Source: a virus
Lineage: Duplodnaviria > Caudoviricetes
Reading direction: 5' to 3' (one strand)
Virus record (IMG/VR): IMGVR_UViG_3300030104_004717
Coordinates: 1 to 53,252 of that record
Length of the DNA stretch: 53,252 nt
Part shown: positions 1-53,252 of the stretch, one piece after another
Numbering within the stretch: position 1 is the stretch's first letter
Layout: each line of letters begins with the position of its first letter
Notes under the pieces: generated by a model
Database searches by the model: none
What the model was told of the DNA's origin: nothing
Seen by the model: the letters and a program-made list of their open reading frames with translations, nothing else
Made by a program: the position numbers and the translations under genes

Positions 1-1
1 A

Positions 2-67
2 AAAGAAATTTTAAAAGAACTTCAGCCACAATCTGAGAGCCAACCTGTTTACGGAGTGGCTTGGTAA
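2..67 (+). CDS. 3' end of a gene truncated by the window edge (KEILKELQPQSESQPVYGVAW*)
   Basis: Frame 2 is open from base 2 to TAA at 65-67, 3 nt before the ATG at 71. It may be the end of the gene that starts at 52852 if the genome is circularly permuted (unverified). Confidence 0.45.
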   Translation, partial: KEILKELQPQSESQPVYGVAW

Positions 68-70
68 GCC

Positions 71-1474
71 ATGGACAATTACGATGTAAATAACTCCAAC
101 AGTTCTGGATCTGATGGAGATGCTAATATGGGGGGAGGTATACCTTCCATTGTTGACGGCTCTGGGGATTCGATAATTAATGATGGTAACACCAATACTA
201 ATAACCAGTCGGTTCTTGGTGGGTCTATAACTGGTGGAAATACAACTGGAACAGTAGTTGATACCAGTGCTGAACTGGCAGACTTGATTTTGGAAAAAGT
301 TCAAGATTTAGCTAATTTAACTACGAAAACTGCATACATTCCTTATGCTCCCTCGTATGCTCGTGATACCTATGGCCCAACTTATTATGATCAAAGAACG
401 GATGGCGGTGCTGATGCAAATATCATTAACTCAAAAACACTCACTAGCAAATTTCCAGTTTATAGAATATTCTTTAAAGGTTCAACTGAGCCTACTGATA
501 TAATGACTCAAAGTGTCTGGTCAATTTGTAGGCACAAAGGAATTTTTGCTGGAGTTGGTAATGAGGCTGGATATTATCAAAAGGGATCTAAGATGACGAG
601 CCTTCACTTTGCAGGCAACAAGCACCCGTGGAACCCGTTAATACTTCCATCTAATCCAATCAGAGGTTCAGGTAGTTCTCAAATATCAAATGGAAGCGCT
701 AACATGGGCGACAATTATATGCCTTTGGAGCACGTTGAAGCGGTCTTTCACAGGAATGTTATTCAAGGAGCGGCAAACATTAGCCACTCAGGTAACGCTT
801 ATGGCCCTGAAGTCATTAAGAGCAATGCTTATAGAGTTCATTTAAAAAGTGGAGCCACCTTTGATTTGAATGCTGGAGGCTACACCGTCACAAGCCAGCC
901 AACTTTAAGAATGATTAAACCTGAAGGCAACTTTGATACTGTTGATAAGATAGAAAGATCAACAAAGCCCTTAGTATACTTCTACTCCTACGGCGGCCAG
1001 TATTACACTGGAGACTTTCATAACGCTTCTACCTTTTCAGGGAGCTACCCTGCTAATACACAATCTCATTCATATATGCTAAGAACTGGATTGGCAGGAG
1101 CTAAGGTGGGTCACTTTGCCTATGGTAGCTCAAGTTATTCTGGACTTACAGTTGATGGCAATGAAGGCAACTACACAACCAATGTTTCCGACCCAGTAAA
1201 AGGTGATCCATTAAGCCTTGATACAGGAGCCACTTACCTTCCTTTAGAAAACATTAAAGCCATCACTAAACTAAACAGTGGAGATACAGGATATTCATTA
1301 AATAGCACTACAGATTTAAACAATTCTAATGTTCTTCCTTATCAAACTCACGTTCGTGACAGTCAAAACAACTCGTCTCCACTGTTAAACATGGCATTAG
1401 GTAACAATGATCGAGGCTATACTAATGTATACCAACCAGCTGACGCTGGAGCCTCAACACTGATGACAGAATAA
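71..1474 (+). CDS. Hypothetical virion/tail-associated protein (467 aa)
   Basis: Long ORF rich in Gly/Ser/Asn/Thr, typical of beta-rich structural proteins; no catalytic motif recognised. Confidence 0.55.
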   Translation: MDNYDVNNSNSSGSDGDANMGGGIPSIVDGSGDSIINDGNTNTNNQSVLGGSITGGNTTGTVVDTSAELADLILEKVQDLANLTTKTAYIPYAPSYARDTYGPTYYDQRTDGGADANIINSKTLTSKFPVYRIFFKGSTEPTDIMTQSVWSICRHKGIFAGVGNEAGYYQKGSKMTSLHFAGNKHPWNPLILPSNPIRGSGSSQISNGSANMGDNYMPLEHVEAVFHRNVIQGAANISHSGNAYGPEVIKSNAYRVHLKSGATFDLNAGGYTVTSQPTLRMIKPEGNFDTVDKIERSTKPLVYFYSYGGQYYTGDFHNASTFSGSYPANTQSHSYMLRTGLAGAKVGHFAYGSSSYSGLTVDGNEGNYTTNVSDPVKGDPLSLDTGATYLPLENIKAITKLNSGDTGYSLNSTTDLNNSNVLPYQTHVRDSQNNSSPLLNMALGNNDRGYTNVYQPADAGASTLMTE

Positions 1475-1771
1475 TTAATCCCCTGTCCTAATACCTCTGT
1501 ATCCTTTATTGTTGTTAAGGTTCTGAAGTTTAACGATAGCTTTTTCTAACAGCTCTATACTTGCGGCGGCATTTTCAGCTATAGCTCTATCTTTTGTAGT
1601 TTCAGCCCAGAATTTTTTACCCTTACCTTTATTAAGAACACTGTAAGCCATTGGCTCTAAATAGCTTTGCCAAGTCTCGCCTTGCTTGGCTAACATATTT
1701 TCTATTTTGATCTTGTCTGATTCAGGTAGTCTAAATGTAGTGGTTACTCTTCTCTCTTGTTTTGGTGGCAT
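1475..1771 (-). CDS. Small DNA-binding protein, ribbon-helix-helix-like; candidate repressor
   Basis: N-terminal RRVTTTFRLPESDKIKIENML has the alternating beta-strand plus helix pattern of RHH proteins; it is transcribed divergently from the integrase across attP. Confidence 0.5.
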   Translation of the reverse strand: MPPKQERRVTTTFRLPESDKIKIENMLAKQGETWQSYLEPMAYSVLNKGKGKKFWAETTKDRAIAENAAASIELLEKAIVKLQNLNNNKGYRGIRTGD

Positions 1772-1844
1772 TTCTTAGTGTGGGTGTTAAATGTGAACAT
1801 ATTTTGTTTCTATTTTTAAAGGTAGACTCAAAGTTGTTCAAGTA

Positions 1845-2101
1845 AAAAGTGTTCTACTATGTGTCATGTATTCATGTCTAATTAATGGGTTTAAAAAAAA
1901 GACATAAAAAAGACATAAGGATTTTGGTTGGTTTTGTAACCACCTTATGGTCATCAAGTTACAATGGCGACCCGTACGGGACTCGAACCCCAGTCTACCT
2001 TTTATTAATGACTCACTTTTGTTCTATTATACTAGTATATCTGCATATTAGATAAGTTTTAACGCAGTCTGCATTTGCAAAAGTGTTCCATTATGTGTCA
2101 T
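1845..2101 (+). repeat. Imperfect 23-bp direct repeat flanking the att core (AAAAGTGTTCYAYTATGTGTCAT at 1845-1867 and 2079-2101)
   Basis: Two copies differing at 2 of 23 positions, one on each side of the tRNA-like core. Confidence 0.75.
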
Positions 2102-2134
2102 TATAAAGACATAAAAAGACATAAAAAGACATAA
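1898..2134 (+). repeat. Integrase arm-type binding sites, AAAGACATAA x5
   Basis: Exact 10-mers at 1898, 1909, 2105, 2115 and 2125: two left and three right of the core, the usual P/P' arm arrangement of a tyrosine-integrase attP. Confidence 0.8.
1965..1990 (-). mobile_element. attP core = 3' end of a tRNA gene (T-loop, acceptor 3' strand and CCA; tRNA-Glu/Asp type)
   Basis: Reverse complement reads GGG-TTCGAGT-CCCGT-ACGGGTC-G-CCA. The 5' half of the tRNA is absent. It lies 155 bp upstream of the integrase, between the arm repeats. Confidence 0.88.
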
Positions 2135-2145
2135 ACTTAAAAGCT

Positions 2146-3381
2146 ATGACTAAAAAATTAGACAACGAGCCTTTTGTTATAGATAGGCTCAAGATTGGCT
2201 CAACCAAATTTTCAATCTACAGTAATAACAAATCGTACACATTGGTTTGGTATGAAAACGGCAGGAGAATACGCAAGACTTTTAAGACGATAGACGAGGC
2301 CAAGAGGCAAGCTAGGACAGCCAAGGCTACAAAAAGCAATAACACTTTGAGTTTGTCTGGAAAGGAATTAAACGAATATAGGGCTACTTTAGACATACTT
2401 AATTCATACGCCAATATGTGTGATTTACCTGAAAGGCCACGCATCGACACTCTTATTCAAGAAGCTATTACTATCCGAAAACAAAAACCTGATAACTACA
2501 CAGTTAAAACGACCTCTGAAGTATTCGAGGAGCTGAAAGCTCAGAAGATTACTAATGGATGCACACGGCAAACCATACTAGACATGGGGTGTTTAAAAAG
2601 TTTTATCAATATGTATCCATCCTATATCCACGAAATATCCAATCAAGACGTTATTGAGTGGAACAATTTAATAGCAAAAGGAAAAGCCGAAAGGACACGG
2701 GCTAATTATCAGAACGCCCTAATAAATCTTTTTAACTACGCACAAAACATGGAATACTTGCCTGACGGTAAACATTCGGCTCACGTTTTAAAAAAAGCAG
2801 GATTGAAAGCGAAAAAAGGTGTAGCTGAAGTAAAGCTCTGGGGTATCAACGAATGGGAAAGGATAATTAATAAATCACTGGAACTAAAAAGCGTTGGAGA
2901 AAACAAAAGAGTTACTATAATGGTAGCGCTGGCAGGGTTAGCTGGTTTGCGAACGAGCGAGATAGCACGGATGGTGTGGAGCGATGTTTTATGGGATACT
3001 AAATATATTCGTGTTCCTGCACACAAATCTAAAAACAACAAAGCTCATCGGCGAATACCCTTATCCCCTTCTCTTGAAGCTTGGCTTAGATTAGCGGGAG
3101 GAGCGGAAGAATCAACAGGCTCTATGACTAAAGTTAAAGACAGAAGCTATGTAACTGAGAGGATAGTTCAAACAACTAAAAGGGCTGGCCTAGAGCATAT
3201 AAACAACGGCCTTCGCCATAGCTGTATATCAGCTTGGATTGCTCAAGGAAATGAAATAGGAACAGTTAGCAACTGGGCTGACAACTCGCCTGCTATAATT
3301 AGGTCTAACTATCTAGGTGAAATTACCCAAGAAGACGGCGAGCGATGGCATTCAATTATGCCACCTCGTAGATCGGATTGA
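2146..3381 (+). CDS. int: Tyrosine recombinase / phage integrase
   Basis: AGLRTSEI (catalytic Arg), SKN (Lys), NGLRHS (box with Arg) and NSPAIIRSNY (catalytic Tyr); N-terminal arm-binding-like region; adjacent to attP. Confidence 0.93.
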   Translation: MTKKLDNEPFVIDRLKIGSTKFSIYSNNKSYTLVWYENGRRIRKTFKTIDEAKRQARTAKATKSNNTLSLSGKELNEYRATLDILNSYANMCDLPERPRIDTLIQEAITIRKQKPDNYTVKTTSEVFEELKAQKITNGCTRQTILDMGCLKSFINMYPSYIHEISNQDVIEWNNLIAKGKAERTRANYQNALINLFNYAQNMEYLPDGKHSAHVLKKAGLKAKKGVAEVKLWGINEWERIINKSLELKSVGENKRVTIMVALAGLAGLRTSEIARMVWSDVLWDTKYIRVPAHKSKNNKAHRRIPLSPSLEAWLRLAGGAEESTGSMTKVKDRSYVTERIVQTTKRAGLEHINNGLRHSCISAWIAQGNEIGTVSNWADNSPAIIRSNYLGEITQEDGERWHSIMPPRRSD

Positions 3382-3631
3382 TGGGCAAATAAGGAACCTT
3401 TGGAGCGACCTTCCCTGTAAACTTTAGCTTGTCGACACACTCAGCTTCAGCTATCGGCCACTGCCATGATCCGCCGGGAGGTGGACACGCTATTTCTGGA
3501 TCCGTTTCAGCCAACTCAACAATGTTGTCGGCGCTCAGTGTTTGACCTTTGGTTAGCTGGCTAATGAAGTGGAAAGCATTTTCTTTCCAAACTTCAACGT
3601 GAAAAAAACTTTCAGGTTCTTCGTTTTGCAT
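3356..3631 (-). CDS. Hypothetical protein (91 aa)
   Basis: ATG-initiated ORF convergent with int that fills the gap between int and the next gene. Confidence 0.55.
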   Translation of the reverse strand: MQNEEPESFFHVEVWKENAFHFISQLTKGQTLSADNIVELAETDPEIACPPPGGSWQWPIAEAECVDKLKFTGKVAPKVPYLPINPIYEVA

Positions 3632-3716
3632 AAGTTATTATATGTTAGTAATTTGTGGCTATTGTTAGTTCTAACACAGTCTGAATTGTGTTAAATTGTT
3701 TTGACATTATTAAGTC

Positions 3717-3965
3717 ATGTTTAATATTGGGTCAACAATTATAATGAAGACTCAACTTAATATTACGAACAGTATTGATTGGTTAAACGAGAACACTCAA
3801 AGCTCGTGGAGCCGATCAAAATTTTACAGAATGCGCAAATTAGATTTTTTCTCAGGATCATGGAGAGCTGATAAATCTACGGAATATTTCACAATAAACG
3901 CCTTAAAAAGAGGCTGTGAAGACATTGGAGTTCCTTTACGGAAGGGGTTGAAACGTGCCAGATAG
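3717..3965 (+). CDS. Small HTH protein, excisionase/Cro-like (start may be 3744)
   Basis: First gene of the rightward early operon near int; the WSRSKFYRMRK segment resembles the AlpA/Xis recognition helix. Confidence 0.5.
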   Translation: MFNIGSTIIMKTQLNITNSIDWLNENTQSSWSRSKFYRMRKLDFFSGSWRADKSTEYFTINALKRGCEDIGVPLRKGLKRAR

Positions 3966-4233
3966 TATCTCCAGTGAACAAATGAGAGCTTGGCGAAGCG
4001 AGCTTCACAAGTCGTTAGATCAGTCTACCTTCTATTATAGACTCGTAATTGTTTGCTTGGCCGCCTGTATTGGAACCGTGGCATTTGGTTTAGTTTTCCC
4101 AACTATCTTTTTCGTGTTCATGGGACTGGTTTTTATGATTTTTCAAATGAAGCATTCTTGTCGAGCGCAAGAGATTGACTTGTTGCGAACGAAAGCAGTT
4201 AACAATTTTTTGATGAATAAAATTGATGGATGA
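3955..4233 (+). CDS. Hypothetical membrane protein
   Basis: Long hydrophobic stretch LVIVCLAACIGTVAFGLVFPTIFFVFMGLVFMIF; overlaps both neighbours as in an operon. Confidence 0.6.
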   Translation: MPDSISSEQMRAWRSELHKSLDQSTFYYRLVIVCLAACIGTVAFGLVFPTIFFVFMGLVFMIFQMKHSCRAQEIDLLRTKAVNNFLMNKIDG

Positions 4234-4630
4234 AGCGCTGAGGAAAGTTCTTAAAAAAGTTCCCAAGAAAAAAAACAAGTATGGTGCTAAAAAAGCAGGA
4301 TCCCTTTTGTTCGAGGGACGGATGTTTGACTCTAAGGCTGAAAGAGATAGAGCTGAACAGCTTAAGGTTATGGAGAGGGATGGCGATATACAGGAGCTAG
4401 AACTCCAGCCACAAACCTCACTTTCGAAAGCAGAGATTGGGTACAAGCCAGACTTCGCTTACACGGAAAATGGGGTGCGCATTTATGAAGACGTAAAGGG
4501 GGTTGAAACTGAAGGCTTTAGAATAAAGGCGAGACTCTGGAAGAAGTATGGATATGGGCCATTAAGAATAACAAAAAGAAAGGGAATAAAATCTCCCTTC
4601 ACTATCTCAAAAACTATTTATGTGGATTAA
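4223..4630 (+). CDS. DUF1064-like PD-(D/E)XK nuclease (putative junction resolvase)
   Basis: NKYGAKK, FDSKAE, LELQP, YKPDFAY and EDVKG motifs are characteristic of DUF1064. Confidence 0.85.
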   Translation: MMDEALRKVLKKVPKKKNKYGAKKAGSLLFEGRMFDSKAERDRAEQLKVMERDGDIQELELQPQTSLSKAEIGYKPDFAYTENGVRIYEDVKGVETEGFRIKARLWKKYGYGPLRITKRKGIKSPFTISKTIYVD

Positions 4631-5312
4631 AGTAGAAACGAAATTACGCAACAGTCCGAAAGTGTTCACGATTGCCATGAGAATGGGAGTGCCAAGGATT
4701 ACAGCCCTCGGAGCAGTGATTGAGGCGTGGATGATCGCTGATTCTCACGCTGAGGAAAATGGGTTCCTCAAACACCTCACTTTTGAGGCTCTTGATGAGA
4801 TGGTTGGGGTAAAATATCTTGGCACAGCAATGAATGAGGTTGGCTGGCTGGTTGAGGTTGAGGGAGGATTAAGTTTTGTGGATTACACAAAACATAACGG
4901 CTCGACTGCTAAAACAAGGGCTGAAGATGCAGAAAGACAAAGGAAGTGCCGGGAAAATAAGAAGGCAAAACAGGATGAGGAAAACAAGAATAAGGAAAGT
5001 GTGACACCTGTCACGGTTGTGTCACAAAATTCCGTGACCAGAGAAGAGAAAAGAAGAATAGATAATATATATAATGCCTATCCGAGAAAGGTCGGGAAGG
5101 CAGATGCTTTGAAGGCGATTGGTAAATCGCTGAAGAAAGAAGAGTATGAGTTTCTTTTAAAGAAAACTAAAGACTTTGCTCTGAGCAGACAGGCCGAGGA
5201 TCCTCAATTCACCCCCTACCCCTCAACTTGGTTCAACAGAGAGCATTACCACGATGAAATTGAGAAGGTTAAACCTAAACCCACTGGTGAAAACTTTATG
5301 GCAAAACTATAA
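4620..5312 (+). CDS. Phage replication initiator / replisome organiser
   Basis: N-terminal WIKVE, central AERQRKCR, C-terminal YPRKVGK...PYPSTWFN..HY.DE domain; directly upstream of the helicase; contains iteron-like repeats. Confidence 0.8.
   Translation: MWIKVETKLRNSPKVFTIAMRMGVPRITALGAVIEAWMIADSHAEENGFLKHLTFEALDEMVGVKYLGTAMNEVGWLVEVEGGLSFVDYTKHNGSTAKTRAEDAERQRKCRENKKAKQDEENKNKESVTPVTVVSQNSVTREEKRRIDNIYNAYPRKVGKADALKAIGKSLKKEEYEFLLKKTKDFALSRQAEDPQFTPYPSTWFNREHYHDEIEKVKPKPTGENFMAKL
5001..5075. promoter_or_regulatory. Putative replication origin inside the initiator gene
   Basis: Four GTGAC/GTCAC units within 5001-5040, followed by a purine run and an AT-rich tract (to about 5075); lambda O-like layout. 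Confidence 0.55.
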
Positions 5313-6652
5313 TGATTGAAGAACAAGTAGATACAAAAGATGAAGCTCTAAAACAGGCGGAGCTTAAGGTGATTGGATGTTTTGCGGCAGACTCCACCTA
5401 CGGTAAAAGGACAGGGGAAGAAGCCGTTGCCAAGGCAATGAACTACATCCCGAACGGCAGTTATTTCTCAAACACTTTCAGGTCATTGCTCTGGGATTTA
5501 ATTATTGAGTTAGTAGAGGATGGCTCCCCTCTTAGCTTATCTTCTCTGGCAATTAAGTTAGCAGAAAAGGAAGACAAAATTCCTTCACACATTTGGTCTG
5601 AAGTTATGGACGCTACGGATGACTGTGAGGAATCAGCAGACCACATTGAGTTCTATGCTAAACAGGTGGCTGATAAGTATTTTCACAGGATAACTCACCA
5701 ACAACTCCACCAGCTAACGGAAGGGGTTAGTAAGGGATCGGTTGATATTGATCAGCTAGAGGAAGGGATATTATCACTTAAAGAACTAAAGAATCACCAT
5801 TCTGATAAATCAAAAAACATAGGAACCGTTTTAAATGAACTGCTCCATCAGCAAATGGAGAACCACAAGAACCCAGGCATTCGAGGAGCAAGAACTGGAT
5901 TTGATAAACTGGATTCGAATCTTGGAGGTTTACAAAAGCAAGCGTTCATCGTGGTTGGCGCTCGGCCGTCAGCAGGAAAAACAGCCTTAGCTTGTAATTT
6001 GATGTCTGGTCTTGCCAAGCGAGGACACCGTTCCCTTTTCATCTCCCTTGAAATGACAAGCATTCAAGTCAGTACACGACTCGTAGCCGAAGCCTCAAAA
6101 ACAAGCTATCAGATATCCAGTTTTGAAAAACAGCCGAATGCGACTGAACACGCCAGAATCAACAACGCCATGAAAAATCTTAAAGAATGGCCGTTAGAAA
6201 TTTATGATCCCCCCACCCAAACTATTTCACAAGTTTGCTCAAAGATTAGAGAAGCTGGGAGGCAAGGTGTTGAGGTTGTTATGATTGACTACGTTGGTTT
6301 GATTCGACCTGAATCAAAAGAGCAAAGACAATCTCGTTATCTACTTATCACCGAATGTTCAGCAAAATTAAAAGCGGCGGCTAGAGCAGCAAATGTAGCC
6401 GTTATCTGCTTGTGCCAACTTAGACGAGAAGCCGAAAAGAATGACAAGCCAAAGATGAGTGATCTGAGAGAGTCAGGACAGCTTGAACAGGATGCCGATG
6501 CTATCATTTTGATTCATAGACCTGAAAGAGAACAAGACATTGTGATGGAGGATGGGTTTTTACTCGTATCAAAAAACAGAAACGGCCCGACAGGAGACGT
6601 AGATATCGTCTTCAATCGCCGCACCATGACATTTTCAGAAGGGATAATTTAA
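5312..6652 (+). CDS. dnaB: Replicative DNA helicase, DnaB family
   Basis: Walker A GARPSAGKT, SLEM, IDYVGLI, CQLRR, DLRESGQLEQDAD and KNRNGPTG. Confidence 0.96.
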   Translation: MIEEQVDTKDEALKQAELKVIGCFAADSTYGKRTGEEAVAKAMNYIPNGSYFSNTFRSLLWDLIIELVEDGSPLSLSSLAIKLAEKEDKIPSHIWSEVMDATDDCEESADHIEFYAKQVADKYFHRITHQQLHQLTEGVSKGSVDIDQLEEGILSLKELKNHHSDKSKNIGTVLNELLHQQMENHKNPGIRGARTGFDKLDSNLGGLQKQAFIVVGARPSAGKTALACNLMSGLAKRGHRSLFISLEMTSIQVSTRLVAEASKTSYQISSFEKQPNATEHARINNAMKNLKEWPLEIYDPPTQTISQVCSKIREAGRQGVEVVMIDYVGLIRPESKEQRQSRYLLITECSAKLKAAARAANVAVICLCQLRREAEKNDKPKMSDLRESGQLEQDADAIILIHRPEREQDIVMEDGFLLVSKNRNGPTGDVDIVFNRRTMTFSEGII

Positions 6653-6894
6653 TGACACTTGATGAGTTTGCAGAAATAAACCCCGAAGCGATCCAAGCTG
6701 ACGGTTGGGATGAAGCTTTTATTGGATATGTCGAAAGGGCAGATCAGTTACCAACTGCTTGCTACAGCAAGGAAAAGATTATTGAGTTATCCAAGCGTGA
6801 TGGCATAAGCGAAGAGCAAGCGCTCGAATACTTTGAATATAATATTGTCAGCGCCTATGTCGGCGAGTTCACCCCTTTTTATTTAACGGTATGA
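6652..6894 (+). CDS. Conserved hypothetical phage protein
   Basis: ADGWDEAFIG...EQALEYFEYNIVSAYVGEFTP pattern, which I recall from aquatic phages; translationally coupled. Confidence 0.7.
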   Translation: MTLDEFAEINPEAIQADGWDEAFIGYVERADQLPTACYSKEKIIELSKRDGISEEQALEYFEYNIVSAYVGEFTPFYLTV

Positions 6895-7364
6895 GTGAAA
6901 TAATTATCAGACTTAACCAAGCCGAAAAAGAAATTTGTGCAAAGATTGGAATGCGCAGGCAGTTAACCAACAGGGCTATCGGAACAGTAAACCAAAAGGT
7001 ACATACTAAAGATTCTTTTGAAGTAGATCGAGACGGTTTTGCAGGAGAGATGGCCTTTTGTAAAATCTTCCGAATCTATCCAGACTTTGAAAACAACCGA
7101 GCCGATGCCGATGCTTATCATCCAGAACTCAAATGGGTAGATGTGAAGACGGCTCCTGAGAGCCACCACAACCTATTGGTACGCCAACCCAAAGCTGATC
7201 ACCCAGCCGACACATACGCTCTCGTTATCGGAAAATGGGAGACAGGAGTGTTCAGCTACGTTGGCTATGCTACAAAAGAGATGGTCTTTAGGGATGATAA
7301 TCTCGTAGATCCCGGTTTTGGGGTTTGCCACATGATTAAAAGAAAGGATTTAATTTTGCCATGA
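6891..7364 (+). CDS. Hypothetical protein, possible restriction-endonuclease fold
   Basis: GFAGEMAF...D...VDVKT arrangement resembles PD-(D/E)XK; ATGA overlaps at both ends. Confidence 0.55.
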   Translation: MSEIIIRLNQAEKEICAKIGMRRQLTNRAIGTVNQKVHTKDSFEVDRDGFAGEMAFCKIFRIYPDFENNRADADAYHPELKWVDVKTAPESHHNLLVRQPKADHPADTYALVIGKWETGVFSYVGYATKEMVFRDDNLVDPGFGVCHMIKRKDLILP

Positions 7365-7891
7365 CCAATACACACATCATGCTCGACATTGAAACTTTAG
7401 GAACTAGTCCTAAGTCAGTTATCTTTGCAGTAGGGGCTGTAAAAATAAAAGACAATAAGATAGCTGGAAGTTTTTTGGGATACCCATCGATTGAGTCATG
7501 CTTAGATTTAGGACTCACTATTGAAGCAGACACGCTCAAGTGGTGGATGACTCAAAGTGACGATGCTCGCAAGCAATTCAGTGAAAAGACAGGCAAATTA
7601 AAAGAGATACTGAGCGATTTTAACTACTGGTGCGGCACTTCAAACGATCTATACCTCTGGGGAAACGGTGCTGACTTTGATAATGTTCACCTCGCTGAGG
7701 CTTACAAGGCGTGTAAGATGAATCAACCGTGGAAGTTCTGGAATAGTAGGTGTTTCAGAACAATCAAAGGGCTGTACCCAGACACTATCTCACCTTTAAA
7801 GGTCGGAACTAAACACAATGCTCTGAATGATGCTTTAGCTCAAGCGCACCACCTTATCCAAATATTTAAAGACAATGGACTACCCTACTGA
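7361..7891 (+). CDS. DEDDh 3'-5' exonuclease (Rv2179c/DUF5051-like)
   Basis: MLDIETLG (Exo I), WGNGADFD (Exo II) and HNALNDA (Exo III). Confidence 0.88.
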   Translation: MTNTHIMLDIETLGTSPKSVIFAVGAVKIKDNKIAGSFLGYPSIESCLDLGLTIEADTLKWWMTQSDDARKQFSEKTGKLKEILSDFNYWCGTSNDLYLWGNGADFDNVHLAEAYKACKMNQPWKFWNSRCFRTIKGLYPDTISPLKVGTKHNALNDALAQAHHLIQIFKDNGLPY

Positions 7892-7955
7892 TCCTATTCC
7901 TATCTGGATGCTGTTCCTTCTAATAGGAATTATCTTATTTCTAATTTTCTTTTAG
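7875..7955 (+). CDS. 26-aa single-TM micropeptide (MDYPTDPIPIWMLFLLIGIILFLIFF), not in the ORF track
   Basis: ATG 7875 to TAG 7955; overlaps the exonuclease 3' end and ends just before the next promoter. Confidence 0.45.
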   Translation: MDYPTDPIPIWMLFLLIGIILFLIFF

Positions 7956-8002
7956 TTAGTCTACCTTTATTGGTTGACTCATGTTCTACAATGTGTCATT
8001 AG
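7956..8002 (+). promoter_or_regulatory. Promoter/operator heading the small-ORF array
   Basis: TTAGTCTA-N10-TTGACTCA; TTGACT as -35 at 7974 with a weak -10 17 nt downstream. Confidence 0.65.
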
Positions 8003-8027
8003 TTATTTATTAACTCAAAAAACTAAC

Positions 8028-8243
8028 ATGACACTATATACATTATCTTACACACTCCACGGAAACGAAGACGAGCTTTACTACTTGCCTACAAAAAAAG
8101 CAGCGTTGGAATACTTAAAAGAAGAAAAAGAGCGCCACGGCAAAACCAATATTACTGATGCAAGTATCAGCTCTTTTGATTTTAAACTTACAAAAAAAGA
8201 CATTGCCAGTCTTTTGAACAGCGAAGTAGGCACAGGCTTTTAA
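8028..8243 (+). CDS. Hypothetical protein, array ORF 1 (start corrected from 7974)
   Basis: ATG at 8028 ends the conserved leader TAACTCA6CTAACATG shared with three other genes. Confidence 0.75.
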   Translation: MTLYTLSYTLHGNEDELYYLPTKKAALEYLKEEKERHGKTNITDASISSFDFKLTKKDIASLLNSEVGTGF

Positions 8244-8244
8244 T

Positions 8245-8304
8245 TCGAAACTCCCTTAAGGGGAGTCATCAGCCTTTAGCAAGTTGATCTGACGAGATAG
8301 CTAA
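8245..8304 (+). ncRNA. Hammerhead ribozyme, type II, with loop I/3'-tail pseudoknot
   Basis: GAAA 8247-50; stem III CTCCC/GGGAG; GUC triplet 8265-67; stem I ATCAGC/GTTGAT; CTGACGA 8289-95; stem II TC/GA; pseudoknot TTAGC 8276-80 with GCTAA 8300-04. Confidence 0.92.
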
Positions 8305-8322
8305 TAACTCAAAAAAACTAAC

Positions 8323-8748
8323 ATGGTAACATTAAAAACATTAAACAAAGCATTTGCCAGCTTAGGCATAGAACTTGTATGGGGTAACTCATGCGGAAGC
8401 GGAAGGTACTTTTACTTCATTATCTCAGACATCAAGCAGTGTCCTCTGCAATTCTGTAAGGGTGAGATTTTTGGTAACGACCATCAACTCGAAGAGTCAT
8501 GGGGCTATGGATTCCCATTAAATCACATCACTCCTACAGGGTGGATGGAAGAGGCCGTAAGCCAACTGATTAGCGTTGCAGAGCACTGGGACAGAGGTAA
8601 TCACAAGTTCACCAACTGGGAAAAAACAGCCATGAGAATGGTACTCCACGACAAGTTGTCTAAGAACTACAAAGTTGCTGAGACTTACAAGCACCCTAAG
8701 CCAGAATCAGTCAACTGGAACCATCACGTTGTAAAGGAGGAGGCATAA
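8323..8748 (+). CDS. Hypothetical protein, array ORF 2
   Basis: Conserved leader before the ATG; ends in the conserved GGAGGAGGCATAA junction. Confidence 0.75.
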   Translation: MVTLKTLNKAFASLGIELVWGNSCGSGRYFYFIISDIKQCPLQFCKGEIFGNDHQLEESWGYGFPLNHITPTGWMEEAVSQLISVAEHWDRGNHKFTNWEKTAMRMVLHDKLSKNYKVAETYKHPKPESVNWNHHVVKEEA

Positions 8749-8749
8749 G

Positions 8750-9217
8750 ATGGATATTTGCAGAAGAGACAAAATAGAAAAAATCAGTAGCGACAAACTT
8801 CAAGCGCAACTCAAAATACAATATGAAAATTTTGAGGATACACCTAATCAATCACGCATTGAGTTTTTGGAAACGCTCATCAATAACTACAACAAAGAAC
8901 TTAGAGCATTGAGGCAGGATATAAGAGGCTGGGTTTTAGATACACAAATCGACAGCCTTTTTAAAAACAAGAAGGTTTTAGACGAGCCTTCTTTTTCAGG
9001 ACCAGAGGACTACTGGTATCTTGAGAATTACGAGGACTATCTCATAAGCAGAGCAACGTGGCACATCAATAACGGAGGACCAATGAATAATAATTTCAAG
9101 TATGATGCTTTTGTCATAGGCATAGATAGAATTCACGATGATGGAAGCCGAGAACATCTTTCAACTTTAACAGTTGGAGATATGTGGGATGAACCTAACT
9201 GGGAAAGGGGCGCATAA
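8750..9217 (+). CDS. Hypothetical protein, array ORF 3
   Basis: GCATAAGATG junctions at both ends; N-terminal coiled-coil-like segment. Confidence 0.75.
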   Translation: MDICRRDKIEKISSDKLQAQLKIQYENFEDTPNQSRIEFLETLINNYNKELRALRQDIRGWVLDTQIDSLFKNKKVLDEPSFSGPEDYWYLENYEDYLISRATWHINNGGPMNNNFKYDAFVIGIDRIHDDGSREHLSTLTVGDMWDEPNWERGA

Positions 9218-9218
9218 G

Positions 9219-9611
9219 ATGAAGATCGACAAACTAGGATTTATCAGAGACGAAAAGGGGTGCTATGTGTTTCAGGACATTGGAGTGTTTCACTCTCCAG
9301 TGAATACAGTCAGCGATCCCCAAACCCTCTTTACAGAACTCCCTACGAGCAGGGAAATTATGGCACGGGTCAAGGAGGTTAACCCTACAAACCCTAAGAA
9401 ATTTTGTAGGCGTGATTTATGCAACCTAACAAGCAGGAAGGTTCTCAACACCACCAAAGGGACTATCGACTTAGGCAGTATGCCTCTCGAATTTGCCGAC
9501 TGGACATGGGATGAGGATGTTAAGCCGTACCTTCAAAAAGGTAGCCAGATCGAAGAGAAATGGATGAGCTTTAAAGTTCACGCTCGTTGGACAGTAAGGG
9601 AGGGCGCATAA
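9219..9611 (+). CDS. Hypothetical protein, array ORF 4 (start corrected from 9174)
   Basis: ATG at 9219 lies in the conserved GCATAAGATG junction. Confidence 0.75.
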   Translation: MKIDKLGFIRDEKGCYVFQDIGVFHSPVNTVSDPQTLFTELPTSREIMARVKEVNPTNPKKFCRRDLCNLTSRKVLNTTKGTIDLGSMPLEFADWTWDEDVKPYLQKGSQIEEKWMSFKVHARWTVREGA

Positions 9612-9612
9612 G

Positions 9613-9903
9613 ATGGGAAAAATAACATATACAAAAAGGGATCTTTGGTTGGCTTATAAAACCTATCTTCAGGCAAGTCCTAGATCAAAAACGATCCACG
9701 TAACAATCGAGATGGAGGTAGATAGAAACGAATTTGTTGCATCACGATTAGTTGGAGAAAGCTTTAATCAAGAAGACTTTGAAAAAGCAGAGCCGCTTTT
9801 TGAGCCAGAATACACTGAACACGTAAGTTCATTAGTGTGGACTGAAGTGGTAGAGAAACTATCTGACCTGCACGGGTCAATAACAATAAAGGAGGAGGCA
9901 TAA
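9613..9903 (+). CDS. Hypothetical protein, array ORF 5
   Basis: GCATAAGATG junctions at both ends. Confidence 0.75.
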   Translation: MGKITYTKRDLWLAYKTYLQASPRSKTIHVTIEMEVDRNEFVASRLVGESFNQEDFEKAEPLFEPEYTEHVSSLVWTEVVEKLSDLHGSITIKEEA

Positions 9904-9904
9904 G

Positions 9905-10342
9905 ATGGATACACCAGAAGAGTTTCTAGAAGTAGTTAAAAAAAGTTATCCGAAAGCTGAGAGAATCTATCTATCAGCTTTTAGGTGGGGTGCTCCAACC
10001 GACAAACATAACCCTACTGCTGGCAAAGATATAATTACCAAAAGTACCCTGATGGATGTAGATGGTAATATAAAAAAGTTTACATGGCTAAACACTTGTT
10101 TCACATGGTTCCCTTATGAAAAAAGCACAGAGCAAACCCTACAGGAAATGTTTGGAGAGGACATGGAAATTTCTATGCCTTTACTGTCCTACCTATACAA
10201 GCATGGGGTAACCAGAATCCGTATTTTGGTAGAGGGTGACGGTCAAGAGTTGGCAAGAATGGCAAGCTACGGTCTTAGTGAGTTTGGCTTCTATTTCAAA
10301 GGCTGTACTCCACAACAACGTAGCGGGCTGATGGCTCTTTAA
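9905..10342 (+). CDS. Hypothetical protein, array ORF 6
   Basis: Preceded by AAAGGAGGAGGCATAAGATG. Confidence 0.75.
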   Translation: MDTPEEFLEVVKKSYPKAERIYLSAFRWGAPTDKHNPTAGKDIITKSTLMDVDGNIKKFTWLNTCFTWFPYEKSTEQTLQEMFGEDMEISMPLLSYLYKHGVTRIRILVEGDGQELARMASYGLSEFGFYFKGCTPQQRSGLMAL

Positions 10343-10352
10343 AAAAACTTAG

Positions 10353-10400
10353 TGGGTCTACCTTTTAATTGTTGACTCATGTGTCAGTTTGTTTCATATT
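10353..10400 (+). promoter_or_regulatory. Second promoter/operator of the array
   Basis: TGGGTCTA-N11-TTGACTCA; -35 TTGACT at 10372, 17-nt spacer, -10 CATATT at 10395. Confidence 0.7.
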
Positions 10401-10432
10401 AATACCAACTTAAATAACTCAAAAAAACTAAC

Positions 10433-10771
10433 ATGGCTAAAACAACTTCTTTTCCTTCCTTATTTCCAACCTTTATGTTCGGCTTCGGTCAGAAGCTAAA
10501 GCTCGATTATCAGTACGATATTGAGATGGACGAATGGATTGGTTTTCCTATCTTCGATTCACTTGATGATGACGAGGCATGGATGGACGACCCTCGCTGG
10601 GATATTCCTAGGAAAGAGCTTCGTCTTATCACACAGACATACAACGAAGCAGGCAAATGGGATTCAGAAGTGTTAAACCCAGACAGAGCATTGGCTGACC
10701 TTAAAACCAATCTCCAGCACTTCCATAATTTTGGATGGGGGTCAGAAGGCAAAGATAAGTGGAGCGCATAA
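10433..10771 (+). CDS. Hypothetical acidic protein, array ORF 7
   Basis: Conserved leader; ends in GCGCATAA. Confidence 0.75.
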   Translation: MAKTTSFPSLFPTFMFGFGQKLKLDYQYDIEMDEWIGFPIFDSLDDDEAWMDDPRWDIPRKELRLITQTYNEAGKWDSEVLNPDRALADLKTNLQHFHNFGWGSEGKDKWSA

Positions 10772-10795
10772 TTTAAATAACTCAAAAAAACTAAC

Positions 10796-11191
10796 ATGAA
10801 AAAAACCACACCTTCCCAATACGCTATAGATAGACAATATCAGATCGCAGATGCTTGGCGCTTCAGAAATGGCAAGTTTAAAGACTACACACTCGAAGAG
10901 TGGAGACAGAAGAAAAAAAACAAGAATCCTGCTGTTGCCTCTTCCCACCTTGCTTGGGTTATTACACAATGGAACGATGAATTTTTCGACAGAGAATTTG
11001 GATTCGATAGAGTCTACGGCAAAGATCTGTTGCTCAAAAAAATTGCCCTCGTTATGAAATATGAAGGCAAGTGGCATCACATGACAAAATTTAAGGAGCC
11101 GTGGGATCTTATTGAGGCTCTTGAGGACTTTGCTTCAGGTATGCAGACAATGGCTAATTTTATGATTAATAACCCAAGGAGGGTCGCATAA
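10796..11191 (+). CDS. Hypothetical protein, array ORF 8
   Basis: 26-nt leader identical to that of ORF 7; ends in AGGAGGGTCGCATAA. Confidence 0.75.
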   Translation: MKKTTPSQYAIDRQYQIADAWRFRNGKFKDYTLEEWRQKKKNKNPAVASSHLAWVITQWNDEFFDREFGFDRVYGKDLLLKKIALVMKYEGKWHHMTKFKEPWDLIEALEDFASGMQTMANFMINNPRRVA

Positions 11192-11192
11192 C

Positions 11193-11963
11193 ATGGATAC
11201 AGCACAAAATCTTCACCCTTTCGAGAAGTCAGGCATGGGCATAGGCCCATTTGAGTTCGTTGGCAGTATACTTTTACCGTCATCTACATTTGCAGAGCAT
11301 AACCCCAGTGCTTACCAAGCAAGCCTAAAGGAAGCGCACGGCGAAGCCAGCAGGCACGGAGTCAGGTTAGGCAGTTGCAATCACTGCGGTACTGGTCTTA
11401 TGCACCACTGCATTATTAAAGATTCTAATGATGTTAGATTTGTAGTCGGTAATATCTGCGTCCAAAAGACTGGTGACGGTTACCTTGGAGATAAAACTAA
11501 GGTAGCCGCTAGAAAAATGGCGGCTGAGGTCAAAGAGCTTAATAAACAGATCAAGCATGAGCAGTGGCTCGCATCTCCCTCTAAGGAAAATCCTGAGTTG
11601 AGCAATGAGCAGTTGGCTGAAGTCAAAAGACAGGAACGTGAAGCTCGTTACAGGCGTGAGGCAATACTTTCTCGTGAGAGGTTTGTAGCTACTTACTCAA
11701 AAGCCTGTGAAACTTGGGGATTTTACTTTGATAAAGTTTGGGGTACTACAGACCTTAAAAAGCTAGAGAAAATTTTAGATGACGCTTATCAGGGCTTTAC
11801 CGTTAGCGTCACTCAACAGATGATGAGAGGTGAAAGTCTCTCTTGGAAACAGTGGGACATCTGCGCTGACATCTATGCTAAAACAGCAGGTCGCAGTAAC
11901 AGCAGAGCCTATGGCGATGCATACGATGAATTTTCTAACCAAGTTATCCACCTTCGTGACTAG
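11193..11963 (+). CDS. Hypothetical protein with putative Zn-binding CxxC...H...C region, array ORF 9
   Basis: CNHCGTGLMHH...VGNICV; preceded by a GCATAACATG junction. Confidence 0.75.
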   Translation: MDTAQNLHPFEKSGMGIGPFEFVGSILLPSSTFAEHNPSAYQASLKEAHGEASRHGVRLGSCNHCGTGLMHHCIIKDSNDVRFVVGNICVQKTGDGYLGDKTKVAARKMAAEVKELNKQIKHEQWLASPSKENPELSNEQLAEVKRQEREARYRREAILSRERFVATYSKACETWGFYFDKVWGTTDLKKLEKILDDAYQGFTVSVTQQMMRGESLSWKQWDICADIYAKTAGRSNSRAYGDAYDEFSNQVIHLRD

Positions 11964-12131
11964 GTGAGCCAACATTTAAAGATTGATATGACATTTGAAG
12001 AATACGCAGAAATGAACGAATACACTCACAAGGGTGGAGGATTTTACGAGGACGCTGGCGGAGGCATCGTTTACGAGGACAGCATCATTGAGGAGATGGA
12101 AGCAGAGTACCCCGAATCAAAAGATAATTAA
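11964..12131 (+). CDS. Small very acidic protein (55 aa; GTG 11964 or ATG 11988), not in the ORF track
   Basis: Open frame abutting both neighbours: VSQHLKIDMTFEEYAEMNEYTHKGGGFYEDAGGGIVYEDSIIEEMEAEYPESKDN. Confidence 0.6.
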   Translation: MSQHLKIDMTFEEYAEMNEYTHKGGGFYEDAGGGIVYEDSIIEEMEAEYPESKDN

Positions 12132-12132
12132 T

Positions 12133-12348
12133 ATGGAAACACCAAAAACATTATACGTTAAAGCCAAGGCTGGCAGACTCCACGCAGAGGAGATACTTAA
12201 AGCTCTTGAGAGAACCAGAGAAAAGCTGGAGGACAGCATGAATGAAGTTGATGATCGAATCAAAGACGTTGTCAATGAGCGTAAAGACTTTGAAGCAATG
12301 GAAGAAAGGCTTTTAAAGAAGGTTATACCACAGCCTTGGCACGGATAA
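12133..12348 (+). CDS. Small coiled-coil protein (start corrected from 12034)
   Basis: ATG 1 nt after the upstream stop; heptad pattern LERTREKLEDSMNEVDDRIKDV. Confidence 0.65.
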   Translation: METPKTLYVKAKAGRLHAEEILKALERTREKLEDSMNEVDDRIKDVVNERKDFEAMEERLLKKVIPQPWHG

Positions 12349-12349
12349 A

Positions 12350-13495
12350 ATGATAGCCAATTCAAAGATCATGTTAGGTGATTGCAGGACTGAGCTAGAC
12401 CTATTGGAGGAAGGGTCGGTTCAGTCTTGCATAACTTCCCCACCCTATTGGGGACTTCGAGACTATGGTACAGCCACTTGGATTGGAGGTGATTCTAATT
12501 GCTCTCATCAGAGAGACTCAAAACTTAAACCAGAGAACACATTAACAGGTCATAAAAATTTAGAAAAAATGAATGGCGTTGGTGATTCCATTTATAAAAC
12601 AGAATGCCCTAAGTGCGGTGCCATCCGTAAAGATGATCAGCTTGGGCTGGAATCCACCCCAGAAGAATATGTTGCCAGCATGGTGGATGTATTCAGAGCC
12701 GTTAAAAGGGTCTTAAAGGACGATGGAACGCTTTGGCTTAATCTTGGCGACACTTACTGCGGAGCAGGACACAAAGACGATGGCAAGGATCCTAAGCACA
12801 AAGAAGGTAGAAACTGGGACGGACACAAAGCCCCTAACAACAAGGTTGAAGGACTAAAGCCAAAAGACCTTATCGGTATTCCTTGGAGGGTTGCCTTTGC
12901 GTTGCAGGCAGATGGCTGGTATTTGAGGCAGGACATCATCTGGCACAAACCGAATCCGATGCCAGAACCAGTCAAGGATCGCTGTACTAAATCACACGAG
13001 TATATATTTCTGATGAGCAAGTCTGCGAAGTATTATTATAATAATGACGCTATTAAGGAGAGGTGCGAGGAGTCAAACATTGAAGATTACAAGCGCCGCA
13101 ATACTTTTGACAATAAAGGCACAGGGAAAGGAAGTTACGAGGAGGCTCGTCCCGATCTTTGCAGGGGGCGGGAAGCTTATATGCCTGACGACTTTATGCG
13201 TAACAAGCGTGATGTATGGACGGTTAACACACAGCCCTACAAAGATGCTCACTTTGCTACCTTCCCAACTAAACTCATTGAACCTTGCGTATTAGCTGGA
13301 TCACAGGTAGGAGACACCGTACTTGACCCATTTGCAGGCTCAGGAACTACAGGTCTAGTCTCAGTAGAAAACGGCAGGAATTTTGTAGGAGTAGAACTTA
13401 ACTCAGACTACAAAAAGCTGGCAGAGCAGAGAATAAATACAGCGCAACCATCGCTTTTTAATTATACATCAACCACAAAAACACTAACATTATAA
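12350..13495 (+). CDS. DNA methyltransferase, N4-C/N6-A beta class (orphan)
   Basis: Catalytic TSPPY near the N-terminus, DIIWHKPNPMP, HFATFP, and SAM-binding LDPFAGSGTT near the C-terminus. Confidence 0.95.
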   Translation: MIANSKIMLGDCRTELDLLEEGSVQSCITSPPYWGLRDYGTATWIGGDSNCSHQRDSKLKPENTLTGHKNLEKMNGVGDSIYKTECPKCGAIRKDDQLGLESTPEEYVASMVDVFRAVKRVLKDDGTLWLNLGDTYCGAGHKDDGKDPKHKEGRNWDGHKAPNNKVEGLKPKDLIGIPWRVAFALQADGWYLRQDIIWHKPNPMPEPVKDRCTKSHEYIFLMSKSAKYYYNNDAIKERCEESNIEDYKRRNTFDNKGTGKGSYEEARPDLCRGREAYMPDDFMRNKRDVWTVNTQPYKDAHFATFPTKLIEPCVLAGSQVGDTVLDPFAGSGTTGLVSVENGRNFVGVELNSDYKKLAEQRINTAQPSLFNYTSTTKTLTL

Positions 13496-13506
13496 ATCTA
13501 ATAACC

Positions 13507-13737
13507 ATGGAACTTAAAATACTCAAAACTAAAGAAGAAAAGCCTAGCCTTAAAGAGGCTCAAGAATTTGTAGGTGGACTCGTAGAGCTAGTAACTTTAC
13601 CAGAAGGTGACCAGTTACTAGTCAATGAAGAAGGAATTATGCACAATTTGCCAATCAATTATCCAGCTTCGTTTCAAGCCAGCACAATCATTTTAGGCAA
13701 TGCAATTCTTTTAGAAGAAGAAGCACGGTGGGATTGA
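13507..13737 (+). CDS. DUF3846-like small protein
   Basis: LKEAQEFVGGLVE...LLVNEEG...LPIN..AS...ILGNAI pattern. Confidence 0.7.
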   Translation: MELKILKTKEEKPSLKEAQEFVGGLVELVTLPEGDQLLVNEEGIMHNLPINYPASFQASTIILGNAILLEEEARWD

Positions 13738-13824
13738 AAGGATTTACTCTATCTTAAACGGCTTTGGGATAGAGTGAAATTGCTGTAATAACAGCATTAT
13801 TGTTATATTGCACACATAACTACC

Positions 13825-13858
13825 AACCCCTTCCTAGGTAACTGGGAGGGGGTTTTTT
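13825..13858 (+). terminator. Rho-independent terminator closing the early region
   Basis: CCCCTTCCTAG-GTAA-CTGGGAGGGG stem-loop followed by a T tract. Confidence 0.85.
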
Positions 13859-13960
13859 GTGTATTAACCCCATGCAATCCAAGGGACGCAATCGTAACCT
13901 GCCCTTTTTCATCCCCCTAAAAGGGCATATTAACTAATTGATTAACTTTAGTTGACCTTT

Positions 13961-13987
13961 TGAGTCTATAAACGACATTTAGACTCA
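13961..13987. promoter_or_regulatory. Perfect copy of the operator-like inverted repeat TGAGTCTA-N11-TAGACTCA
   Basis: Exact 8-bp inverted repeat 20 nt upstream of the 14008 gene. Confidence 0.7.
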
Positions 13988-14007
13988 CGCCACTGGGGGC
14001 TTAAGAT

Positions 14008-14619
14008 ATGGCGTTAAAATCTATATACAAAAGATCGAGGAATCCTATGGAAGGAATGGGAGCATTGCCTGCTGGCAATCCATCAATGGCACAAGGGCAA
14101 AGATCACGTTTTCCTAAACAAAGGTGGAGGCCGTTATCACGACAACCTCAAGCTCATACTCCCTACAAACTTGCAGTCAAAGGTAGGAAACTAAAGCAGA
14201 GAGGTCGTGCTATCATTGATGCCAACCCGTACAAGACATCACTACAAGCCTTGCAAAGAGGCACAAATATCCCAATTAGATTAATTGGAGGAGAGGTACG
14301 AGGACACGGAGCATCAAAGTATTCACGCCAACGCAAACGCCAGCTAGAGCAGGATGAAATGAAACAGCAAGTTTTAGAGAATGCTGATAAGGGTGCTGGA
14401 GAAGTAAAAAATAAACAGGAGAGAGATGATGATAACTGGCGTGAGTTCTTTCCTATGGTAGCCGACAAGAGGAGTGGGCTGGAGCGGTTGCGTTTAGAGG
14501 ATCAGCTGAAAGGTATGAGTTCTTGGGAAAGGCGTAAATTCCTAAAAAAATGGAAAGAAGATAACAGCCAAGACCCTCTCGCAATGAACACAAAAAATAT
14601 GCAAGAGGGTAATGCCTAA
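14008..14619 (+). CDS. Hypothetical basic protein (203 aa)
   Basis: First ORF after the terminator and promoter; Arg/Lys/Gln-rich; possibly an internal virion protein. Confidence 0.6.
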   Translation: MALKSIYKRSRNPMEGMGALPAGNPSMAQGQRSRFPKQRWRPLSRQPQAHTPYKLAVKGRKLKQRGRAIIDANPYKTSLQALQRGTNIPIRLIGGEVRGHGASKYSRQRKRQLEQDEMKQQVLENADKGAGEVKNKQERDDDNWREFFPMVADKRSGLERLRLEDQLKGMSSWERRKFLKKWKEDNSQDPLAMNTKNMQEGNA

Positions 14620-14647
14620 AAAAATTTAATTAAAACAAAGCAAATAA

Positions 14648-15028
14648 ATGTATAAATTTAGCAGAACTATTGATGGAAAAACCATTGAACCCTTAAACGA
14701 TGGAGTAACACAAGTAGCGCCATTACCTGACTTCACTTCAGAAAGTAAGTATGTGAAGATCACAGTAGGAGCCAACACTGAATCGAATGTAACTTTGCCA
14801 GATGGATGCATAGGCTTTGAGATTGAAACTCAACTCACTGACCTCATCATTGATTGGCAGGGTGCTACAGGTATTCCAAACAGATTAACAGCGACAACAA
14901 TAACAGCCAGCAACTTCAGCCCAGGCATTATAGCTCCCACGGAAAGAAGATCATTTACTGTAGGCTCACTTAAAAAGATTTATCTTTACTCACCAACAGC
15001 AGGTGATGTGAACATCTACGTCTTTTAA
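14648..15028 (+). CDS. Small beta-rich putative virion protein
   Basis: Coupled (TAATG) to the large fibre gene; alternating hydrophobic pattern. Confidence 0.6.
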   Translation: MYKFSRTIDGKTIEPLNDGVTQVAPLPDFTSESKYVKITVGANTESNVTLPDGCIGFEIETQLTDLIIDWQGATGIPNRLTATTITASNFSPGIIAPTERRSFTVGSLKKIYLYSPTAGDVNIYVF

Positions 15029-18000
15029 TGAATAGAGGCACAAGACTAGGAATAAGTAGTCGTCAATCAGAGCGTTCTACAGGAAGAAGTCAGTTAGACC
15101 CAACTGAACTCAAGAGAGATTACAATTTTCTCTCAGGGAAACTGCATGGCGACATAACTTTCAGTAGAGGCAGTAACGCAACTCTCGTGGGGTCTGATGG
15201 GCTGATTAAGTATGCTCCTCATAACTTGTTACCAAGATCAAACGAGTTCACGCATTCTGATTGGAACAACCCCACTAAGATGACTGCTAATAGGGCTATT
15301 AGTCCTACAGGTGAAAACAACGCATCTGAGATTACGACAGAGAGTGCGATCTATGATTCAGTTGGTAATGTTGGCGGTAATATTACTATCTCCATCCATG
15401 CCAAAAAGAATACAGCCACTCACTTCGTTTTGTCAGGGGGTTATCCTACAGCCAATCGTGTTATCTTTGATCTTGAGACAGGCGTAGCTTGTCAAGTTGT
15501 TGGAGTCGCTAAACACACATCTGAAAGCCTCGGAAATGGTTGGTTTAGATTTTCCGTTAGCGTACCGAGTAGTTCAACGGATTACATTCAATTCTCAGGA
15601 CGATCATCATGTGCTTATGCATCGAATAACAGAGTCGTAGGTGTCTATGTGTACGGAGCGCAGATTGAACGCACATTTGATCTGAACTCTGGGCCTCAAG
15701 CCTACATTGAAACTACAGGATCAGCAGTTCATGGTGCTCGCTTCGACTACGACAAAGACGGAAACAGCAAGGGATTACTTATTGAAGAGGCGAGGACTAA
15801 TTTATTTACTAACTCAGATTTTACTTCTGGTTGGGCTTGGTACAACAATCTAAACCCTGCCCCTATATTAAATGCAGGAACAGATCCTAGTGGTGGCAAT
15901 AACGCTGTTAAAATAATAAACGATAGCGGTAACGAGTATAAACTATTACGCCCTTCTACAAATCCTACTGCTACAACCGATAATACTTATTGTGCAAGTG
16001 TATACGTCAAAGACGCAGGTTCGAGATATTTGGTATTCTATTTAAGTGATTCTGCTAGTCGTGCGCTACAAGTTGATTTACAAACAGGCCAAGTTGCTTC
16101 TTTTAATGGCAATGGTGGTTACGGAGTTGAGGAAGTAGGTAACGATGGATGGTACAGGGTATGGTTTAGCCACACGATGACTGCTACTATGGGAAGTATA
16201 AGCATAGTCCCTTCTAATAGTTCTTATGCTACGAGTCTTGCAGGAAACGGAACTGATGGCTTATTGGTATGGGGCGCACAATTTGAGCAGGGTTCCTTCC
16301 CAACATCGCTCATAGGAACCTACGGAGCTTCTGCAAGTCGTTCTGCGGATGTAGCTAAAGTAGATGGTCTTGCGTTTAGTAGATTCCATAAAGAAGGAAC
16401 AGGAGGAGCTTGGCTTGTTGACTCAACAGAATTAGCTGAAGACAGAACAACTCAATCAAGTCCATTTCTAGTACATGAAAGCGGTGGCTCTAGATTGAGG
16501 GTAGGCCCAAAAGTTGGCGGTGGTGCTACCAATGCAATTGCGGTCTATTACCAAGATGGTGGTGATATGATTTATAGTGCAGGGGCGTTAGGAACTGTCA
16601 CTAAGGGCGTTAAGTCTAAGCTAGGAGTTACCTTTAAAACAAACGATGGAGCATTTACTCGTGATGGGAAAACACCGAATACCGACACAAGTATTGCTAA
16701 TATTTACTCACCAACAGAATTAAGACTTGGGGACAACGGATCAGGTACTACAGTCTTTTGTGGTCACATAGCTAGACTTCGTTATTTCAATAAAAGAATT
16801 TCAAACAACAAACTAAAGAAGGAAACAGATACACCTTTCTTATTAAACAAATATCCTAGAGCAAAAGCCGCACACTCTTTAAGAGCCTTGATGGATGATT
16901 CAGCTAACAGCCCAGTTACCAGAATTAGAAGATCCTACGATAGTTTTGAAGCAGACTACACAGCTAATCAAGTTTCCAATGGTGAGTTAGAGAATGATTT
17001 TAAATCGGAAGCACAAACCACATTGCCACTCGATGTTTCTGTCGAAGCTGATGAGATGGTAGTTAATGGAGACTTTTCTCACGCTTCTAATGGATGGGTA
17101 CTTGATACAGGATTCTCTATTGGAAGCGGTACTTTGAACAGAGCAGCAGCAAGTGCATCTTTTGCGCAAGTTAGCTCGATGGGGGTAGTGGTAGGCAAGA
17201 CTTATGACATTAATTTTGATATAGTCAATCATTCGACTGGCATAAACTATTTATCCTTTGGAGGAGATTATTTAACAAAGACACAAAATTCTAATGGTAG
17301 TTATAGCTATAGAATAACAGCTACCTCTACTCAGAAACTTCAATTTTACGCAGGGACTAATGCAGTTTACTCTATAGACAACATATCAGTCAAAGAGGTC
17401 AACCCAATAGCAACTGGCTTCTCTACTCGTCTTATTAATGCTGATTACAAAGGTAAGCCTCTAATGAGAATTAGGAATCAATCCAATGTAGAGGCAGAAC
17501 TCTATGCTGATGCAAATGATCAAATTTCACTCTCATCAAGTATCAAAGGATCTAGTCAAAATCTTCTTGCATACTCTGAAAACTTTGGTGAGTGGGGGGT
17601 TCAAAATTCATCAGTCCAAACTTCAGGTCAAAGCGATCCAAACGGAGGGCAGAATGCGTGGCTTATTTCTGGAGGAACAGCAGCAGCAGGAGGAGTAACT
17701 TTAGATGTAGCTGTAACAAACGATAAATACTACACCCTGTCTGGATATTTTAAAAAAGGTACATCAACAAAGACACGACTTTCCATTCATTACAAATATA
17801 TTGAATGGGACTGGAGCACATCAGGAGTACCTTCGCTAACTGCTAATAGTTCAGAACCTTTAAGCATAACATTCACTCCTGTAGGCACTGATGGATGGTA
17901 TAGGATTAGTTTTGTTTGGGAAGCTACTGCTACTGCTACTCGAACTATTAATATTGATCCTGATAGAAACAACACTAACAAAACAGTCTATGCGTTCGGA

Positions 18001-20763
18001 ATGCAGTTGGAAGAGACACAATACGAGTCCACACCTTCTGGAAGTGAGAAGGTAGACAATGGAACCTTTGATACAGACACAGGTTGGACAAAAAATAGCG
18101 GTTGGACAATAGCAGATGGGAAGGCAACTAAAAATAGTGGGGATGCGAATTACATGACCGATGACTTTACAGGTAATGGGAGGTTTGAGATTACATACAC
18201 TATTTCTGATTACGTTTCTGGGGATGTTAAACTCAGAGTAGGAACAGGGTTTAGTTCAATCACTCGAACTGCGAACGGAACATATACAGAAACTCTTCAC
18301 AAAGACAGTGCTACTTTTGGGTTCTATGGGTCAGGGGAATTTTCAATTGATAATGTTTCGGTTAAAGAAACTCTGCCAGTCCTTCAGACCTATTCTCAAA
18401 CCCCTGTAATAGTTTCAAGTCATCACAGCACAACTGCGACTGATTTACAGAGCTTCGCAGGAAAAGAGAATTTGATACCGTATTCTGAAGATACTAGTGA
18501 GTGGAATAACCTAGGGGGTGCTAATGTTAATCTTACGTCAGGTCTTGCAGATCCATTCGGAGGTACTAACGCGTTCAGTATACAATCAACAACAGCAAGT
18601 TTTTTAAATAATTTAAATACTAAGACTGCCGCTGTCATAGAACCTAACTCAACCAATACATATTCTTTCTTTGTTAAAAAGGAAACTAGTAAAACAAACT
18701 TTGGTGGCGTAGCAATCAATATAACAGGAGGAACAACTAAGATCGGCTACATAATTATAGATGAAGTCAATGGAACAGCCGTCAATACAACTGACTCAAC
18801 GATTAACACTCCTACCATTAGTGTCACAGAGCCAATCACTGGTTGGTACAGAGTAGCCATAACTGTAGAAGACACTCACTCGAATACTAATGCCTTTATG
18901 ATATTTTATTCTGGGTTATCTTCAAACGGCACAACACTTTCTGCTGTAACAGGATCACCCCGAACAATCTTTGGCGCACAGCTAAACACAGGTTCAACTT
19001 TAAAAACATATCAAGCCACAACAGGCACAGCCCTTACTGGCGACTGCCACCTATCCGTCTGGTATTGTCAGAATGGAAATTCTGATTTTGTGAACGATAC
19101 AGCAAGTGAACAGCCTCGTATTGTTATGGGATCTGAACTCGTTACCGACAGCGGTGGCAAGGCTTCTGTTTACTTTGATGGAGGTGATACGTTAGACAAC
19201 AATACTCTTGCAGGGAATAACAGGTTAGATAGTTATACAATTCAAGATACAAGCGATTCTACTTATGTCATTCCTTCTTCCGCTACTTCTGGATCGCATT
19301 ATGGCATCTATGCTAATAATGATACAAGCTCTTCGGCAGGAAGTCATGCAGGATCAGCTAGTTTTGGTACACCTAATATTTACAGAAATGGAGCAGTTTT
19401 CAGTACTTCAACATTAAACGACGTTCATGACGGCTTAACAGGGAAAAGCAATCTTCTAACAATGGAAGGTGCAAGTACGAGTGTATGGACATCTTTTACT
19501 GTAGGACACTACTTCAACAACAGTGCGCCAAGTTTTAACTTCACAGGAAAAATATCAGAAATGGTCTTCTTCCCTAACATGGATTCATCACCAAAACGGT
19601 TCAACATCGAGCAGAATATGTTGAATCACTTTGATATAGGTTTGATGGACATAGACTTTGAAGGTGTCTCAGCGACTGACATGAGTAACAATACCATCAT
19701 AGGGCCAAGTGGAAACTCCACGATAGGTTCAGTTGCGTTGTCAGGAGAAACTTCCAACCCAATCAGTGGGACTAATTCTCTTAAACTTTCGATCACTGGT
19801 GGTAACAATAATACTTACCCTAGAATCTACACAACAGCCAATGGATCTATGCCCGAAGATGCTCAGATTGGTACAAAATATAGAGTCACCTTTGATACCA
19901 AACTTGTTAGCGGTTCAGCCACTTTAGCAGGACTGGGGTTTGCTGATGGAGGTAACAAAGAGAAAGGCTTCTTGAATACAAATAGTACATCTGATAATGT
20001 TGTTTTGTCAGGAACCCAGTCGCATTCATTTGAAAACACAATAACTGAGTTAACTGGAACTGTTAGCGCACGTAACGATTTGTTCTGGTCATGGAGAGGT
20101 ACAGAAGGTGACAGCGTGGTCTTGATAGACAACATTAAAATCAAGAAGATAGGCTTCACTGGCTTCGTAACAACTCTATACGACCAGACAGGAAACAACT
20201 GCCATGCCCTTCAATCCACTGCTGCTTATCAGCCTCAGCTTGTTAGCGGAGGTGACTTAATCAAGTCAGGGAATCATCCTGCTTGGGAACACGTTACAGC
20301 TTCTAATATGTTGATGGAGGGCAAAATACAAGCTGCCCATCTTGATGCTTGGTTTGTTGCTGAACCAGACTCAGCCGACACTCATTATTTATATCCTGCG
20401 AACTACGCCTCAACAGGGGATCATGGTTTTGTTGCTCAAGACACAAGTAGTACAAATGCTTTACTTGCAGATTATGGTAACCCTACTTTATATGCAAATG
20501 GCACTTCACTAGGAACAACAGGAGCTTCTTTAACAAGAGATGGCATTCATACTTCTTTAAGTGGTCGTAAGCTAGTCCATCACCAAGGTGCTGACACAGC
20601 GGATTGGGCAAAGCTACAGATGGGTTATTTTGGTTCTACAAGTGACAGTACATTCAACTTCCAAGGTAAGTTTTCCGAATGGATCTGGTATGACTCAGAT
20701 CAAAGCTCTAATAAGACAGGCATCGAATCTAACATTAATTCACATTATAATATCTATAGCTAA
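15028..20763 (+). CDS. Large fibre/spike receptor-binding protein with repeated carbohydrate-binding-like and LamG/ConA-like domains (1911 aa)
   Basis: ITFSRGSNAT...ARFDY...GLLIEEARTNL spike signature; four NL..S....W...GW(Y/F)R modules; NG(D/T)F...W...SIDN.SVKE modules; F.GK.SE endings. Confidence 0.8.
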   Translation: MNRGTRLGISSRQSERSTGRSQLDPTELKRDYNFLSGKLHGDITFSRGSNATLVGSDGLIKYAPHNLLPRSNEFTHSDWNNPTKMTANRAISPTGENNASEITTESAIYDSVGNVGGNITISIHAKKNTATHFVLSGGYPTANRVIFDLETGVACQVVGVAKHTSESLGNGWFRFSVSVPSSSTDYIQFSGRSSCAYASNNRVVGVYVYGAQIERTFDLNSGPQAYIETTGSAVHGARFDYDKDGNSKGLLIEEARTNLFTNSDFTSGWAWYNNLNPAPILNAGTDPSGGNNAVKIINDSGNEYKLLRPSTNPTATTDNTYCASVYVKDAGSRYLVFYLSDSASRALQVDLQTGQVASFNGNGGYGVEEVGNDGWYRVWFSHTMTATMGSISIVPSNSSYATSLAGNGTDGLLVWGAQFEQGSFPTSLIGTYGASASRSADVAKVDGLAFSRFHKEGTGGAWLVDSTELAEDRTTQSSPFLVHESGGSRLRVGPKVGGGATNAIAVYYQDGGDMIYSAGALGTVTKGVKSKLGVTFKTNDGAFTRDGKTPNTDTSIANIYSPTELRLGDNGSGTTVFCGHIARLRYFNKRISNNKLKKETDTPFLLNKYPRAKAAHSLRALMDDSANSPVTRIRRSYDSFEADYTANQVSNGELENDFKSEAQTTLPLDVSVEADEMVVNGDFSHASNGWVLDTGFSIGSGTLNRAAASASFAQVSSMGVVVGKTYDINFDIVNHSTGINYLSFGGDYLTKTQNSNGSYSYRITATSTQKLQFYAGTNAVYSIDNISVKEVNPIATGFSTRLINADYKGKPLMRIRNQSNVEAELYADANDQISLSSSIKGSSQNLLAYSENFGEWGVQNSSVQTSGQSDPNGGQNAWLISGGTAAAGGVTLDVAVTNDKYYTLSGYFKKGTSTKTRLSIHYKYIEWDWSTSGVPSLTANSSEPLSITFTPVGTDGWYRISFVWEATATATRTINIDPDRNNTNKTVYAFGMQLEETQYESTPSGSEKVDNGTFDTDTGWTKNSGWTIADGKATKNSGDANYMTDDFTGNGRFEITYTISDYVSGDVKLRVGTGFSSITRTANGTYTETLHKDSATFGFYGSGEFSIDNVSVKETLPVLQTYSQTPVIVSSHHSTTATDLQSFAGKENLIPYSEDTSEWNNLGGANVNLTSGLADPFGGTNAFSIQSTTASFLNNLNTKTAAVIEPNSTNTYSFFVKKETSKTNFGGVAINITGGTTKIGYIIIDEVNGTAVNTTDSTINTPTISVTEPITGWYRVAITVEDTHSNTNAFMIFYSGLSSNGTTLSAVTGSPRTIFGAQLNTGSTLKTYQATTGTALTGDCHLSVWYCQNGNSDFVNDTASEQPRIVMGSELVTDSGGKASVYFDGGDTLDNNTLAGNNRLDSYTIQDTSDSTYVIPSSATSGSHYGIYANNDTSSSAGSHAGSASFGTPNIYRNGAVFSTSTLNDVHDGLTGKSNLLTMEGASTSVWTSFTVGHYFNNSAPSFNFTGKISEMVFFPNMDSSPKRFNIEQNMLNHFDIGLMDIDFEGVSATDMSNNTIIGPSGNSTIGSVALSGETSNPISGTNSLKLSITGGNNNTYPRIYTTANGSMPEDAQIGTKYRVTFDTKLVSGSATLAGLGFADGGNKEKGFLNTNSTSDNVVLSGTQSHSFENTITELTGTVSARNDLFWSWRGTEGDSVVLIDNIKIKKIGFTGFVTTLYDQTGNNCHALQSTAAYQPQLVSGGDLIKSGNHPAWEHVTASNMLMEGKIQAAHLDAWFVAEPDSADTHYLYPANYASTGDHGFVAQDTSSTNALLADYGNPTLYANGTSLGTTGASLTRDGIHTSLSGRKLVHHQGADTADWAKLQMGYFGSTSDSTFNFQGKFSEWIWYDSDQSSNKTGIESNINSHYNIYS

Positions 20764-20768
20764 AAATC

Positions 20769-21134
20769 ATGGCATATCTAATATTTAATTCTAAAGAAGA
20801 AGCTCAAGCTCGAAGCGAACAGGCAGCAAAACAAAAGAACACTTCTTATTGGAGTACTGGATCAGGAACCAGATTTTGGTGGGGTGTTGGAGAGGAGGCA
20901 TCTCAAGAAGATCCAAGAGCATTTATCCAGATACAAAAGAACACTTGGACTGACGAGGAGACTGAAGAGGAACACGTAAGCATCCCTGATGAAGCCCTGC
21001 TCACTGAAGAAGAGATAGAGTCTCTTGCGTCTGAGCTTCCAGAAGACTGGATTTACCCACCTGATCCTATGGCAATAGACAACGATAACGAGGACGAGGA
21101 CGAGGACAATGAAGAAGACCCACTTTCCGATTAA
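20769..21134 (+). CDS. Acidic hypothetical protein, likely fibre-associated
   Basis: Directly follows the fibre gene; Asp/Glu-rich C-terminus. Confidence 0.65.
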   Translation: MAYLIFNSKEEAQARSEQAAKQKNTSYWSTGSGTRFWWGVGEEASQEDPRAFIQIQKNTWTDEETEEEHVSIPDEALLTEEEIESLASELPEDWIYPPDPMAIDNDNEDEDEDNEEDPLSD

Positions 21135-21583
21135 TGAGAGATATACTTTTAAAGTTCGATTCCAAAGAGCAGTCTGTTTCCTTCGCTGAAGACAACGGCT
21201 TTACTTCCATTGTTGAAGCTGAAGGCGAGGAGAAGATCAACATTATAGAGCAGGGAGAAGACTATGTGTTTACAATCATTGGTGAGCACTGGATTGATAC
21301 AGGTGAAACTGAAGAATGGAGAGATGAAGACGGCACAGTTCATGAACACAAAATCATGGAGAGTGATGATGCTTGGTGGGTATTATTCAGGGACATGGGA
21401 GACAGGGACATGACACCTGCTGAAGATTACATCGTGTGGCATAGTGACATGTTGGAAAAAGTCCGTGCCAGACAAGCTGACGGTACTTTTGAGTCCGATG
21501 ACCCTAATACACCAGAAGACGAGGCATGGATTGAACAATCTGTCCCACGCCCTGCAAATGCTCCTGACCGAGTGTTTTGTTAG
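21134..21583 (+). CDS. Acidic hypothetical protein, likely fibre-associated
   Basis: TAATG coupling; RARQADGTFESDDPNTPEDEAW motif. Confidence 0.65.
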   Translation: MRDILLKFDSKEQSVSFAEDNGFTSIVEAEGEEKINIIEQGEDYVFTIIGEHWIDTGETEEWRDEDGTVHEHKIMESDDAWWVLFRDMGDRDMTPAEDYIVWHSDMLEKVRARQADGTFESDDPNTPEDEAWIEQSVPRPANAPDRVFC

Positions 21584-21621
21584 TGGCATGACCCAACCTT
21601 TTAAAGTAGACTATTACAGAT

Positions 21622-24600
21622 ATGGCTAGACCTAAAAAAAACCCATTTGGAGAGAAAAAAAACAATGGAATTGGGTATGATGGGACTAGAACAAATAACC
21701 CATACGCAACGCCTACAAGCAGTCGCAAAAGACGACAGCAATGGGATATGGCTAATCAAGCCAATTTGGTATGGGAAGAGAAGCAAGCCGCCAAAAGAAG
21801 AGCCGCCGCCAACCGAGCCAGAATAGAGCAGGATCGAATAGCCGCTGACAACGAGAAAAATAACAAGAAGGCTCGTGAGGCATTTATAAGGAAGAACAAT
21901 ATAAAGCCTGCCAGTATTGATCACTGGTATGAAGAAGGAGGAGTACAAAGGCCATATTTTAATCAGTCCAAAGATTGGGAATCACAGGGGTTTGAAGCTA
22001 ATGAGTTTGGTGTAGCCTCAGAAGTATTTCGTAACCGTAAAGGTAAATATGAAAGAAGGGATCCTTTAAAAACAGGCAACTACAAAATAGATCCTAAAAC
22101 AGGTGAAACTTATATCACACTTCCTGACGGCACAAAGTACCCAATAGGAACAAATAAAGAAAAGTATTTTGAAGCAGTACAAGATAAGGCGGTAGAGCAA
22201 GCTAACGCATTTGAATTAAACAAAGAACAAGAGGCTGAAAATAAAGGATACGATCTTGATAAGAAAAGAGCTGAGGTCAGCGCTCAACAAAGGCTAATTG
22301 ACCATCGAAAGAAAACTACAAAGGGATATGAAGCAGGCGAGAAAGGTGTCAGAAAACTAACATCTCAAAATAAACAGTATGACGAGGACTACGCAAATCT
22401 CCAAACCTTAGAAGAAGAGCAAGCCAGATTACAGAACGAGAAGACTCAAACTGACTATGAGGCCATCAAGCAAGCTCGATTCACCAATTACTTAAAGACT
22501 AGACCTTACACAGGCAGTCTCGATGAGTCTTTGAGGAGCCTTGAGGAGTACGAGGAGAAAGGCAGTCTATATAAAAACATAGGGCCAGCTGGATCCTTTT
22601 ACATGGCTCCTCTTGATCAAGGCACTGAGAATGAAGAAAAGCGCCCACCTGAAGCAAACCCTGTAAACACATCAGAAGGTAAACTTCAAGTCACTCCACC
22701 AAAAGATGACCAAAGCGACAGCACGGTTGAAGTACAAGCTATTGGTGAAAGTCTTCATTCAGGAACAACAGTTCAAGACAACAAGGTAAAGATTAAAGCT
22801 CATCACGCTGAGAATAATCCAAAGGACGAAGAGGCACAAATTAAAGCCACCGAAGCCAAAGACAAACAAGCGAATCGTAACTCACCAACTAGCGAAAAAG
22901 CTCAAGCTCAAATCCCTGTCATATTAAACGCTCCTGACGTTAGCTTATCAAAGCTATATCAATCCATCGATGAGCTAACAAACACTGATGAAGGCCAGCC
23001 TAAGCTCGCTATTGGTACTGCTGGCTATGATGGATCAAACATCAGTGTCGCCAAGAGACAATTACAAGAAGAAGCTAGAGAATATTCTCTAAAATATATC
23101 TACCAGCAAATGCTTGCTGATCTAGATAACGATATCACTAAATCAAAAATACACACCTACCTACTGATGGGTAATGAGGCAGGTTCAATATTTGGTCTTA
23201 CAGGTGATAAATTAAGACCTCAGACACAAGGAGCTTACGAAGATTATAGAACTGGCATGGCCTTTGAGTCTCTAAAGGATAACCCAACAAAAATTAAAAA
23301 CTGGGAAAAGAAACTTATCGCCAAAAGACTTAAGGAATACGAGGATAACCCTCCATGGAGAATTGAAGCTGGCGCTACTCCATTTAATGTAGAGCCAACA
23401 GCAGAGTGGTTTGATCAAAACATTAACGTCCTAGCATTGCTGAATGCTAAAAAAAGAATGGAGGATCACTATCAACAAGATCGTGATCACAAAGGCACAG
23501 AATGGCAACACGTTGAGGTAGACGAAAGGACAGGACTTGGATTCTCAATGAGGCTTCAGGAAGGCAATAAAGGTAAACCAATATTTGAATACAAAATAGA
23601 CGGTGACTTAGGAGACAGTTCTATCACGAAGGTTAATGAGTATAAATCATGGGATAAGCTCACCATGAAAGAACACATGGACTTTGTGTCCGAAAACCTC
23701 GCTGTCATGAGGCAAGACGTAGGCTGGTTCCAAGATACATTTAATAGGCTTGTAAAAAAATATGGGCAAGGGGTGATGAACTTAGCCTACTTACCTCATC
23801 GAACTTTTGGAACTTACTATTGGGCAAGAGGTACTGAAGAGCTTAAAAAAAGAGTTAATGATCAATACGATAAAGTATTTCCTACCAGTGTGGCTTCTGA
23901 CTTCAAAGCCAGAACTTCTACTGCCGCTCAAACGTGGAATGGTTTAGTAGACGGATTTGCCCAACTTTTTCAGTTTTCACAAGCTTATAAGGCTGGAGGA
24001 TTTTGGGGTGCATATAGCACCAACTTCGCAACGCAATCAGAGGCAATGGTAAGTGAAGCCTTTGAGGCTGGCATGAGTCCAAAGGGAACTTTGGCTTTAT
24101 ATGTAAACGCTTCCCTAATTGCAGGGGTTGATTCCTTAGCTGACAGGTTCCTTATAAAGTCTGGATCAGTTTTTAAAAATGCGTTACCAAAATCTGCGTA
24201 TCAAAAGTTAGTTGCGACAACAGGTGGCAGATATTTAACGGCTACAGGTGGACTGTTAGCAAAAGGTGGAACTGAAGGTGGAACAGAAGTTGTTCAGACC
24301 TTTTGGGAAAATGTTTATGCGCAACACTCTTTTGATCCTGACAGAAAGTACAGCGAAGGAGGGCTAGTCTCTTTCTATGTCGGCGCACTATTAGGTACAA
24401 CTATGGGTACTCGCTCCTTTGCTACTGACATCAGTCAAGGCAAGCAGAGAGCAAAAGATGTACAAGTCGTAGCAGAAGAGCTTAAGAAAATAGAAGATGC
24501 CGAAAAGGGTGGAGATACAGCTAAAGAAGAACTTTCCAAAAATGCAGATGAAGAGGTTAATTTGGGTGACATCATTGACGCTAGAAATTCCGTTACTGCC

Positions 24601-27600
24601 GCTCACGCCAATAAAGCCGCAAGCTTACTTAACATAGGTGTAGCAAAACAAACCGTTGCTAGAATCTTAGCTAATCAAAACATATCTCCTGAAACACAGG
24701 AAGCTATTCTACTTTCAGTCAGTGAAGGCGGTACAGGACTTTTCAATGCTATTGCTGTCGGTAATAAATACTCTCAGGACATTCCCCTTCTAAGTGAAGA
24801 AAACATCAATGCAATATTTGCCGCACTAGAGGTTAACGGTGAAGCAACGCTCTCAGAGAAGGATGCCGCCGTAGCCGCACTAGAGGGATACATATTTATA
24901 GCTAGAGAAGCTGAAAACATTCTAGAAAACGGTAAAGCCACACTAGATGAATACGCACAACCTCTTATCGAAATAGGACTTGCAACTCAAGACCCTGATG
25001 GTGGCATGAAGGTTAATGCTTCAGCCGCCAAAATACTTCCACACAACTTAGCTGAAAGAGTTCGTAATGAAGCTGACGTACAAGCCAGAGGAAAGATCGA
25101 CACTAATGTTGAATCAGCAATGGAGGGAGATACGGCTACCGACAGTGCCATTGATGAAAACATTGAAGATGGACGCAAGACTATTTCTGCTGTTGCTGAT
25201 GATGTACTTAATGAGCCTACAAAAACAAAGTATGAAATAAGAATTGTACCTAAGAGCGATCCTGAAAACTACATAGCGCTTACTCCAATGGAGTTAAGCA
25301 GTGTTGAGAAGGGAATGGAGATAGGTAGAACAAATGCCAAAACCCTAGGCATAGTGGGTGAATACGAGATTGAAGTTACTCAACTCAGCCCTCCGCAAAC
25401 ACAAGACGTACCAGAGCTTAAGCCAGCTAAAAGAGTAGACGGACAAGAGAAGCCTGAGACTACTGAACAAACTAGTGACTTAACTGACGAGCAAAGAACT
25501 ACTCTTGATGAAGAGCAGGCTAGAGAAGCTGACTCTATAGCAGACTCACAGGCACAGCGAGAGGCTCAAGAACAGGAAGCCAATATTGGTGTACCTAAAA
25601 GCCGAGGAGAATTTGGACAAGATAAAGTTGGCACTGGAGAATTTGGACAAGAACTCCCATCGACTCAGAACAGAGCTGACGGAGTTGATATAAAAGACGA
25701 TCAAGAAACAATACAAACACCACAAGGAAATGTACAGGAAGACATCAATGACCCAACTACCTTCACAGGCGAAGCCGAAAGCGTACGCCAGCGAGAAAAA
25801 AACAAAGAAGAAGAAGAAAAAGAACCCATACAAGAGCAGACTTCGCCCAACGAAGAAAGGGTACTGACTCCACAAGTAGAGACTCCAGTTGGAAAGCCAA
25901 GAAAGACTTCTGACTTAGTTGATAACTTTGAGCAGGATCCCGTTATAGCCGCTATCATTGATGAGGGTGGCTTAATCTCTAAGTCACGAGCGCAAAAGGA
26001 GAACAAAGAGAAGTACGAGCAAAATAAAGACCTTTGGGATGATGTTCCATACCTAGGCAACCCAGCCCTTAATGGTATTTACTCCAAGACTGGTGGAATG
26101 ATGCCAGATCAAATGCTGAGGGCGCTTATCGGTAGAGGACTCTTTGGTGAATATGATTCTCTTAGTAAGATGTATGATGCCATTGAAAGAGCATCTAATT
26201 CAGCTAAGAGCATTACAGCCAATCAAAAAACTCAGGAGGAAGACTGGAGCAAGGAAGAAAGACTGGCTAATCTACCTACTCAGCTAAAAACATCCCCCAA
26301 TGGTCAAAACATACTGGTTGATAGTTTAAACAAAAGCCAGCCTTGGGCGCAAAAGTTTATACCTGTTGATATAGACAGTGTTGATGATCGTATCAATTTA
26401 CCTTTCATATTTGCTTTAGAGCAACGCACAGGCAGACGCATTATCCTAGTGGAGCCAGCTAACAAGGATGACGCTGGTGTAAAAATGTCAGGAACTTTTG
26501 ATAATGGTACTATCTTTATAAATCTTGATGGAGATAAAGCGCCTCTTGCTACAGCCATGCACGAGTTCATGCACTCGGTTAGACGAGAAAGTCCTGAACT
26601 ATATAACCAATTTAAAAGAGCCGTCATCAACTCCGCAAGATCCTTTCCTGAGCTTGTTACCACGGTTACTGGACAATATCTTGAAGCTTATAATGGCAAC
26701 TGGAGCTTAGTAGAGGAAGAGGCTATTGCTAATATTGCTGGTGACTTAGCCATGGATCGAAAGTTCTGGAATAAGTTCCTAGCCAAAGAACCAAAGATTA
26801 GTGAAAAAATTGTTGGTTCATTTGTAAGTTTCCTTGATGGCTTAAGAAACAAATTTAGAAGAACTCCTCGTAAAGGTAGAACATGGGAGGCTGTTGACGC
26901 TCTCAGTGGACTTGATGAAGTTAGAGCTTCGCTGGCTGATGTAATTACTCAGTCACAAAACTACAATCGAATTGTCGGCAGTGGCAAGACCTTCCCTGTC
27001 TTAGGCGACCTTAAGATGTTTGCTTTAGATCCTGACCAAGGGTCATTTGACTTTGATAGCGCCCCTGCTCGCAAGGCAATTAAGAGAACTCAACAACAGC
27101 TCTTTAACTTTGAGTCCAAGAGGCAACCAAGGAAGACGCTTCCAAAGTCTGAACCTGAACTACCAAAGCCTACAGGTGAAATTAAAGACTTCGGTCAAAA
27201 GATAGGTGGAGCCAAAAAAGATATTTACGCCGCCTATTTAGAGAAGATGGAAAGTTTTGTTGGTGATGATGCCAGCATAACCATGGCAAAGGACTTCCCG
27301 ATGCCAAACTACAAGCAACTTGCTAAGGAAGGTGTGAGCATTGAAACGCTTGCCTCCATAGCCGCTATAAGAGATTCGATTGATGCAAAACCAAAAGGCA
27401 AATTTAAACTCAGAAACTGGGCTGAAACTTTTAGAACCTTGCGAGGGATAGCCACCCAGCTACTTACAGAGCCTGATTCAGAAGTTGCAAATGCGTGGAA
27501 AGAAATACTTTCTCGTGAGGCAGGAGTTTTAAAGGACATTAAATCTTATTCCTTTGTAAAACGAGAGTCCACACAAGAGGATTATGATTTAAGAAAAAAG

Positions 27601-30600
27601 GCAGGTATAGTTCCTTCTAATGGGGTCAATTCTCAGCTAGGAAAGATAGCGAGCAAAACAATGCTGTATCGAGCATTAGGGCTTCCCGATTTTACTAAGG
27701 CTAAAAAGTGGGGAATCGGCTACTTCAGAAATGTTAATTATGACAAACAGGGCGAGCCACTAGACAAACCTGCTAATGCTTACGTTGCCAAGTACAACAA
27801 AAGAGCAAAAATAACAGCCCCTAAATCGTTTAAGACTGATCCTCAAGAAGCTATCATGGAAATAGCTGATCAGATTAAAAGGGTAATGAAGACAGATCCT
27901 GATCCTGACAAAGAGGACAGGAGACGTAAGCCATACGGAGTTTATCAAAGCCGACTGGATCAAAGTATCTACATTGCTAAAAAGGTAGGAAGACGAGTAG
28001 TAAGACTGAAGGATGGTTTTAAAAGTGTTACTGAGGCACACGCTTACTTGCGAGGTAACTTCGATGAAATAGAACAACTCTTTAATGAAAAGAAAGAGGT
28101 AAAGCTAAGAAGAGAAGACAACAGACCAAGGGAAGGAGAAAGATTAAGAAAGCCTCAAGAAAACATTGATCCTGATCAGTTCATGTCACGCTTTGGATTC
28201 AGAGGTGTGGAGTTTGGTAACTACGTTGAAAACAAGCGCCGTCAACAGAACCTCAACGAAACTTACGATGCCCTTAATGATTTAGGTGCAGTTCTTAATA
28301 TACCGACCGAAGCACTGTCTTTAGATGGAACCCTTGCCTTAGCCTTTGGAGCTAGAGGATCAGGTGGTAAAGGAGCCGCCTCCGCTCACTATGAGCCTAT
28401 TAAGATTGCAATAAACCTGACCAAAAAGAAGGGAGCAGGTTCCCTAGCCCACGAGTGGTTCCATGGACTTGATAACTATTATTCAAAACTAAATGAGAAA
28501 GACAAAACAGATGTAGGCGCTAGTGGTTACATTACACAAAAGATAAGCGTAAAGGAGGGTGGTACAAGGATGTACCCTGCCTCGCAGTATGTTGATGAAA
28601 ACGTGATTATGGGTTTTGTCGATTTAATGAGCCAAATCGAAAAAAGCGACTTTAAGAAAAGAGCAGAGAAATTTGATGAAGCAAGAACAGAAGACTATTA
28701 CTCCACCAATATCGAATTAGCGGCAAGAGCCTTCGAGGGTTACGTGGTTAATAAGTTAAGTGAGTCTGGAATAACTAATGACTTCTTAGCTAACATTGAC
28801 CCTAGGGGTGGAGCCTATCCTACCAGCCAAGAGCAAACGGAAACTTTTACTCCATTATTTGATCATCTCTTCTCGCAAATGTCGTATGCGAAAACTGATA
28901 GAGGAACTAAGCTCTTTGCCTTAGATCCTGAAACTAAGAGAGGGATTATTAACAGAATATCGCCAAGGGGAACTCCATCTGAAGACAGTAGATTTGTTGA
29001 AGTTAATGTTAAAGATTTTGATAAGTTATTTAAAAACGATACAGCAGACACATACATCGGTAAAGGTGGAGAAGGTGGCATAGCTAATAGGTATGAAGCC
29101 TTTAAAGAATATCTTGGAACTAACTTACCAATAGCAGCCAGTGAAGCCTTCTTAAAGATAGGGCGTGACGGAAAGTTAGCATCGGCAGGCTTTGAAAACG
29201 GCAGACACCGATACGCTGTATTAAGAGACTTAGGACTACGAAGCATCAAGATGCACATTAGTGGTGATGCTAAAGCTCTCAAAAAAGCAGAGGATGAAGG
29301 ATTGATAAGCGAGGAACTAATCACGCAGGAACCTGCAAGAACCTATAGCCCTAAAGAAATAGAAGATGCAATTAAGAAGTCGCCAACTAAACGCTTTGCC
29401 ATCGATCCAGAAACAGAAGCCGAGTATTTAAGGTTGGCTGAGGAGCCTGATAACAACTATTGGAGCCTAACTAAACTCCTTGATAGAGCCGCTAAGATTG
29501 CAGGTTATAAATTCAAGGGGTGGCACGGTACTCCTGATGGAAGATTCCTAGATAGCGACCCTGTATTCAGACCCAAAGAGTGGGCAGACACAGGAGTCCA
29601 TTGGTTTGCTGAGGACTACAATACAGCAACCACTTACGCTGATGATACTAGAGCATTTGACTATCAGAACGCAGAGCCAAGAACTGATTACTATTATATT
29701 AAAATTGATAACCCTTACATGGTAGATGGAAAGGGAGCTAAATGGCGTAGCGCTCAAGGGGCAGGCAGAACCAAGAATGTTATCGAGAAGGCTATTGATG
29801 CTGGCAACGATGGAGTCATTATTGAGAACGTCAGAGACAACTATCAAACTGGCGTAGTTAGAGGTGACAAACCAACAACGACCTACTCCGTATTTGAGTC
29901 TGATCAGATTAAGTCAGCCAATCCAGTAACCTATGACAATGAAGGCAACATCATTCCACTATCTGAAAGGTTTAATCCAGACAAAGCAGACACTAGGTTT
30001 GCTTTAGATGAAGACCCTGAACCTTTTTATTCGGGAGTCGTAAGTGCAATAAGGAATAAATTTCCAAAGAAGGCATCTATCGATCAAGCATTAGCGTTCT
30101 TTAAGCCTGGTAAAACGGCAGGAGTTAAAAAGGCTGAGGTTGATTGGATGGGCTTAGAACAGTGGATATTAGATCATAACAACCAATATCAAAAAGGGGT
30201 AATAAAACAAGCCGACCTGTTTGACTTTGCATCGTTAAACCAAATGAATATTGGGGTTGCGGAGTTAAACGAAAACTCCGTCATGTATAGTGACTGGAAA
30301 CAAAAAGGTGGAGAAAATTATAAAGAATTTGTTTTCTATTTAGATGATAAAGCTAGTGATGAACGTGGCACAAAAGATCTATATAAACCTCAACATTTTG
30401 GGGGTATAAAGAAAAATATTCTTTTTCACATGAGAACCAGCGACAGAATCGCTGAGAATGGTGATAAGTATTTATTTATAGAAGAAATTCAGAGTGATTA
30501 CGCAACTGATTACCGACAAGATTCAGCTTATAGGCAAGCGCAAAAAGATTTTATTATTGAATTAGATAACCTCGTTCGTACTGCTAACAATGTTGGAAAA

Positions 30601-33600
30601 GAGGCAATTAGGTCAATGGGTAGAAAGGCATACAGGGAACATTTCAAGCGACATGAAGTAGCCGTAAAAGCCTTGGTGGATGCAATAAGTGAATGGGATA
30701 AAACTTCAGGCATTAGAGAAGCAAGAGCAGATGAATATTACTCTGAAAGAGAGGGTCGAGTGGAGAGGCGGGGTGATATGGATTCCAACACACTTGACGC
30801 AATAAGGTGGTTAAGGATAGGTTCTCATGGACTGCAAAAAGAAAAAAGTGAAATTGAAGCCCTTCAATCTTTATCACCCGAAGAGATTGAAAAACTTGAA
30901 TTACTTCCTGATGCTGAAAAGTTCATCGAAGCCATTAATAGCGACTATGACTATGTCTACCGAATAAGGCGGACAAGTAGCGAAGTAAATGTTAAATACC
31001 CAAACCTTCAAGGCGGTGTAACCGAGGAGGCGCATCACGTAAATCGGTTACTTAAAGGACTGCTCACTACAAAAAAACTGTATAGTCGTCTTGAAAGCTC
31101 CTTAAAATTTAGTGCGTCTCAGGATGAAAAGATGGGCGGCATTACTCCACCAACACTCGAAGAAATTTACGAAACAATAGACCCTGAGATTATTCCTAGT
31201 TATAAGGAATTTTTAACATCCTTACAGCTTTTTCCTGACTTTTCAGGAGGTGTAGCTTCGTTAACTGGGGGCGCAATAAATGCCTTTGATCGACAAGAAA
31301 ACTCAATCTATCAAAAGGCGGAGAGTATGGAGGAAATGGCAACGGCTGGATCAGCTACAAACATACCTTACTTCCCGATTGTTAATACATGGTATGAAGC
31401 CGCTTTGAAACACGCTATTAGGTTAGCCGTTAAAAATGATTTTGATGGACTGGCGTGGGCTACAGGGAATATGCAGATTAAGTTGTATAAAGACAGACTA
31501 AGGCAAAACGTCAAAGTTATAAAGTACACAAAACAAGAAGATGATACAGTATATCTAAAAGCTGTTTCTGTAGAAGGCGATGGCGTGGACGTGGGAAGCG
31601 TTCCTTTAAAAGGTAAGCAACTTGACGCAGATAGCCGTTTATTTGGTAAGTCATTAGAAAATATTGTAGGAAAAAAAGTAGCTGAAGCTATACGCTCCTC
31701 CAAAGAAGATGAAGGAACCCATACTGGTAAAGATCTAAGTATTGGAGGGCAGTTGCACCGTATGCTTTATGATGTTGCAGCTCCATCTTTCTTGACTGGC
31801 AAAAAAGGTTACCTCAAAAAATTCAACGCCAAACTTGATAGTAAGTCATTGCTTTTTGATAGAGCTTATCAAATTCCAGAAGCTGAACGTATAAGACTCT
31901 ATAATGAGACAGCTACCAGTAGAGTTAAGGCTTCAGCCTTAGCCACAAGAGATGGCGAATTTGACGAACACAAAGAATACAATCGCCTTAGAAAGAAGTT
32001 ATTAGATTACAAGACGGATTTATTATGGGCTGAATCTGATGGTGACCTTTCGAATTTACAATTTGATGATATTTTTGCACTCACTCAAGAAATTGCAGAT
32101 TACTGGAAAAAGGTTTGGAGTCGTTTTAGAAATACCGAAGCTAGTAGCAGTCAAGATTCCCAAAACTTTTACCCACTGCACGGGAAATTTAGAATCCTTG
32201 CAGACGACATGGGTCTTTATGATCACGTTTCAGATATACCTTCATTTGTAGAATATAGAATGGGAAGCCAACCTCATGATCTGGTAGAGACTGCAACAGA
32301 TTTTGATTTTGATGAGAAGATTAAAGATAAGCAAAATTTAGCCTCTCTTATTTACGCCTATATAGATTACGATCAAAGAAAGGCGCTTCAGGAAGAATTT
32401 TATAAGCTTATAATAGCCGCTAACGAAAATCCAACGTACGCCAATAGAGTACCTTATGAGGAAACAGGTGAGGAGAGAGAGTATACTCCTAATCCCTATA
32501 GAGAGAATTATTCCTTGGGGATGGATAAGACATATAAAGGTAATGCGGCTCCTCGCTTGCCTTACTCAGGGATGGAAAAAGCCAATAAAAGCGAAAAAGC
32601 GCTTGGTGAATTTGTTACTGATGCAATCAATAGAGACAAATCAGGCTTATCAAAGTTTGTTCAACATTTAGACTTAATGTTTGAAACAGGAGGTTCATTT
32701 GATTACGCCCTACCGTATCAAAAACTATCAACTTACTTTGATCAAATAAACGATTTATTAGGAACTTTGGAAGGTAGTGAAACAAAGTACGCCGAAGGAT
32801 TTAATCCAACTCATGCTATCAAGTTTACCCCAGAGATGAAGGGTTCAACATTGGAGTACCTCCCTCCCCTCTTCGCTTTAGACCCAGTAGAAGGCAAGAA
32901 ACTTGCCGCCATTAAAGATAAGGGTGAATTTGCCAAAGCACTAGATAGAGCGCCTTCTGAGGCAATCCTGAGCGCTTATGACCACATCCCTGCTACAGAA
33001 GAGAATGACGAAAGGCTCAACACCTTAGCTGACAAAGTCGAACAGATATTACAGCCTGTTGATGATCCAAATCCTGTATCTAGCAACTTTAAAACAAAGG
33101 TGGCTTCTCAGGTTGGCAAGTTCATTAGAGAAGGTCAGCCTAAACAAATAGTAGAGGATTTAATTAACGAAAGACAACGCCTTGAAAATTACGAAGGTCA
33201 CCCAGACCTATTAGCTAAGGTTGAGGATAGGCAATACGAGGAAGCGGTTATGCGCCGCCCTAAGCCTGTAGAGAAGACAAAGAGACAACAGAACTTCATA
33301 AACCTCTACAACAAGTATAAGGACAATCCTAAATCTTCTTACTTTAAAGCCGCATCAAAAGCGCTTGAGAAAGACTTTGGCAAAGACTGGAAGAATATTG
33401 CTGAAGGGGTAGCTTCAGATTCAACAAGATATGCTCTTGATCCAGAGAATCAAAATCAAGACTACAACGCCAAGAAGGCTCAACAAGATAGAGCAACAGC
33501 AGAGCTACTTGATACAAGAAGAAAAGTTAAAGAGGCCAAGAAAGAAGATAAGAAACAAAAAAGAAAAGAAAAGATAGAAGCGGCTAAAAGGCAGAGAAAA

Positions 33601-36600
33601 AGATTCTTCTCAGGTAAGTATGATTACCTAGACTTCATGTCTGGCACTTACGGAGGTTCAGGTAAAGCTGGCTCTACATTAAGAGATGCTGAATACAATG
33701 TCGCCAAAGTAAAATCTGCCGTTAAAGAATACAGTGACTTACTCTCAAGAGAATTAAAAATTAGAGTAGGAATCCCTTTCTGGAAGTTTTTATCAAGAGG
33801 TAAAAGATTAAGACAGTTCGCCGCAGAACTTCACACTACAGCCGCAAGACTGAATGTGGAATCCTTCAATCCTAACCCTGATTCAACAGGCAGTAATTTT
33901 ACATTTAGAGGATTTGACGCTCGCATGGGATTCATGCCTGAGTCCGAAGCGAAAGCAAGAGGTTTAGTCAAAGGAAGTATCTATACAGAAAATCACGAAG
34001 GTGATACCCAAACGTTAAAGCTTGGCAACTACGTTCCTGAAATGGAAGGCTATCTTTTAGTGCAACGCTTTACGGCTGAAGAACAGCAAAGGATATACAC
34101 AGACTTTTTAAACAAGTATCCTGATCTTGGCATAATTCTAGAAAGGTTCATTAACCCGCTTTTAGGTAACGCAAGATTTACAGCATCAAGCGGCATGAAG
34201 ACTCCAATCTTCAACCGTGAATCTTTGAAGCAGGCATTCGGAGACACGGAACTTGGCGACCCTGGGTTTGTCGAGGGCTACACGCCTGATGTTGCTATAG
34301 CTACTATCCTTGGAGGAGCGGCATTAAAAGCTAAAGAGAAATTTGAAAAAGATACATTCAAAAGAAAACTTGGAGCCTTTAATCTTAAAACCAGTGGAGC
34401 TAGAAGCATTAAGACAGGTGCGGCAAGAGAGAAAGGTCAAACGCTAGACATATTTGAGGGCTTCGATGTAAGGGCGCTGGAATCCCATCTTGAAAGAGCA
34501 AGCAGGCAAAATGCTTACAAGCTTCTTGAGACATCTACAAAACCTTTACCCGAAGAGGGATTACCAGATGGGCATATTGAGATAAGCAAAGAAACGCTTA
34601 ATGGCATTCTTAAAGGTATGCTTTTAGTAATGGGTGACAAGTCAGCCAGAGGAACGGCTCTTAATAAGTTTTGGAAAGATGCAGTCGCCAACCCTGATTT
34701 AACCTCTTACACCGATAAAGTATTATTCGATGAGAAAGATGCTAACTATGATGAAAGAGAAAAGAAGATTTTAGAGTTCTTATTTGGAGACAAAAACGCC
34801 AGTCGGTTCATAGGTACGGATCGTATGATGGACAAGGCGACTTACGAAACTCTTATTGATAATCTTTCGGCAAGGCACACTAATTTTGATGGATTAGGTA
34901 GAGCGGTACAAACCTTATTAGGGCAAGTTATTACAAGCTACCTAACTGCTCCCGCAACCATCTTATTCAACTGGCTTGCTCCAAACTTGCAGGCGGCATC
35001 AGCAGGCGCGTTTAGAATAAATAAAGCGGCTATCTATCTTGCTACAGGAGTAAAGAATCCTGAAGACAGAAGAAGAGCTGAGTATGAACTTCGTGCAGGA
35101 CTGCAAACCTTAAAAGGATTGGCTACCAGAAGGTTTAGTAATTATGCAGGGATTAACGCATTCCTGTCAGGCGATGACTACATAAGAGGAAAACTCTCTG
35201 ATGAAGACTATGACAAAGGAGCAGGCAAACTTTTATTGGAAGGGCAAGTCGGCAAATCAATTAAAGCGTTAACAGATCGCCGTACAAAGTATGGGGAGAT
35301 TGTGCCTCGTGAGTTATTTGATAATAACACTCTTGTTTCAGGTATCGAGCGCATTGAGCCAAAGGATTCTATTCTTAAGGATTTACTTAATCTTAAAGGC
35401 GGTTCAGCTATTTTGAAGTTAGCTCAGTTCCACGAGATGGATCCAACAGTTAAGCAAAACTTAGTCTATGCCTCTTACAAGGCACACGCTCAGATGGCAT
35501 ATAACGATGCTGTGAGAGAAGCTAAGGCTAAGGGTCAAAAGATTGATACCCCTAAAAAGAAATGGATAAGAGATTGGATGAAAACCGTCAAAGATACGGA
35601 TGCAATCCATGAAGAAGCCAGAGGAACGGCTATGCTATTTGCTTTTGATTACAGCAACATACCGATGTGGCTTGATAGTAAGCACCCTGTTATGCAGGCG
35701 GCCAAGCCAGCACTTATTCCATTTAGTAACTTCATCTACAATTACGGCAAGCTTTTAACAAAACTTACGCCTATCGGATTAATACCTGAAGCTATAGCCA
35801 GCAAAGGCAAGAAAGATAAACTTGGTGGCGCTGAATGGAAAAACGCCGCTTCAGGATTTAGTATGTTTGCTATAGCTACACTTCTTTGGGATATGCTCGG
35901 TGACGATGAAGAGGATGAATCAGAACTCAAAGCAGGCAAGATAGGAAGCAACATGGACATTAATAACAAGTTTATTAAGAAGTTCTGGATGATGACTGGA
36001 GGTAAAATAAACCTCGATGAAATGCCTGATGTATTTGGTTCAAAAATCACTAACGCCGTAAGAGCTTACTTTGAAGCTTACGGAGCTGAAAAAGCTTCAG
36101 GACATGAACTGTGGCTTAGAGGCAGAGCTTTACCTTACCTTAATATCCTAGCAACACAGGATCTATGGATTCGTGCCTTGAAGGATAAGTATATCAAAGG
36201 AGAGGATGTGGACTTCAGGGATGTTCTATCGGAAACAAAAGACATGGCTATGGAGTTTGTTCCTCGTGGCCCTGTAGCCGCACTGTTTACAGAGAACAAG
36301 TATGATGAGAATAAAACCCAAGCCGAAGAGTGGGGCGCTTTCACTTTTGATATTGCAACCTCTCGCTCAATGGTTCCTGCTTCTTACTGGAGATTTGTTC
36401 AGAGGTTAGTCGATCCAATCTATAGAAGAAAGTATCCAAGTGATACTTTTGAGTTTAATGAAACATCCACTGACCAGTTTATCAATGAATGGAAGAGAAG
36501 TATCCCCTTCTTATCTAAAACAATGTTGCCTGCTGGAAGTATGAAAACACTGAAGCTTAATAGGGAAACTCAGGTGGGTGATAAAGATTCAGAGGAGTAT

Positions 36601-37362
36601 GTGGAAACAACAAGTTTTGATCACGCTATGCTTCAACGTGAGGACGTTAAGGCAGACTTAAGTCAGCTTGCTGATATGGGAATTGACCTAAGTGAGTCCA
36701 CTAGAGTTTTAACCGACAAAGACGGTGAATTAGTTATTAAATACCCAGACCCAACAACCTTAAGAATTGTGACTCCTGCTGAAAGGATAATAACCATGCT
36801 CTTTAGAATAGAGTCCATGCCTTCAACGGAGAGAGCTTTAGCGAGGACAGGTTTAGAAGACTTTAAAGCAATGGATAGACTTATTGCCAAGGCAGTTAAC
36901 AATCCATACTCATTAGAAAAGCCAGACAAGAAAGCCTTGCAGGCATGGGCTGAATATACTCACAGTCCAGAATACCACGACTCTATACGCAATATTATCA
37001 ATGCTGAAGGTTCGCTGGCTGAAAGGTTGCAAAGAGAAGAGAGTATTGATGGACTCCCTATCAATTATGACGAAGACGGTAAAGAGATTCCTTTACCAAA
37101 AGACTTCCTGCGTAAGGTTGTTGAGAACATGAGCCGTGACCAGTACGGCAACTTGGTTAATGCCAGCGACAATAGACCAATGAACTTAAGTCTACACAAG
37201 ATGTGGTCGGTCGTTCCTATTGACGAGGAAAATGTTTCTGAGTTCTTAAACCCAATGAACTACACTTTAGAAAATAAGAAGAAGTCTACCTCCTACAAGA
37301 GAATGCTTCCTTACACTGAGGAAGGTTTAGAACTACCAGATAAGGTATTTAAAACTAAATAA
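21622..37362 (+). CDS. Giant polyvalent protein (5246 aa), probable injected internal virion protein: zincin metallopeptidase, LPD5-like, LPD1-like, ParB-like, ADP-ribosyltransferase-like and unknown domains
   Basis: HEFMH...EEEAIA (aa 1647); DFGQKIGGAKKD (LPD5-like); FRGVEFGNY...HEWFHGLD...ELAARAFE (LPD1-like); ENGRHRYAVLRDLG (ParB-like); WHGT...WFAED...IDNPY...DGVIIENV...VFESDQIKS (ART-like); LFIEEIQSD domain. Confidence 0.85.
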   Translation: MARPKKNPFGEKKNNGIGYDGTRTNNPYATPTSSRKRRQQWDMANQANLVWEEKQAAKRRAAANRARIEQDRIAADNEKNNKKAREAFIRKNNIKPASIDHWYEEGGVQRPYFNQSKDWESQGFEANEFGVASEVFRNRKGKYERRDPLKTGNYKIDPKTGETYITLPDGTKYPIGTNKEKYFEAVQDKAVEQANAFELNKEQEAENKGYDLDKKRAEVSAQQRLIDHRKKTTKGYEAGEKGVRKLTSQNKQYDEDYANLQTLEEEQARLQNEKTQTDYEAIKQARFTNYLKTRPYTGSLDESLRSLEEYEEKGSLYKNIGPAGSFYMAPLDQGTENEEKRPPEANPVNTSEGKLQVTPPKDDQSDSTVEVQAIGESLHSGTTVQDNKVKIKAHHAENNPKDEEAQIKATEAKDKQANRNSPTSEKAQAQIPVILNAPDVSLSKLYQSIDELTNTDEGQPKLAIGTAGYDGSNISVAKRQLQEEAREYSLKYIYQQMLADLDNDITKSKIHTYLLMGNEAGSIFGLTGDKLRPQTQGAYEDYRTGMAFESLKDNPTKIKNWEKKLIAKRLKEYEDNPPWRIEAGATPFNVEPTAEWFDQNINVLALLNAKKRMEDHYQQDRDHKGTEWQHVEVDERTGLGFSMRLQEGNKGKPIFEYKIDGDLGDSSITKVNEYKSWDKLTMKEHMDFVSENLAVMRQDVGWFQDTFNRLVKKYGQGVMNLAYLPHRTFGTYYWARGTEELKKRVNDQYDKVFPTSVASDFKARTSTAAQTWNGLVDGFAQLFQFSQAYKAGGFWGAYSTNFATQSEAMVSEAFEAGMSPKGTLALYVNASLIAGVDSLADRFLIKSGSVFKNALPKSAYQKLVATTGGRYLTATGGLLAKGGTEGGTEVVQTFWENVYAQHSFDPDRKYSEGGLVSFYVGALLGTTMGTRSFATDISQGKQRAKDVQVVAEELKKIEDAEKGGDTAKEELSKNADEEVNLGDIIDARNSVTAAHANKAASLLNIGVAKQTVARILANQNISPETQEAILLSVSEGGTGLFNAIAVGNKYSQDIPLLSEENINAIFAALEVNGEATLSEKDAAVAALEGYIFIAREAENILENGKATLDEYAQPLIEIGLATQDPDGGMKVNASAAKILPHNLAERVRNEADVQARGKIDTNVESAMEGDTATDSAIDENIEDGRKTISAVADDVLNEPTKTKYEIRIVPKSDPENYIALTPMELSSVEKGMEIGRTNAKTLGIVGEYEIEVTQLSPPQTQDVPELKPAKRVDGQEKPETTEQTSDLTDEQRTTLDEEQAREADSIADSQAQREAQEQEANIGVPKSRGEFGQDKVGTGEFGQELPSTQNRADGVDIKDDQETIQTPQGNVQEDINDPTTFTGEAESVRQREKNKEEEEKEPIQEQTSPNEERVLTPQVETPVGKPRKTSDLVDNFEQDPVIAAIIDEGGLISKSRAQKENKEKYEQNKDLWDDVPYLGNPALNGIYSKTGGMMPDQMLRALIGRGLFGEYDSLSKMYDAIERASNSAKSITANQKTQEEDWSKEERLANLPTQLKTSPNGQNILVDSLNKSQPWAQKFIPVDIDSVDDRINLPFIFALEQRTGRRIILVEPANKDDAGVKMSGTFDNGTIFINLDGDKAPLATAMHEFMHSVRRESPELYNQFKRAVINSARSFPELVTTVTGQYLEAYNGNWSLVEEEAIANIAGDLAMDRKFWNKFLAKEPKISEKIVGSFVSFLDGLRNKFRRTPRKGRTWEAVDALSGLDEVRASLADVITQSQNYNRIVGSGKTFPVLGDLKMFALDPDQGSFDFDSAPARKAIKRTQQQLFNFESKRQPRKTLPKSEPELPKPTGEIKDFGQKIGGAKKDIYAAYLEKMESFVGDDASITMAKDFPMPNYKQLAKEGVSIETLASIAAIRDSIDAKPKGKFKLRNWAETFRTLRGIATQLLTEPDSEVANAWKEILSREAGVLKDIKSYSFVKRESTQEDYDLRKKAGIVPSNGVNSQLGKIASKTMLYRALGLPDFTKAKKWGIGYFRNVNYDKQGEPLDKPANAYVAKYNKRAKITAPKSFKTDPQEAIMEIADQIKRVMKTDPDPDKEDRRRKPYGVYQSRLDQSIYIAKKVGRRVVRLKDGFKSVTEAHAYLRGNFDEIEQLFNEKKEVKLRREDNRPREGERLRKPQENIDPDQFMSRFGFRGVEFGNYVENKRRQQNLNETYDALNDLGAVLNIPTEALSLDGTLALAFGARGSGGKGAASAHYEPIKIAINLTKKKGAGSLAHEWFHGLDNYYSKLNEKDKTDVGASGYITQKISVKEGGTRMYPASQYVDENVIMGFVDLMSQIEKSDFKKRAEKFDEARTEDYYSTNIELAARAFEGYVVNKLSESGITNDFLANIDPRGGAYPTSQEQTETFTPLFDHLFSQMSYAKTDRGTKLFALDPETKRGIINRISPRGTPSEDSRFVEVNVKDFDKLFKNDTADTYIGKGGEGGIANRYEAFKEYLGTNLPIAASEAFLKIGRDGKLASAGFENGRHRYAVLRDLGLRSIKMHISGDAKALKKAEDEGLISEELITQEPARTYSPKEIEDAIKKSPTKRFAIDPETEAEYLRLAEEPDNNYWSLTKLLDRAAKIAGYKFKGWHGTPDGRFLDSDPVFRPKEWADTGVHWFAEDYNTATTYADDTRAFDYQNAEPRTDYYYIKIDNPYMVDGKGAKWRSAQGAGRTKNVIEKAIDAGNDGVIIENVRDNYQTGVVRGDKPTTTYSVFESDQIKSANPVTYDNEGNIIPLSERFNPDKADTRFALDEDPEPFYSGVVSAIRNKFPKKASIDQALAFFKPGKTAGVKKAEVDWMGLEQWILDHNNQYQKGVIKQADLFDFASLNQMNIGVAELNENSVMYSDWKQKGGENYKEFVFYLDDKASDERGTKDLYKPQHFGGIKKNILFHMRTSDRIAENGDKYLFIEEIQSDYATDYRQDSAYRQAQKDFIIELDNLVRTANNVGKEAIRSMGRKAYREHFKRHEVAVKALVDAISEWDKTSGIREARADEYYSEREGRVERRGDMDSNTLDAIRWLRIGSHGLQKEKSEIEALQSLSPEEIEKLELLPDAEKFIEAINSDYDYVYRIRRTSSEVNVKYPNLQGGVTEEAHHVNRLLKGLLTTKKLYSRLESSLKFSASQDEKMGGITPPTLEEIYETIDPEIIPSYKEFLTSLQLFPDFSGGVASLTGGAINAFDRQENSIYQKAESMEEMATAGSATNIPYFPIVNTWYEAALKHAIRLAVKNDFDGLAWATGNMQIKLYKDRLRQNVKVIKYTKQEDDTVYLKAVSVEGDGVDVGSVPLKGKQLDADSRLFGKSLENIVGKKVAEAIRSSKEDEGTHTGKDLSIGGQLHRMLYDVAAPSFLTGKKGYLKKFNAKLDSKSLLFDRAYQIPEAERIRLYNETATSRVKASALATRDGEFDEHKEYNRLRKKLLDYKTDLLWAESDGDLSNLQFDDIFALTQEIADYWKKVWSRFRNTEASSSQDSQNFYPLHGKFRILADDMGLYDHVSDIPSFVEYRMGSQPHDLVETATDFDFDEKIKDKQNLASLIYAYIDYDQRKALQEEFYKLIIAANENPTYANRVPYEETGEEREYTPNPYRENYSLGMDKTYKGNAAPRLPYSGMEKANKSEKALGEFVTDAINRDKSGLSKFVQHLDLMFETGGSFDYALPYQKLSTYFDQINDLLGTLEGSETKYAEGFNPTHAIKFTPEMKGSTLEYLPPLFALDPVEGKKLAAIKDKGEFAKALDRAPSEAILSAYDHIPATEENDERLNTLADKVEQILQPVDDPNPVSSNFKTKVASQVGKFIREGQPKQIVEDLINERQRLENYEGHPDLLAKVEDRQYEEAVMRRPKPVEKTKRQQNFINLYNKYKDNPKSSYFKAASKALEKDFGKDWKNIAEGVASDSTRYALDPENQNQDYNAKKAQQDRATAELLDTRRKVKEAKKEDKKQKRKEKIEAAKRQRKRFFSGKYDYLDFMSGTYGGSGKAGSTLRDAEYNVAKVKSAVKEYSDLLSRELKIRVGIPFWKFLSRGKRLRQFAAELHTTAARLNVESFNPNPDSTGSNFTFRGFDARMGFMPESEAKARGLVKGSIYTENHEGDTQTLKLGNYVPEMEGYLLVQRFTAEEQQRIYTDFLNKYPDLGIILERFINPLLGNARFTASSGMKTPIFNRESLKQAFGDTELGDPGFVEGYTPDVAIATILGGAALKAKEKFEKDTFKRKLGAFNLKTSGARSIKTGAAREKGQTLDIFEGFDVRALESHLERASRQNAYKLLETSTKPLPEEGLPDGHIEISKETLNGILKGMLLVMGDKSARGTALNKFWKDAVANPDLTSYTDKVLFDEKDANYDEREKKILEFLFGDKNASRFIGTDRMMDKATYETLIDNLSARHTNFDGLGRAVQTLLGQVITSYLTAPATILFNWLAPNLQAASAGAFRINKAAIYLATGVKNPEDRRRAEYELRAGLQTLKGLATRRFSNYAGINAFLSGDDYIRGKLSDEDYDKGAGKLLLEGQVGKSIKALTDRRTKYGEIVPRELFDNNTLVSGIERIEPKDSILKDLLNLKGGSAILKLAQFHEMDPTVKQNLVYASYKAHAQMAYNDAVREAKAKGQKIDTPKKKWIRDWMKTVKDTDAIHEEARGTAMLFAFDYSNIPMWLDSKHPVMQAAKPALIPFSNFIYNYGKLLTKLTPIGLIPEAIASKGKKDKLGGAEWKNAASGFSMFAIATLLWDMLGDDEEDESELKAGKIGSNMDINNKFIKKFWMMTGGKINLDEMPDVFGSKITNAVRAYFEAYGAEKASGHELWLRGRALPYLNILATQDLWIRALKDKYIKGEDVDFRDVLSETKDMAMEFVPRGPVAALFTENKYDENKTQAEEWGAFTFDIATSRSMVPASYWRFVQRLVDPIYRRKYPSDTFEFNETSTDQFINEWKRSIPFLSKTMLPAGSMKTLKLNRETQVGDKDSEEYVETTSFDHAMLQREDVKADLSQLADMGIDLSESTRVLTDKDGELVIKYPDPTTLRIVTPAERIITMLFRIESMPSTERALARTGLEDFKAMDRLIAKAVNNPYSLEKPDKKALQAWAEYTHSPEYHDSIRNIINAEGSLAERLQREESIDGLPINYDEDGKEIPLPKDFLRKVVENMSRDQYGNLVNASDNRPMNLSLHKMWSVVPIDEENVSEFLNPMNYTLENKKKSTSYKRMLPYTEEGLELPDKVFKTK

Positions 37363-37744
37363 GCTCTTTCTGGGATTCTATAATTCCTTCCATCTGCATC
37401 TTGTAATACTTATCGAAAGGAAAGTGCTTGGAGTGATCAGAGTTTTCCCAGCGCCTATAGAGAACATTGCGCAGTCTCTTTGATAGAGAGCCGCTAGGGT
37501 GCTTATTTTCGCCTTCATCAGAAGACATGGTTGCTTGTGGGTCTGCGTTATCTGGAGCGATTATAACCCGTGCTGTGGCTCCCTGTAGATCGACTAGATC
37601 ATGGTACAACTCCCTGCCACACTCTCGCTCAGTTGCTAACCTGATAGTCGCCGTAAAATCCTTGCGCCTGTTGATGCCATCAACTGTGCAATATATATCG
37701 CAAGCCTTAAGAGGCTCACCTTCTACCATTTGATATTCTTCCAT
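37355..37744 (-). CDS. Hypothetical protein (129 aa)
   Basis: Last gene of the leftward operon; SKRLRNVLYRRWE...FDKYY..QME.II pattern. Confidence 0.7.
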   Translation of the reverse strand: MEEYQMVEGEPLKACDIYCTVDGINRRKDFTATIRLATERECGRELYHDLVDLQGATARVIIAPDNADPQATMSSDEGENKHPSGSLSKRLRNVLYRRWENSDHSKHFPFDKYYKMQMEGIIESQKELI

Positions 37745-37968
37745 CCTTTTATGTCGTGAATTTCACAAAGATCCTTTATGGCATCCTGCTTAGTGTCGCC
37801 GTACCCACACGGATCAATCTCGTGCTTTGCTAGAAACTTTGCTATGTCTCTTGAGCCGTACCAAGCTACCCACTCCTCATCATCAAGGGCTGTGTGTATC
37901 TTATTGTTAGCTATGAACGCCTTGGCTGGCGTTTTCCCGTTGTGTGTCTTGGGGCTGAATTTTCCCAT
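37723..37968 (-). CDS. Hypothetical protein (81 aa)
   Basis: Overlapping operon arrangement; CGYGDTKQDAIKDL motif. Confidence 0.6.
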   Translation of the reverse strand: MGKFSPKTHNGKTPAKAFIANNKIHTALDDEEWVAWYGSRDIAKFLAKHEIDPCGYGDTKQDAIKDLCEIHDIKGWKNIKW

Positions 37969-38102
37969 TGGTTACTCCAATCTATTATTCTCTCAAGTTT
38001 ATATTCGTTACTTTGACCAAAGTGTATCTCGGTGAGAGTACCGAAAAGTTTTGGGTCATGCTTAATTATGTCTTCAGCTATTTGGTGCAGTTGATTTTCC
38101 AT
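37911..38102 (-). CDS. Hypothetical protein (probable start ATG 38102, MENQLHQIAE...)
   Basis: ATG immediately downstream of the tandem RNA structures; the longer GTG start would run through the structured RNA. Confidence 0.45.
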   Translation of the reverse strand: MENQLHQIAEDIIKHDPKLFGTLTEIHFGQSNEYKLERIIDWSNQWENSAPRHTTGKRQPRRS

Positions 38103-38112
38103 TTTATAAAGA

Positions 38113-38301
38113 TTCCGAATAGTGTTAAATGGTGGAAATACAGGGGTAAACGACCCCAAAACCACGTCCGTAATTCTCTTACGACTCTATTCTATTCAGA
38201 AATTGGTTTTAAATTTTAGTAGTCAGCAAAGTGTTCAACTCAGGATGCGTCTAACAAACCTCCTCCGTAGCTCTCCTACGACTGCTATTCTTTGCCGACT
38301 A
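38113..38301 (-). ncRNA. Tandem pair of structured RNA elements (38220-38301 and 38113-38201), family not recognised
   Basis: Each copy has a 10-12 bp closing stem with G-U on the minus strand, conserved GAATAG...AACAC flanks, a TCGTAR-GAGAR-YTACGG hairpin with a compensatory change, and a second variable hairpin. Confidence 0.75.
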
Positions 38302-38314
38302 TTTTCTCTAGTTC

Positions 38315-38653
38315 CTAAAAGGGAATGTCATCCCCCTGAAGATCCTCCGCCGTGGCGGATATAGTTGAGGTCATAGGGCGCTGAGATGCCTGAGAACCTG
38401 AAAAGTTCTGCTGGCTTCCACTGTCACTATTTTTTTGCTGTGACCCTGCAACATCTGCATTGCCCACAAAAGGCATTTTGGTTCCAGAATCCCTTTCCTC
38501 TTTTGTTGACTTCTGTACTATTCCCCAAGTCCCGAAGTCAGAACTAGGTGTTGGAATTAGAACAAGGTCACAATAGGTTCCCTTTTTGCCCTTGAAGAAT
38601 CGATCCTTATCAAGTTTCGAAACATCTACCTTAACATTTATCATCTCTGCCAT
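38315..38653 (-). CDS. ssb: Single-stranded DNA-binding protein (phage type)
   Basis: C-terminal DDIPF tail after a Ser/Gln-rich linker; follows the Rad52-like annealase. Confidence 0.75.
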   Translation of the reverse strand: MAEMINVKVDVSKLDKDRFFKGKKGTYCDLVLIPTPSSDFGTWGIVQKSTKEERDSGTKMPFVGNADVAGSQQKNSDSGSQQNFSGSQASQRPMTSTISATAEDLQGDDIPF

Positions 38654-38678
38654 GTGTCGTCTTTTTATTACTGTTGTT

Positions 38679-38720
38679 AAAAAAAGGGACAGCTAAGAAC
38701 CATGCAGTCTTAACTGTCCC
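38679..38720 (-). terminator. Rho-independent terminator between the annealase gene and ssb
   Basis: Minus strand GGGACAGTTAAGA-loop-TCTTAGCTGTCCC followed by T7. Confidence 0.75.
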
Positions 38721-38731
38721 ACCCCCATTCA

Positions 38732-39385
38732 TCAAGCCGCCTTATTGGCCTCCTGAGAAATTTCTTTAGCCATCTGGCCTACCAAGTGCCAGAGTTTAAA
38801 TTTGTCATCGTTTAAAGAATGACTCATCACTCTGTTCCGCCATTCAATAATCTGATCCCTCTCTGTTGGACCTAGTTCAATTAGAGGCTTGCCTTTTAAG
38901 GTTGAAGCCTTCTTCCATTCGCCTAATTCATATTTAGGGACTGGCCTGTCCTCCTTCGCATATTCCTGATCCAAATAAGGGTCATCAACCCCCTTACCTT
39001 GATAGACAGAAAGACCGACTCCCATAAAGCTAGAGGCTTTAGAAATAAGATTAGTTTGTGCCTTTTTCATCCCCTCAGCCACGTTGCCTTTAAAGACACG
39101 AGCGTCACCAATAGCAGGGATTTGACAGCGTTGACCTTTGTACATATACCAAAGGTGGCCTACAGCTGCGATGTTATCATCTTCATGTCGGAATTCATCG
39201 ACCTGTACACCCCATCCATAACCACACAAGCCAAACTCTTGAATGAGTCGTGGAATAATGTGATAAGCGTCAATGACGGTCATCGTTCTACCTCCGAGCT
39301 TAAGGTTTTTATAAGCGGTTTTAGGGAACGGGCGAGAGAGCCTTATAAATAGTTCATTCTCGTCTTTTTCTTTTTTTGAGTCCAT
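38732..39385 (-). CDS. Rad52/Sak-family single-strand annealing protein
   Basis: LSRPFP, IDAYHIIPRLIQEFGLCGYGWG and KKAQTNLISKASSFMGVGLSVY match the Rad52/22 pattern; adjacent to ssb. Confidence 0.8.
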   Translation of the reverse strand: MDSKKEKDENELFIRLSRPFPKTAYKNLKLGGRTMTVIDAYHIIPRLIQEFGLCGYGWGVQVDEFRHEDDNIAAVGHLWYMYKGQRCQIPAIGDARVFKGNVAEGMKKAQTNLISKASSFMGVGLSVYQGKGVDDPYLDQEYAKEDRPVPKYELGEWKKASTLKGKPLIELGPTERDQIIEWRNRVMSHSLNDDKFKLWHLVGQMAKEISQEANKAA

Positions 39386-39468
39386 ACGTCTGTTTTTTAC
39401 TTTTAAGTTAAAATTTAAGTGTGGGTCTATCTTATACAGGTTGACTCATGTTGCAACAAAAAAAATGA

Positions 39469-40086
39469 TCACTTGTTTAAAATAGGTATTTCATCCCTTG
39501 TCATTGCTCCCCTCTCAACAGCCTCTTCAAACCGAGCCATAACGATATTGTAAGTATCTCCGTCTCCATTTCTAGATCCTTGGTCTTCATCCTGTTTATC
39601 TAACCCAAATATCTTGGCTCTACGATTTAAGGCGCTAAGAAGCTGTCCTGCGGCTCCTGCATCCACCCTTGTTTGACCATTACCATCTTCATAGACAAGG
39701 TGTTTTTTAAGGGTATTTATGAGGTCACCAGTTGTATCAATCTGAAAGGCCACCTCATAATCCATAAGGTCTGATATTTCATCAGCTTTGAGTTTAGTAG
39801 CGTGTTGTAAGTACCGTGTAACCGAGGAGGCGTGGCACTTCATAACCTTGGCAATCTCTTTCCCTGTCTTACCGTCATTGCTAAGTTCAACTGCCCGCTT
39901 GATCTTTTGGTAATGAGTAAGAGTTTTACTCGCTGAACTCCCTTGAGTAGCCTTAGTGATAATTTGTTTTTTCTTGGCTCGTTTAACGGCCTGACCCTTT
40001 TTCTTAGTCATTTGATTCTGTAGGTTCACTTCCTTGAGTGGCATAAAGCAACCAATTATCATCACCCAAAACTCTAGAGAGTTCAC
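39469..40086 (-). CDS. HTH protein, terminase small subunit-like (probable start about 40011)
   Basis: RAVELSNDGKTGKEIAKVMKCHASSVTRYL HTH and LLSALNRRAKIFGLD, typical of TerS-like HTH proteins. Confidence 0.65.
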   Translation of the reverse strand: MNSLEFWVMIIGCFMPLKEVNLQNQMTKKKGQAVKRAKKKQIITKATQGSSASKTLTHYQKIKRAVELSNDGKTGKEIAKVMKCHASSVTRYLQHATKLKADEISDLMDYEVAFQIDTTGDLINTLKKHLVYEDGNGQTRVDAGAAGQLLSALNRRAKIFGLDKQDEDQGSRNGDGDTYNIVMARFEEAVERGAMTRDEIPILNK

Positions 40087-40327
40087 AAGTAGCGCCTAGC
40101 TCCAAGGCTCGCAGGCTTAACTTAAAGCCCACTCCAATCATAGCGGCTATGATAGCGCACTCCCTCATTTCTTTACCCATGTGAAGTAATTCTTTCTTAC
40201 CCACAGATTCATAAATTTCATCCCTCAATGAGGGTGCTATTCTAGATCCTATCATGTCCAATCGACCATCAGTGATCGGAATGTCAGGCAGGGTTATCTC
40301 AGCGTCAGTCTTAGCGTTATCACTCAT
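40004..40327 (-). CDS. Hypothetical protein (107 aa)
   Basis: Operon-like spacing with its neighbours. Confidence 0.6.
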   Translation of the reverse strand: MSDNAKTDAEITLPDIPITDGRLDMIGSRIAPSLRDEIYESVGKKELLHMGKEMRECAIIAAMIGVGFKLSLRALELGATCELSRVLGDDNWLLYATQGSEPTESND

Positions 40328-40336
40328 GTGATAACA

Positions 40337-40558
40337 TTAAGCCGCCTTATCTGAGTCTACAAGTTTAACTAACCCATCGATAAGTGGATTTAATAATTTT
40401 TTAAAGGGTTCAGCAATACCTTGGTCAACCCAATATCGGGTCGCCGTTTCGGTAGTTATCTTTTGTTCAGCTAGATAAAACTGACACTCTGACTCGTTGA
40501 AAGTCAGGGTTCGACCATCATCTAACTGAACTATTTCAGTCATTAAGGGGGTATTCAT
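40337..40558 (-). CDS. Hypothetical protein (73 aa)
   Basis: First gene of the leftward operon, divergent from the portal gene. Confidence 0.6.
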   Translation of the reverse strand: MNTPLMTEIVQLDDGRTLTFNESECQFYLAEQKITTETATRYWVDQGIAEPFKKLLNPLIDGLVKLVDSDKAA

Positions 40559-40780
40559 TGCTGAGAATGATTATCAATTAGAAACTTGTTAGCAAGGCTT
40601 ATTTTGCTCTCGAATTAAATATATCTATAGATTTTGGTTATTCACTGGCTTACAACAAGTTATAGATAATCGATAAAACTGATGGTGTTATCAGTATTAA
40701 AGATACTGCTTTAAAAATTAGGGTGAGTCACAATAAAGTATTATTTGAGTCATTAGATATATAGACGACATTTAGCCAAT

Positions 40781-42871
40781 ATGAAGGCTTCCGCATTGGC
40801 ATTTTCCGATGATAATCAAAAGGCGCTCTACCTGAAAAAAATGGCAGAGCATTGCGTAAATCAATTTAACAGTTTAACGGGCAAGCTTAGACCTACTGTT
40901 GAAAGGATGAATAAGTATTCCTCTGAACTTGATGGAGACTTTAGGCATAGGGTTACAGGTAAAGCCACTGATATAGATATTCGAGGAGCTATTAATGAGC
41001 AGGTATTTGATCGTAGCAACTTTAGCTTGTCAGTCACCCGTGGTCAGGTTCGCTACATTGTCAGCAAAACCTTTGATGAAATGTTTGGAAGTAGACCTTG
41101 GCTGGCTGTTAAGCCAATAGGATTATCTGATGCCGAAAAGTCACGAGACTTGCAAAAGTTTTGTGAGCATAAGTTTAACGAGCCTAAGTCAAATGTAGAG
41201 CCAGCTATCAAAGACGCTTGTCTAAGCGCATGGGGCATGGGGTACGGCATATTAAAGACTTCTTACCTTCGCCAAATTGAAGAGTTTGATACAGTTATTG
41301 ATGCCTTGCTTGATGAAAAAGGCGAACCCATAATTGGTAAATCAGGCAGACCTATCACTTCTAATTCAGAGAACTATTGGAATGATAAAAAAGAAGGCTA
41401 CATATTTGAAGATGATCCAGAACAAAGGACTTTTAAAAAGCCTCAATTCTCCGAGGTAACTAATTCTGATTACGCTGTTAAGTACAACGGCCCTGAACTT
41501 GCCTGCGTTTCCTATAAGGATTTTGTAGCGGATCCTGATGCCGCAAAGCTAGAGGATTGTGATTTTGTAGCACACCATCAAGCTTGGACTGTTGGTGAAC
41601 TTAAAAACGAGTTTGGTTTAGGAATGATTGATCCTGATAAGTATGACCAGATTCTAGATAGTGCTGGCTTAAATAAAGTACCAAGCGTCACTGACGATGA
41701 TCCATTTAACGAAGCAGGTAACTCTGGTAAGCTTTGGGGTAAGAGAGAAAATGCTAACTTTTTAAACGTAGCGGAATGCTATTTTAATTACGAAAGGCCA
41801 GGAGAAACAGATGAAGACGGAAACGAAAGCGCTGGCAAAGTTGTTAAGATGTTTGCTCTTGTGACTCTCGATAGTCAGGAAGTAATTTGGGCTGACTACC
41901 TTGGAAATGTTACGCCTCAAGCTGACCTTCCATTTAATGTCGTTACTTGTGACAAGAAAAGAAACAGTTGGACTGGAGCTGGCTTCCTACAAAGATTCGA
42001 TCAGGAACAACAGTTTATTGACGAATGCTTTAATCAGATAAAAGTCAGAAACGATTACGCCGCCAATCCCATAGTTATTATAGACCGTAAAGCCTTTCAG
42101 GAAGGTGAGACTGGAAAGACTTTCGAATGGGGACCGGGACTTCATAAAGAATTAAAAGGTAACGCCGTTGCCTCAGAGGCGGTACAAGTTATGGCTCTCC
42201 CTCAAATGGAAAACGAGACTCGATCACTAATGGATACAGTTATTCAAATGATAACTATGGACTCAGGTGTTTCAGGAGCGGCACAGGGAGATATGGGATC
42301 GTTACCTCAGATGAACACTGCAACTGGAGTAAAACAGGTTCTCGGCCATGGATCTATTCTTAATAAGATGAGCATCCGTGAAGTTCAAAGAGGTGTGGAA
42401 AGAGCTATTCAAAATCTCACCAAGATGATGATTCACTCAATGGATCCTATCGAAACAATCCAATTCTTTGAAGGGGACAATGAGGTTGAAGCCATAATAG
42501 ACAAAGATGACTTCACCCAGCTTGATATGGACGTAAGGCTAACTCTTACAAAGTTCCACCAAGATGAAGAAGAAAGCCGACTTATGCGGGTGATGATGAC
42601 AGTTGAACGATATTTAGCGCTACCAGTTTATGCTATGGAGAGAGCAAGACAGTTGTTTGTTGATCAACTTAGGATCCTCGGTGTTGAAGATGCAGAAGAG
42701 AAATTACCGTTTGCTCAAGAAGTTGCTATGGCTATGGCTCCACCTGAACCAGAGCCAACGGATTCTGAATTAAACCAAGCTGAACCTGAAGTCCCTATTA
42801 ACGAGGAAGAGCAAGTTGATGACGAAGCTGTTCAGCTTATACAGGACACAACTACTGACCAGATTACTTAA
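40781..42871 (+). CDS. Portal protein (podovirus/P22-like, 696 aa)
   Basis: GMGYGILK, DFVADPDA, DSGVSGAAQG...NTATGV motifs; size and acidic Pro-rich tail are typical of portals. Confidence 0.8.
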   Translation: MKASALAFSDDNQKALYLKKMAEHCVNQFNSLTGKLRPTVERMNKYSSELDGDFRHRVTGKATDIDIRGAINEQVFDRSNFSLSVTRGQVRYIVSKTFDEMFGSRPWLAVKPIGLSDAEKSRDLQKFCEHKFNEPKSNVEPAIKDACLSAWGMGYGILKTSYLRQIEEFDTVIDALLDEKGEPIIGKSGRPITSNSENYWNDKKEGYIFEDDPEQRTFKKPQFSEVTNSDYAVKYNGPELACVSYKDFVADPDAAKLEDCDFVAHHQAWTVGELKNEFGLGMIDPDKYDQILDSAGLNKVPSVTDDDPFNEAGNSGKLWGKRENANFLNVAECYFNYERPGETDEDGNESAGKVVKMFALVTLDSQEVIWADYLGNVTPQADLPFNVVTCDKKRNSWTGAGFLQRFDQEQQFIDECFNQIKVRNDYAANPIVIIDRKAFQEGETGKTFEWGPGLHKELKGNAVASEAVQVMALPQMENETRSLMDTVIQMITMDSGVSGAAQGDMGSLPQMNTATGVKQVLGHGSILNKMSIREVQRGVERAIQNLTKMMIHSMDPIETIQFFEGDNEVEAIIDKDDFTQLDMDVRLTLTKFHQDEEESRLMRVMMTVERYLALPVYAMERARQLFVDQLRILGVEDAEEKLPFAQEVAMAMAPPEPEPTDSELNQAEPEVPINEEEQVDDEAVQLIQDTTTDQIT

Positions 42872-43149
42872 TGGCTATAGACGCTGGGGAAGCTGAAAGG
42901 GCTGACCACCAGAGAGCGCACGTTCTGGGGTTAGCGGAAAATAAAGGGTTTGAATGTATTACAGAAGTCTTAAACTCGATGATAGAAAGAGAGAGGGATA
43001 GAGTTGAAGCCTTAACGCTTGATGAAAAAGAGAATTTAATAGCAAGAGCAAGGCTTAGTGCCTTACTTGAAGTTTCCAAAATACCAGCAGATATAGTTCA
43101 TAATTCTGACAAAATATTAATACAATGGGACAAAAGGTTCGATAAATGA
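42871..43149 (+). CDS. Small helical protein downstream of portal
   Basis: TAATG coupling to the portal gene; usual portal-adjacent position. Confidence 0.65.
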   Translation: MAIDAGEAERADHQRAHVLGLAENKGFECITEVLNSMIERERDRVEALTLDEKENLIARARLSALLEVSKIPADIVHNSDKILIQWDKRFDK

Positions 43150-43174
43150 GTCTATCTTGAAAGGTTGATAACAC

Positions 43175-43507
43175 ATGAAAAAAGGTCTACGTTTCCCAAA
43201 GAAGAACAAAGGAAAGATTAAAATCTTCCCCAACCTGAAAAACAAATTTATGAACATTTTATTAAACTGGGCAAGAACCAAGCTTTTTGAATTTATTGCA
43301 AGCTGGAAGACCAGTCTCGTAGGCGTAGCAATGCTACTAGAGGCATCAGGTGGACTTTTAAGCACGGTGCTAGACTCAACGACACCATTGGAAGTCGAAA
43401 GCCTACAAGGGCGATGGGAGCTAGTTATAGGGGCAATAGGGCTAATCATGGCAAGGGATAATACAACGCCATCTGAAAAGGTGGCAGGAGCAAAAAACAA
43501 AAAATGA
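43175..43507 (+). CDS. Putative holin (2 TM; start may be 43250)
   Basis: SWKTSLVGVAMLL...LVIGAIGLIMARD pattern; upstream of the endolysin. Confidence 0.65.
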   Translation: MKKGLRFPKKNKGKIKIFPNLKNKFMNILLNWARTKLFEFIASWKTSLVGVAMLLEASGGLLSTVLDSTTPLEVESLQGRWELVIGAIGLIMARDNTTPSEKVAGAKNKK

Positions 43508-43674
43508 AATATATAATATTAGCATTAGCAGTTATCGCATTCGGTTCATCCTGTACCTTCAACAAAGTCCCTGTGGATTCCGCTGGTCTTATGTCAGGAG
43601 ACAGAAATGTAATGGGTGTAGAAGTAGGTCTTCTAGACTATAAAGTTGGCGCAGGAGTCTGGGTCAACAAGTAA
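43504..43674 (+). CDS. 56-aa lipoprotein in the lysis cassette (spanin-like candidate), not in the ORF track
   Basis: MKYIILALAVIAFGSS-C signal peptide with lipobox-like Cys; ATGA overlap with the holin stop; TAA at 43672-74. Confidence 0.7.
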   Translation: MKYIILALAVIAFGSSCTFNKVPVDSAGLMSGDRNVMGVEVGLLDYKVGAGVWVNK

Positions 43675-43696
43675 ACAGATCACCCCGTATTCCCTC

Positions 43697-44257
43697 GTGT
43701 TCCGTTTCTTAAAGAAGCTGGTTGAAAAGCTACGCAGAAAATCTAAGCCTAAGACTAAGGTAACCAAAGCCAATCCCAGAAGGAGATGGTCTTTCGATGC
43801 TCGTACTAAAAAGAACCTAGCAACCTTAAACGAAAAAGTAGTTCCTATATTTACGGAACTTACTGAGATAGCCATGGAGATTGCAGAAAAGTACGGCATT
43901 ACAATCAAGATGATTAGCGCCTACAGGAGCTTAGAAAAACAAAAGGAATTATATGCGAAGGGGCGGTATGGAGATAAGAGTCCAAAAGTTACGACAGTTA
44001 AGGTTAGTCGCCACTGTTTCGGCATTGCCGCTGACTACGGTTGCTTTGATAAAGGCCGTTATCTGGATGCTACTAACTCTGCTTTGTCTTCAAAAATCTA
44101 TGCAGAAATGTTTAAATTAGCCCAAGAGAGAAACTTGCCTCTTATCCATGGAGGGCAATGGAAGTCCTTTCCTGACCCTCCGCACTTTGAGTATAGAAAC
44201 AATCTGACTATTACTCAAATGATCAGCCGATCAAAAAAGGGAAAGAGTATCGTCTAA
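43697..44257 (+). CDS. Endolysin, M15 family L-Ala-D-Glu peptidase (probable GTG start 43697)
   Basis: SAYRSLEKQKELYAKGR, SRHCFGIAAD (SxH...D) and DPPHFE zinc-ligand motifs. Confidence 0.9.
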   Translation: MFRFLKKLVEKLRRKSKPKTKVTKANPRRRWSFDARTKKNLATLNEKVVPIFTELTEIAMEIAEKYGITIKMISAYRSLEKQKELYAKGRYGDKSPKVTTVKVSRHCFGIAADYGCFDKGRYLDATNSALSSKIYAEMFKLAQERNLPLIHGGQWKSFPDPPHFEYRNNLTITQMISRSKKGKSIV

Positions 44258-44583
44258 TGCCTAGTGACCCCCCACTCATGGAAGCGATTGTTGGACTTAT
44301 AGCAGGTCTAGGAGCTTACTTGTCGTGGAAGGCTAAAGGTGAAGCCAGTAAAGCAAACAAGGAAGCCTCACAGGCAAATAGAGCCGTGAATGGTAATCCT
44401 GACGGCAGTCCAAGGCTTTACGAAATGGTAGGCACAATTAAAGAGCGCCAGAGAGGTATAGACGAAAAGATTGAAGACTTAAAAAACACTCAAAAATCCC
44501 AAGCAGAAACATTAACAGATCATTCCGATAGACTGAAAGCCCAGCACAAAACTCTTAAAAGAATATGTAAGGAGGACAGCTAA
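44257..44583 (+). CDS. TM plus coiled-coil lysis-region protein (holin/spanin-like)
   Basis: N-terminal hydrophobic helix AIVGLIAGLGAYLSW followed by a coiled coil; coupled to the endolysin. Confidence 0.6.
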   Translation: MPSDPPLMEAIVGLIAGLGAYLSWKAKGEASKANKEASQANRAVNGNPDGSPRLYEMVGTIKERQRGIDEKIEDLKNTQKSQAETLTDHSDRLKAQHKTLKRICKEDS

Positions 44584-45348
44584 ATGGCTTGGCAAACTTT
44601 TGTTTGTAGTGCAGATACTCACGGTGACTTGATCGACCGTAAAGGTAAGAACAGTTATCAGAGTTACATTCTTCAGTGGATTAAAGATCACAAGCCTCGG
44701 TGGAGATTCATGCTGGGTGATTTTATCGATGCTAAAGCGATACGAGCTGGAGCCAATGCAGAGGACAGGAGCAGTTCAATGAGAGAAGACTGCAAAGCAG
44801 CAATAGGATTCCTCCGTGCCTTTCAACCTCACAAGCTAACACTTGGTAACCACGATCACAGGCTATGGTTATTAGCAAGATCAGAGCGTGAAGGCTTAGA
44901 TGTTGATTACGCTAGACAACTAGCCACCCAATTTGAAAACGAGTTTGATGCCATGAAGACTGAGTGGGTAGAGTATGACATCAGAAAAGGCTGGATAGAG
45001 ATAGCTCCCAAAGGCGCTCACACAGGACGCAAGTTAATTAGCCATGGATACTTTTCAAACATTGCACCAGCCAGAGCAATGACCCAAGCCGCTGGAGCCT
45101 CAACGCTTTCAGGCCACACTCATGCTTTCGATTATTGGAGACAAAACAATCTAGCTGGTGATGAATCTTATGTCTCTGGATGTGGTTGTCAGATCGCACA
45201 GGAGTACAACAGGACTCACGCTCGCAGGCTAAAGCACGAGCATTCATTCTTGGCAGGCTCACTCAACGATAAGACAGGAGCTTGGGTGGTTTACCGAATA
45301 CTTAAAGACGAAGAAACAAACACATGGCTAGATCCAAAAAGACTTTAG
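44584..45348 (+). CDS. Calcineurin-like metallophosphoesterase
   Basis: DTHG, GDFID, GNHD, SHG and GHTH motifs in the canonical order. Confidence 0.92.
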   Translation: MAWQTFVCSADTHGDLIDRKGKNSYQSYILQWIKDHKPRWRFMLGDFIDAKAIRAGANAEDRSSSMREDCKAAIGFLRAFQPHKLTLGNHDHRLWLLARSEREGLDVDYARQLATQFENEFDAMKTEWVEYDIRKGWIEIAPKGAHTGRKLISHGYFSNIAPARAMTQAAGASTLSGHTHAFDYWRQNNLAGDESYVSGCGCQIAQEYNRTHARRLKHEHSFLAGSLNDKTGAWVVYRILKDEETNTWLDPKRL

Positions 45349-45557
45349 ACGACATATTAGACACGGCCGACAATATGATTGCGGCCTTACAGGAAGAGCA
45401 AGATCCCCAGCCAGAGGGAACAATCACGCCTCGTCAATATGCGGAGCATAAAAAACAGACCATGTCTTCAGCGGGTGAAAAGCTTCTCAGACTTTACAGG
45501 GCTGGAAAGATGGACAGGAGAAAGTGGCGTAACACACACATCTATTGGGAACTATGA
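45324..45557 (+). CDS. Small winged-helix-like protein
   Basis: TPRQYAEHKKQTMSSAGEKLLRLYRAGKMDRRKW pattern. Confidence 0.55.
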   Translation: MARSKKTLDDILDTADNMIAALQEEQDPQPEGTITPRQYAEHKKQTMSSAGEKLLRLYRAGKMDRRKWRNTHIYWEL

Positions 45558-45880
45558 AAGATAAATTACCACCAGTCCGTCACGTTATTATTCTTGGGCA
45601 ACTCTACAGAATAGAATTGTCTCAAGATATTAGTGACGAGGAATTAGGCAGATGTGAAACAACCCATCAGAAGCTAATGATAAACGAACGGCAAGGAGCC
45701 TGTTCAATGAGGGACACGGTTCTTCATGAGATAGGTCATGCATTGTTCTATCTAATGAACCTTAAGGATGATTCATGTGAAGAAGATTTTGTAAGCAGAT
45801 TCTCAACAGGACTTAGGGCGGTAATGATTGAGAACAAAGCCTTAAGCGAATGGATATTCACTTCACCATTTGAAGAATAA
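45545..45880 (+). CDS. Small zincin (HEXXH) metallopeptidase-like protein
   Basis: DTVLHEIGHA...EEDFV. Confidence 0.75.
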   Translation: MGTMKDKLPPVRHVIILGQLYRIELSQDISDEELGRCETTHQKLMINERQGACSMRDTVLHEIGHALFYLMNLKDDSCEEDFVSRFSTGLRAVMIENKALSEWIFTSPFEE

Positions 45881-45882
45881 TT

Positions 45883-46068
45883 ATGAATAACAAAACACTA
45901 GCAACAACAAACGCACTCATTATTATGTTTCCAATGCTTTTGGGGATAATTGAGGAGCTAACAGGTAAACCAATAGCTAATCCGCTACTCATAGGAGTCG
46001 CAGGGCTGTTCATGATTATCTTCGGATTCTGGACTTGCCTAAGACTCTATAAGCAACCTGACCAGTAA
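45883..46068 (+). CDS. Small 2-TM membrane protein
   Basis: Two hydrophobic segments; last gene of the rightward operon. Confidence 0.6.
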   Translation: MNNKTLATTNALIIMFPMLLGIIEELTGKPIANPLLIGVAGLFMIIFGFWTCLRLYKQPDQ

Positions 46069-46093
46069 AATATAAAGGGGTTCCCCAGACCCC

Positions 46094-46121
46094 AAAAAAA
46101 AAGAGAGGCGCTAACCTCTCT
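46094..46121 (-). terminator. Rho-independent terminator
   Basis: Minus strand AGAGAGG-TTAGCG-CCTCTCT followed by a T run, between convergent genes. Confidence 0.75.
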
Positions 46122-46134
46122 CCGTGAATGACGA

Positions 46135-46206
46135 TTAATCTTCGTCACATGAACCATAAATATCTATCGGTTCATCATCATAAGGATTGTCCTCATCGAT
46201 TATCAT
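46135..46206 (-). CDS. 23-aa acidic micropeptide (MIIDEDNPYDDEPIDIYGSCDED), not in the ORF track
   Basis: Strong SD AAAGGAGGT just upstream of ATG 46206; stop immediately before the terminator. Confidence 0.55.
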   Translation of the reverse strand: MIIDEDNPYDDEPIDIYGSCDED

Positions 46207-46219
46207 ACACACCTCCTTT

Positions 46220-46783
46220 CTAAGCTACGAGTTTAAATTCTTCACCGTCCATCGGCAGATCCATCTGCCTGCGCCTTGTGATCTTCTTAAGCTGAATCAG
46301 CTTATCCTGTTCAGCAATCTTAGCGTCAATGATTGGATTAACTAAGTCCTGCCTGAGCCAGCGGTAGATTCTTTGGAAGCCATCGCCATGAGATTTTTTA
46401 TAGATGCCTTTTGAGCGCATAGCGCCTCGTTGAACATGGTGTGCAACTTCATGTGCAACGACCACAAGTAACCTGTCGTCCATATCAGTCACAGTGCGAC
46501 TTCCATAAACCTTGTTCTTTTTATAAGCATCATATTCTTTCATGTAACCATCTCTCCAGTGACCCCTTAAGAATTGCCAGTAACCAAAATTAATTTGGAT
46601 CACATGGTATCCCGCATAGGTTGCGCCTGTGACTTTTTTATTTACGACCCTTGTTACCTTCACTGCCTTCTCGACATGAGAGCGAGTGATGTTAAGAGGG
46701 TATTCTTTTTTCTTCAAAAGGTTCATGCATTTACGAACCCAGCTTTTAATTTTCTTTATATCTTCTTGTGTTGGTTTATCCAT
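46220..46783 (-). CDS. SprT-like zincin protein (start corrected from 46807)
   Basis: VVAHEVAHHVQ...SHGDGFQ; ATG 46783 lies downstream of a predicted promoter. Confidence 0.75.
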   Translation of the reverse strand: MDKPTQEDIKKIKSWVRKCMNLLKKKEYPLNITRSHVEKAVKVTRVVNKKVTGATYAGYHVIQINFGYWQFLRGHWRDGYMKEYDAYKKNKVYGSRTVTDMDDRLLVVVAHEVAHHVQRGAMRSKGIYKKSHGDGFQRIYRWLRQDLVNPIIDAKIAEQDKLIQLKKITRRRQMDLPMDGEEFKLVA

Positions 46784-46795
46784 TTGAGTAATTCG

Positions 46796-46842
46796 ATTGT
46801 GACACATCTTGACACATGAGTCAATCTTTTATTGTAGACTGT
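46796..46842 (-). promoter_or_regulatory. Promoter/operator for the SprT-like gene
   Basis: Minus strand ACAGTCTA-N10-TTGACTCA; TTGACT-N17-CACAAT with TG extension; same design as 7956 and 10353. Confidence 0.7.
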
Positions 46843-46877
46843 TATGTATGTTATATATCTGTTGAGTAATATTGAAG

Positions 46878-47153
46878 TTATGCCGCCTGCTTAACCCAAC
46901 TAGGAGGATTCTTACCGAACCAGCCGACCTTATTGATCTGTGCCTTTGTTGGCTTGTTCTTAAGGACACGGTTCCTTTTGAGAGATTCCGTGAACATCGC
47001 CTCTGGCATATATGCCCAAGGTTGTTTAGTTGAAGCAGACACTTCGCCTGCTGGTGTGTAGTGAGTTATTCTGTAAGCCTTCCTACGCTTGATTAGTCGT
47101 GCCTTCCAGAACAATCCTGTCTTGTTATTTTTAAGATAAGTTATGTTCTTCAT
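46878..47153 (-). CDS. Hypothetical basic protein (91 aa)
   Basis: ATG-initiated ORF in an otherwise empty interval. Confidence 0.6.
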   Translation of the reverse strand: MKNITYLKNNKTGLFWKARLIKRRKAYRITHYTPAGEVSASTKQPWAYMPEAMFTESLKRNRVLKNKPTKAQINKVGWFGKNPPSWVKQAA

Positions 47154-47393
47154 GGGGGTAATATACCAAACTCACTTTTAGAGTTTGTTAGGAATTACCC
47201 GATTTTAAGAAAAATGAAAAAATAGAATCTACTATAACAGTCTTAAAAAAAAGTAAGAAAAAAATTTGACCGTGTTTGTCTCTTTTTTAACTGTGTTAGT
47301 TTTTTGGCCGTTTTTGTATACCATTAGCCACAGAAAAGAATCTGCAAACTAGTATGCAAAATACTAAGTATCCAAGCGCTCCTAAAACCCAAA

Positions 47394-47858
47394 TCATCCT
47401 TGGGGAACTTTTCCTGGTCCACCAAAGATCGCTGGCTTCTTCTGATACTTTTTCTTATTTCTTTTAATGCCAAAAACTTTATTAGCTCGCTTCCGCTCTT
47501 CCTTCTCTTTCTTTTTCTTATCCTTTTCCAGCAGAACATCTGTTAAGCTTTTACCTTTCCTCATAGCCTTGTTTTCTTTCCTAAAGGCTTTTCCATCTTT
47601 CTTGAAAGCTTTGCTGGAGTAAAATTCTTTTGCACTTGCTTTCGCTTCTTTTGCCCAATCATATTCACCTCCGCCACGGTGAGGTGGTTCCTCTGTCATG
47701 CCTTCGTATGGATCAGGTCTTTTTGATTCTAAGCCCTTCGGATTATCTCTTCCTAAAAATCCATACTTTGGAAAAGTATCAGTGTATCCATAACTATATT
47801 TTTTTAGAGACTTAGGTGGCCCTATTTCATCTTTAAACTTTTTCTTTTTTGTATCCAT
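47394..47858 (-). CDS. Lys-rich hypothetical protein (154 aa)
   Basis: Downstream of terL; highly basic and low complexity. Confidence 0.6.
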   Translation of the reverse strand: MDTKKKKFKDEIGPPKSLKKYSYGYTDTFPKYGFLGRDNPKGLESKRPDPYEGMTEEPPHRGGGEYDWAKEAKASAKEFYSSKAFKKDGKAFRKENKAMRKGKSLTDVLLEKDKKKKEKEERKRANKVFGIKRNKKKYQKKPAIFGGPGKVPQG

Positions 47859-47903
47859 GATATTTAAATATTGGATCCCTTAGTGCTATCTATAAAGATA
47901 GAC

Positions 47904-49691
47904 TCAATTATAGTCACTCTCAACTATTTGTAGTTTTTTCTTATCCTCATACAAATCCCCTTCATTCTGCAATTCACAGGCTAAAGCGGCTGATATTACG
48001 TCATCATCATGGTTACCTGCTGAGGCGGCTGGCTTTCCAGTCTTGTCCCTTACAAAGGTTTGAAGCTGTGATGAGACTTGAGGGCAAGGAATGACAATCC
48101 CCTCTTCTTTGGCTCTTATGGCATCAGCTAAGGCGCTAATAATAATTTCCCTACTCTTTACATCTGTAGACCAGCCTATCTTTCTAAGAGTATTGCCAGT
48201 AATTGTATCATAGACACGCCTTCTCCACAGCCTAACGCCTGCGTCTTTAAGAGGACTTACCCATGCTAGACCTGAATTATTTATTTCCAGCACAACAATG
48301 CACTCCCCTGCCCACTTACTTAACAGTGCTGTCTTCACACATCCCGGAGTTGGATCGTCCTGATTATCAGGCATGGCTCTAGCTATAAGCTTCAGAGGGT
48401 GCATCACTCCTTGTTTATCCTTATGAGGACAACGCCAAAGCATAATAGAGTTTCTGTCTTGCTTACTATTCCCAGAACTCACTTCTTTTCCTGTCATTGA
48501 GTCAACGGTAATAAGATACCGTTTACCAAACTCAGGTTTTTCATCCCACATCTGAAACTCTGCATCAACTTTAGTGCATTCCTCAAAGACAACCTTGTTA
48601 TCCTTTTCAACAAGTCTGCCATTCTTTCTTTTAGGCGAAGAGATTCTCACGTTGCTTGATATATGAATGAGTCCTTCCATGTCAAACCTAGGCGAACCAG
48701 AAACAAGGAAACACCGTTCTTCACTCTCCAGAAACTCCTGCTGAAATATTTCCTCTGATCCTCCAAGTTTACCATCGATAGTAATGCGCCTCCATTTTAT
48801 ATGCTCGGCTGTGATCTTATCACCCTGCTCTGCAATGATGCGCTTTTCCTCCATTGTTAGACTCGATGTTATCGCTTCATATTCCTTTTGAGTATGAATC
48901 TCCATTTTATATTCAGGCACATCGTACCAACCAGTAACTATCTTAATCATTCCATTACCTCTCTTTCCTCTTTTCCATTCCTCTAAAGAAACAGCCCCTT
49001 CCTGAGAACCTCCGCTGGAAGCATCAGGATCCCCTGTAATGAGTTTAGAAAAATAGTTCACTCCGTCAGGTGTTGATTCATCAACTCCAAAAGTTTCAGG
49101 AGCATCCGCTAGACCAGCTTTAAGCTGAGGCATAATAATGCTCGCATCTTTAGCCGCTCCCTGTTTTCCGAACTTTGCCGTTTCACTGCTTCCAACGACT
49201 GTCCACGTTCCTCCAACTCCAGGTGCTTTGGATTCCGCCGAGGACGTGTAGCGCACAGATCGGTTATCTGATTCAGCTCTGCGGTCAAAGAGTTCAAACT
49301 TATTGCCCCATGGAAAAGGATCAAACTCTGCATACGTTTGTATCATGTTGCGGTGATAGGAGTTGGTTGCATTTGTGTCCGTGACCCAGATAGCTCTAGT
49401 CAGCCTTGTTCTCATCCACCAATAAACAATCCAATTCAACGCTGTTGAGGATCCTGCCTGTCTTGGTTTTAAAACAAGCAACCGTAATGGCTGCCCTGTA
49501 ATTAAAAAATATTCAACTGCATCAAATATCTGTTCCTGTAAATAAGTAGGAGTTGGCGCAATTATGTTGCCCTGCTTGTCGATAATTTTAGCAAACCCTT
49601 TAAAAGCTTTTTTAACGTCATGGTGTTCGAAGTCAGCTTTACCTTTGTCAGTAATGACTTTGGGCTTCTTTTCAGCGCTTATAATATCCAT
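47904..49691 (-). CDS. terL: Terminase large subunit
   Basis: Walker A LKPRQAGSST, SETAKF (Walker B region), ESTPDG, and nuclease residues ITVDS, LEINNSG and NHDDDVIS. Confidence 0.92.
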   Translation of the reverse strand: MDIISAEKKPKVITDKGKADFEHHDVKKAFKGFAKIIDKQGNIIAPTPTYLQEQIFDAVEYFLITGQPLRLLVLKPRQAGSSTALNWIVYWWMRTRLTRAIWVTDTNATNSYHRNMIQTYAEFDPFPWGNKFELFDRRAESDNRSVRYTSSAESKAPGVGGTWTVVGSSETAKFGKQGAAKDASIIMPQLKAGLADAPETFGVDESTPDGVNYFSKLITGDPDASSGGSQEGAVSLEEWKRGKRGNGMIKIVTGWYDVPEYKMEIHTQKEYEAITSSLTMEEKRIIAEQGDKITAEHIKWRRITIDGKLGGSEEIFQQEFLESEERCFLVSGSPRFDMEGLIHISSNVRISSPKRKNGRLVEKDNKVVFEECTKVDAEFQMWDEKPEFGKRYLITVDSMTGKEVSSGNSKQDRNSIMLWRCPHKDKQGVMHPLKLIARAMPDNQDDPTPGCVKTALLSKWAGECIVVLEINNSGLAWVSPLKDAGVRLWRRRVYDTITGNTLRKIGWSTDVKSREIIISALADAIRAKEEGIVIPCPQVSSQLQTFVRDKTGKPAASAGNHDDDVISAALACELQNEGDLYEDKKKLQIVESDYN

Positions 49692-49746
49692 AGTGAGTCT
49701 TAAAATAAAGGTTGAGTCTTAATTTGCACGAGTTTATTTTTAGCTT

Positions 49747-50706
49747 ATGTTTAATAACGAATCAGCGGGAGCTGAACAAAGTAGTGACTCTGCGGGAGCA
49801 GAAGTCGGAACAGATTTAGATATTCAAGTTAACGAGGATGGCTCGGTTGATGTTTTTGATGCGGGAGCATCAGAAGAAGCCCAGACCAACCCTGAACAAC
49901 TTGATGAGAATGGAGAATTAGATTCCCGAACTCAGGGAATACTAGACTCTGGTAGGACACGAATCAAGAACCTACCTGAAGCCGACCGTTTGGTAGTCGC
50001 CTATGCCTCAGCGCACAATATATCTTTGTCAGATGCGCAGTCGCAACTTGGAGGCAATCAACAACAGGTTCAGGCGGATTCAGTTCAGGATGCCCCATCT
50101 TCCAGCGCAGAGGAAGCTCTTGATGGCATCAATACGCAAATTTCTGATCTTGATAGCAAGATAGGAGAATTGCGAGCGGAGGGTGAGCTTGAGCAAGCAG
50201 ATGCTTTACTGCAACAGCGTTTTGATTTGCAGGAGCAAAAGATCAACGCTCAGATGGACATTCGTGAAGCCCAACAAACTGCCTCGGCTGAAGAACAGCA
50301 ACAGTTTACAAGTAGTTGGGATAATGCCGCTGACAAGGCATTGGATCTTTACCCAGATTTAGAGGACGAGAATAGTGAATTATTTATTACGGTACAAAAT
50401 AAATATGATGCACTTAAAGCCGCTAACGATCCATCTCTACAAAATGCCGATTGGCCGTTTCAGGCCGCCGCAGTGGTAGCCGCTGAGCTTGGAATACCAA
50501 GCAAGAATGCCCAGCCTGCACAGCAACCTGATAGTCCTTTCGGTAATCGCAAACGTCCCACTAACGCAACTCCTACGAGTGGTAGCCGAACTGCAAGCGG
50601 CGCACCACCGATGGGGATGCCGGGGGCGGTTGACCTTTCCAAAATGAGTGCAGACCAAGGATTAGAACTTCTTAAGAAGATCGGTCGAGGGATGCACGGA
50701 GAATAA
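49747..50706 (+). CDS. Capsid scaffolding protein
   Basis: Acidic, coiled-coil, Pro-rich C-terminus; immediately upstream of the major capsid gene. Confidence 0.75.
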   Translation: MFNNESAGAEQSSDSAGAEVGTDLDIQVNEDGSVDVFDAGASEEAQTNPEQLDENGELDSRTQGILDSGRTRIKNLPEADRLVVAYASAHNISLSDAQSQLGGNQQQVQADSVQDAPSSSAEEALDGINTQISDLDSKIGELRAEGELEQADALLQQRFDLQEQKINAQMDIREAQQTASAEEQQQFTSSWDNAADKALDLYPDLEDENSELFITVQNKYDALKAANDPSLQNADWPFQAAAVVAAELGIPSKNAQPAQQPDSPFGNRKRPTNATPTSGSRTASGAPPMGMPGAVDLSKMSADQGLELLKKIGRGMHGE

Positions 50707-50785
50707 TCACAGCCTGTAGCATTGGCAATCAGTCATTGCCTAGGGGCTGTAACAAGAACCCAACAAACAAACAATATAAAAGAAA

Positions 50786-52264
50786 ATGGCTGATATAAGT
50801 CCAACTAATACAACTAATACATTTGCTGATGTAGCAAATGCTAGAGCAAAAGTCTGGAAGGAAACTTTCAAGAAATTTGCATCAACTGCTGACGTTCTTT
50901 CCCCTCTAGAAGGGCCAGAAGGATCGGGAGCAAGTATCTCAGTCCGAAACGACATTAAAGGTCGTAGAGGTGATCGTATCGAATTTACTGCAAGTTCCGA
51001 ATTAGGCGCTTTCGGTGTTCTCGGTGAAGGAATGCTTAAAGGCAACGAAGAGGATCTTAAGTTCTCAGGCACAACTGCTATTCTTGAATTTAAGAGACAC
51101 GCAACAGCTCTTACTGCAAGCCTTAAAAAGAAAATGGCTGGAGGTCATACTCTTGAGTCACTTGCCGCTGAGGTTCTAGGTAACCACTTCGGACAGTGGA
51201 AACAGAGAGACGCTCTCAGAAGGCTCATCGATGGAGTTATAGGGACTGGTGATAGCGCTGTAGCTGACGGAGCAGCTCTTCCAAGCGGTGGAGTTTTCGG
51301 AGGTGACGCTACAACTATAGCTAGTCTAGCGACTGACAAAACTGATGACTTCGGAATCAACTCTATTGTTGATCTGACAACACAAGCCGCATGGTTAGGC
51401 ATAGATCCTGCAAGAATCAGCCGTAATGGTTACCCTTCCTCACAGGATACACACCACCACTGCTTGTTAGCCGACAACCAGATGCTAAGACCTTTGTTTA
51501 AGCAGACGCAGTTTCAGAACAATCTTTCAAGTGGTGATCTTAGAGGGGCTACAAACCCACTCTTCACAGGTGATCTTAAGGAGTTTGACGGAACTAAGAT
51601 TCTCAACATCAGAGGAGCTTACGGTGACTTGAATGGAACTATTGGTTCCCCTCTTACACCAGTCGCAAGACTTAAGGCTACTACAGGTGGTCAAACTGAC
51701 ATGACAGGTAAGTTCTTATGCGGAGCGCAGTCTAGCAGAAATACTGCATCAGGAGCGGCTGGAGCAACAGCGGATCCAAATTATTTCGCTGACTTCCGAG
51801 GACATCAGTACAAGTACACTGAAGCTGATACCTTTAGTGCTGACGCTAACGATTACTATGCGAAGGTAATTAACCCTGATGGTTCGAGCGCAATCATTTG
51901 CTATGACGGCTCTATCGGTGCTGCAAATACTGGGTCAGGTAATCATGGAACTCACATCAAGATTAAGTCTTCCGCATCTAACGGTCTTACTGGTGGAGCG
52001 GCGGCTAAAGACATTGCAACTGGAGCGCTTGCGTTCCCATGTAATGCCAACGGTGTTATCTTTGGTTATGCTATCCTCATGGGAGCTGATGCTGTAATTC
52101 GTGCATACGGTGAAGACATGAGAATGACTGACGACAAAGATGACTACGGCTTCCGCCACGGCATCGGTTACCAAGCAATGTTTGGTGATAGCGTTTGGAA
52201 GGATCGTAACGACCGTGTGCGTAACTACGCACTTGGAGTTTACTCCTACAATCCAATAGCATAA
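50786..52264 (+). CDS. Major capsid protein (N4-gp56/DUF4043-like)
   Basis: DIKGRRGDRIEF...GVLGEGMLKGNEEDL...RHA, NPLFTGDL..FDG and DDYGFRHGIG motifs. Confidence 0.85.
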   Translation: MADISPTNTTNTFADVANARAKVWKETFKKFASTADVLSPLEGPEGSGASISVRNDIKGRRGDRIEFTASSELGAFGVLGEGMLKGNEEDLKFSGTTAILEFKRHATALTASLKKKMAGGHTLESLAAEVLGNHFGQWKQRDALRRLIDGVIGTGDSAVADGAALPSGGVFGGDATTIASLATDKTDDFGINSIVDLTTQAAWLGIDPARISRNGYPSSQDTHHHCLLADNQMLRPLFKQTQFQNNLSSGDLRGATNPLFTGDLKEFDGTKILNIRGAYGDLNGTIGSPLTPVARLKATTGGQTDMTGKFLCGAQSSRNTASGAAGATADPNYFADFRGHQYKYTEADTFSADANDYYAKVINPDGSSAIICYDGSIGAANTGSGNHGTHIKIKSSASNGLTGGAAAKDIATGALAFPCNANGVIFGYAILMGADAVIRAYGEDMRMTDDKDDYGFRHGIGYQAMFGDSVWKDRNDRVRNYALGVYSYNPIA

Positions 52265-52270
52265 CAATAA

Positions 52271-52331
52271 TTCCCTAGTGCCAATGGTGGGGGTGGTCTT
52301 AGGACTGCTCCTGCCTCGGCGCTATCGGGGA
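52271..52331 (+). other. Long G-U-rich RNA hairpin directly after the capsid gene
   Basis: GGTGGGGGTGGTC-TTAG-GACTGCTCCTGCC (13 pairs, 5 G-U) extended by TAGTGCC/GGCGCTA and TTCCC/GGGGA; no T tail. Confidence 0.7.
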
Positions 52332-52357
52332 TACAAAACAAAGAAAAGCACTAGAGA

Positions 52358-52855
52358 ATGACTTCAAAAAAAAGCACTAAGAAAAAAACCACGAAAACAA
52401 AAGTTGTTTCAGTTGGTTTACAACGGGATAAAAATTTAGAGGTATCTAAGGTTGTCGTCTATGTTCAAGGAAGCGACCGTTACCCCATTCACTGGGATGG
52501 ACTTAATGATAAGTTTTATAACTTTACTTATGATCCTGTCTATAAAAAGCATACTATAGAGTTTAATTCTATTGCAGAGTATGAAGCTGAAAGAGAAGAT
52601 TTAATACACTCAGCTAACGGTAGAGCTATTGGGCATTTTGGTTTTCAAGTTCACATTGTAACGGTTGCCCAGCAGGAGGAGATTGACAGGAAACGTAAAG
52701 CCCATGAAAAACGCATGGAGGAAAAGTCACGACTCATGGCAAAAGCTCAGGAGGAAGTTCAAGAAGAAGTAGATGAGGCTGAGAAGCAGTTAGAAGAAGC
52801 TCGTGAGAAATTAGGAGCCGTACAATTAAAATCAACAAGCCTTAATATCGGATGA
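52358..52855 (+). CDS. Hypothetical protein (165 aa) with C-terminal coiled coil
   Basis: Between the capsid and adaptor-like genes; ATGA overlap downstream. Confidence 0.65.
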   Translation: MTSKKSTKKKTTKTKVVSVGLQRDKNLEVSKVVVYVQGSDRYPIHWDGLNDKFYNFTYDPVYKKHTIEFNSIAEYEAEREDLIHSANGRAIGHFGFQVHIVTVAQQEEIDRKRKAHEKRMEEKSRLMAKAQEEVQEEVDEAEKQLEEAREKLGAVQLKSTSLNIG

Positions 52856-53252
52856 CCAGAGCAGATGTAGTACAACGCCTATGGGACTTTATTAATTCGG
52901 CTCCTGCCAAAAATGGCGCTGGAGCTACTATCATTAACGCAGAGGCACGTTCTATACTGGAAGCCTGCAATGCCGCTATTCAGGAAATTGCTCACTACGC
53001 TCCGAGAGACTTTTTTAAACAGACTCGATCCGCCGTACTCAAAGCTCCAATATCCGCAACTATTGACGTAACTGAAGATGATAAAACTTTTGAGAATCTG
53101 AGACTGGGGTCAGCCCAAGGAACAGGATCTAGCAATGGTTCTAGTGATCTGACTTGCAGTAATCATGGTTTAGCGGTGGGAGACTTTGTAAAGTTTTATG
53201 GAACCTTGCCAACAGCCATAGCGGCTGGATACAGTTATTATGTACATACTGT
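52852..53252 (+). CDS. Partial head-tail adaptor/structural protein, runs off the window
   Basis: MTRADVVQRLWDFIN...LEACNAAIQEIA N-terminus is adaptor-like, followed by NHGLAVGDFVKF...YYV beta module; no stop before the window end. Confidence 0.6.
   Translation, partial: MTRADVVQRLWDFINSAPAKNGAGATIINAEARSILEACNAAIQEIAHYAPRDFFKQTRSAVLKAPISATIDVTEDDKTFENLRLGSAQGTGSSNGSSDLTCSNHGLAVGDFVKFYGTLPTAIAAGYSYYVHT

Follow-up and report, generated by a model that had tools for sequence, protein, structure and literature searches.

Whole-gene variation at repeated start-codon linkers in the early-gene array of a marine temperate phage

The mosaicism of temperate (lambdoid) phages reportedly arises by relaxed homologous recombination with Rad52-like recombinases, as Martinsohn et al. 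are said to have argued in 2008, and conserved boundary or linker sequences are likewise said to have been proposed at lambdoid gene borders by Susskind and Botstein, by Juhala (2000) and by Clark (2001). De Paepe et al. 2014 (PMC3945230) describe Rad52-like phage recombinases as drivers of mosaic formation. In T4-type phages, Arbiol et al. 2010 (PMC2839356) report recombination at repeated regulatory motifs, termed PeSLs, between ORFan genes; this PeSL-mediated shuffling is the closest known system to the locus described here. A further related arrangement is found in prophages, where hammerhead ribozymes flank individual genes or short gene blocks and the flanked genes “are not constant”, in the wording of Perreault et al. 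2011 (PMC3088659).

The DNA analysed, here called the window (the whole 53,252-nt stretch), derives from a marine temperate phage, W, in which positions 7956-11963 hold a row of small early genes, g1 to g9. Coordinates are collected in Table 1. An earlier note described this region as an array of nine unrelated ORFs joined by two families of conserved junctions, and all the features described were recovered at their positions. Among the nine ORFs, no pair gave a blastp match better than E 0.05, no Pfam match exceeded its family threshold and family searches revealed no nuclease or recombinase families. Gene g8 had one sub-threshold Pfam match, with Lyx_isomer (E 0.0028; 17.3 bits, cut-off 20.8), PHROG matches were limited to g2 (two, both weak and of unknown function) and structure comparison found no fold match for g9. 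With no family matches and no fold for g9, nothing points to the anti-defence or host-takeover role previously proposed for the cargo. The phage may derive some benefit from it. We consider it probable that the array is a hyperplastic early-gene region in which each gene is a plug-compatible cassette, exchanged at its linkers.

Table 1. Positions of the array features and of the candidate recombinase gene in the window.
Feature	Position	Strand	Remarks
P1, operator-like half-sites and putative promoter	7956..8010	+	repeat families D8, D19
Junction A copy 1 (A6 run), SD-less leader of g1	8011..8030	+	
g1	8028..8243	+	71 aa, ORFan
Candidate type II hammerhead, g1-g2 interval	8243..8306	+	Rfam RF02276
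Junction A copy 2 (A7 run), leader of g2	8305..8325	+	
g2	8323..8748	+	141 aa
Junction B, g2 tail + TAA + G + g3 ATG	8732..8752	+	
g3	8750..9217	+	155 aa
Junction B, g3 to g4	9205..9221	+	left end of g4 block common to L223
g4	9219..9611	+	130 aa
Junction B, g4 to g5	9595..9615	+	right end of L223 g4 block
g5	9613..9903	+	96 aa
Junction B, g5 to g6	9887..9907	+	25-nt identity with 8732-8756
g6	9905..10342	+	145 aa
P2, operator-like motif and putative promoter	10353..10414	+	picked up by promoter scan
Junction A copy 3, leader of g7	10415..10435	+	
g7	10433..10771	+	112 aa, junction A on both sides
Junction A copy 4, leader of g8	10778..10798	+	26 nt identical to copy 3
g8	10796..11191	+	131 aa
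Junction B variant GCATAACATG, g8 to g9	11175..11195	+	TAACATG in common with junction A
g9	11193..11963	+	256 aa, conserved anchor gene at array 3' end, Cys/His cluster
Rad52-fold single-strand annealing protein, candidate recombinase	38732..39385	-	217 aa

Junction A (TAACTC-A6/7-CTAAC-ATG) precedes four genes and is confined to the array within the window. The string AACTAACATG occurs four times (8021, 8316, 10426 and 10789), each copy ending in the ATG of a gene, while shuffled sequence contained a mean of 0.14 copies and reached four in 0/100 shuffles. The longer form, in which the A run has six residues at 8011 and seven at 8305, 10415 and 10778, constitutes an A-rich leader of ~20 nt that lacks a Shine-Dalgarno (SD) sequence and contains stop codons in all three frames; the 26-nt identity between 10410-10435 and 10773-10798 is seen in repeat family D1. 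Junction B (SD-GCA-TAA-G/C-ATG) is also confined to the array and precedes the other five genes, GCATAA[G/C]ATG being found at 8743, 9212, 9606, 9898 and 11186, all of them array gene starts (mean of 0.27 in shuffles; five copies reached in none of 100). Segments 8732-8756 and 9887-9911 are 100% identical (repeat family D2). In junction B, the sequence 5' of the ATG forms the coding tail of the gene upstream, with which it moves, such that the g2 tail adjoins g4 instead of g3 in the relative L007. Both families present the common core TAA-[C/G]-ATG, whose 1-nt spacer was retained in 38 of the 38 tabulated junction rows from six genomes, with neither gene remnants nor irregular spacers in any of these rows.

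The two matching promoter/operators claimed previously correspond to similar repeats at 7952-7999 and 10349-10397 (88% over 17 nt and 74% over 34 nt; D19 and D8), of which the promoter scan lists P2 alone. P1, by reading, comprises a -35 hexamer TTGACT (7974-7979), a 17-nt spacer and a -10 hexamer CATTAG (7997-8002), a combination absent from the promoter-scan listing, and it overlaps a palindrome-pattern match at 7957-7980 (1 mismatch). The hexamers of P2 are TTGACT (10372-10377) and CATATT (10395-10400), likewise separated by 17 nt. P1 is conserved upstream of the array in L004, L007, L008, L099 and L100. The ribozyme previously placed at a junction stands as a candidate: the g1-g2 interval gave a full-model match to Hammerhead_II (31.7 bits, below the Rfam gathering score of 37; E 2.9e-5 in a 106-nt search), and a search of 4.2 kb returned no match at the gathering threshold nor at E≤10. 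This region, which displays a stem II of 2 bp and perhaps a pseudoknot between loop I and the 3' tail, is 96% conserved in L007 and L008. It is the one ribozyme candidate of the array and belongs to a single cassette (g1, hammerhead and junction A), in which it may self-cleave.

These features suggest how genes could be exchanged without loss of expression. P1 and P2 would act as repressor-controlled sigma-70-type promoters, at which transcription probably starts, and would drive two operons. Junction A precedes whichever gene comes first behind a predicted promoter, behind the hammerhead or behind a gene with a trailing gap. Tightly packed genes have junction B, in which the final codons of the upstream gene spell a strong SD ahead of an Ala codon, TAA, one base and ATG, the whole presumably working as a termination-reinitiation coupler. 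As near-identical linkers precede unrelated genes and keep a constant register relative to the start codon, a crossover inside a linker, whether the partners are copies in a single genome or belong to co-infecting relatives or prophages, would remove, add, replace or reorder a whole gene and leave its neighbours correctly expressed; selection would then retain the in-register products. The likeliest agents would be homology- or microhomology-directed, namely annealing by the phage's Rad52-fold protein or copy-choice or slippage during replication. The Rad52/Sak annealase mentioned in the earlier note appears to be real: the 217-aa product matched none of Pfam Rad52, Sak, RecT and ERF, but Foldseek matched its AlphaFold model (pLDDT 84.7) to human RAD52 (E 8.8e-8), to the phage 80alpha annealase Sak (E 2.5e-3) and to yeast Mgm101. 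This protein may carry out the exchanges; we infer, rather than observe, both the recombining enzyme and the direction of each event, gain or loss.

Eight distinct arrays were compared (W, L007, L008, L004, L099, L100, L006, which equals L005 and L097, and L223). All eight differ in gene content or order rather than sharing one arrangement, while the flanking genes are syntenic. In a presence matrix of five relatives, the upstream o157 and exo and the downstream g10, g11, DUF3846 and o203 are found in 5/5, with only 18/40 cells filled for g1-g8. Gene g1 is present in L007 and L008 (94% aa), has no match in L099, L100, L006 or L223, and is missing from L004, where P1 leads directly into g2. Among the compared arrays, g3 is limited to W, L004 and L099, and g5 to W and L006 (49% aa identity); g7 has no match in L004, L099, L100, L006 or L223, and the slot of g8 is empty in L007 and occupied by an unrelated gene, Z, in L008. 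Order varies as well as content: g4 precedes g2 in L100 and follows it in L007. While g2 has four different upstream neighbours among the relatives, g4 has four upstream (g3, g2, P1 and V175) and five downstream (g5, g6, g2, U2 and a new gene in run X7, a set of Logan contigs from another metagenome in a different study). Nucleotide identity between W and L007 jumps at gene borders (exo 0.70, g1 0.96, g2 0.88, g4 0.80, g6 0.975, g7 0.83, g9 0.755), g6 reaching 97.5% with the flanking exo gene at ~70%.

The mapped breakpoints coincide with the junctions. Between the near-isogenic L004 and L099, which are 99.8% identical on either side, the difference is an indel of 262 nt; it corresponds exactly to one 86-aa gene plus tail and lies between exact direct repeats, 11 nt long, of the B core. 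L007 and L008, also near-isogenic at 96-98% identity, are distinguished by gene Z, an indel of 445 nt. TAACATG[A/G]A, a 7-9-nt direct repeat of the junction core, flanks this indel, and in L007 codon 2 of g9 is chimeric between both copies. In L223, whose exo is just 61% identical to that of W at the amino-acid level and which has no other blastn match to the window, g4 is identical at 384/393 nt (97.7%). Identity extends from 5 nt before the ATG to 2-3 nt past the next ATG, inside the junctions, and the flanks are at chance level (29/95 and 28/100 nt); g4 has recently been exchanged as a single gene. Within the array, 3/3 loose ends of X7 contigs fall at junction ATGs: contigs depart from W right after 8325 (g2 leader) into the start of gene X1 and right after 9615 (g4-g5 junction) into another gene, and enter W at 11189 from an A-type leader. 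Altogether, 9/9 precisely mapped breakpoints lie ≤9 nt from a start codon, as does 4.3% of the array (naive P ~5e-13, which is inflated because selection for intact, expressed genes alone would concentrate surviving breakpoints at borders). Variable content and order and breakpoints inside junctions thus bear out that part of the gene-swapping platform proposed earlier. Some points nevertheless weigh against exchange at linkers. Once relatives have come to differ by a cassette, homologous crossovers of the usual kind in the long genes on either side can transfer it, and an event at a junction is needed only where a new adjacency first arises. In addition, the assembled contigs, which do not show rare variants, contain no joints that would indicate deletions or circles between junction copies.

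Further observations also count against exchange at linkers. The cores shared at the mapped breakpoints amount to only 7-11 nt of exact identity, one cassette of L100 is fused in frame to g9 with loss of the junction, and junction B copies are no more homogeneous within genomes than between them (0.59 versus 0.585). In X7, the neighbouring methyltransferase gene contains seven loose ends and one replaced 168-nt stretch inside the gene, off the borders, and these mosaic breakpoints are also counted against it. In an alternative that we judge unlikely, junctions are only optimised initiation or coupling signals, illegitimate recombination strikes at random sites, selection keeps the joints at borders and the likeness of the junctions is convergent. 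In its favour, B geometry is textbook (GGAGG ~6 nt 5' of the ATG, stop 1 nt ahead of the start), B tails co-vary with the upstream gene, and the B-like string GAGGNNGCATAAGATG occurs in single copies in at least 120 unrelated viral contigs, such that the motif is also a general good SD-stop-start. The unrelated phage L089 shows a different repeated start context of its own, suggesting that stereotyped starts are a common habit. However, among 53 listed gene starts a clear GGAGG-type SD was found, by reading, only at 44584 besides the B junctions, and coupled genes elsewhere in the genome use TAATG overlaps; B is thus array-specific and neither the general start signal nor the optimum of this genome. 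The identical, scar-free register of all the tabulated junctions, the core repeats flanking indels in two near-isogenic pairs and the chimeric joint also argue against this alternative, as do the 25-26-nt identities, which reach into the first codons of unrelated genes, beyond the needs of initiation. In addition, junction A copies are more alike within genomes (likeness 0.82, 17 pairs) than between genomes (0.65, 88 pairs; L008 omitted), a pattern consistent with copies being exchanged or duplicated.

A dedicated site-specific or nuclease-driven system, integron-like or driven by a homing endonuclease, that recognises the junctions is very improbable. The cassette-like architecture and precise boundaries would suit it, and a tyrosine integrase is encoded at 2146-3381, but this gene lies 4.6 kb upstream of the array, close to an att-like core of tRNA origin and to an operator-type motif at 1991-2014. 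Furthermore, 7900-12000 contains no inverted repeats of ≥12 nt within 150 nt and nothing attC-like, the array ORFs include no nuclease or recombinase family, and junction types A and B differ except for the 7-nt core. Least credible of all is an assembly artefact, with chimeric contigs joined at repeated junctions, for although all the data come from metagenome assemblies, in which repeats are a recognised source of misjoins, the arrangements recur in independent records (L007 = L101, 99.9%; L008 = L102, 100%; L005 = L006 = L097; W = L096), exact repeats are ≤26 nt, and the variants also differ in diverged coding sequence, not in adjacency alone.

If genes are exchanged at their linkers, as we favour, the array would be a clean natural example of cassette-style shuffling of whole genes at start-codon linkers. 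The earlier designation as a strong candidate for an undescribed system was overstated, since PMC2839356 and PMC3088659 already describe PeSL shuffling and gene-flanking prophage hammerheads. In PMC2839356 and Comeau et al. 2014 (PMC4122927), PeSL (promoter-early stem-loop) cassettes of T4-type hyperplastic regions resemble the W array in having short repeated regulatory motifs between non-essential ORFan early genes, in indels and replacements between close relatives that map to the motifs, and in motifs that hold expression signals (in PeSLs including SD and start codon), such that shuffled genes stay expressed. As described there, PeSLs differ in being composites of promoter and terminator stem-loop, about one per gene, in large virulent myoviruses, and their mini-circles were physically demonstrated, whereas the W array is known from assembled sequence. 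In W, a ~53-kb temperate phage with a Rad52-fold annealase, a putative promoter is present at only 2/9 junctions and no stem-loop was found; the joints are predicted translation signals, in some cases an SD-less leader of 20 nt and in the others an SD-stop-start coupler that has a 1-nt spacer and lies partly inside the upstream coding sequence. Like the phages with prophage hammerheads (PMC3088659), W has a type II candidate between two variable small genes of a temperate phage, but it is single and below the Rfam gathering threshold. Lambdoid relaxed-homology mosaicism (PMC3945230) also involves temperate phages, a Rad52-type annealase, exchanges bounded by short similarity and novel joints at gene borders; its homology traces are mostly flanking gene sequence of tens to hundreds of nt, in contrast with the one stereotyped linker pair found at every border of the nine-gene array of W, where the exchange unit is the single gene. 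Integron cassettes similarly form arrays of promoterless, unrelated small genes that are expressed from one shared promoter upstream and are gained, lost and reordered gene by gene, but W has no attC-like inverted repeats and no IntI/attI arrangement. Its joints are stretches of plain sequence identity, 7-26 nt long, and thereby imply that recombination is general, not site-specific.

The nine small early genes of the array (g1 to g9) had been described in the earlier note as unrelated ORFs joined by two families of conserved junctions, and both parts of that description hold. The nine proteins display no pairwise similarity better than E 0.05, and junction A, a leader without a Shine-Dalgarno (SD) sequence (TAACTC-A6/7-CTAAC-ATG), and junction B, a purine-rich SD followed by GCA-TAA-[G/C]-ATG, end in the four and five start codons, respectively, assigned to them. 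The long identities claimed between copies are real, covering 25 nt for junction B (8732-8756 and 9887-9911) and 26 nt for junction A (10410-10435 and 10773-10798). The junction A core, AACTAACATG, occurs four times, always within the array and nowhere else in the window (0.14 copies in shuffles, 0 of 100 reaching four), while all five copies of the junction B core, GCATAA[G/C]ATG, are likewise confined to the array (0.27 in shuffles, 0 of 100 reaching five). Both families end in a common 7-nt core, TAA-[C/G]-ATG, which is present in 38 of 38 tabulated junction rows from six genomes. Upstream of its ATG, junction B comprises the coding tail of the preceding gene (ending KEEA*, REGA*, ERGA* or RRVA*) and moves together with that gene; thus the tail of g2 is unchanged whether the next gene is g3, as in the window, or g4, as in the related contig L007. 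Among 53 listed gene starts, read by eye, a GGAGG-type SD outside the array has one other clear case (start 44584). Junction B appears to be peculiar to the array, and junction A resembles the general A-rich, SD-less style of the genome.

Coordinates of the array, its junctions and the principal features of the genome
Feature	Coordinates	Remarks
Integrase	2146-3381	PHROG 1
Holliday-junction resolvase, replication initiator, DnaB helicase	4223-6652
DUF5843 protein (o157) and DnaQ-type exonuclease (exo)	6891-7891	before the array
Promoter/operator P1	7956-8010	-10 element ends at 8002
Promoter/operator P2	10353-10414	-10 element ends at 10400
Array genes g1-g9	8028-11963
Start codons after junction A	8028, 8323, 10433, 10796	g1, g2, g7, g8
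Start codons after junction B	8750, 9219, 9613, 9905, 11193	g3, g4, g5, g6, g9
Candidate hammerhead (HH)	8243-8306	between g1 and g2
DNA methyltransferase	12350-13495	after the array
First plus-strand terminator-like site 3' of the array	13781
Tail, portal, terminase and capsid genes and a 5,246-aa ORF		after the methyltransferase in gene order
Annealase candidate	38732-39385	minus strand, 217 aa
Operator-like palindrome	1991, 4021, 7957, 46818	among seven copies

P1 and P2 match each other, as had been claimed, each with a TTGACT -35 element and a 17-nt spacer, and P2 was also picked up by a promoter scan. Judging from where the -10 elements end, transcripts are predicted to start at about the onset of junction A, which would then constitute essentially the entire 5' UTR. 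Promoter-like sequences were found only at these two sites; the other seven junctions leave 1 to about 25 nt between genes and therefore have no room for a -35 and a -10 element. An operator-like palindrome (GAGTCWAC-N8-GTWGACTC) is present in seven copies with up to 3 mismatches across window positions 1806-49718 (shuffle mean 0.45), and at P1 its right half is also the -35 element.

Seven other distinct arrays were recovered with four baits: o157 and the exonuclease gene from the flank, together with g9 and g4. Several records are redundant (L007 with L088, L101 and L225; L008 with L087, L102 and L224; L006 with L005, L097, L226 and L227), and L096, at 100% identity, belongs to the same phage as the window. 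Relatives of identical content and order, or breakpoints away from the junctions, would have counted against gene swapping according to the earlier note; neither was observed, since all eight arrays differ from each other and breakpoints fall at junctions.

Gene order in the window and in seven related contigs (X1, Z, U1-U3 and V175 are other cassette genes)
Contig	Array
Window	P1·A·g1·HH·A·g2·B·g3·B·g4·B·g5·B·g6·P2·A·g7·A·g8·B·g9
L007	P1·A·g1·HH·A·X1·B·g2·B·g4·B·g6·P2·A·g7·A·g9
L008	as L007 except A·Z·B·g9
L004	P1·A·g2·B·g3·B·g6·P2·A·g8·B·g9
L099	as L004 but with an 86-aa gene separating g8 and g9
L100	P1·A·g4·A·g2·B·g6·P2·A·(g9 fused to an additional N-terminal part)
L006	P1·A·U1·A·g5'·U2·U3
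L223	P1·A-like·V175·B·g4·B·U2…

The flanking genes (o157 and exo upstream; g10, g11, DUF3846 and o203 downstream) are kept in 5 of 5 relatives of the comparison matrix, and g1-g8 occupy 18 of its 40 cells. Where array genes are homologous, the alignment begins at residue 1 or 2 in nearly every case. In L100 (5427-6521), a 364-aa ORF joins an upstream 108-aa cassette in frame with g9 (about residue 5 onwards); its KEE-type tail continues directly into g9, the stop-start junction is absent, and the ORF looks like the product of a junction deletion yielding a fusion protein. The order of g10 and g11 is inverted between the window (11964-12348; g10, g11) and both L007 (13698-14202) and L008 (g11-like, 44-aa ORF, g10), and the first of the two is preceded by a sequence resembling a degenerate P1/P2 motif, which is more intact in L006.

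Several breakpoints could be located precisely. L004 and L099 differ by a single 262-nt indel and are 99.8% identical to either side of it. The indel spans precisely one gene, starting with its ATG and ending at the base that precedes the following ATG, and a direct repeat of the B core, exact over 11 nt, flanks it. In L007 and L008 (96-98% identity), the 445-nt indel corresponds to gene Z, with TAACATG[A/G]A flanking it. In L007, codon 2 of g9 is chimeric: its first base derives from the Z copy and the remainder from the g9 copy, the result that a crossover immediately 3' of the ATG would give. L223 is much more distant (exonuclease 61% identical in amino acids), and in blastn against the window it matches g4 alone. 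Here 384 of 393 nt are identical (97.7%), from 5 nt before the ATG, through the next junction, to 2-3 nt past the next ATG, while the flanks match at chance level (29/95 and 28/100 nt); we read this pattern as a recent single-gene transfer between two B cores. Near-identical contigs of run X7, from a different study, exit the window immediately after position 8325, where the start of X1 follows, and immediately after 9615, where a gene not seen elsewhere in the comparison follows, and they enter it at 11189 from an A-type leader, so that 3 of 3 loose ends within the array lie at junctions. In total, 9 of 9 breakpoints are no more than 9 nt from a start codon, as is 4.3% of the array (P about 5e-13, a naive value that ignores selection). 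Uncovered stretches of the window in runs X4, X6 and X7 were not taken as evidence, and no deletion or circle joints between 8732 and 9887 or 10410 and 10773 were present in the contigs of X3, X4, X6 and X7, which are assemblies and drop rare forms.

Nucleotide identity between the window and L007 varies from gene to gene. It is 0.72 for o157 and 0.70 for exo in the flank, and within the array 0.96 for g1 and the hammerhead spacer, 0.88 for g2, 0.80 for g4, 0.975 for g6, 0.87 for P2, 0.83 for g7 and 0.755 for g9. The o157 protein of the window is nearer those of L099 and L006 (87-91% in amino acids) than that of L007 (76%). On a larger scale, a mosaic boundary lies near P1: the 6891-8027 side is closest to L099, L100 and L006, and beyond it (8028-10342) g1, g2 and g6 are closest to L007 and L008. 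Copies of junction A are more alike within a genome (identity 0.82) than between genomes (0.65); both copies in L099 read CTTAAAATAAC, and three copies in the window carry an A7 run. Two A copies bracket each of the g1-hammerhead unit, g7 and U1.

The junctions were also used as search keys. The exact A string retrieved only the L007 and L008 contigs and L085, which was rejected as a relative (a single A copy and no genes in common). A degenerate A pattern matched 103 stretches (80 listed), and tblastn of 223 loci numbered L103 or higher found array genes only in records of known relatives (the L007, L008, L006 and L223 contigs), weak partial DnaB or methyltransferase matches in five other loci being ignored. 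The B-like pattern is not diagnostic, as at least 120 contigs contain it, nearly always just once. The distantly related L089 (4800-10000), with a g9 homologue at 42% amino-acid identity, places a repeated start context of another kind, ...GAAAGGACAGAACA[A/T][A/C]ATG, in front of no fewer than seven consecutive small genes; stereotyped linkers may therefore be a wider habit.

The Rad52/Sak annealase invoked in the earlier note is supported by its fold and not by sequence-profile membership. Profile searches of the genome gave no Pfam Rad52, Sak, RecT or ERF match (PF04098 and PF06378, 0 matches at E≤1), and phmmer and profile searches with the 217-aa candidate returned nothing among PDB sequences. 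PF04098 was matched by 3 of 20 homologues (44 in all), with a best E of 0.014, below threshold, and the Atlas neighbours of the protein include a cluster with Rad52_Rad22 in 35% of its members. An AlphaFold (AF2) model built from a 20-sequence alignment (pLDDT 84.7) appears to contain the N-terminal Rad52 fold with its β-β-β-α core; the top Foldseek matches are human RAD52 (8bjm_B; E 8.8e-8) and Mgm101 (9yi9_P; E 4.5e-6), with the Sak protein of phage 80alpha (8pq8) at E 2.5e-3. By analogy with PMC3945230, the annealase may act in cassette shuffling. ORF 38315-38653, a candidate SSB, has no Pfam or PHROG match.

The linkers set 7-26 nt of identity in a fixed register before otherwise unrelated genes, so that a crossover within them would give a precise and still expressed product. 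Homology- or microhomology-guided exchange at the linkers is the probable origin of the arrays. Random joining followed by selection alone would also leave the joints that survive gathered at the borders of genes; single copies of B-like strings are widespread among unrelated phages, and L089, with its different start context, is compatible with such an origin. This alternative is nevertheless less probable, because direct repeats lie at the scars, one joint is chimeric, the 38 tabulated junction rows are free of scars and the A copies are homogenised. A site-specific recombination system, which could also deliver precise joints, is unlikely, as the array (7900-12000) has no inverted repeats of at least 12 nt within 150 nt and the integrase adjoins an attP-like tRNA fragment rather than the array.

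Beyond guided exchange itself, a more tentative and rather doubtful extension can be drawn, in which the linkers would be more than good start signals prone to recombination: a clade of marine temperate phages would share a circulating pool of early-gene cassettes and maintain the linkers as its standard interface, in effect an "integron without integrase". Each cassette would carry its own 3' adaptor (SD-Ala-TAA-N) or 5' leader, the Rad52-fold annealase would capture and reshuffle cassettes at the 7-26-nt cores, the hammerhead would serve as an RNA-level insulator moving with its cassette, and fast turnover would reflect an arms race with host defences.

The candidate hammerhead is probably genuine. 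When 106 nt were searched, Rfam RF02276 (Hammerhead_II) matched the element over its full length with 31.7 bits, against a gathering score of 37 (E 2.9e-5); Rfam searches of the whole window and of 4.2 kb reported no hammerhead. The core motifs CGAAAC, GUC and CUGAnGA are all present. Stem II consists of 2 bp, and pairing is possible between loop I (UUAGC) and the 3' tail (GCUAA); PMC3088659 gives these two features as typical of type II hammerheads and also describes hammerheads flanking variable prophage genes. The element is 96% conserved in L007 and L008, with no informative covariation. It seems to behave as part of the g1 cassette, since g1 has no match in L099, L100, L006 and L223, and in L004 and L099 P1 leads directly into g2. 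Two other Rfam matches were set aside: RAGATH-12 inside g6 (10130-10210; 25.4 bits, gathering score 75, E 0.043 on 4.2 kb) is probably due to chance, and a CRISPR-repeat-like match (E 9.8) was taken as chance.

Pfam and PHROGs gave nothing informative for ten array ORFs, the Atlas search with g9 returned only viral hypothetical clusters, and its predicted model (pLDDT 79.8) had no PDB match at E≤0.001. For the cassettes, an anti-defence role is thus only a guess. In an alignment of seven sequences, g9 has invariant C62, H64, C65, H71 and C89, which suggests a small metal-binding module with long helices after it. Only relatives already known came out of the bait scans with g3 and g5.

The window is a complete IMG/VR virus record (53,252 nt), and its gene content (integrase, tail, portal, terminase and capsid genes) is that of a temperate-type tailed phage. 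Parts of it are present in runs labelled as marine or seawater metagenomes; blastn of 7900-12000 against a phage GenBank collection gave no match, a profile search of genome contigs with the o157 alignment found no host or prophage relative, and ARAGORN reported no tRNA gene. Nearly no gene outside the array has an SD; starts are A-rich and coupled genes are joined by TAATG overlaps (53 listed starts), which suggests a host with little SD use. One annealase homologue is labelled as a Lentisphaeria MAG, a lead pointing to a PVC-group host. The methyltransferase is mosaic within the gene: contigs of other runs carry 12 other letters for 12463-12630 and diverge at 12719, 12752, 13201, 13240 and 13303, and no homologue was found in L100, L006 or L223. 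This mosaicism may represent swapping of the target-recognition region.

Whether the new joints of mosaic phages form through short conserved linkers or through random illegitimate joining followed by selection is an old question. For this question the locus is an unusually clean natural data set, in which the unit of exchange is one gene: two near-isogenic pairs each differ in just one cassette and carry direct repeats where the scar lies, and one gene is 97.7% identical between phages whose flanks have diverged past nucleotide recognition. The question is directly testable here, because the joints are short enough to recode and a candidate recombinase has been identified. The architecture also flags fast-turnover early ORFans, which are reasonable candidates for functional screens, and the linkers, which by design pair stops in every frame with a start signal, are a natural counterpart of engineered modular expression cassettes.

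Integrons have attC imperfect inverted repeats at cassette ends and an IntI gene with attI and Pc adjoining the array. Here, in contrast, 0 pairs of inverted repeats (≥12 nt, within 150 nt) were found in 7900-12000, and the sole integrase lies 4.6 kb from the array, near a tRNA-derived att-like core, with replication genes in between. The closest described system is the modular shuffling mediated by promoter-early stem-loop cassettes (PeSLs) in T4-type phages, with which the array shares ORFan-rich regions and indels or replacements that fall on the motifs among close relatives. Every PeSL, however, contains a sigma-70-like early promoter and a stable stem-loop (terminator or attenuator), whereas promoter-like sequence is limited here to P1 and P2 and inverted repeats of at least 12 nt are absent; as these are two defining features, the array works like PeSLs yet is not a member of their family. 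For PeSLs, excised circles have been demonstrated (PMC2839356). Full-text searches of openly accessible papers, without subscription journals or supplements, returned no relevant description of translation-signal junctions as recombination joints. The array is also consistent with relaxed homologous recombination as generally pictured for temperate phages; it introduces no novel concept and is an unusually clean, testable example of a known one.

Follow-up and report, generated by a model that had tools for sequence, protein, structure and literature searches.

A 64-base motif on the coding (+) strand of a phage genome, at positions 8243-8306, is very probably a genuine type II hammerhead ribozyme that cuts a shared mRNA after C8267 and thereby parts ORF1 from ORF2 to ORF6. 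Positions throughout are those of the window, the whole stretch of 53,252 nt that we analysed, a complete-looking IMG/VR record of 53 kb. Three things are established here: the motif itself, its membership of the hammerhead family on the evidence of structure and covariation, and a stereotyped position between genes. Self-cleavage by the window's own copy is predicted from its sequence.

Direct reading of positions 8101-8460 gives the following architecture, and each position and coordinate that a sequence-only reading had assigned to a complete core in type II order checked out on re-reading. The 3' strand of stem II comes first (U11.2 and C11.1, 8245-8246) and forms two pairs, U8245-A8297 and C8246-G8296, with the 5' strand (G10.1 and A10.2, 8296-8297). 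It is followed by core nucleotides G12 A13 A14 (8247-8249), which are placed by the sequence and by alignment to both Rfam model RF02276 (Hammerhead_II) and a model of sibling sequences described below, and by the stem III hairpin, which runs from A15.1 to U16.1 (8250-8266) and has seven pairs (A8250-U8266, CUCCC 8251-8255 with GGGAG 8261-8265, and U8256-G8260) and the loop UAA. C17 lies at 8267, and alignment of the core to the same two models puts the predicted cleavage site at 8267/8268. Sequence reading and a descriptor scan place the stem I hairpin at 8268-8288, where AUCAGC (8268-8273) and GUUGAU (8283-8288) form six pairs, one of them G-U, around the 9-nt loop I, CUUUAGCAA, at 8274-8282. 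The second core segment, C3 U4 G5 A6 C7 G8 A9 (CUGACGA), occupies 8289-8295. Two linker nucleotides after stem II the 3' tail begins, and its GCUAA (8300-8304) is complementary to UUAGC in loop I (8276-8280), giving a pseudoknot of 5 bp. Thus C3 U4 G5 A6 N7 G8 A9, G12 A13 A14 and H17 are all present, as are the A15.1-U16.1 and G10.1-C11.1 pairs (8246-8250, 8266-8267 and 8289-8296), and the helices stand in type II order, with stems I and III closed by loops and stem II open. In type II hammerheads as described in PMC3088659, loop I forms a pseudoknot with the nucleotides just after stem II, and stem II may be as short as two pairs. The element resembles RF02276 and the hammerheads of Perreault et al. 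2011 (PMC3088659) in its core, type II topology, two-pair stem II and pseudoknot of at least four pairs directly after stem II.

The strongest evidence for the fold comes from siblings of the element. Metagenome contigs were scanned with a pattern consisting of the core, free stems and the fixed tail AGCTAA, with loop I left open. The scan returned 97 parsed matches, among which 46 have stems I and III of at least four contiguous pairs (mostly 6-9), and the remaining 51 have stems of mostly 0-2 pairs, as for chance matches. TTAGC, the complement of the tail, occurs in loop I of 29 of the 46 matches with good stems vs two of the 51 others, one of these two being an allele of the window's element with a mismatch in stem I; the loops of the 29 usually carry the same CTTTAGCAA. 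Of the 37 unique good sequences, the 21 with a 9-nt loop were aligned for covariation, whereas three sequences resembling the window's and 13 whose loop I is built differently were left out. In this alignment 97.3% of cells are paired vs 77.5% in shuffles, and 11 of 20 pairs change on both sides, including all six pairs of stem I and four of the six aligned pairs of stem III. The variable pair of stem II (the position of U8245-A8297) is UA in 15 siblings, CG in three and AU in two. The covariation score is 0.527 vs 0.117 in shuffles and at most 0.104 with slid partners, and none of 500 shuffles reaches the observed score. The rows had been picked because their stems are contiguous, which in part builds in the high pairing; neither the range of pair types nor the loop I and pseudoknot results carry this bias. 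Compensatory change in the helices is thus present across the siblings, and the window's own clade is too uniform for such a test. Stems I, II and III all covary among the siblings, with the core intact across the subfamily, and this compensatory change around an intact core shows selection on the fold.

We then built a covariance model, R1, from the 21 sibling rows with the window's clade left out. Searched against the window with filters off, R1 scores 79.2 bits (E 1.7e-19) at 8242-8305, and the next best among the 13 matches listed scores 14.3 bits. The siblings define a widespread subfamily, mostly from uncultured phages, whose members have six pairs in stem I, nine nucleotides in loop I (CUUNNGCAA), two pairs in stem II and a pseudoknot of 5-6 bp. 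Some phage contigs carry three to four subfamily hammerheads a few hundred bases apart that bracket single small genes; examples are L143, with copies at 619-685, 888-954 and 1457-1522, and L243, with three copies, and four further loci (L205, L221, L234 and L241) lie on one 87-kb IMG/VR contig. Representative prokaryote genomes gave no match to the pattern with the CTTTAGCAA loop. A looser pattern matched four MAG contigs in these genomes, and because the four come from four different lineages no host can be inferred.

The pseudoknot was examined in a second scan, of IMG/VR, in which the pattern fixed neither the tail nor the six bases in the interior of loop I. This yielded 71 parsed matches, 39 of them with good stems, 36 unique and 34 uncut by contig ends. 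In the 35 rows formed by these 34 siblings and the window, the pseudoknot columns are 85% paired, and both partners of every stem I pair vary here too. Pair 12-38 is GC in 10 rows, AU in nine, UA in seven and CG in four; pair 13-37 is AU in 25 and GC in seven; and pair 14-36 is GC in 28 and takes four other types besides. The overall covariation score over the 35 rows is 0.803, a value that none of 500 shuffles reaches, and slid controls give at most 0.147. The five pairs of the window's pseudoknot stand in exactly the covarying register. The pseudoknot between loop I and the 3' tail that had been proposed from the letters of the window thus covaries among siblings, and it matches the architecture described in PMC3088659.

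The score against Rfam, which falls below the cut-off, together with the misses in normal scans, is the main result counting against the ribozyme. A scan of the window at the gathering threshold, the one search that also covered other ribozyme classes such as twister, pistol and hatchet, gave no match to Rfam, and neither a scan of 8150-8400 (251 nt) at E<=10 nor an RF02276 search of the whole 53-kb record reported a hammerhead. When positions 8238-8310 are given alone (73 nt), RF02276 aligns over its full length (model positions 1-66 of 66) at 31.7 bits, with an E-value of 2e-5 for that small search; we attribute the misses in normal scans to Rfam's speed filters because of this full alignment. 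The gathering cut-off of RF02276 is 37 bits, an operational threshold rather than a structural feature, and the window's copy stays under it. With the Hammerhead_II model, which the sequence-only reading had named as a check, the full-length alignment from 73 nt was obtained, but the element is unmatched in normal scans and below 37 bits. In the alignment the core and the stems match, and points are lost to the AU-rich stems, to one inserted base after the core and to the tail (AGCUAA vs the consensus AGCCaA). The AU-rich stems, divergent tail and extra linker base therefore account for a score below the cut-off, and we read the shortfall as a matter of AU-rich stems and a divergent tail, not of non-membership. 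The same three features distinguish the window's copy from the RF02276 consensus; siblings that share its loop and tail do pass the cut-off. At the gathering threshold, Rfam reported eight of the 23 ribozymes that our pattern had found in 20 sibling loci (38.3-43.4 bits), and it also picked up another hammerhead in L143. Members of the subfamily thus lie on both sides of the threshold, and the subfamily belongs to the known family, and the window's copy is one of its lower-scoring members. Taken together, the full-length RF02276 alignment, the score against the sibling model and the covariation of the stems bear out the assignment to type II with a 2-bp stem II.

The element lies between two small genes. 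ORF1 (8028-8243, +) encodes 71 aa from the ATG at 8028, or 89 aa from a TTG at 7974, and ends in a TAA stop at 8241-8243; it had no match in PHROG. The ribozyme starts 2 nt past this TAA and takes up 61 of the 79 nt that separate ORF1 from the ATG of ORF2. Its tail overlaps by 2 nt a repeated A-rich leader, AATAACTCAAAAAAACTAAC, which begins at about 8303 and, with the ORF2 ATG (at 8323), occupies 8303-8325 (+), about 23 nt devoid of a Shine-Dalgarno sequence. The leader and ATG occur in four copies (8001-8031, 8297-8326, 10407-10436 and 10770-10799) and precede four start codons, including those of ORF1 and ORF2. Downstream stand five small genes, ORF2 to ORF6 (8323-10342, +), which would form the 3' cleavage product and for which PHROG gave no informative match, so that 'early', as the sequence-only reading calls the genes around the ribozyme, is a conjecture. 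The next promoter-like repeat follows ORF6, starting at 10349. The placement claimed for the ribozyme in the sequence-only reading, directly after the ORF1 stop, ending at the conserved leader of ORF2 and ahead of five genes, was thus correct on all three counts. Upstream of ORF1 is a promoter-like repeat (TTGACT, 17 nt, CATTAG; 7952-8002, +), the putative start of the ORF1 transcript. A second copy is found at 10349-10400, with an entry at 10372 that a promoter scan lists as sigma-70-like, and a related contig, L003, has a third ahead of its ORF2 homologue (1455-1490). The variants of this repeat have TTGACT or TTGACC, 17 nt, and CATTAG or CATATT, and one heads each small-gene block. Genes inside the blocks use a strong GGAGG site in place of the leader, and a coupling junction, GGAGG..GCATAAGATG, in which a gene's TAA stop stands one base before the next ATG, is repeated at 8732-8756, 9208-9221, 9595-9619, 9887-9911 and 11175-11199.

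The siblings occupy the same kind of site. In 43 distinct contexts, no sibling was located within an ORF on its own strand. Of 41 contexts, 38 have the end of a same-strand ORF no more than 19 nt upstream, and in 16 the distance is exactly 2 nt, as in the window. On the other side, no more than 35 nt separate the tail from the next ORF start in 31 of 36. The genes that flank the siblings fall into 26 similarity clusters upstream and 31 downstream; the ribozyme is therefore tied to gene boundaries and not to particular genes.

From this arrangement a mechanism can be proposed. Driven by the putative promoter near 7974, a single mRNA would begin at about 8008 and span ORF1, the ribozyme and all five genes from ORF2 to ORF6; both the promoter and the joint transcript are predicted from the sequence. 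A search for RNA runs that contain this stretch listed none. The RNA would fold and cut itself after C8267. Upstream of the cut, an ORF1 message of roughly 260 nt would be left, finishing 24 nt past its stop codon with the stem III hairpin and a 2',3'-cyclic phosphate. The other product would carry ORF2 to ORF6 and start 55 nt ahead of the ORF2 ATG with a 5'-OH, followed by the stem I hairpin and the pseudoknotted tail. Ends of these two kinds are the established cleavage chemistry of the family (PMC8782182). The two messages could then differ in stability and translation, and the purpose of cleavage may be to stabilise the downstream message or to uncouple it from ORF1. The uncoupling hypothesis is already in print for phage hammerheads (PMC3088659; PMC6765202). 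The published view is that phage hammerheads process long transcripts into mRNAs of single-gene or operon length, with function unproven (PMC3088659; PMC6765202), and the placement of the window's copy and of its siblings agrees with this view.

Close relatives of the locus are few. A blastn search of 7900-8800 against a GenBank phage collection gave no match, and protein-guided searches of IMG/VR led to three loci from ORF2 and two from ORF1, all of them close relatives or loci that lack the element. The ORF1 homologues are 94% identical and precede the same ribozyme in two IMG/VR contigs, and a loop-specific DNA pattern recovered only the same two contigs from IMG/VR. In one the element is identical; in the other G8286 is changed to T, which places a C-U mismatch in stem I. 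This mismatch allele is present in L001/L011 (IMG/VR) and in L120, a separate metagenome contig. Its hammerhead fold is computed at -6.7 kcal/mol vs -16.0 kcal/mol for the minimum-energy fold, and a competing hairpin is predicted to be favoured. At least one lineage therefore tolerates what may, on these folding estimates, be a weakened ribozyme. Among 80 loci with a homologue of the neighbouring exonuclease, the element is found in only two near relatives, and no further hammerhead of any type was detected in these loci beyond weak look-alikes with stems of 3-4 pairs. A Tara Oceans scaffold (L102, 2250-11389) is 100% identical to window positions 1361-10500 over 9140 bases; L102 is the same phage and is therefore not independent support, and it places the phage in marine samples.

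The relatives reveal a mosaic structure. Across window positions 7361-8322, DNA identity to L012/L011 rises sharply, from 72% for the exonuclease gene and 82% for the promoter region to 96-97% for ORF1 and 98-100% for the ribozyme, and this suggests a recent lateral exchange of a module. In L003 the promoter-like element lies directly before the ORF2 homologue, with ORF1 and the ribozyme both missing, and ORF1 and the ribozyme are likewise missing from the relatives L003/L008 and L009/L010. Another relative, L150, is 99% identical upstream, but a different gene directly follows its ribozyme and leader; in all, three unrelated genes follow the same ribozyme in close relatives. ORF1 and the ribozyme together look like an exchangeable module, and the joint after it looks like a point at which cassettes are gained and lost. 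This mosaic structure lends support to two minority readings, in which the ribozyme marks a cassette boundary or is a passenger.

The first sees in the ribozyme half of a portable module that sits at gene boundaries in uncultured marine phages, with cleavage timed by translation of the upstream gene and with the ribozyme also marking the joint at which cassettes are swapped. It rests on the stop codon 2 nt away, on the fusion to the repeated leader devoid of a Shine-Dalgarno sequence, on the three unrelated genes found after the identical ribozyme in near-identical phages and on a module of 96-100% identity beside a gene of 72%, and we consider it unlikely. That the element is a true hammerhead by descent which merely travels with the ORF1 cassette, bringing no benefit of its own or losing its activity, we hold to be decidedly unlikely. 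The contrast between the near-identical module and its more diverged surroundings, the exchange of downstream genes, the joint absence of ORF1 and the ribozyme in L003/L008 and L009/L010 and the allele that weakens stem I would all fit a passenger. Against this, the 61 nt are unchanged in L012 and L106 while ORF1 differs at seven of 216 sites, and the changes in L092 fall at the tip of stem III and lengthen that stem by one pair. The compensating stems and intact core of the subfamily also speak for selection on the fold, and the recurrent position beside stop codons, with unrelated genes around it, favours a role in mRNA processing.

A third possibility is that cleavage is conditional, tuned by translation of ORF1, or that the cut 5' fragment mainly helps the leader, which has no Shine-Dalgarno sequence, to recruit ribosomes. 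With the ribozyme 2 nt past the ORF1 stop, a terminating ribosome would cover its 5' strand. The recurrence of this spacing, with the stop exactly 2 nt before C11.1 in 16 of 41 contexts and within 19 nt in 38, favours such a link to translation, as does the overlap of tail and leader by 2 nt, and regulated cleavage of phage hammerheads is raised in PMC3088659. However, tight spacing is normal in compact phage genomes and many siblings precede ordinary Shine-Dalgarno sites rather than this leader, and we regard conditional cleavage as very unlikely compared with the processing of a shared mRNA at a gene boundary.

Chance contributes little to the match. In shuffled sequence, the expectation for the bare core pattern is 0.13 per window, with a match in 12 of 100 shuffles; the window itself matches the exact core pattern once. 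When stems of at least two, three or four pairs are added to the core, the means fall to 0.04, 0.007 and 0 matches per window over 300 shuffles. At the candidate's quality, an analytic estimate gives 8e-7 matches per window without the pseudoknot and 2.4e-8 with a 5-bp pseudoknot; over 250,000 windows we estimate 0.2 and 0.006 look-alikes, respectively. When the window was scanned with hammerhead descriptors of types I, II and III, no second good candidate emerged; the sole other type II match (13123-13194) combines 3-4-pair stems with loops of 18-23 nt. The same scans over 0.92 Mb of related phage loci returned the same element and a few look-alikes with stems of 3-4 pairs, and nothing more.

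The energetics are less telling. Nearest-neighbour folding of 8240-8310 is unexceptional (z = -1.02), which counts against the element and is not informative. Stems I and III together amount to -13.1 kcal/mol and the pseudoknot duplex to an estimated -5.4 kcal/mol or so. The nested minimum-energy fold, at -14.6 kcal/mol, swaps stem I for a competing hairpin, which also counts against the hammerhead. By these estimates the hammerhead fold with its pseudoknot would be roughly on a par with the minimum-energy fold, so that the energetics are compatible with the ribozyme and not decisive.

That the element is a chance look-alike, or that the hairpin at 8250-8266 is a transcription terminator or some other hairpin signal instead of part of a ribozyme, is scarcely credible: the RF02276 score under the cut-off, the unremarkable fold stability and the few core-plus-stem look-alikes that some 250,000 scanned windows could yield (0.2 by our estimate if the pseudoknot is ignored) lean that way, but the expectation with the pseudoknot is only 2.4e-8 per window and 0.006 over all windows, the independent sibling model assigns the window 79.2 bits, and an identical loop I and tail recur with differing stems on many contigs. 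We rejected the terminator reading of this hairpin because no U run follows it and a terminator scan has no entry there.

The window's element is an added member of a known ribozyme family in its usual setting and would not surprise a ribozyme specialist. Like the hammerheads of RF02276 and PMC3088659, it occupies an intergenic site in phage or prophage DNA. Like the clustered copies that PMC3088659 describes in prophages of A. tumefaciens, C. scindens and A. caulinodans, it lies at the boundary of small, varying genes. Those clustered hammerheads flank single genes, and a role in processing long phage transcripts is proposed for them (PMC3088659). Sibling contigs with two to four copies resemble these clusters; unlike the clusters in PMC3088659, the window has a single copy, which would therefore divide one transcript and not excise a gene. 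Haloviruses HF1 and HF2 offer a further parallel. They carry a hammerhead variant 13 nt upstream of a helicase gene, and a mapped transcript 5' end lies within 3 nt of its cleavage site (PMC3088659). As in the window, a phage ribozyme thus stands just upstream of the first ORF of a polycistronic unit (PMC3088659). The HF1/HF2 element is a core variant from an archaeal virus and needs high Mg2+, whereas the window's copy has a canonical core and a pseudoknot and is known from sequence. In Desulfovibrio vulgaris, three type II hammerheads cleave in vivo, as detected by cyPhyRNA-seq, and they too lie near hypothetical and phage-like genes (PMC8782182). These copies sit in the chromosome of a cultured bacterium (PMC8782182), and the likeness to the window is one of type and setting.

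The present work contributes one well-supported hammerhead of type II, plus a sizeable group of siblings from metagenomes, marine and other, to a family whose biological role in phages is still unproven. Because Rfam misses the window's copy and reports only eight of 23 siblings, counts of phage hammerheads are probably underestimates. The regular placement (stop codon, ribozyme, next start) among unrelated small genes provides a simple, testable setting for the role of phage hammerheads, and in close relatives the ribozyme is also found at the point where the downstream gene differs.

Elsewhere the genome encodes an integrase, a DnaB-type helicase, a 3'-5' exonuclease, a DNA methylase, an SU10-type portal and a capsid protein; ARAGORN found no tRNA genes in the window. 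The tyrosine integrase is at 2146-3381 (+; Phage_integrase, E 1.4e-9), and the phage is therefore probably temperate. An ORF of 1911 aa (15028-20763, +) that had no Pfam match precedes one of 5246 aa (21622-37362, +), which accounts for 30% of the genome and carries LPD5, LPD1 and ART-PolyVal domains. Because of the latter we considered an N4-like hairpin promoter for the hairpin at 8250-8266. This was dropped, since Pfam identifies the ORF as a giant 'polyvalent protein' rather than a virion RNA polymerase, and the hairpin is already accounted for as stem III.

Follow-up and report, generated by a model that had tools for sequence, protein, structure and literature searches.

The window analysed here, a complete virus record of 53,252 bases, raises the question of what lies between two genes of its minus strand at positions 38113-38301, where an earlier note had described tandem RNA copies of one architecture, and what such an RNA might do for a phage. 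Examination of the sequence bears out the description: the two copies (A, 38301-38220; B, 38201-38113) are arranged head to tail on the minus strand and share a plan comprising a closing helix P1, the strand GAAUAG(C)AG, a 6-bp helix P2 capped by a GAGAN loop, a variable helix P3 and a 3' box (C)AUUGAACA. The strand that runs back into P1 reads (C/G)A(U/G)UU(G/U)AACA in both, and the P1 sequences of the two are unrelated. Both copies are training sequences of our covariance model R1, so the bit scores given below match by construction.

38315-38653, minus strand: upstream ORF, 112 aa, SSB-like tail DDIPF; its stop codon is 11 nt before P1 of copy A
38220-38301, minus strand: copy A, three-stem-junction RNA, identified from sequence and model R1 (60.5 bits)
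38301-38290 UAGUCGGCAAAG with 38231-38220 CUUUGCUGACUA, minus strand: P1 of copy A, 12 bp, one G-U
38289-38282, minus strand: J1/2 of copy A, AAUAGCAG, one extra C
38281-38276 with 38270-38265, minus strand: P2 of copy A, UCGUAG with CUACGG
38275-38271, minus strand: P2 loop of copy A, GAGAG
38264-38241, minus strand: P3 region of copy A, a weak P3 with 3 bp in the family register
38241-38232, minus strand: 3' box of copy A, GAGUUGAACA
38202-38219, minus strand: spacer between the copies, 18 nt, A/U-rich, CUAAAAUUUAAAACCAAU
38113-38201, minus strand: copy B, same architecture, identified from sequence and model R1 (65.2 bits)
38201-38192 UUCUGAAUAG with 38122-38113 CUAUUCGGAA, minus strand: P1 of copy B, 10 bp, one U-G
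38191-38185, minus strand: J1/2 of copy B, AAUAGAG
38184-38179 with 38173-38168, minus strand: P2 of copy B, UCGUAA with UUACGG
38178-38174, minus strand: P2 loop of copy B, GAGAA
38167-38166, minus strand: J2/3 of copy B, AC
38165-38132, minus strand: P3 of copy B, GUGG..GGGG(U)/(A)CCCC..CCAC, with an inner GGGG/CCCC hairpin
38131-38123, minus strand: 3' box of copy B, CAUUUAACA
37911-38102, minus strand: downstream ORF, 63 aa; ATG at 38102, 10 nt after P1 of copy B

The two copies and their surroundings

The closing stems differ in sequence and yet both pair, over 12 bp in A and 10 bp in B, and the inner hairpin displays the compensatory change from G-C to A-U that had been claimed for it, with UCGUAG/CUACGG in A corresponding to UCGUAA/UUACGG in B. 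The proposed minus-strand sense likewise holds: the minus-strand folds reach -27.5 (A) and -25.1 (B) kcal/mol versus -17.8 and -19.7 on the plus strand, an advantage of 5-10 kcal/mol, and the G-U and U-G pairs would be mismatches on the plus strand. P1, P2 and P3 of copy B are all reproduced by its MFE fold; for copy A the unconstrained MFE fold is without P2, and the family fold, with P1 and P2 enforced, lies 1.2 kcal/mol above it. The P2 word TCGTARGAGARYTACGG occurs in the window at these two sites only, with 0.46 matches expected at up to 3 mismatches. Given that each copy is only modestly better than its shuffles (z-scores of -2.69 for A and -2.12 for B, with 3 and 5 of 200 shuffles folding equally well), the two window copies alone are not convincing, and the evidence that exceeds chance is, as judged from sequence, that supplied by their relatives.

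The earlier note had placed the RNA downstream of ssb. What stands of this is the C-terminal DDIPF (DEIPF in the homologue from locus L019), which suggests that the 112-aa ORF is SSB-like; searches of Pfam, PHROGs and PDB sequences returned no match for it. The preceding gene (38732-39385) has a match in PHROGs, to an exonuclease family. Copy B does end 10 nt before the next ATG, at 38102, as had been noted, and the stretch between them holds no Shine-Dalgarno-like word; such words precede only 11 of the 49 ORFs of this phage. Locus L019 is syntenic, with an exonuclease-like gene, a 115-aa SSB-like homologue ending in DEIPF, the 63-aa ORF, and an A-type copy only. In L019 and L022 the homologue of the 63-aa ORF begins 6 nt past P1 of the single copy, and the A-type relative keeps the fold despite changes in P1 and P3. 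The RNA had been called duplicated, and there are indeed two copies of one fold; B is nevertheless not a fresh duplicate of A, since not only P1 but also P3 is unrelated between them, and B is nearer to the family consensus than A, which makes it an extra unit.

Downstream of P1 the window has CUAAAAUUU after copy A and UCUUUAUAAA after copy B. A consensus terminator scan of the window listed only the inner P3 hairpin of copy B here, at a frequency no higher than in shuffles, and no promoter belonging to the element itself is evident in the window, promoter-like sites being as frequent as in shuffles. The DNA of 37300-39400 has no match among GenBank phages. Contigs from two marine metatranscriptome runs of one study cover parts of the region:

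38573-38288: metatranscriptome contig ending 14 nt into copy A
38152-37956: metatranscriptome contig covering the side of the 63-aa ORF
38591-38423: metatranscriptome contig within the SSB-like gene

None of them spans 38153-38287, and as assembled contigs reveal neither RNA ends nor absence, the metatranscriptomes indicate presence in RNA libraries only.

Elsewhere in the window a single plus-strand ORF of 5246 aa (21622-37362) takes up about 30% of the genome and contains the Pfam polyvalent-protein domains LPD5, LPD1 and ART-PolyVal (ADP-ribosyltransferase), and a second large ORF of 1911 aa (15028-20763) has no Pfam match. Three plus-strand ORFs are preceded by a near-identical 25-nt leader (..AATAACTCAAAAAAACTAAC-ATG; 8298-8322, 10408-10432 and 10771-10795), and four neighbouring plus-strand ORFs (leaders before 8750, 9613, 9905 and 11193) by a common strong leader of the AAGGAGG..CATAAG-ATG type. 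From their sequences, the ORFs sharing these leaders look like a block of duplicated gene cassettes.

Comparison with known RNA families

The RNA had been described as unassignable to a known family, and Rfam 15 (4227 covariance models) agrees: no match in the whole window reaches its gathering score, and at E<=10 the interval 38000-38400 yields four chance-level hits (E>=3.3; 12-16 bits versus cut-offs of 38-75). The best-scoring relative (L059, 250-400) has no hits at E<=10, and across 15 related loci Rfam 15 found two tRNAs and nothing else. The hammerhead ribozyme likewise joins three stems, around a core of CUGANGA, GAAA and one H preceding the cleavage site; there is no hammerhead hit in Rfam, and the junction strands of our element (AAUAGAG, AC and CAUUGAACA) differ from that core. 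The models RF01739 and RF01704, which we take to be those of the glutamine riboswitch (glnA RNA and Downstream-peptide, respectively), gave no hit even at E<=10, though habitat and tandem layout would fit.

Literature searches with the conserved words UUGAACAC and AAUAGAG recovered unrelated papers only, and the motif is not described in the searchable papers on the topic. The closest parallel is the catalogue of 10,006 candidate structured RNAs from IMG/VR by Fremin, Bhatt and Kyrpides (2023; PMC10690425), whose candidates resemble our element in source (IMG/VR), in being intergenic folds with covariation that lie no more than 25 nt from a start codon, and in being absent from Rfam. The abstract, section 2.4 and the passages found in that paper name no such element, the 10,006 candidates being listed in its supplementary tables, and the family may be present among them anonymously. 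The passages found in two 2026 preprints on non-coding discovery do not mention the element.

Relatives and their distribution

A first search pattern, with only AATAG, TCGT, GAGA and ACGG fixed, recovered 27 viral loci or contigs. In 25 of these the 3' box T(T/G)AACA(C/T), which the pattern did not specify, is found at the right place and is flanked by sequence that pairs with the stretch preceding AATAG. In L001 the box differs by one base, and L006 resembles chance. A second pattern, in which P1, P2 and P3 were left free, recovered at least 119 stretches. The same design is thus seen in more than 100 viral contigs, mostly of marine phages, belonging to at least 57 lineage groups that share no protein at >=80% identity, as established by all-against-all BLASTP of 1784 ORF products from 140 loci. 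The sets of 138, 90, 84, 83, 82 and 81 instances analysed here and below were drawn from among the matches listed. Among the 138 pattern instances, P2 pairs at 6/6 positions in 91 and at 5/6 in 32, such that 123 have at least 5/6, compared with a chance rate that we estimate at ~3% (6 of the 16 base combinations pair).

One carrier is in GenBank, namely the uncultured Mediterranean phage MedDCM-OCT-S45-C18 (AP013544.1; Autographiviridae). Its element (L239, 2914-2990; about 29129-29205 of the record, complement) is unannotated; its first 24 nt are shared with an annotated hypothetical CDS of 54 aa, and 10 nt separate its end from the RNA polymerase gene.

In cellular genomes the element is rare. 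Across 185,579 species genomes of bacteria and archaea (one per species) there were 97 pattern hits, about our chance estimate, of which only 8 are strong covariance-model matches. All 8 are on MAG contigs, six from Verrucomicrobiota (three of them clearly phage-like), one from Armatimonadota and one from Acidobacteriota. A model scan within Verrucomicrobiota, in which the first-look filter scored few candidates, found the element in 1 of 151 genomes of the phylum and 1 of 41 of the family, in each case the query genome itself. As the matches are confined to the query genome, the MAG contigs may be phage DNA in bins, and these counts together indicate that the element is phage-centred and rare in cells. 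In two Verrucomicrobiota MAGs (L162, 3660-3732; L208, 1533-1605) its setting does not look phage-like: in L162 it lies between genes for a Mal s 1-like/arylsulfotransferase-like protein and a family 9 glycoside hydrolase (Pfam), and the flanking ORFs of L208 are homologous to those of L162.

Conservation of the fold

Instances with at least 5/8 pairs in P1 and 5/6 in P2 numbered 83 after removal of duplicates, and alignment A2 contains 81 distinct ones, L007 and L023 being left out for P3 insertions of more than 110 nt. RNAalifold recovers from these 81 a P1 of 9 pairs, a P2 of 6 and a P3 base of 4, with compensatory changes on both sides in all 19 of the 19 pairs. Paired cells amount to 89.4%, a figure inflated by the filter on P1 and P2 pairing, versus 55.6 +/- 0.9% in column shuffles and 35-46% with the partners slid; the covariation score is 0.892 versus 0.232 and was attained by none of 500 shuffles. 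The covariation among homologues on which the earlier note had made its case depend is accordingly there, as compensatory changes preserve the fold across many unrelated phages.

That AATAGAG, GAGA and TTGAACAC are invariant in A2 is in part imposed by the search patterns. Conservation that owes nothing to them is seen in the G-C pair closing P1 (79 of 81), in the AC after P2 (78 and 79 of 81), in the constant dimensions of P2 (6 bp and 5 nt) and in the 3' box of the first search. At the P2 base, U-G ranks among the three most frequent pairs (20 of 81). Copies found by the covariance model alone include the variants ACUAGAG and AUUAGAG, a GAAAA loop and one copy nearly without P3. Outside the three helices, no further pairs rose above noise in a mutual-information scan. 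GGAGA in P2 was considered as a Shine-Dalgarno sequence and rejected, the base before GAGA being G in 48 and A in 33 of the 81 instances and Shine-Dalgarno-like words occurring at 11 of 49 ORFs. Taken together, the sequence comparisons indicate that this RNA family is real, strongly supported, widespread in phages and absent from Rfam.

Genomic context

With ORFs called by our own simple scripts, not a gene finder, the element is found at gene junctions and mostly in the sense orientation: in 49 of 90 instances the ORFs on either side share its strand, and in 1 of 90 the two are on the opposite strand. The antisense RNA suggested among other options in the earlier note is therefore unfit for the window locus, where both flanking genes are likewise on the strand of the element. 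In 30/84 instances no more than 12 nt separate the upstream stop codon from P1. The 3' strand of P1 contains the next start codon in 10/84, this codon follows P1 by 1-12 nt in 22/84 (32/84 in total), and stop and start are both within 12 nt in 15/84. At the other extreme, the next ORF is more than 30 nt away in 29/84 and there is none within 150 nt in 11/84, leaving 40/84 without an ORF start within 30 nt.

Directly after P1, a run of at least four T is present in 19 of 82 instances, versus 4.2% of random 12-mers from the same loci (binomial p = 1e-9); the control positions before P1 and 40 nt downstream have such a run in 9/82 and 5/82, and 63/82 have none after P1. The near-start and T-run classes are nearly exclusive, with only 3 of the 32 near-start cases having a T-run, and some T-run cases then carry a clear AAGGAGG and a start codon. 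P1 itself has at least 9 bp in 49/84 instances (maximum 17 bp outside one outlier) and should in these form without a ligand.

The downstream genes are without a common theme. They include: 1) a T7-like RNA polymerase, confirmed by tblastn; 2) the N-terminal part of a family A DNA polymerase and a terminase large subunit; 3) a GMP reductase/IMPDH-family enzyme; 4) a 164-aa protein with no Pfam hit, read as RuvC-like from an N-terminal motif; 5) HNH-like and small zinc-ribbon proteins and unknown ORFs, named by reading. In the 5-7 kb flanks, the all-against-all comparison found no protein family linked to the element in more than 7 of the 57 lineage groups, which suggests that its partner is the RNA itself, a small molecule or a host factor.

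Direct tandem pairs occur at five loci, namely the window, L012, L038, L067 (3 nt apart) and G004 (overlapping), and near-tandem copies in L042 and L095. Within L095 (2290-2680) a direct repeat of about 256 nt holds the whole element twice, the second 3' box being changed to UUGAAGAC. The tandem pair of an Armatimonadota MAG (L184, 2743-2890; the same as G004, contig C14, 10743-10890) fills, in antisense orientation, the space separating Pfam-confirmed terminase and Mu-type portal genes in a prophage-like region; it is the only clear antisense case. In L111 (6996-7146) a tRNA-Arg(TCT) begins 4 nt past the element and an ORF 13 nt past the tRNA, all on one strand together with the upstream ORF; of the 8 tRNAs present in 6 of 144 loci, this one alone is adjacent to the element. 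The element of L167 (3508-3609) starts a few bases after a sequence resembling a tRNA 3' end (..GGTTCGACTCCCG..), at which neither Rfam nor ARAGORN calls a tRNA; this may be an attachment-site remnant at a prophage border.

Possible functions

In architecture the element is most reminiscent of the purine and glutamine (glnA RNA) riboswitch aptamers, which are small three-stem junctions, the glutamine class being found in marine cyanobacteria and cyanophages. Like these it is a three-stem junction of 60-90 nt with near-invariant junction strands and freely covarying stems, stands in front of genes, forms tandem copies and occurs in marine phages. Unlike these it lacks even a weak Rfam match, has other junction sequences and a much longer P1, and is followed by genes that share no pathway; its ligand would be a hypothetical one. 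Of the features expected of a riboswitch, the conserved aptamer-like fold backed by covariation is found, and the leader of a single pathway is not.

We tentatively favor the element being a cis-acting, riboswitch-like gate on the following cistron, whose conserved core locks P1, and would give this reading a probability of roughly 40%. We rank it first because P1 appears to act in two roles, as occluder of a start codon and as terminator stem, and because these are combined with a conserved junction and with tandem copies. Riboswitch classes use both types of expression platform, start occlusion and terminator, across different hosts. To the observed family, with its fold, its strand, its position at cistron junctions and the link of its P1 to start codons and U-runs, we would add a gate, a ligand or factor and a direction of control, all three of which we infer. 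Both copies would be transcribed within a minus-strand operon running from the SSB-like gene to the 63-aa ORF. The junction strands (GAAUAGAG, AC and CAUUGAACA) and the P2 of fixed length with its GAGA(N) loop would form a tertiary core that locks P1, perhaps with the GAGA(N) loop docked and the two long junction strands paired to each other. P1 would be the working part: in the window it ends 10 nt before the AUG, putatively within the ribosome footprint, in other phages it would sequester an AUG contained in it, and in yet others, where a U-run follows directly, it would form a terminator hairpin. By binding a small ligand or host factor, the core might set how often P1 is locked and so act as an OFF switch, and two copies in series could give a stronger or sharper response.

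Several observations count against such a gate, namely the unrelated downstream genes, the long P1, the antisense tandem pair of G004/L184, the tRNA-abutting copy of L111, and the distant or absent next ORF in 40/84 instances. These same features suit three other readings. The first of these, unlikely in our estimation, is that the element is a processing site, either a small self-cleaving ribozyme of a new kind or a structure that a host endonuclease recognises, at which polycistronic phage transcripts are cut at cistron junctions. Such cuts would determine where the neighbouring messages end, how stable they are and how they are translated, as do those of known cutters of this sort such as the RNase III sites of T7 and the hammerhead and theta ribozymes of phages. 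The distribution fits well, being patchy, phage-centred and sporadic in bacteria (1/151 and 1/41 related genomes) without any gene association and with several copies per genome, as is true of phage self-cleaving ribozymes (hammerhead, twister, pistol, hatchet and HDV-like theta). Known small ribozymes also have a count of conserved bases comparable to the about 25 of this junction, and a long, constitutively stable P1 would be in place. The copy of L111 directly before a tRNA is a further likeness, as passages of PMC10879173 and of its preprint report HDV-like theta ribozymes adjacent to phage tRNAs. However, the core differs from every Rfam ribozyme model, none of which matches even at E<=10, and its junction strands (AAUAGAG, AC and CAUUGAACA) are not those of a hammerhead. 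Moreover, cleavage does not explain the enrichment of U-runs after P1, which is unexpected for a ribozyme, and directly abutting tandem copies are unusual for ribozymes.

The second is that the element is passive punctuation, namely a compact, nuclease-resistant intercistronic stabiliser which, where a U-run is present, serves as an intrinsic terminator; overall we consider this rather improbable. It would shield the message upstream against 3' exonucleases, or the one downstream against decay dependent on the 5' end, and tandem copies would act like tandem terminators or tandem flavivirus xrRNAs. The long P1 and the tandem pairs agree with such a role, as do the upstream stop codons within 12 nt of P1 (30/84) and the junctions with stop and start both close by (15/84). 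The closing helix followed at once by a U-run in 19/82 is likewise shared with intrinsic terminators and with terminator-embedded aptamers, of which the HMP-PP/thiS riboswitch is an example. Unlike an intrinsic terminator, the element has in place of a loop a conserved junction of 55-95 nt; a plain hairpin would suffice for punctuation, which leaves unexplained why about 25 unpaired bases are nearly invariant and why P2 keeps a constant length. Furthermore, 63/82 instances are without a U-run, both window copies lack a proper one, and neither scores as a terminator.

Least probable, and doubtful on its own terms, is a trans-acting small RNA released from the transcript and targeting a protein or RNA of the host (such as the ribosome, RNA polymerase, an RNase or a defence protein) as decoy or modulator, with tandem copies raising the dose: orientation and neighbours that are not strictly fixed (the antisense G004 pair and the L111 copy fused to a tRNA cluster), the lack of a linked phage protein family, and a conserved GAGA-type loop and purine-rich junction strands of the kind likened to protein- or RNA-docking motifs would suit it, but flanking ORFs that are both on the element strand in 49/90 instances and both opposite in 1/90, the lack of an evident promoter of its own in the window, and the links to start codons and U-runs point to action in cis.

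Biological significance

Returning to the cis-acting gate, a more specific and rather doubtful version of it would be a new, almost exclusively phage-borne riboswitch class that senses host state, for example through a nucleotide or second messenger, and gates early and middle genes; a new class of small self-cleaving ribozyme would fit the evidence equally. If so, the gated genes would include the T7-like RNA polymerase gene of marine podoviruses, and the tandem copies would sharpen the response. Irrespective of which reading applies, a small and sharply conserved motif that recurs in at least 57 phage lineage groups, directly before key genes such as that of the T7-like RNA polymerase, probably serves marine phages quite generally in controlling or punctuating polycistronic messages. 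Being short, with about 25 invariant bases, it lends itself readily to bench work. Should it prove to bind a ligand or to cleave itself, the natural aptamers or ribozymes would gain a new class, and RNA engineering a compact part.
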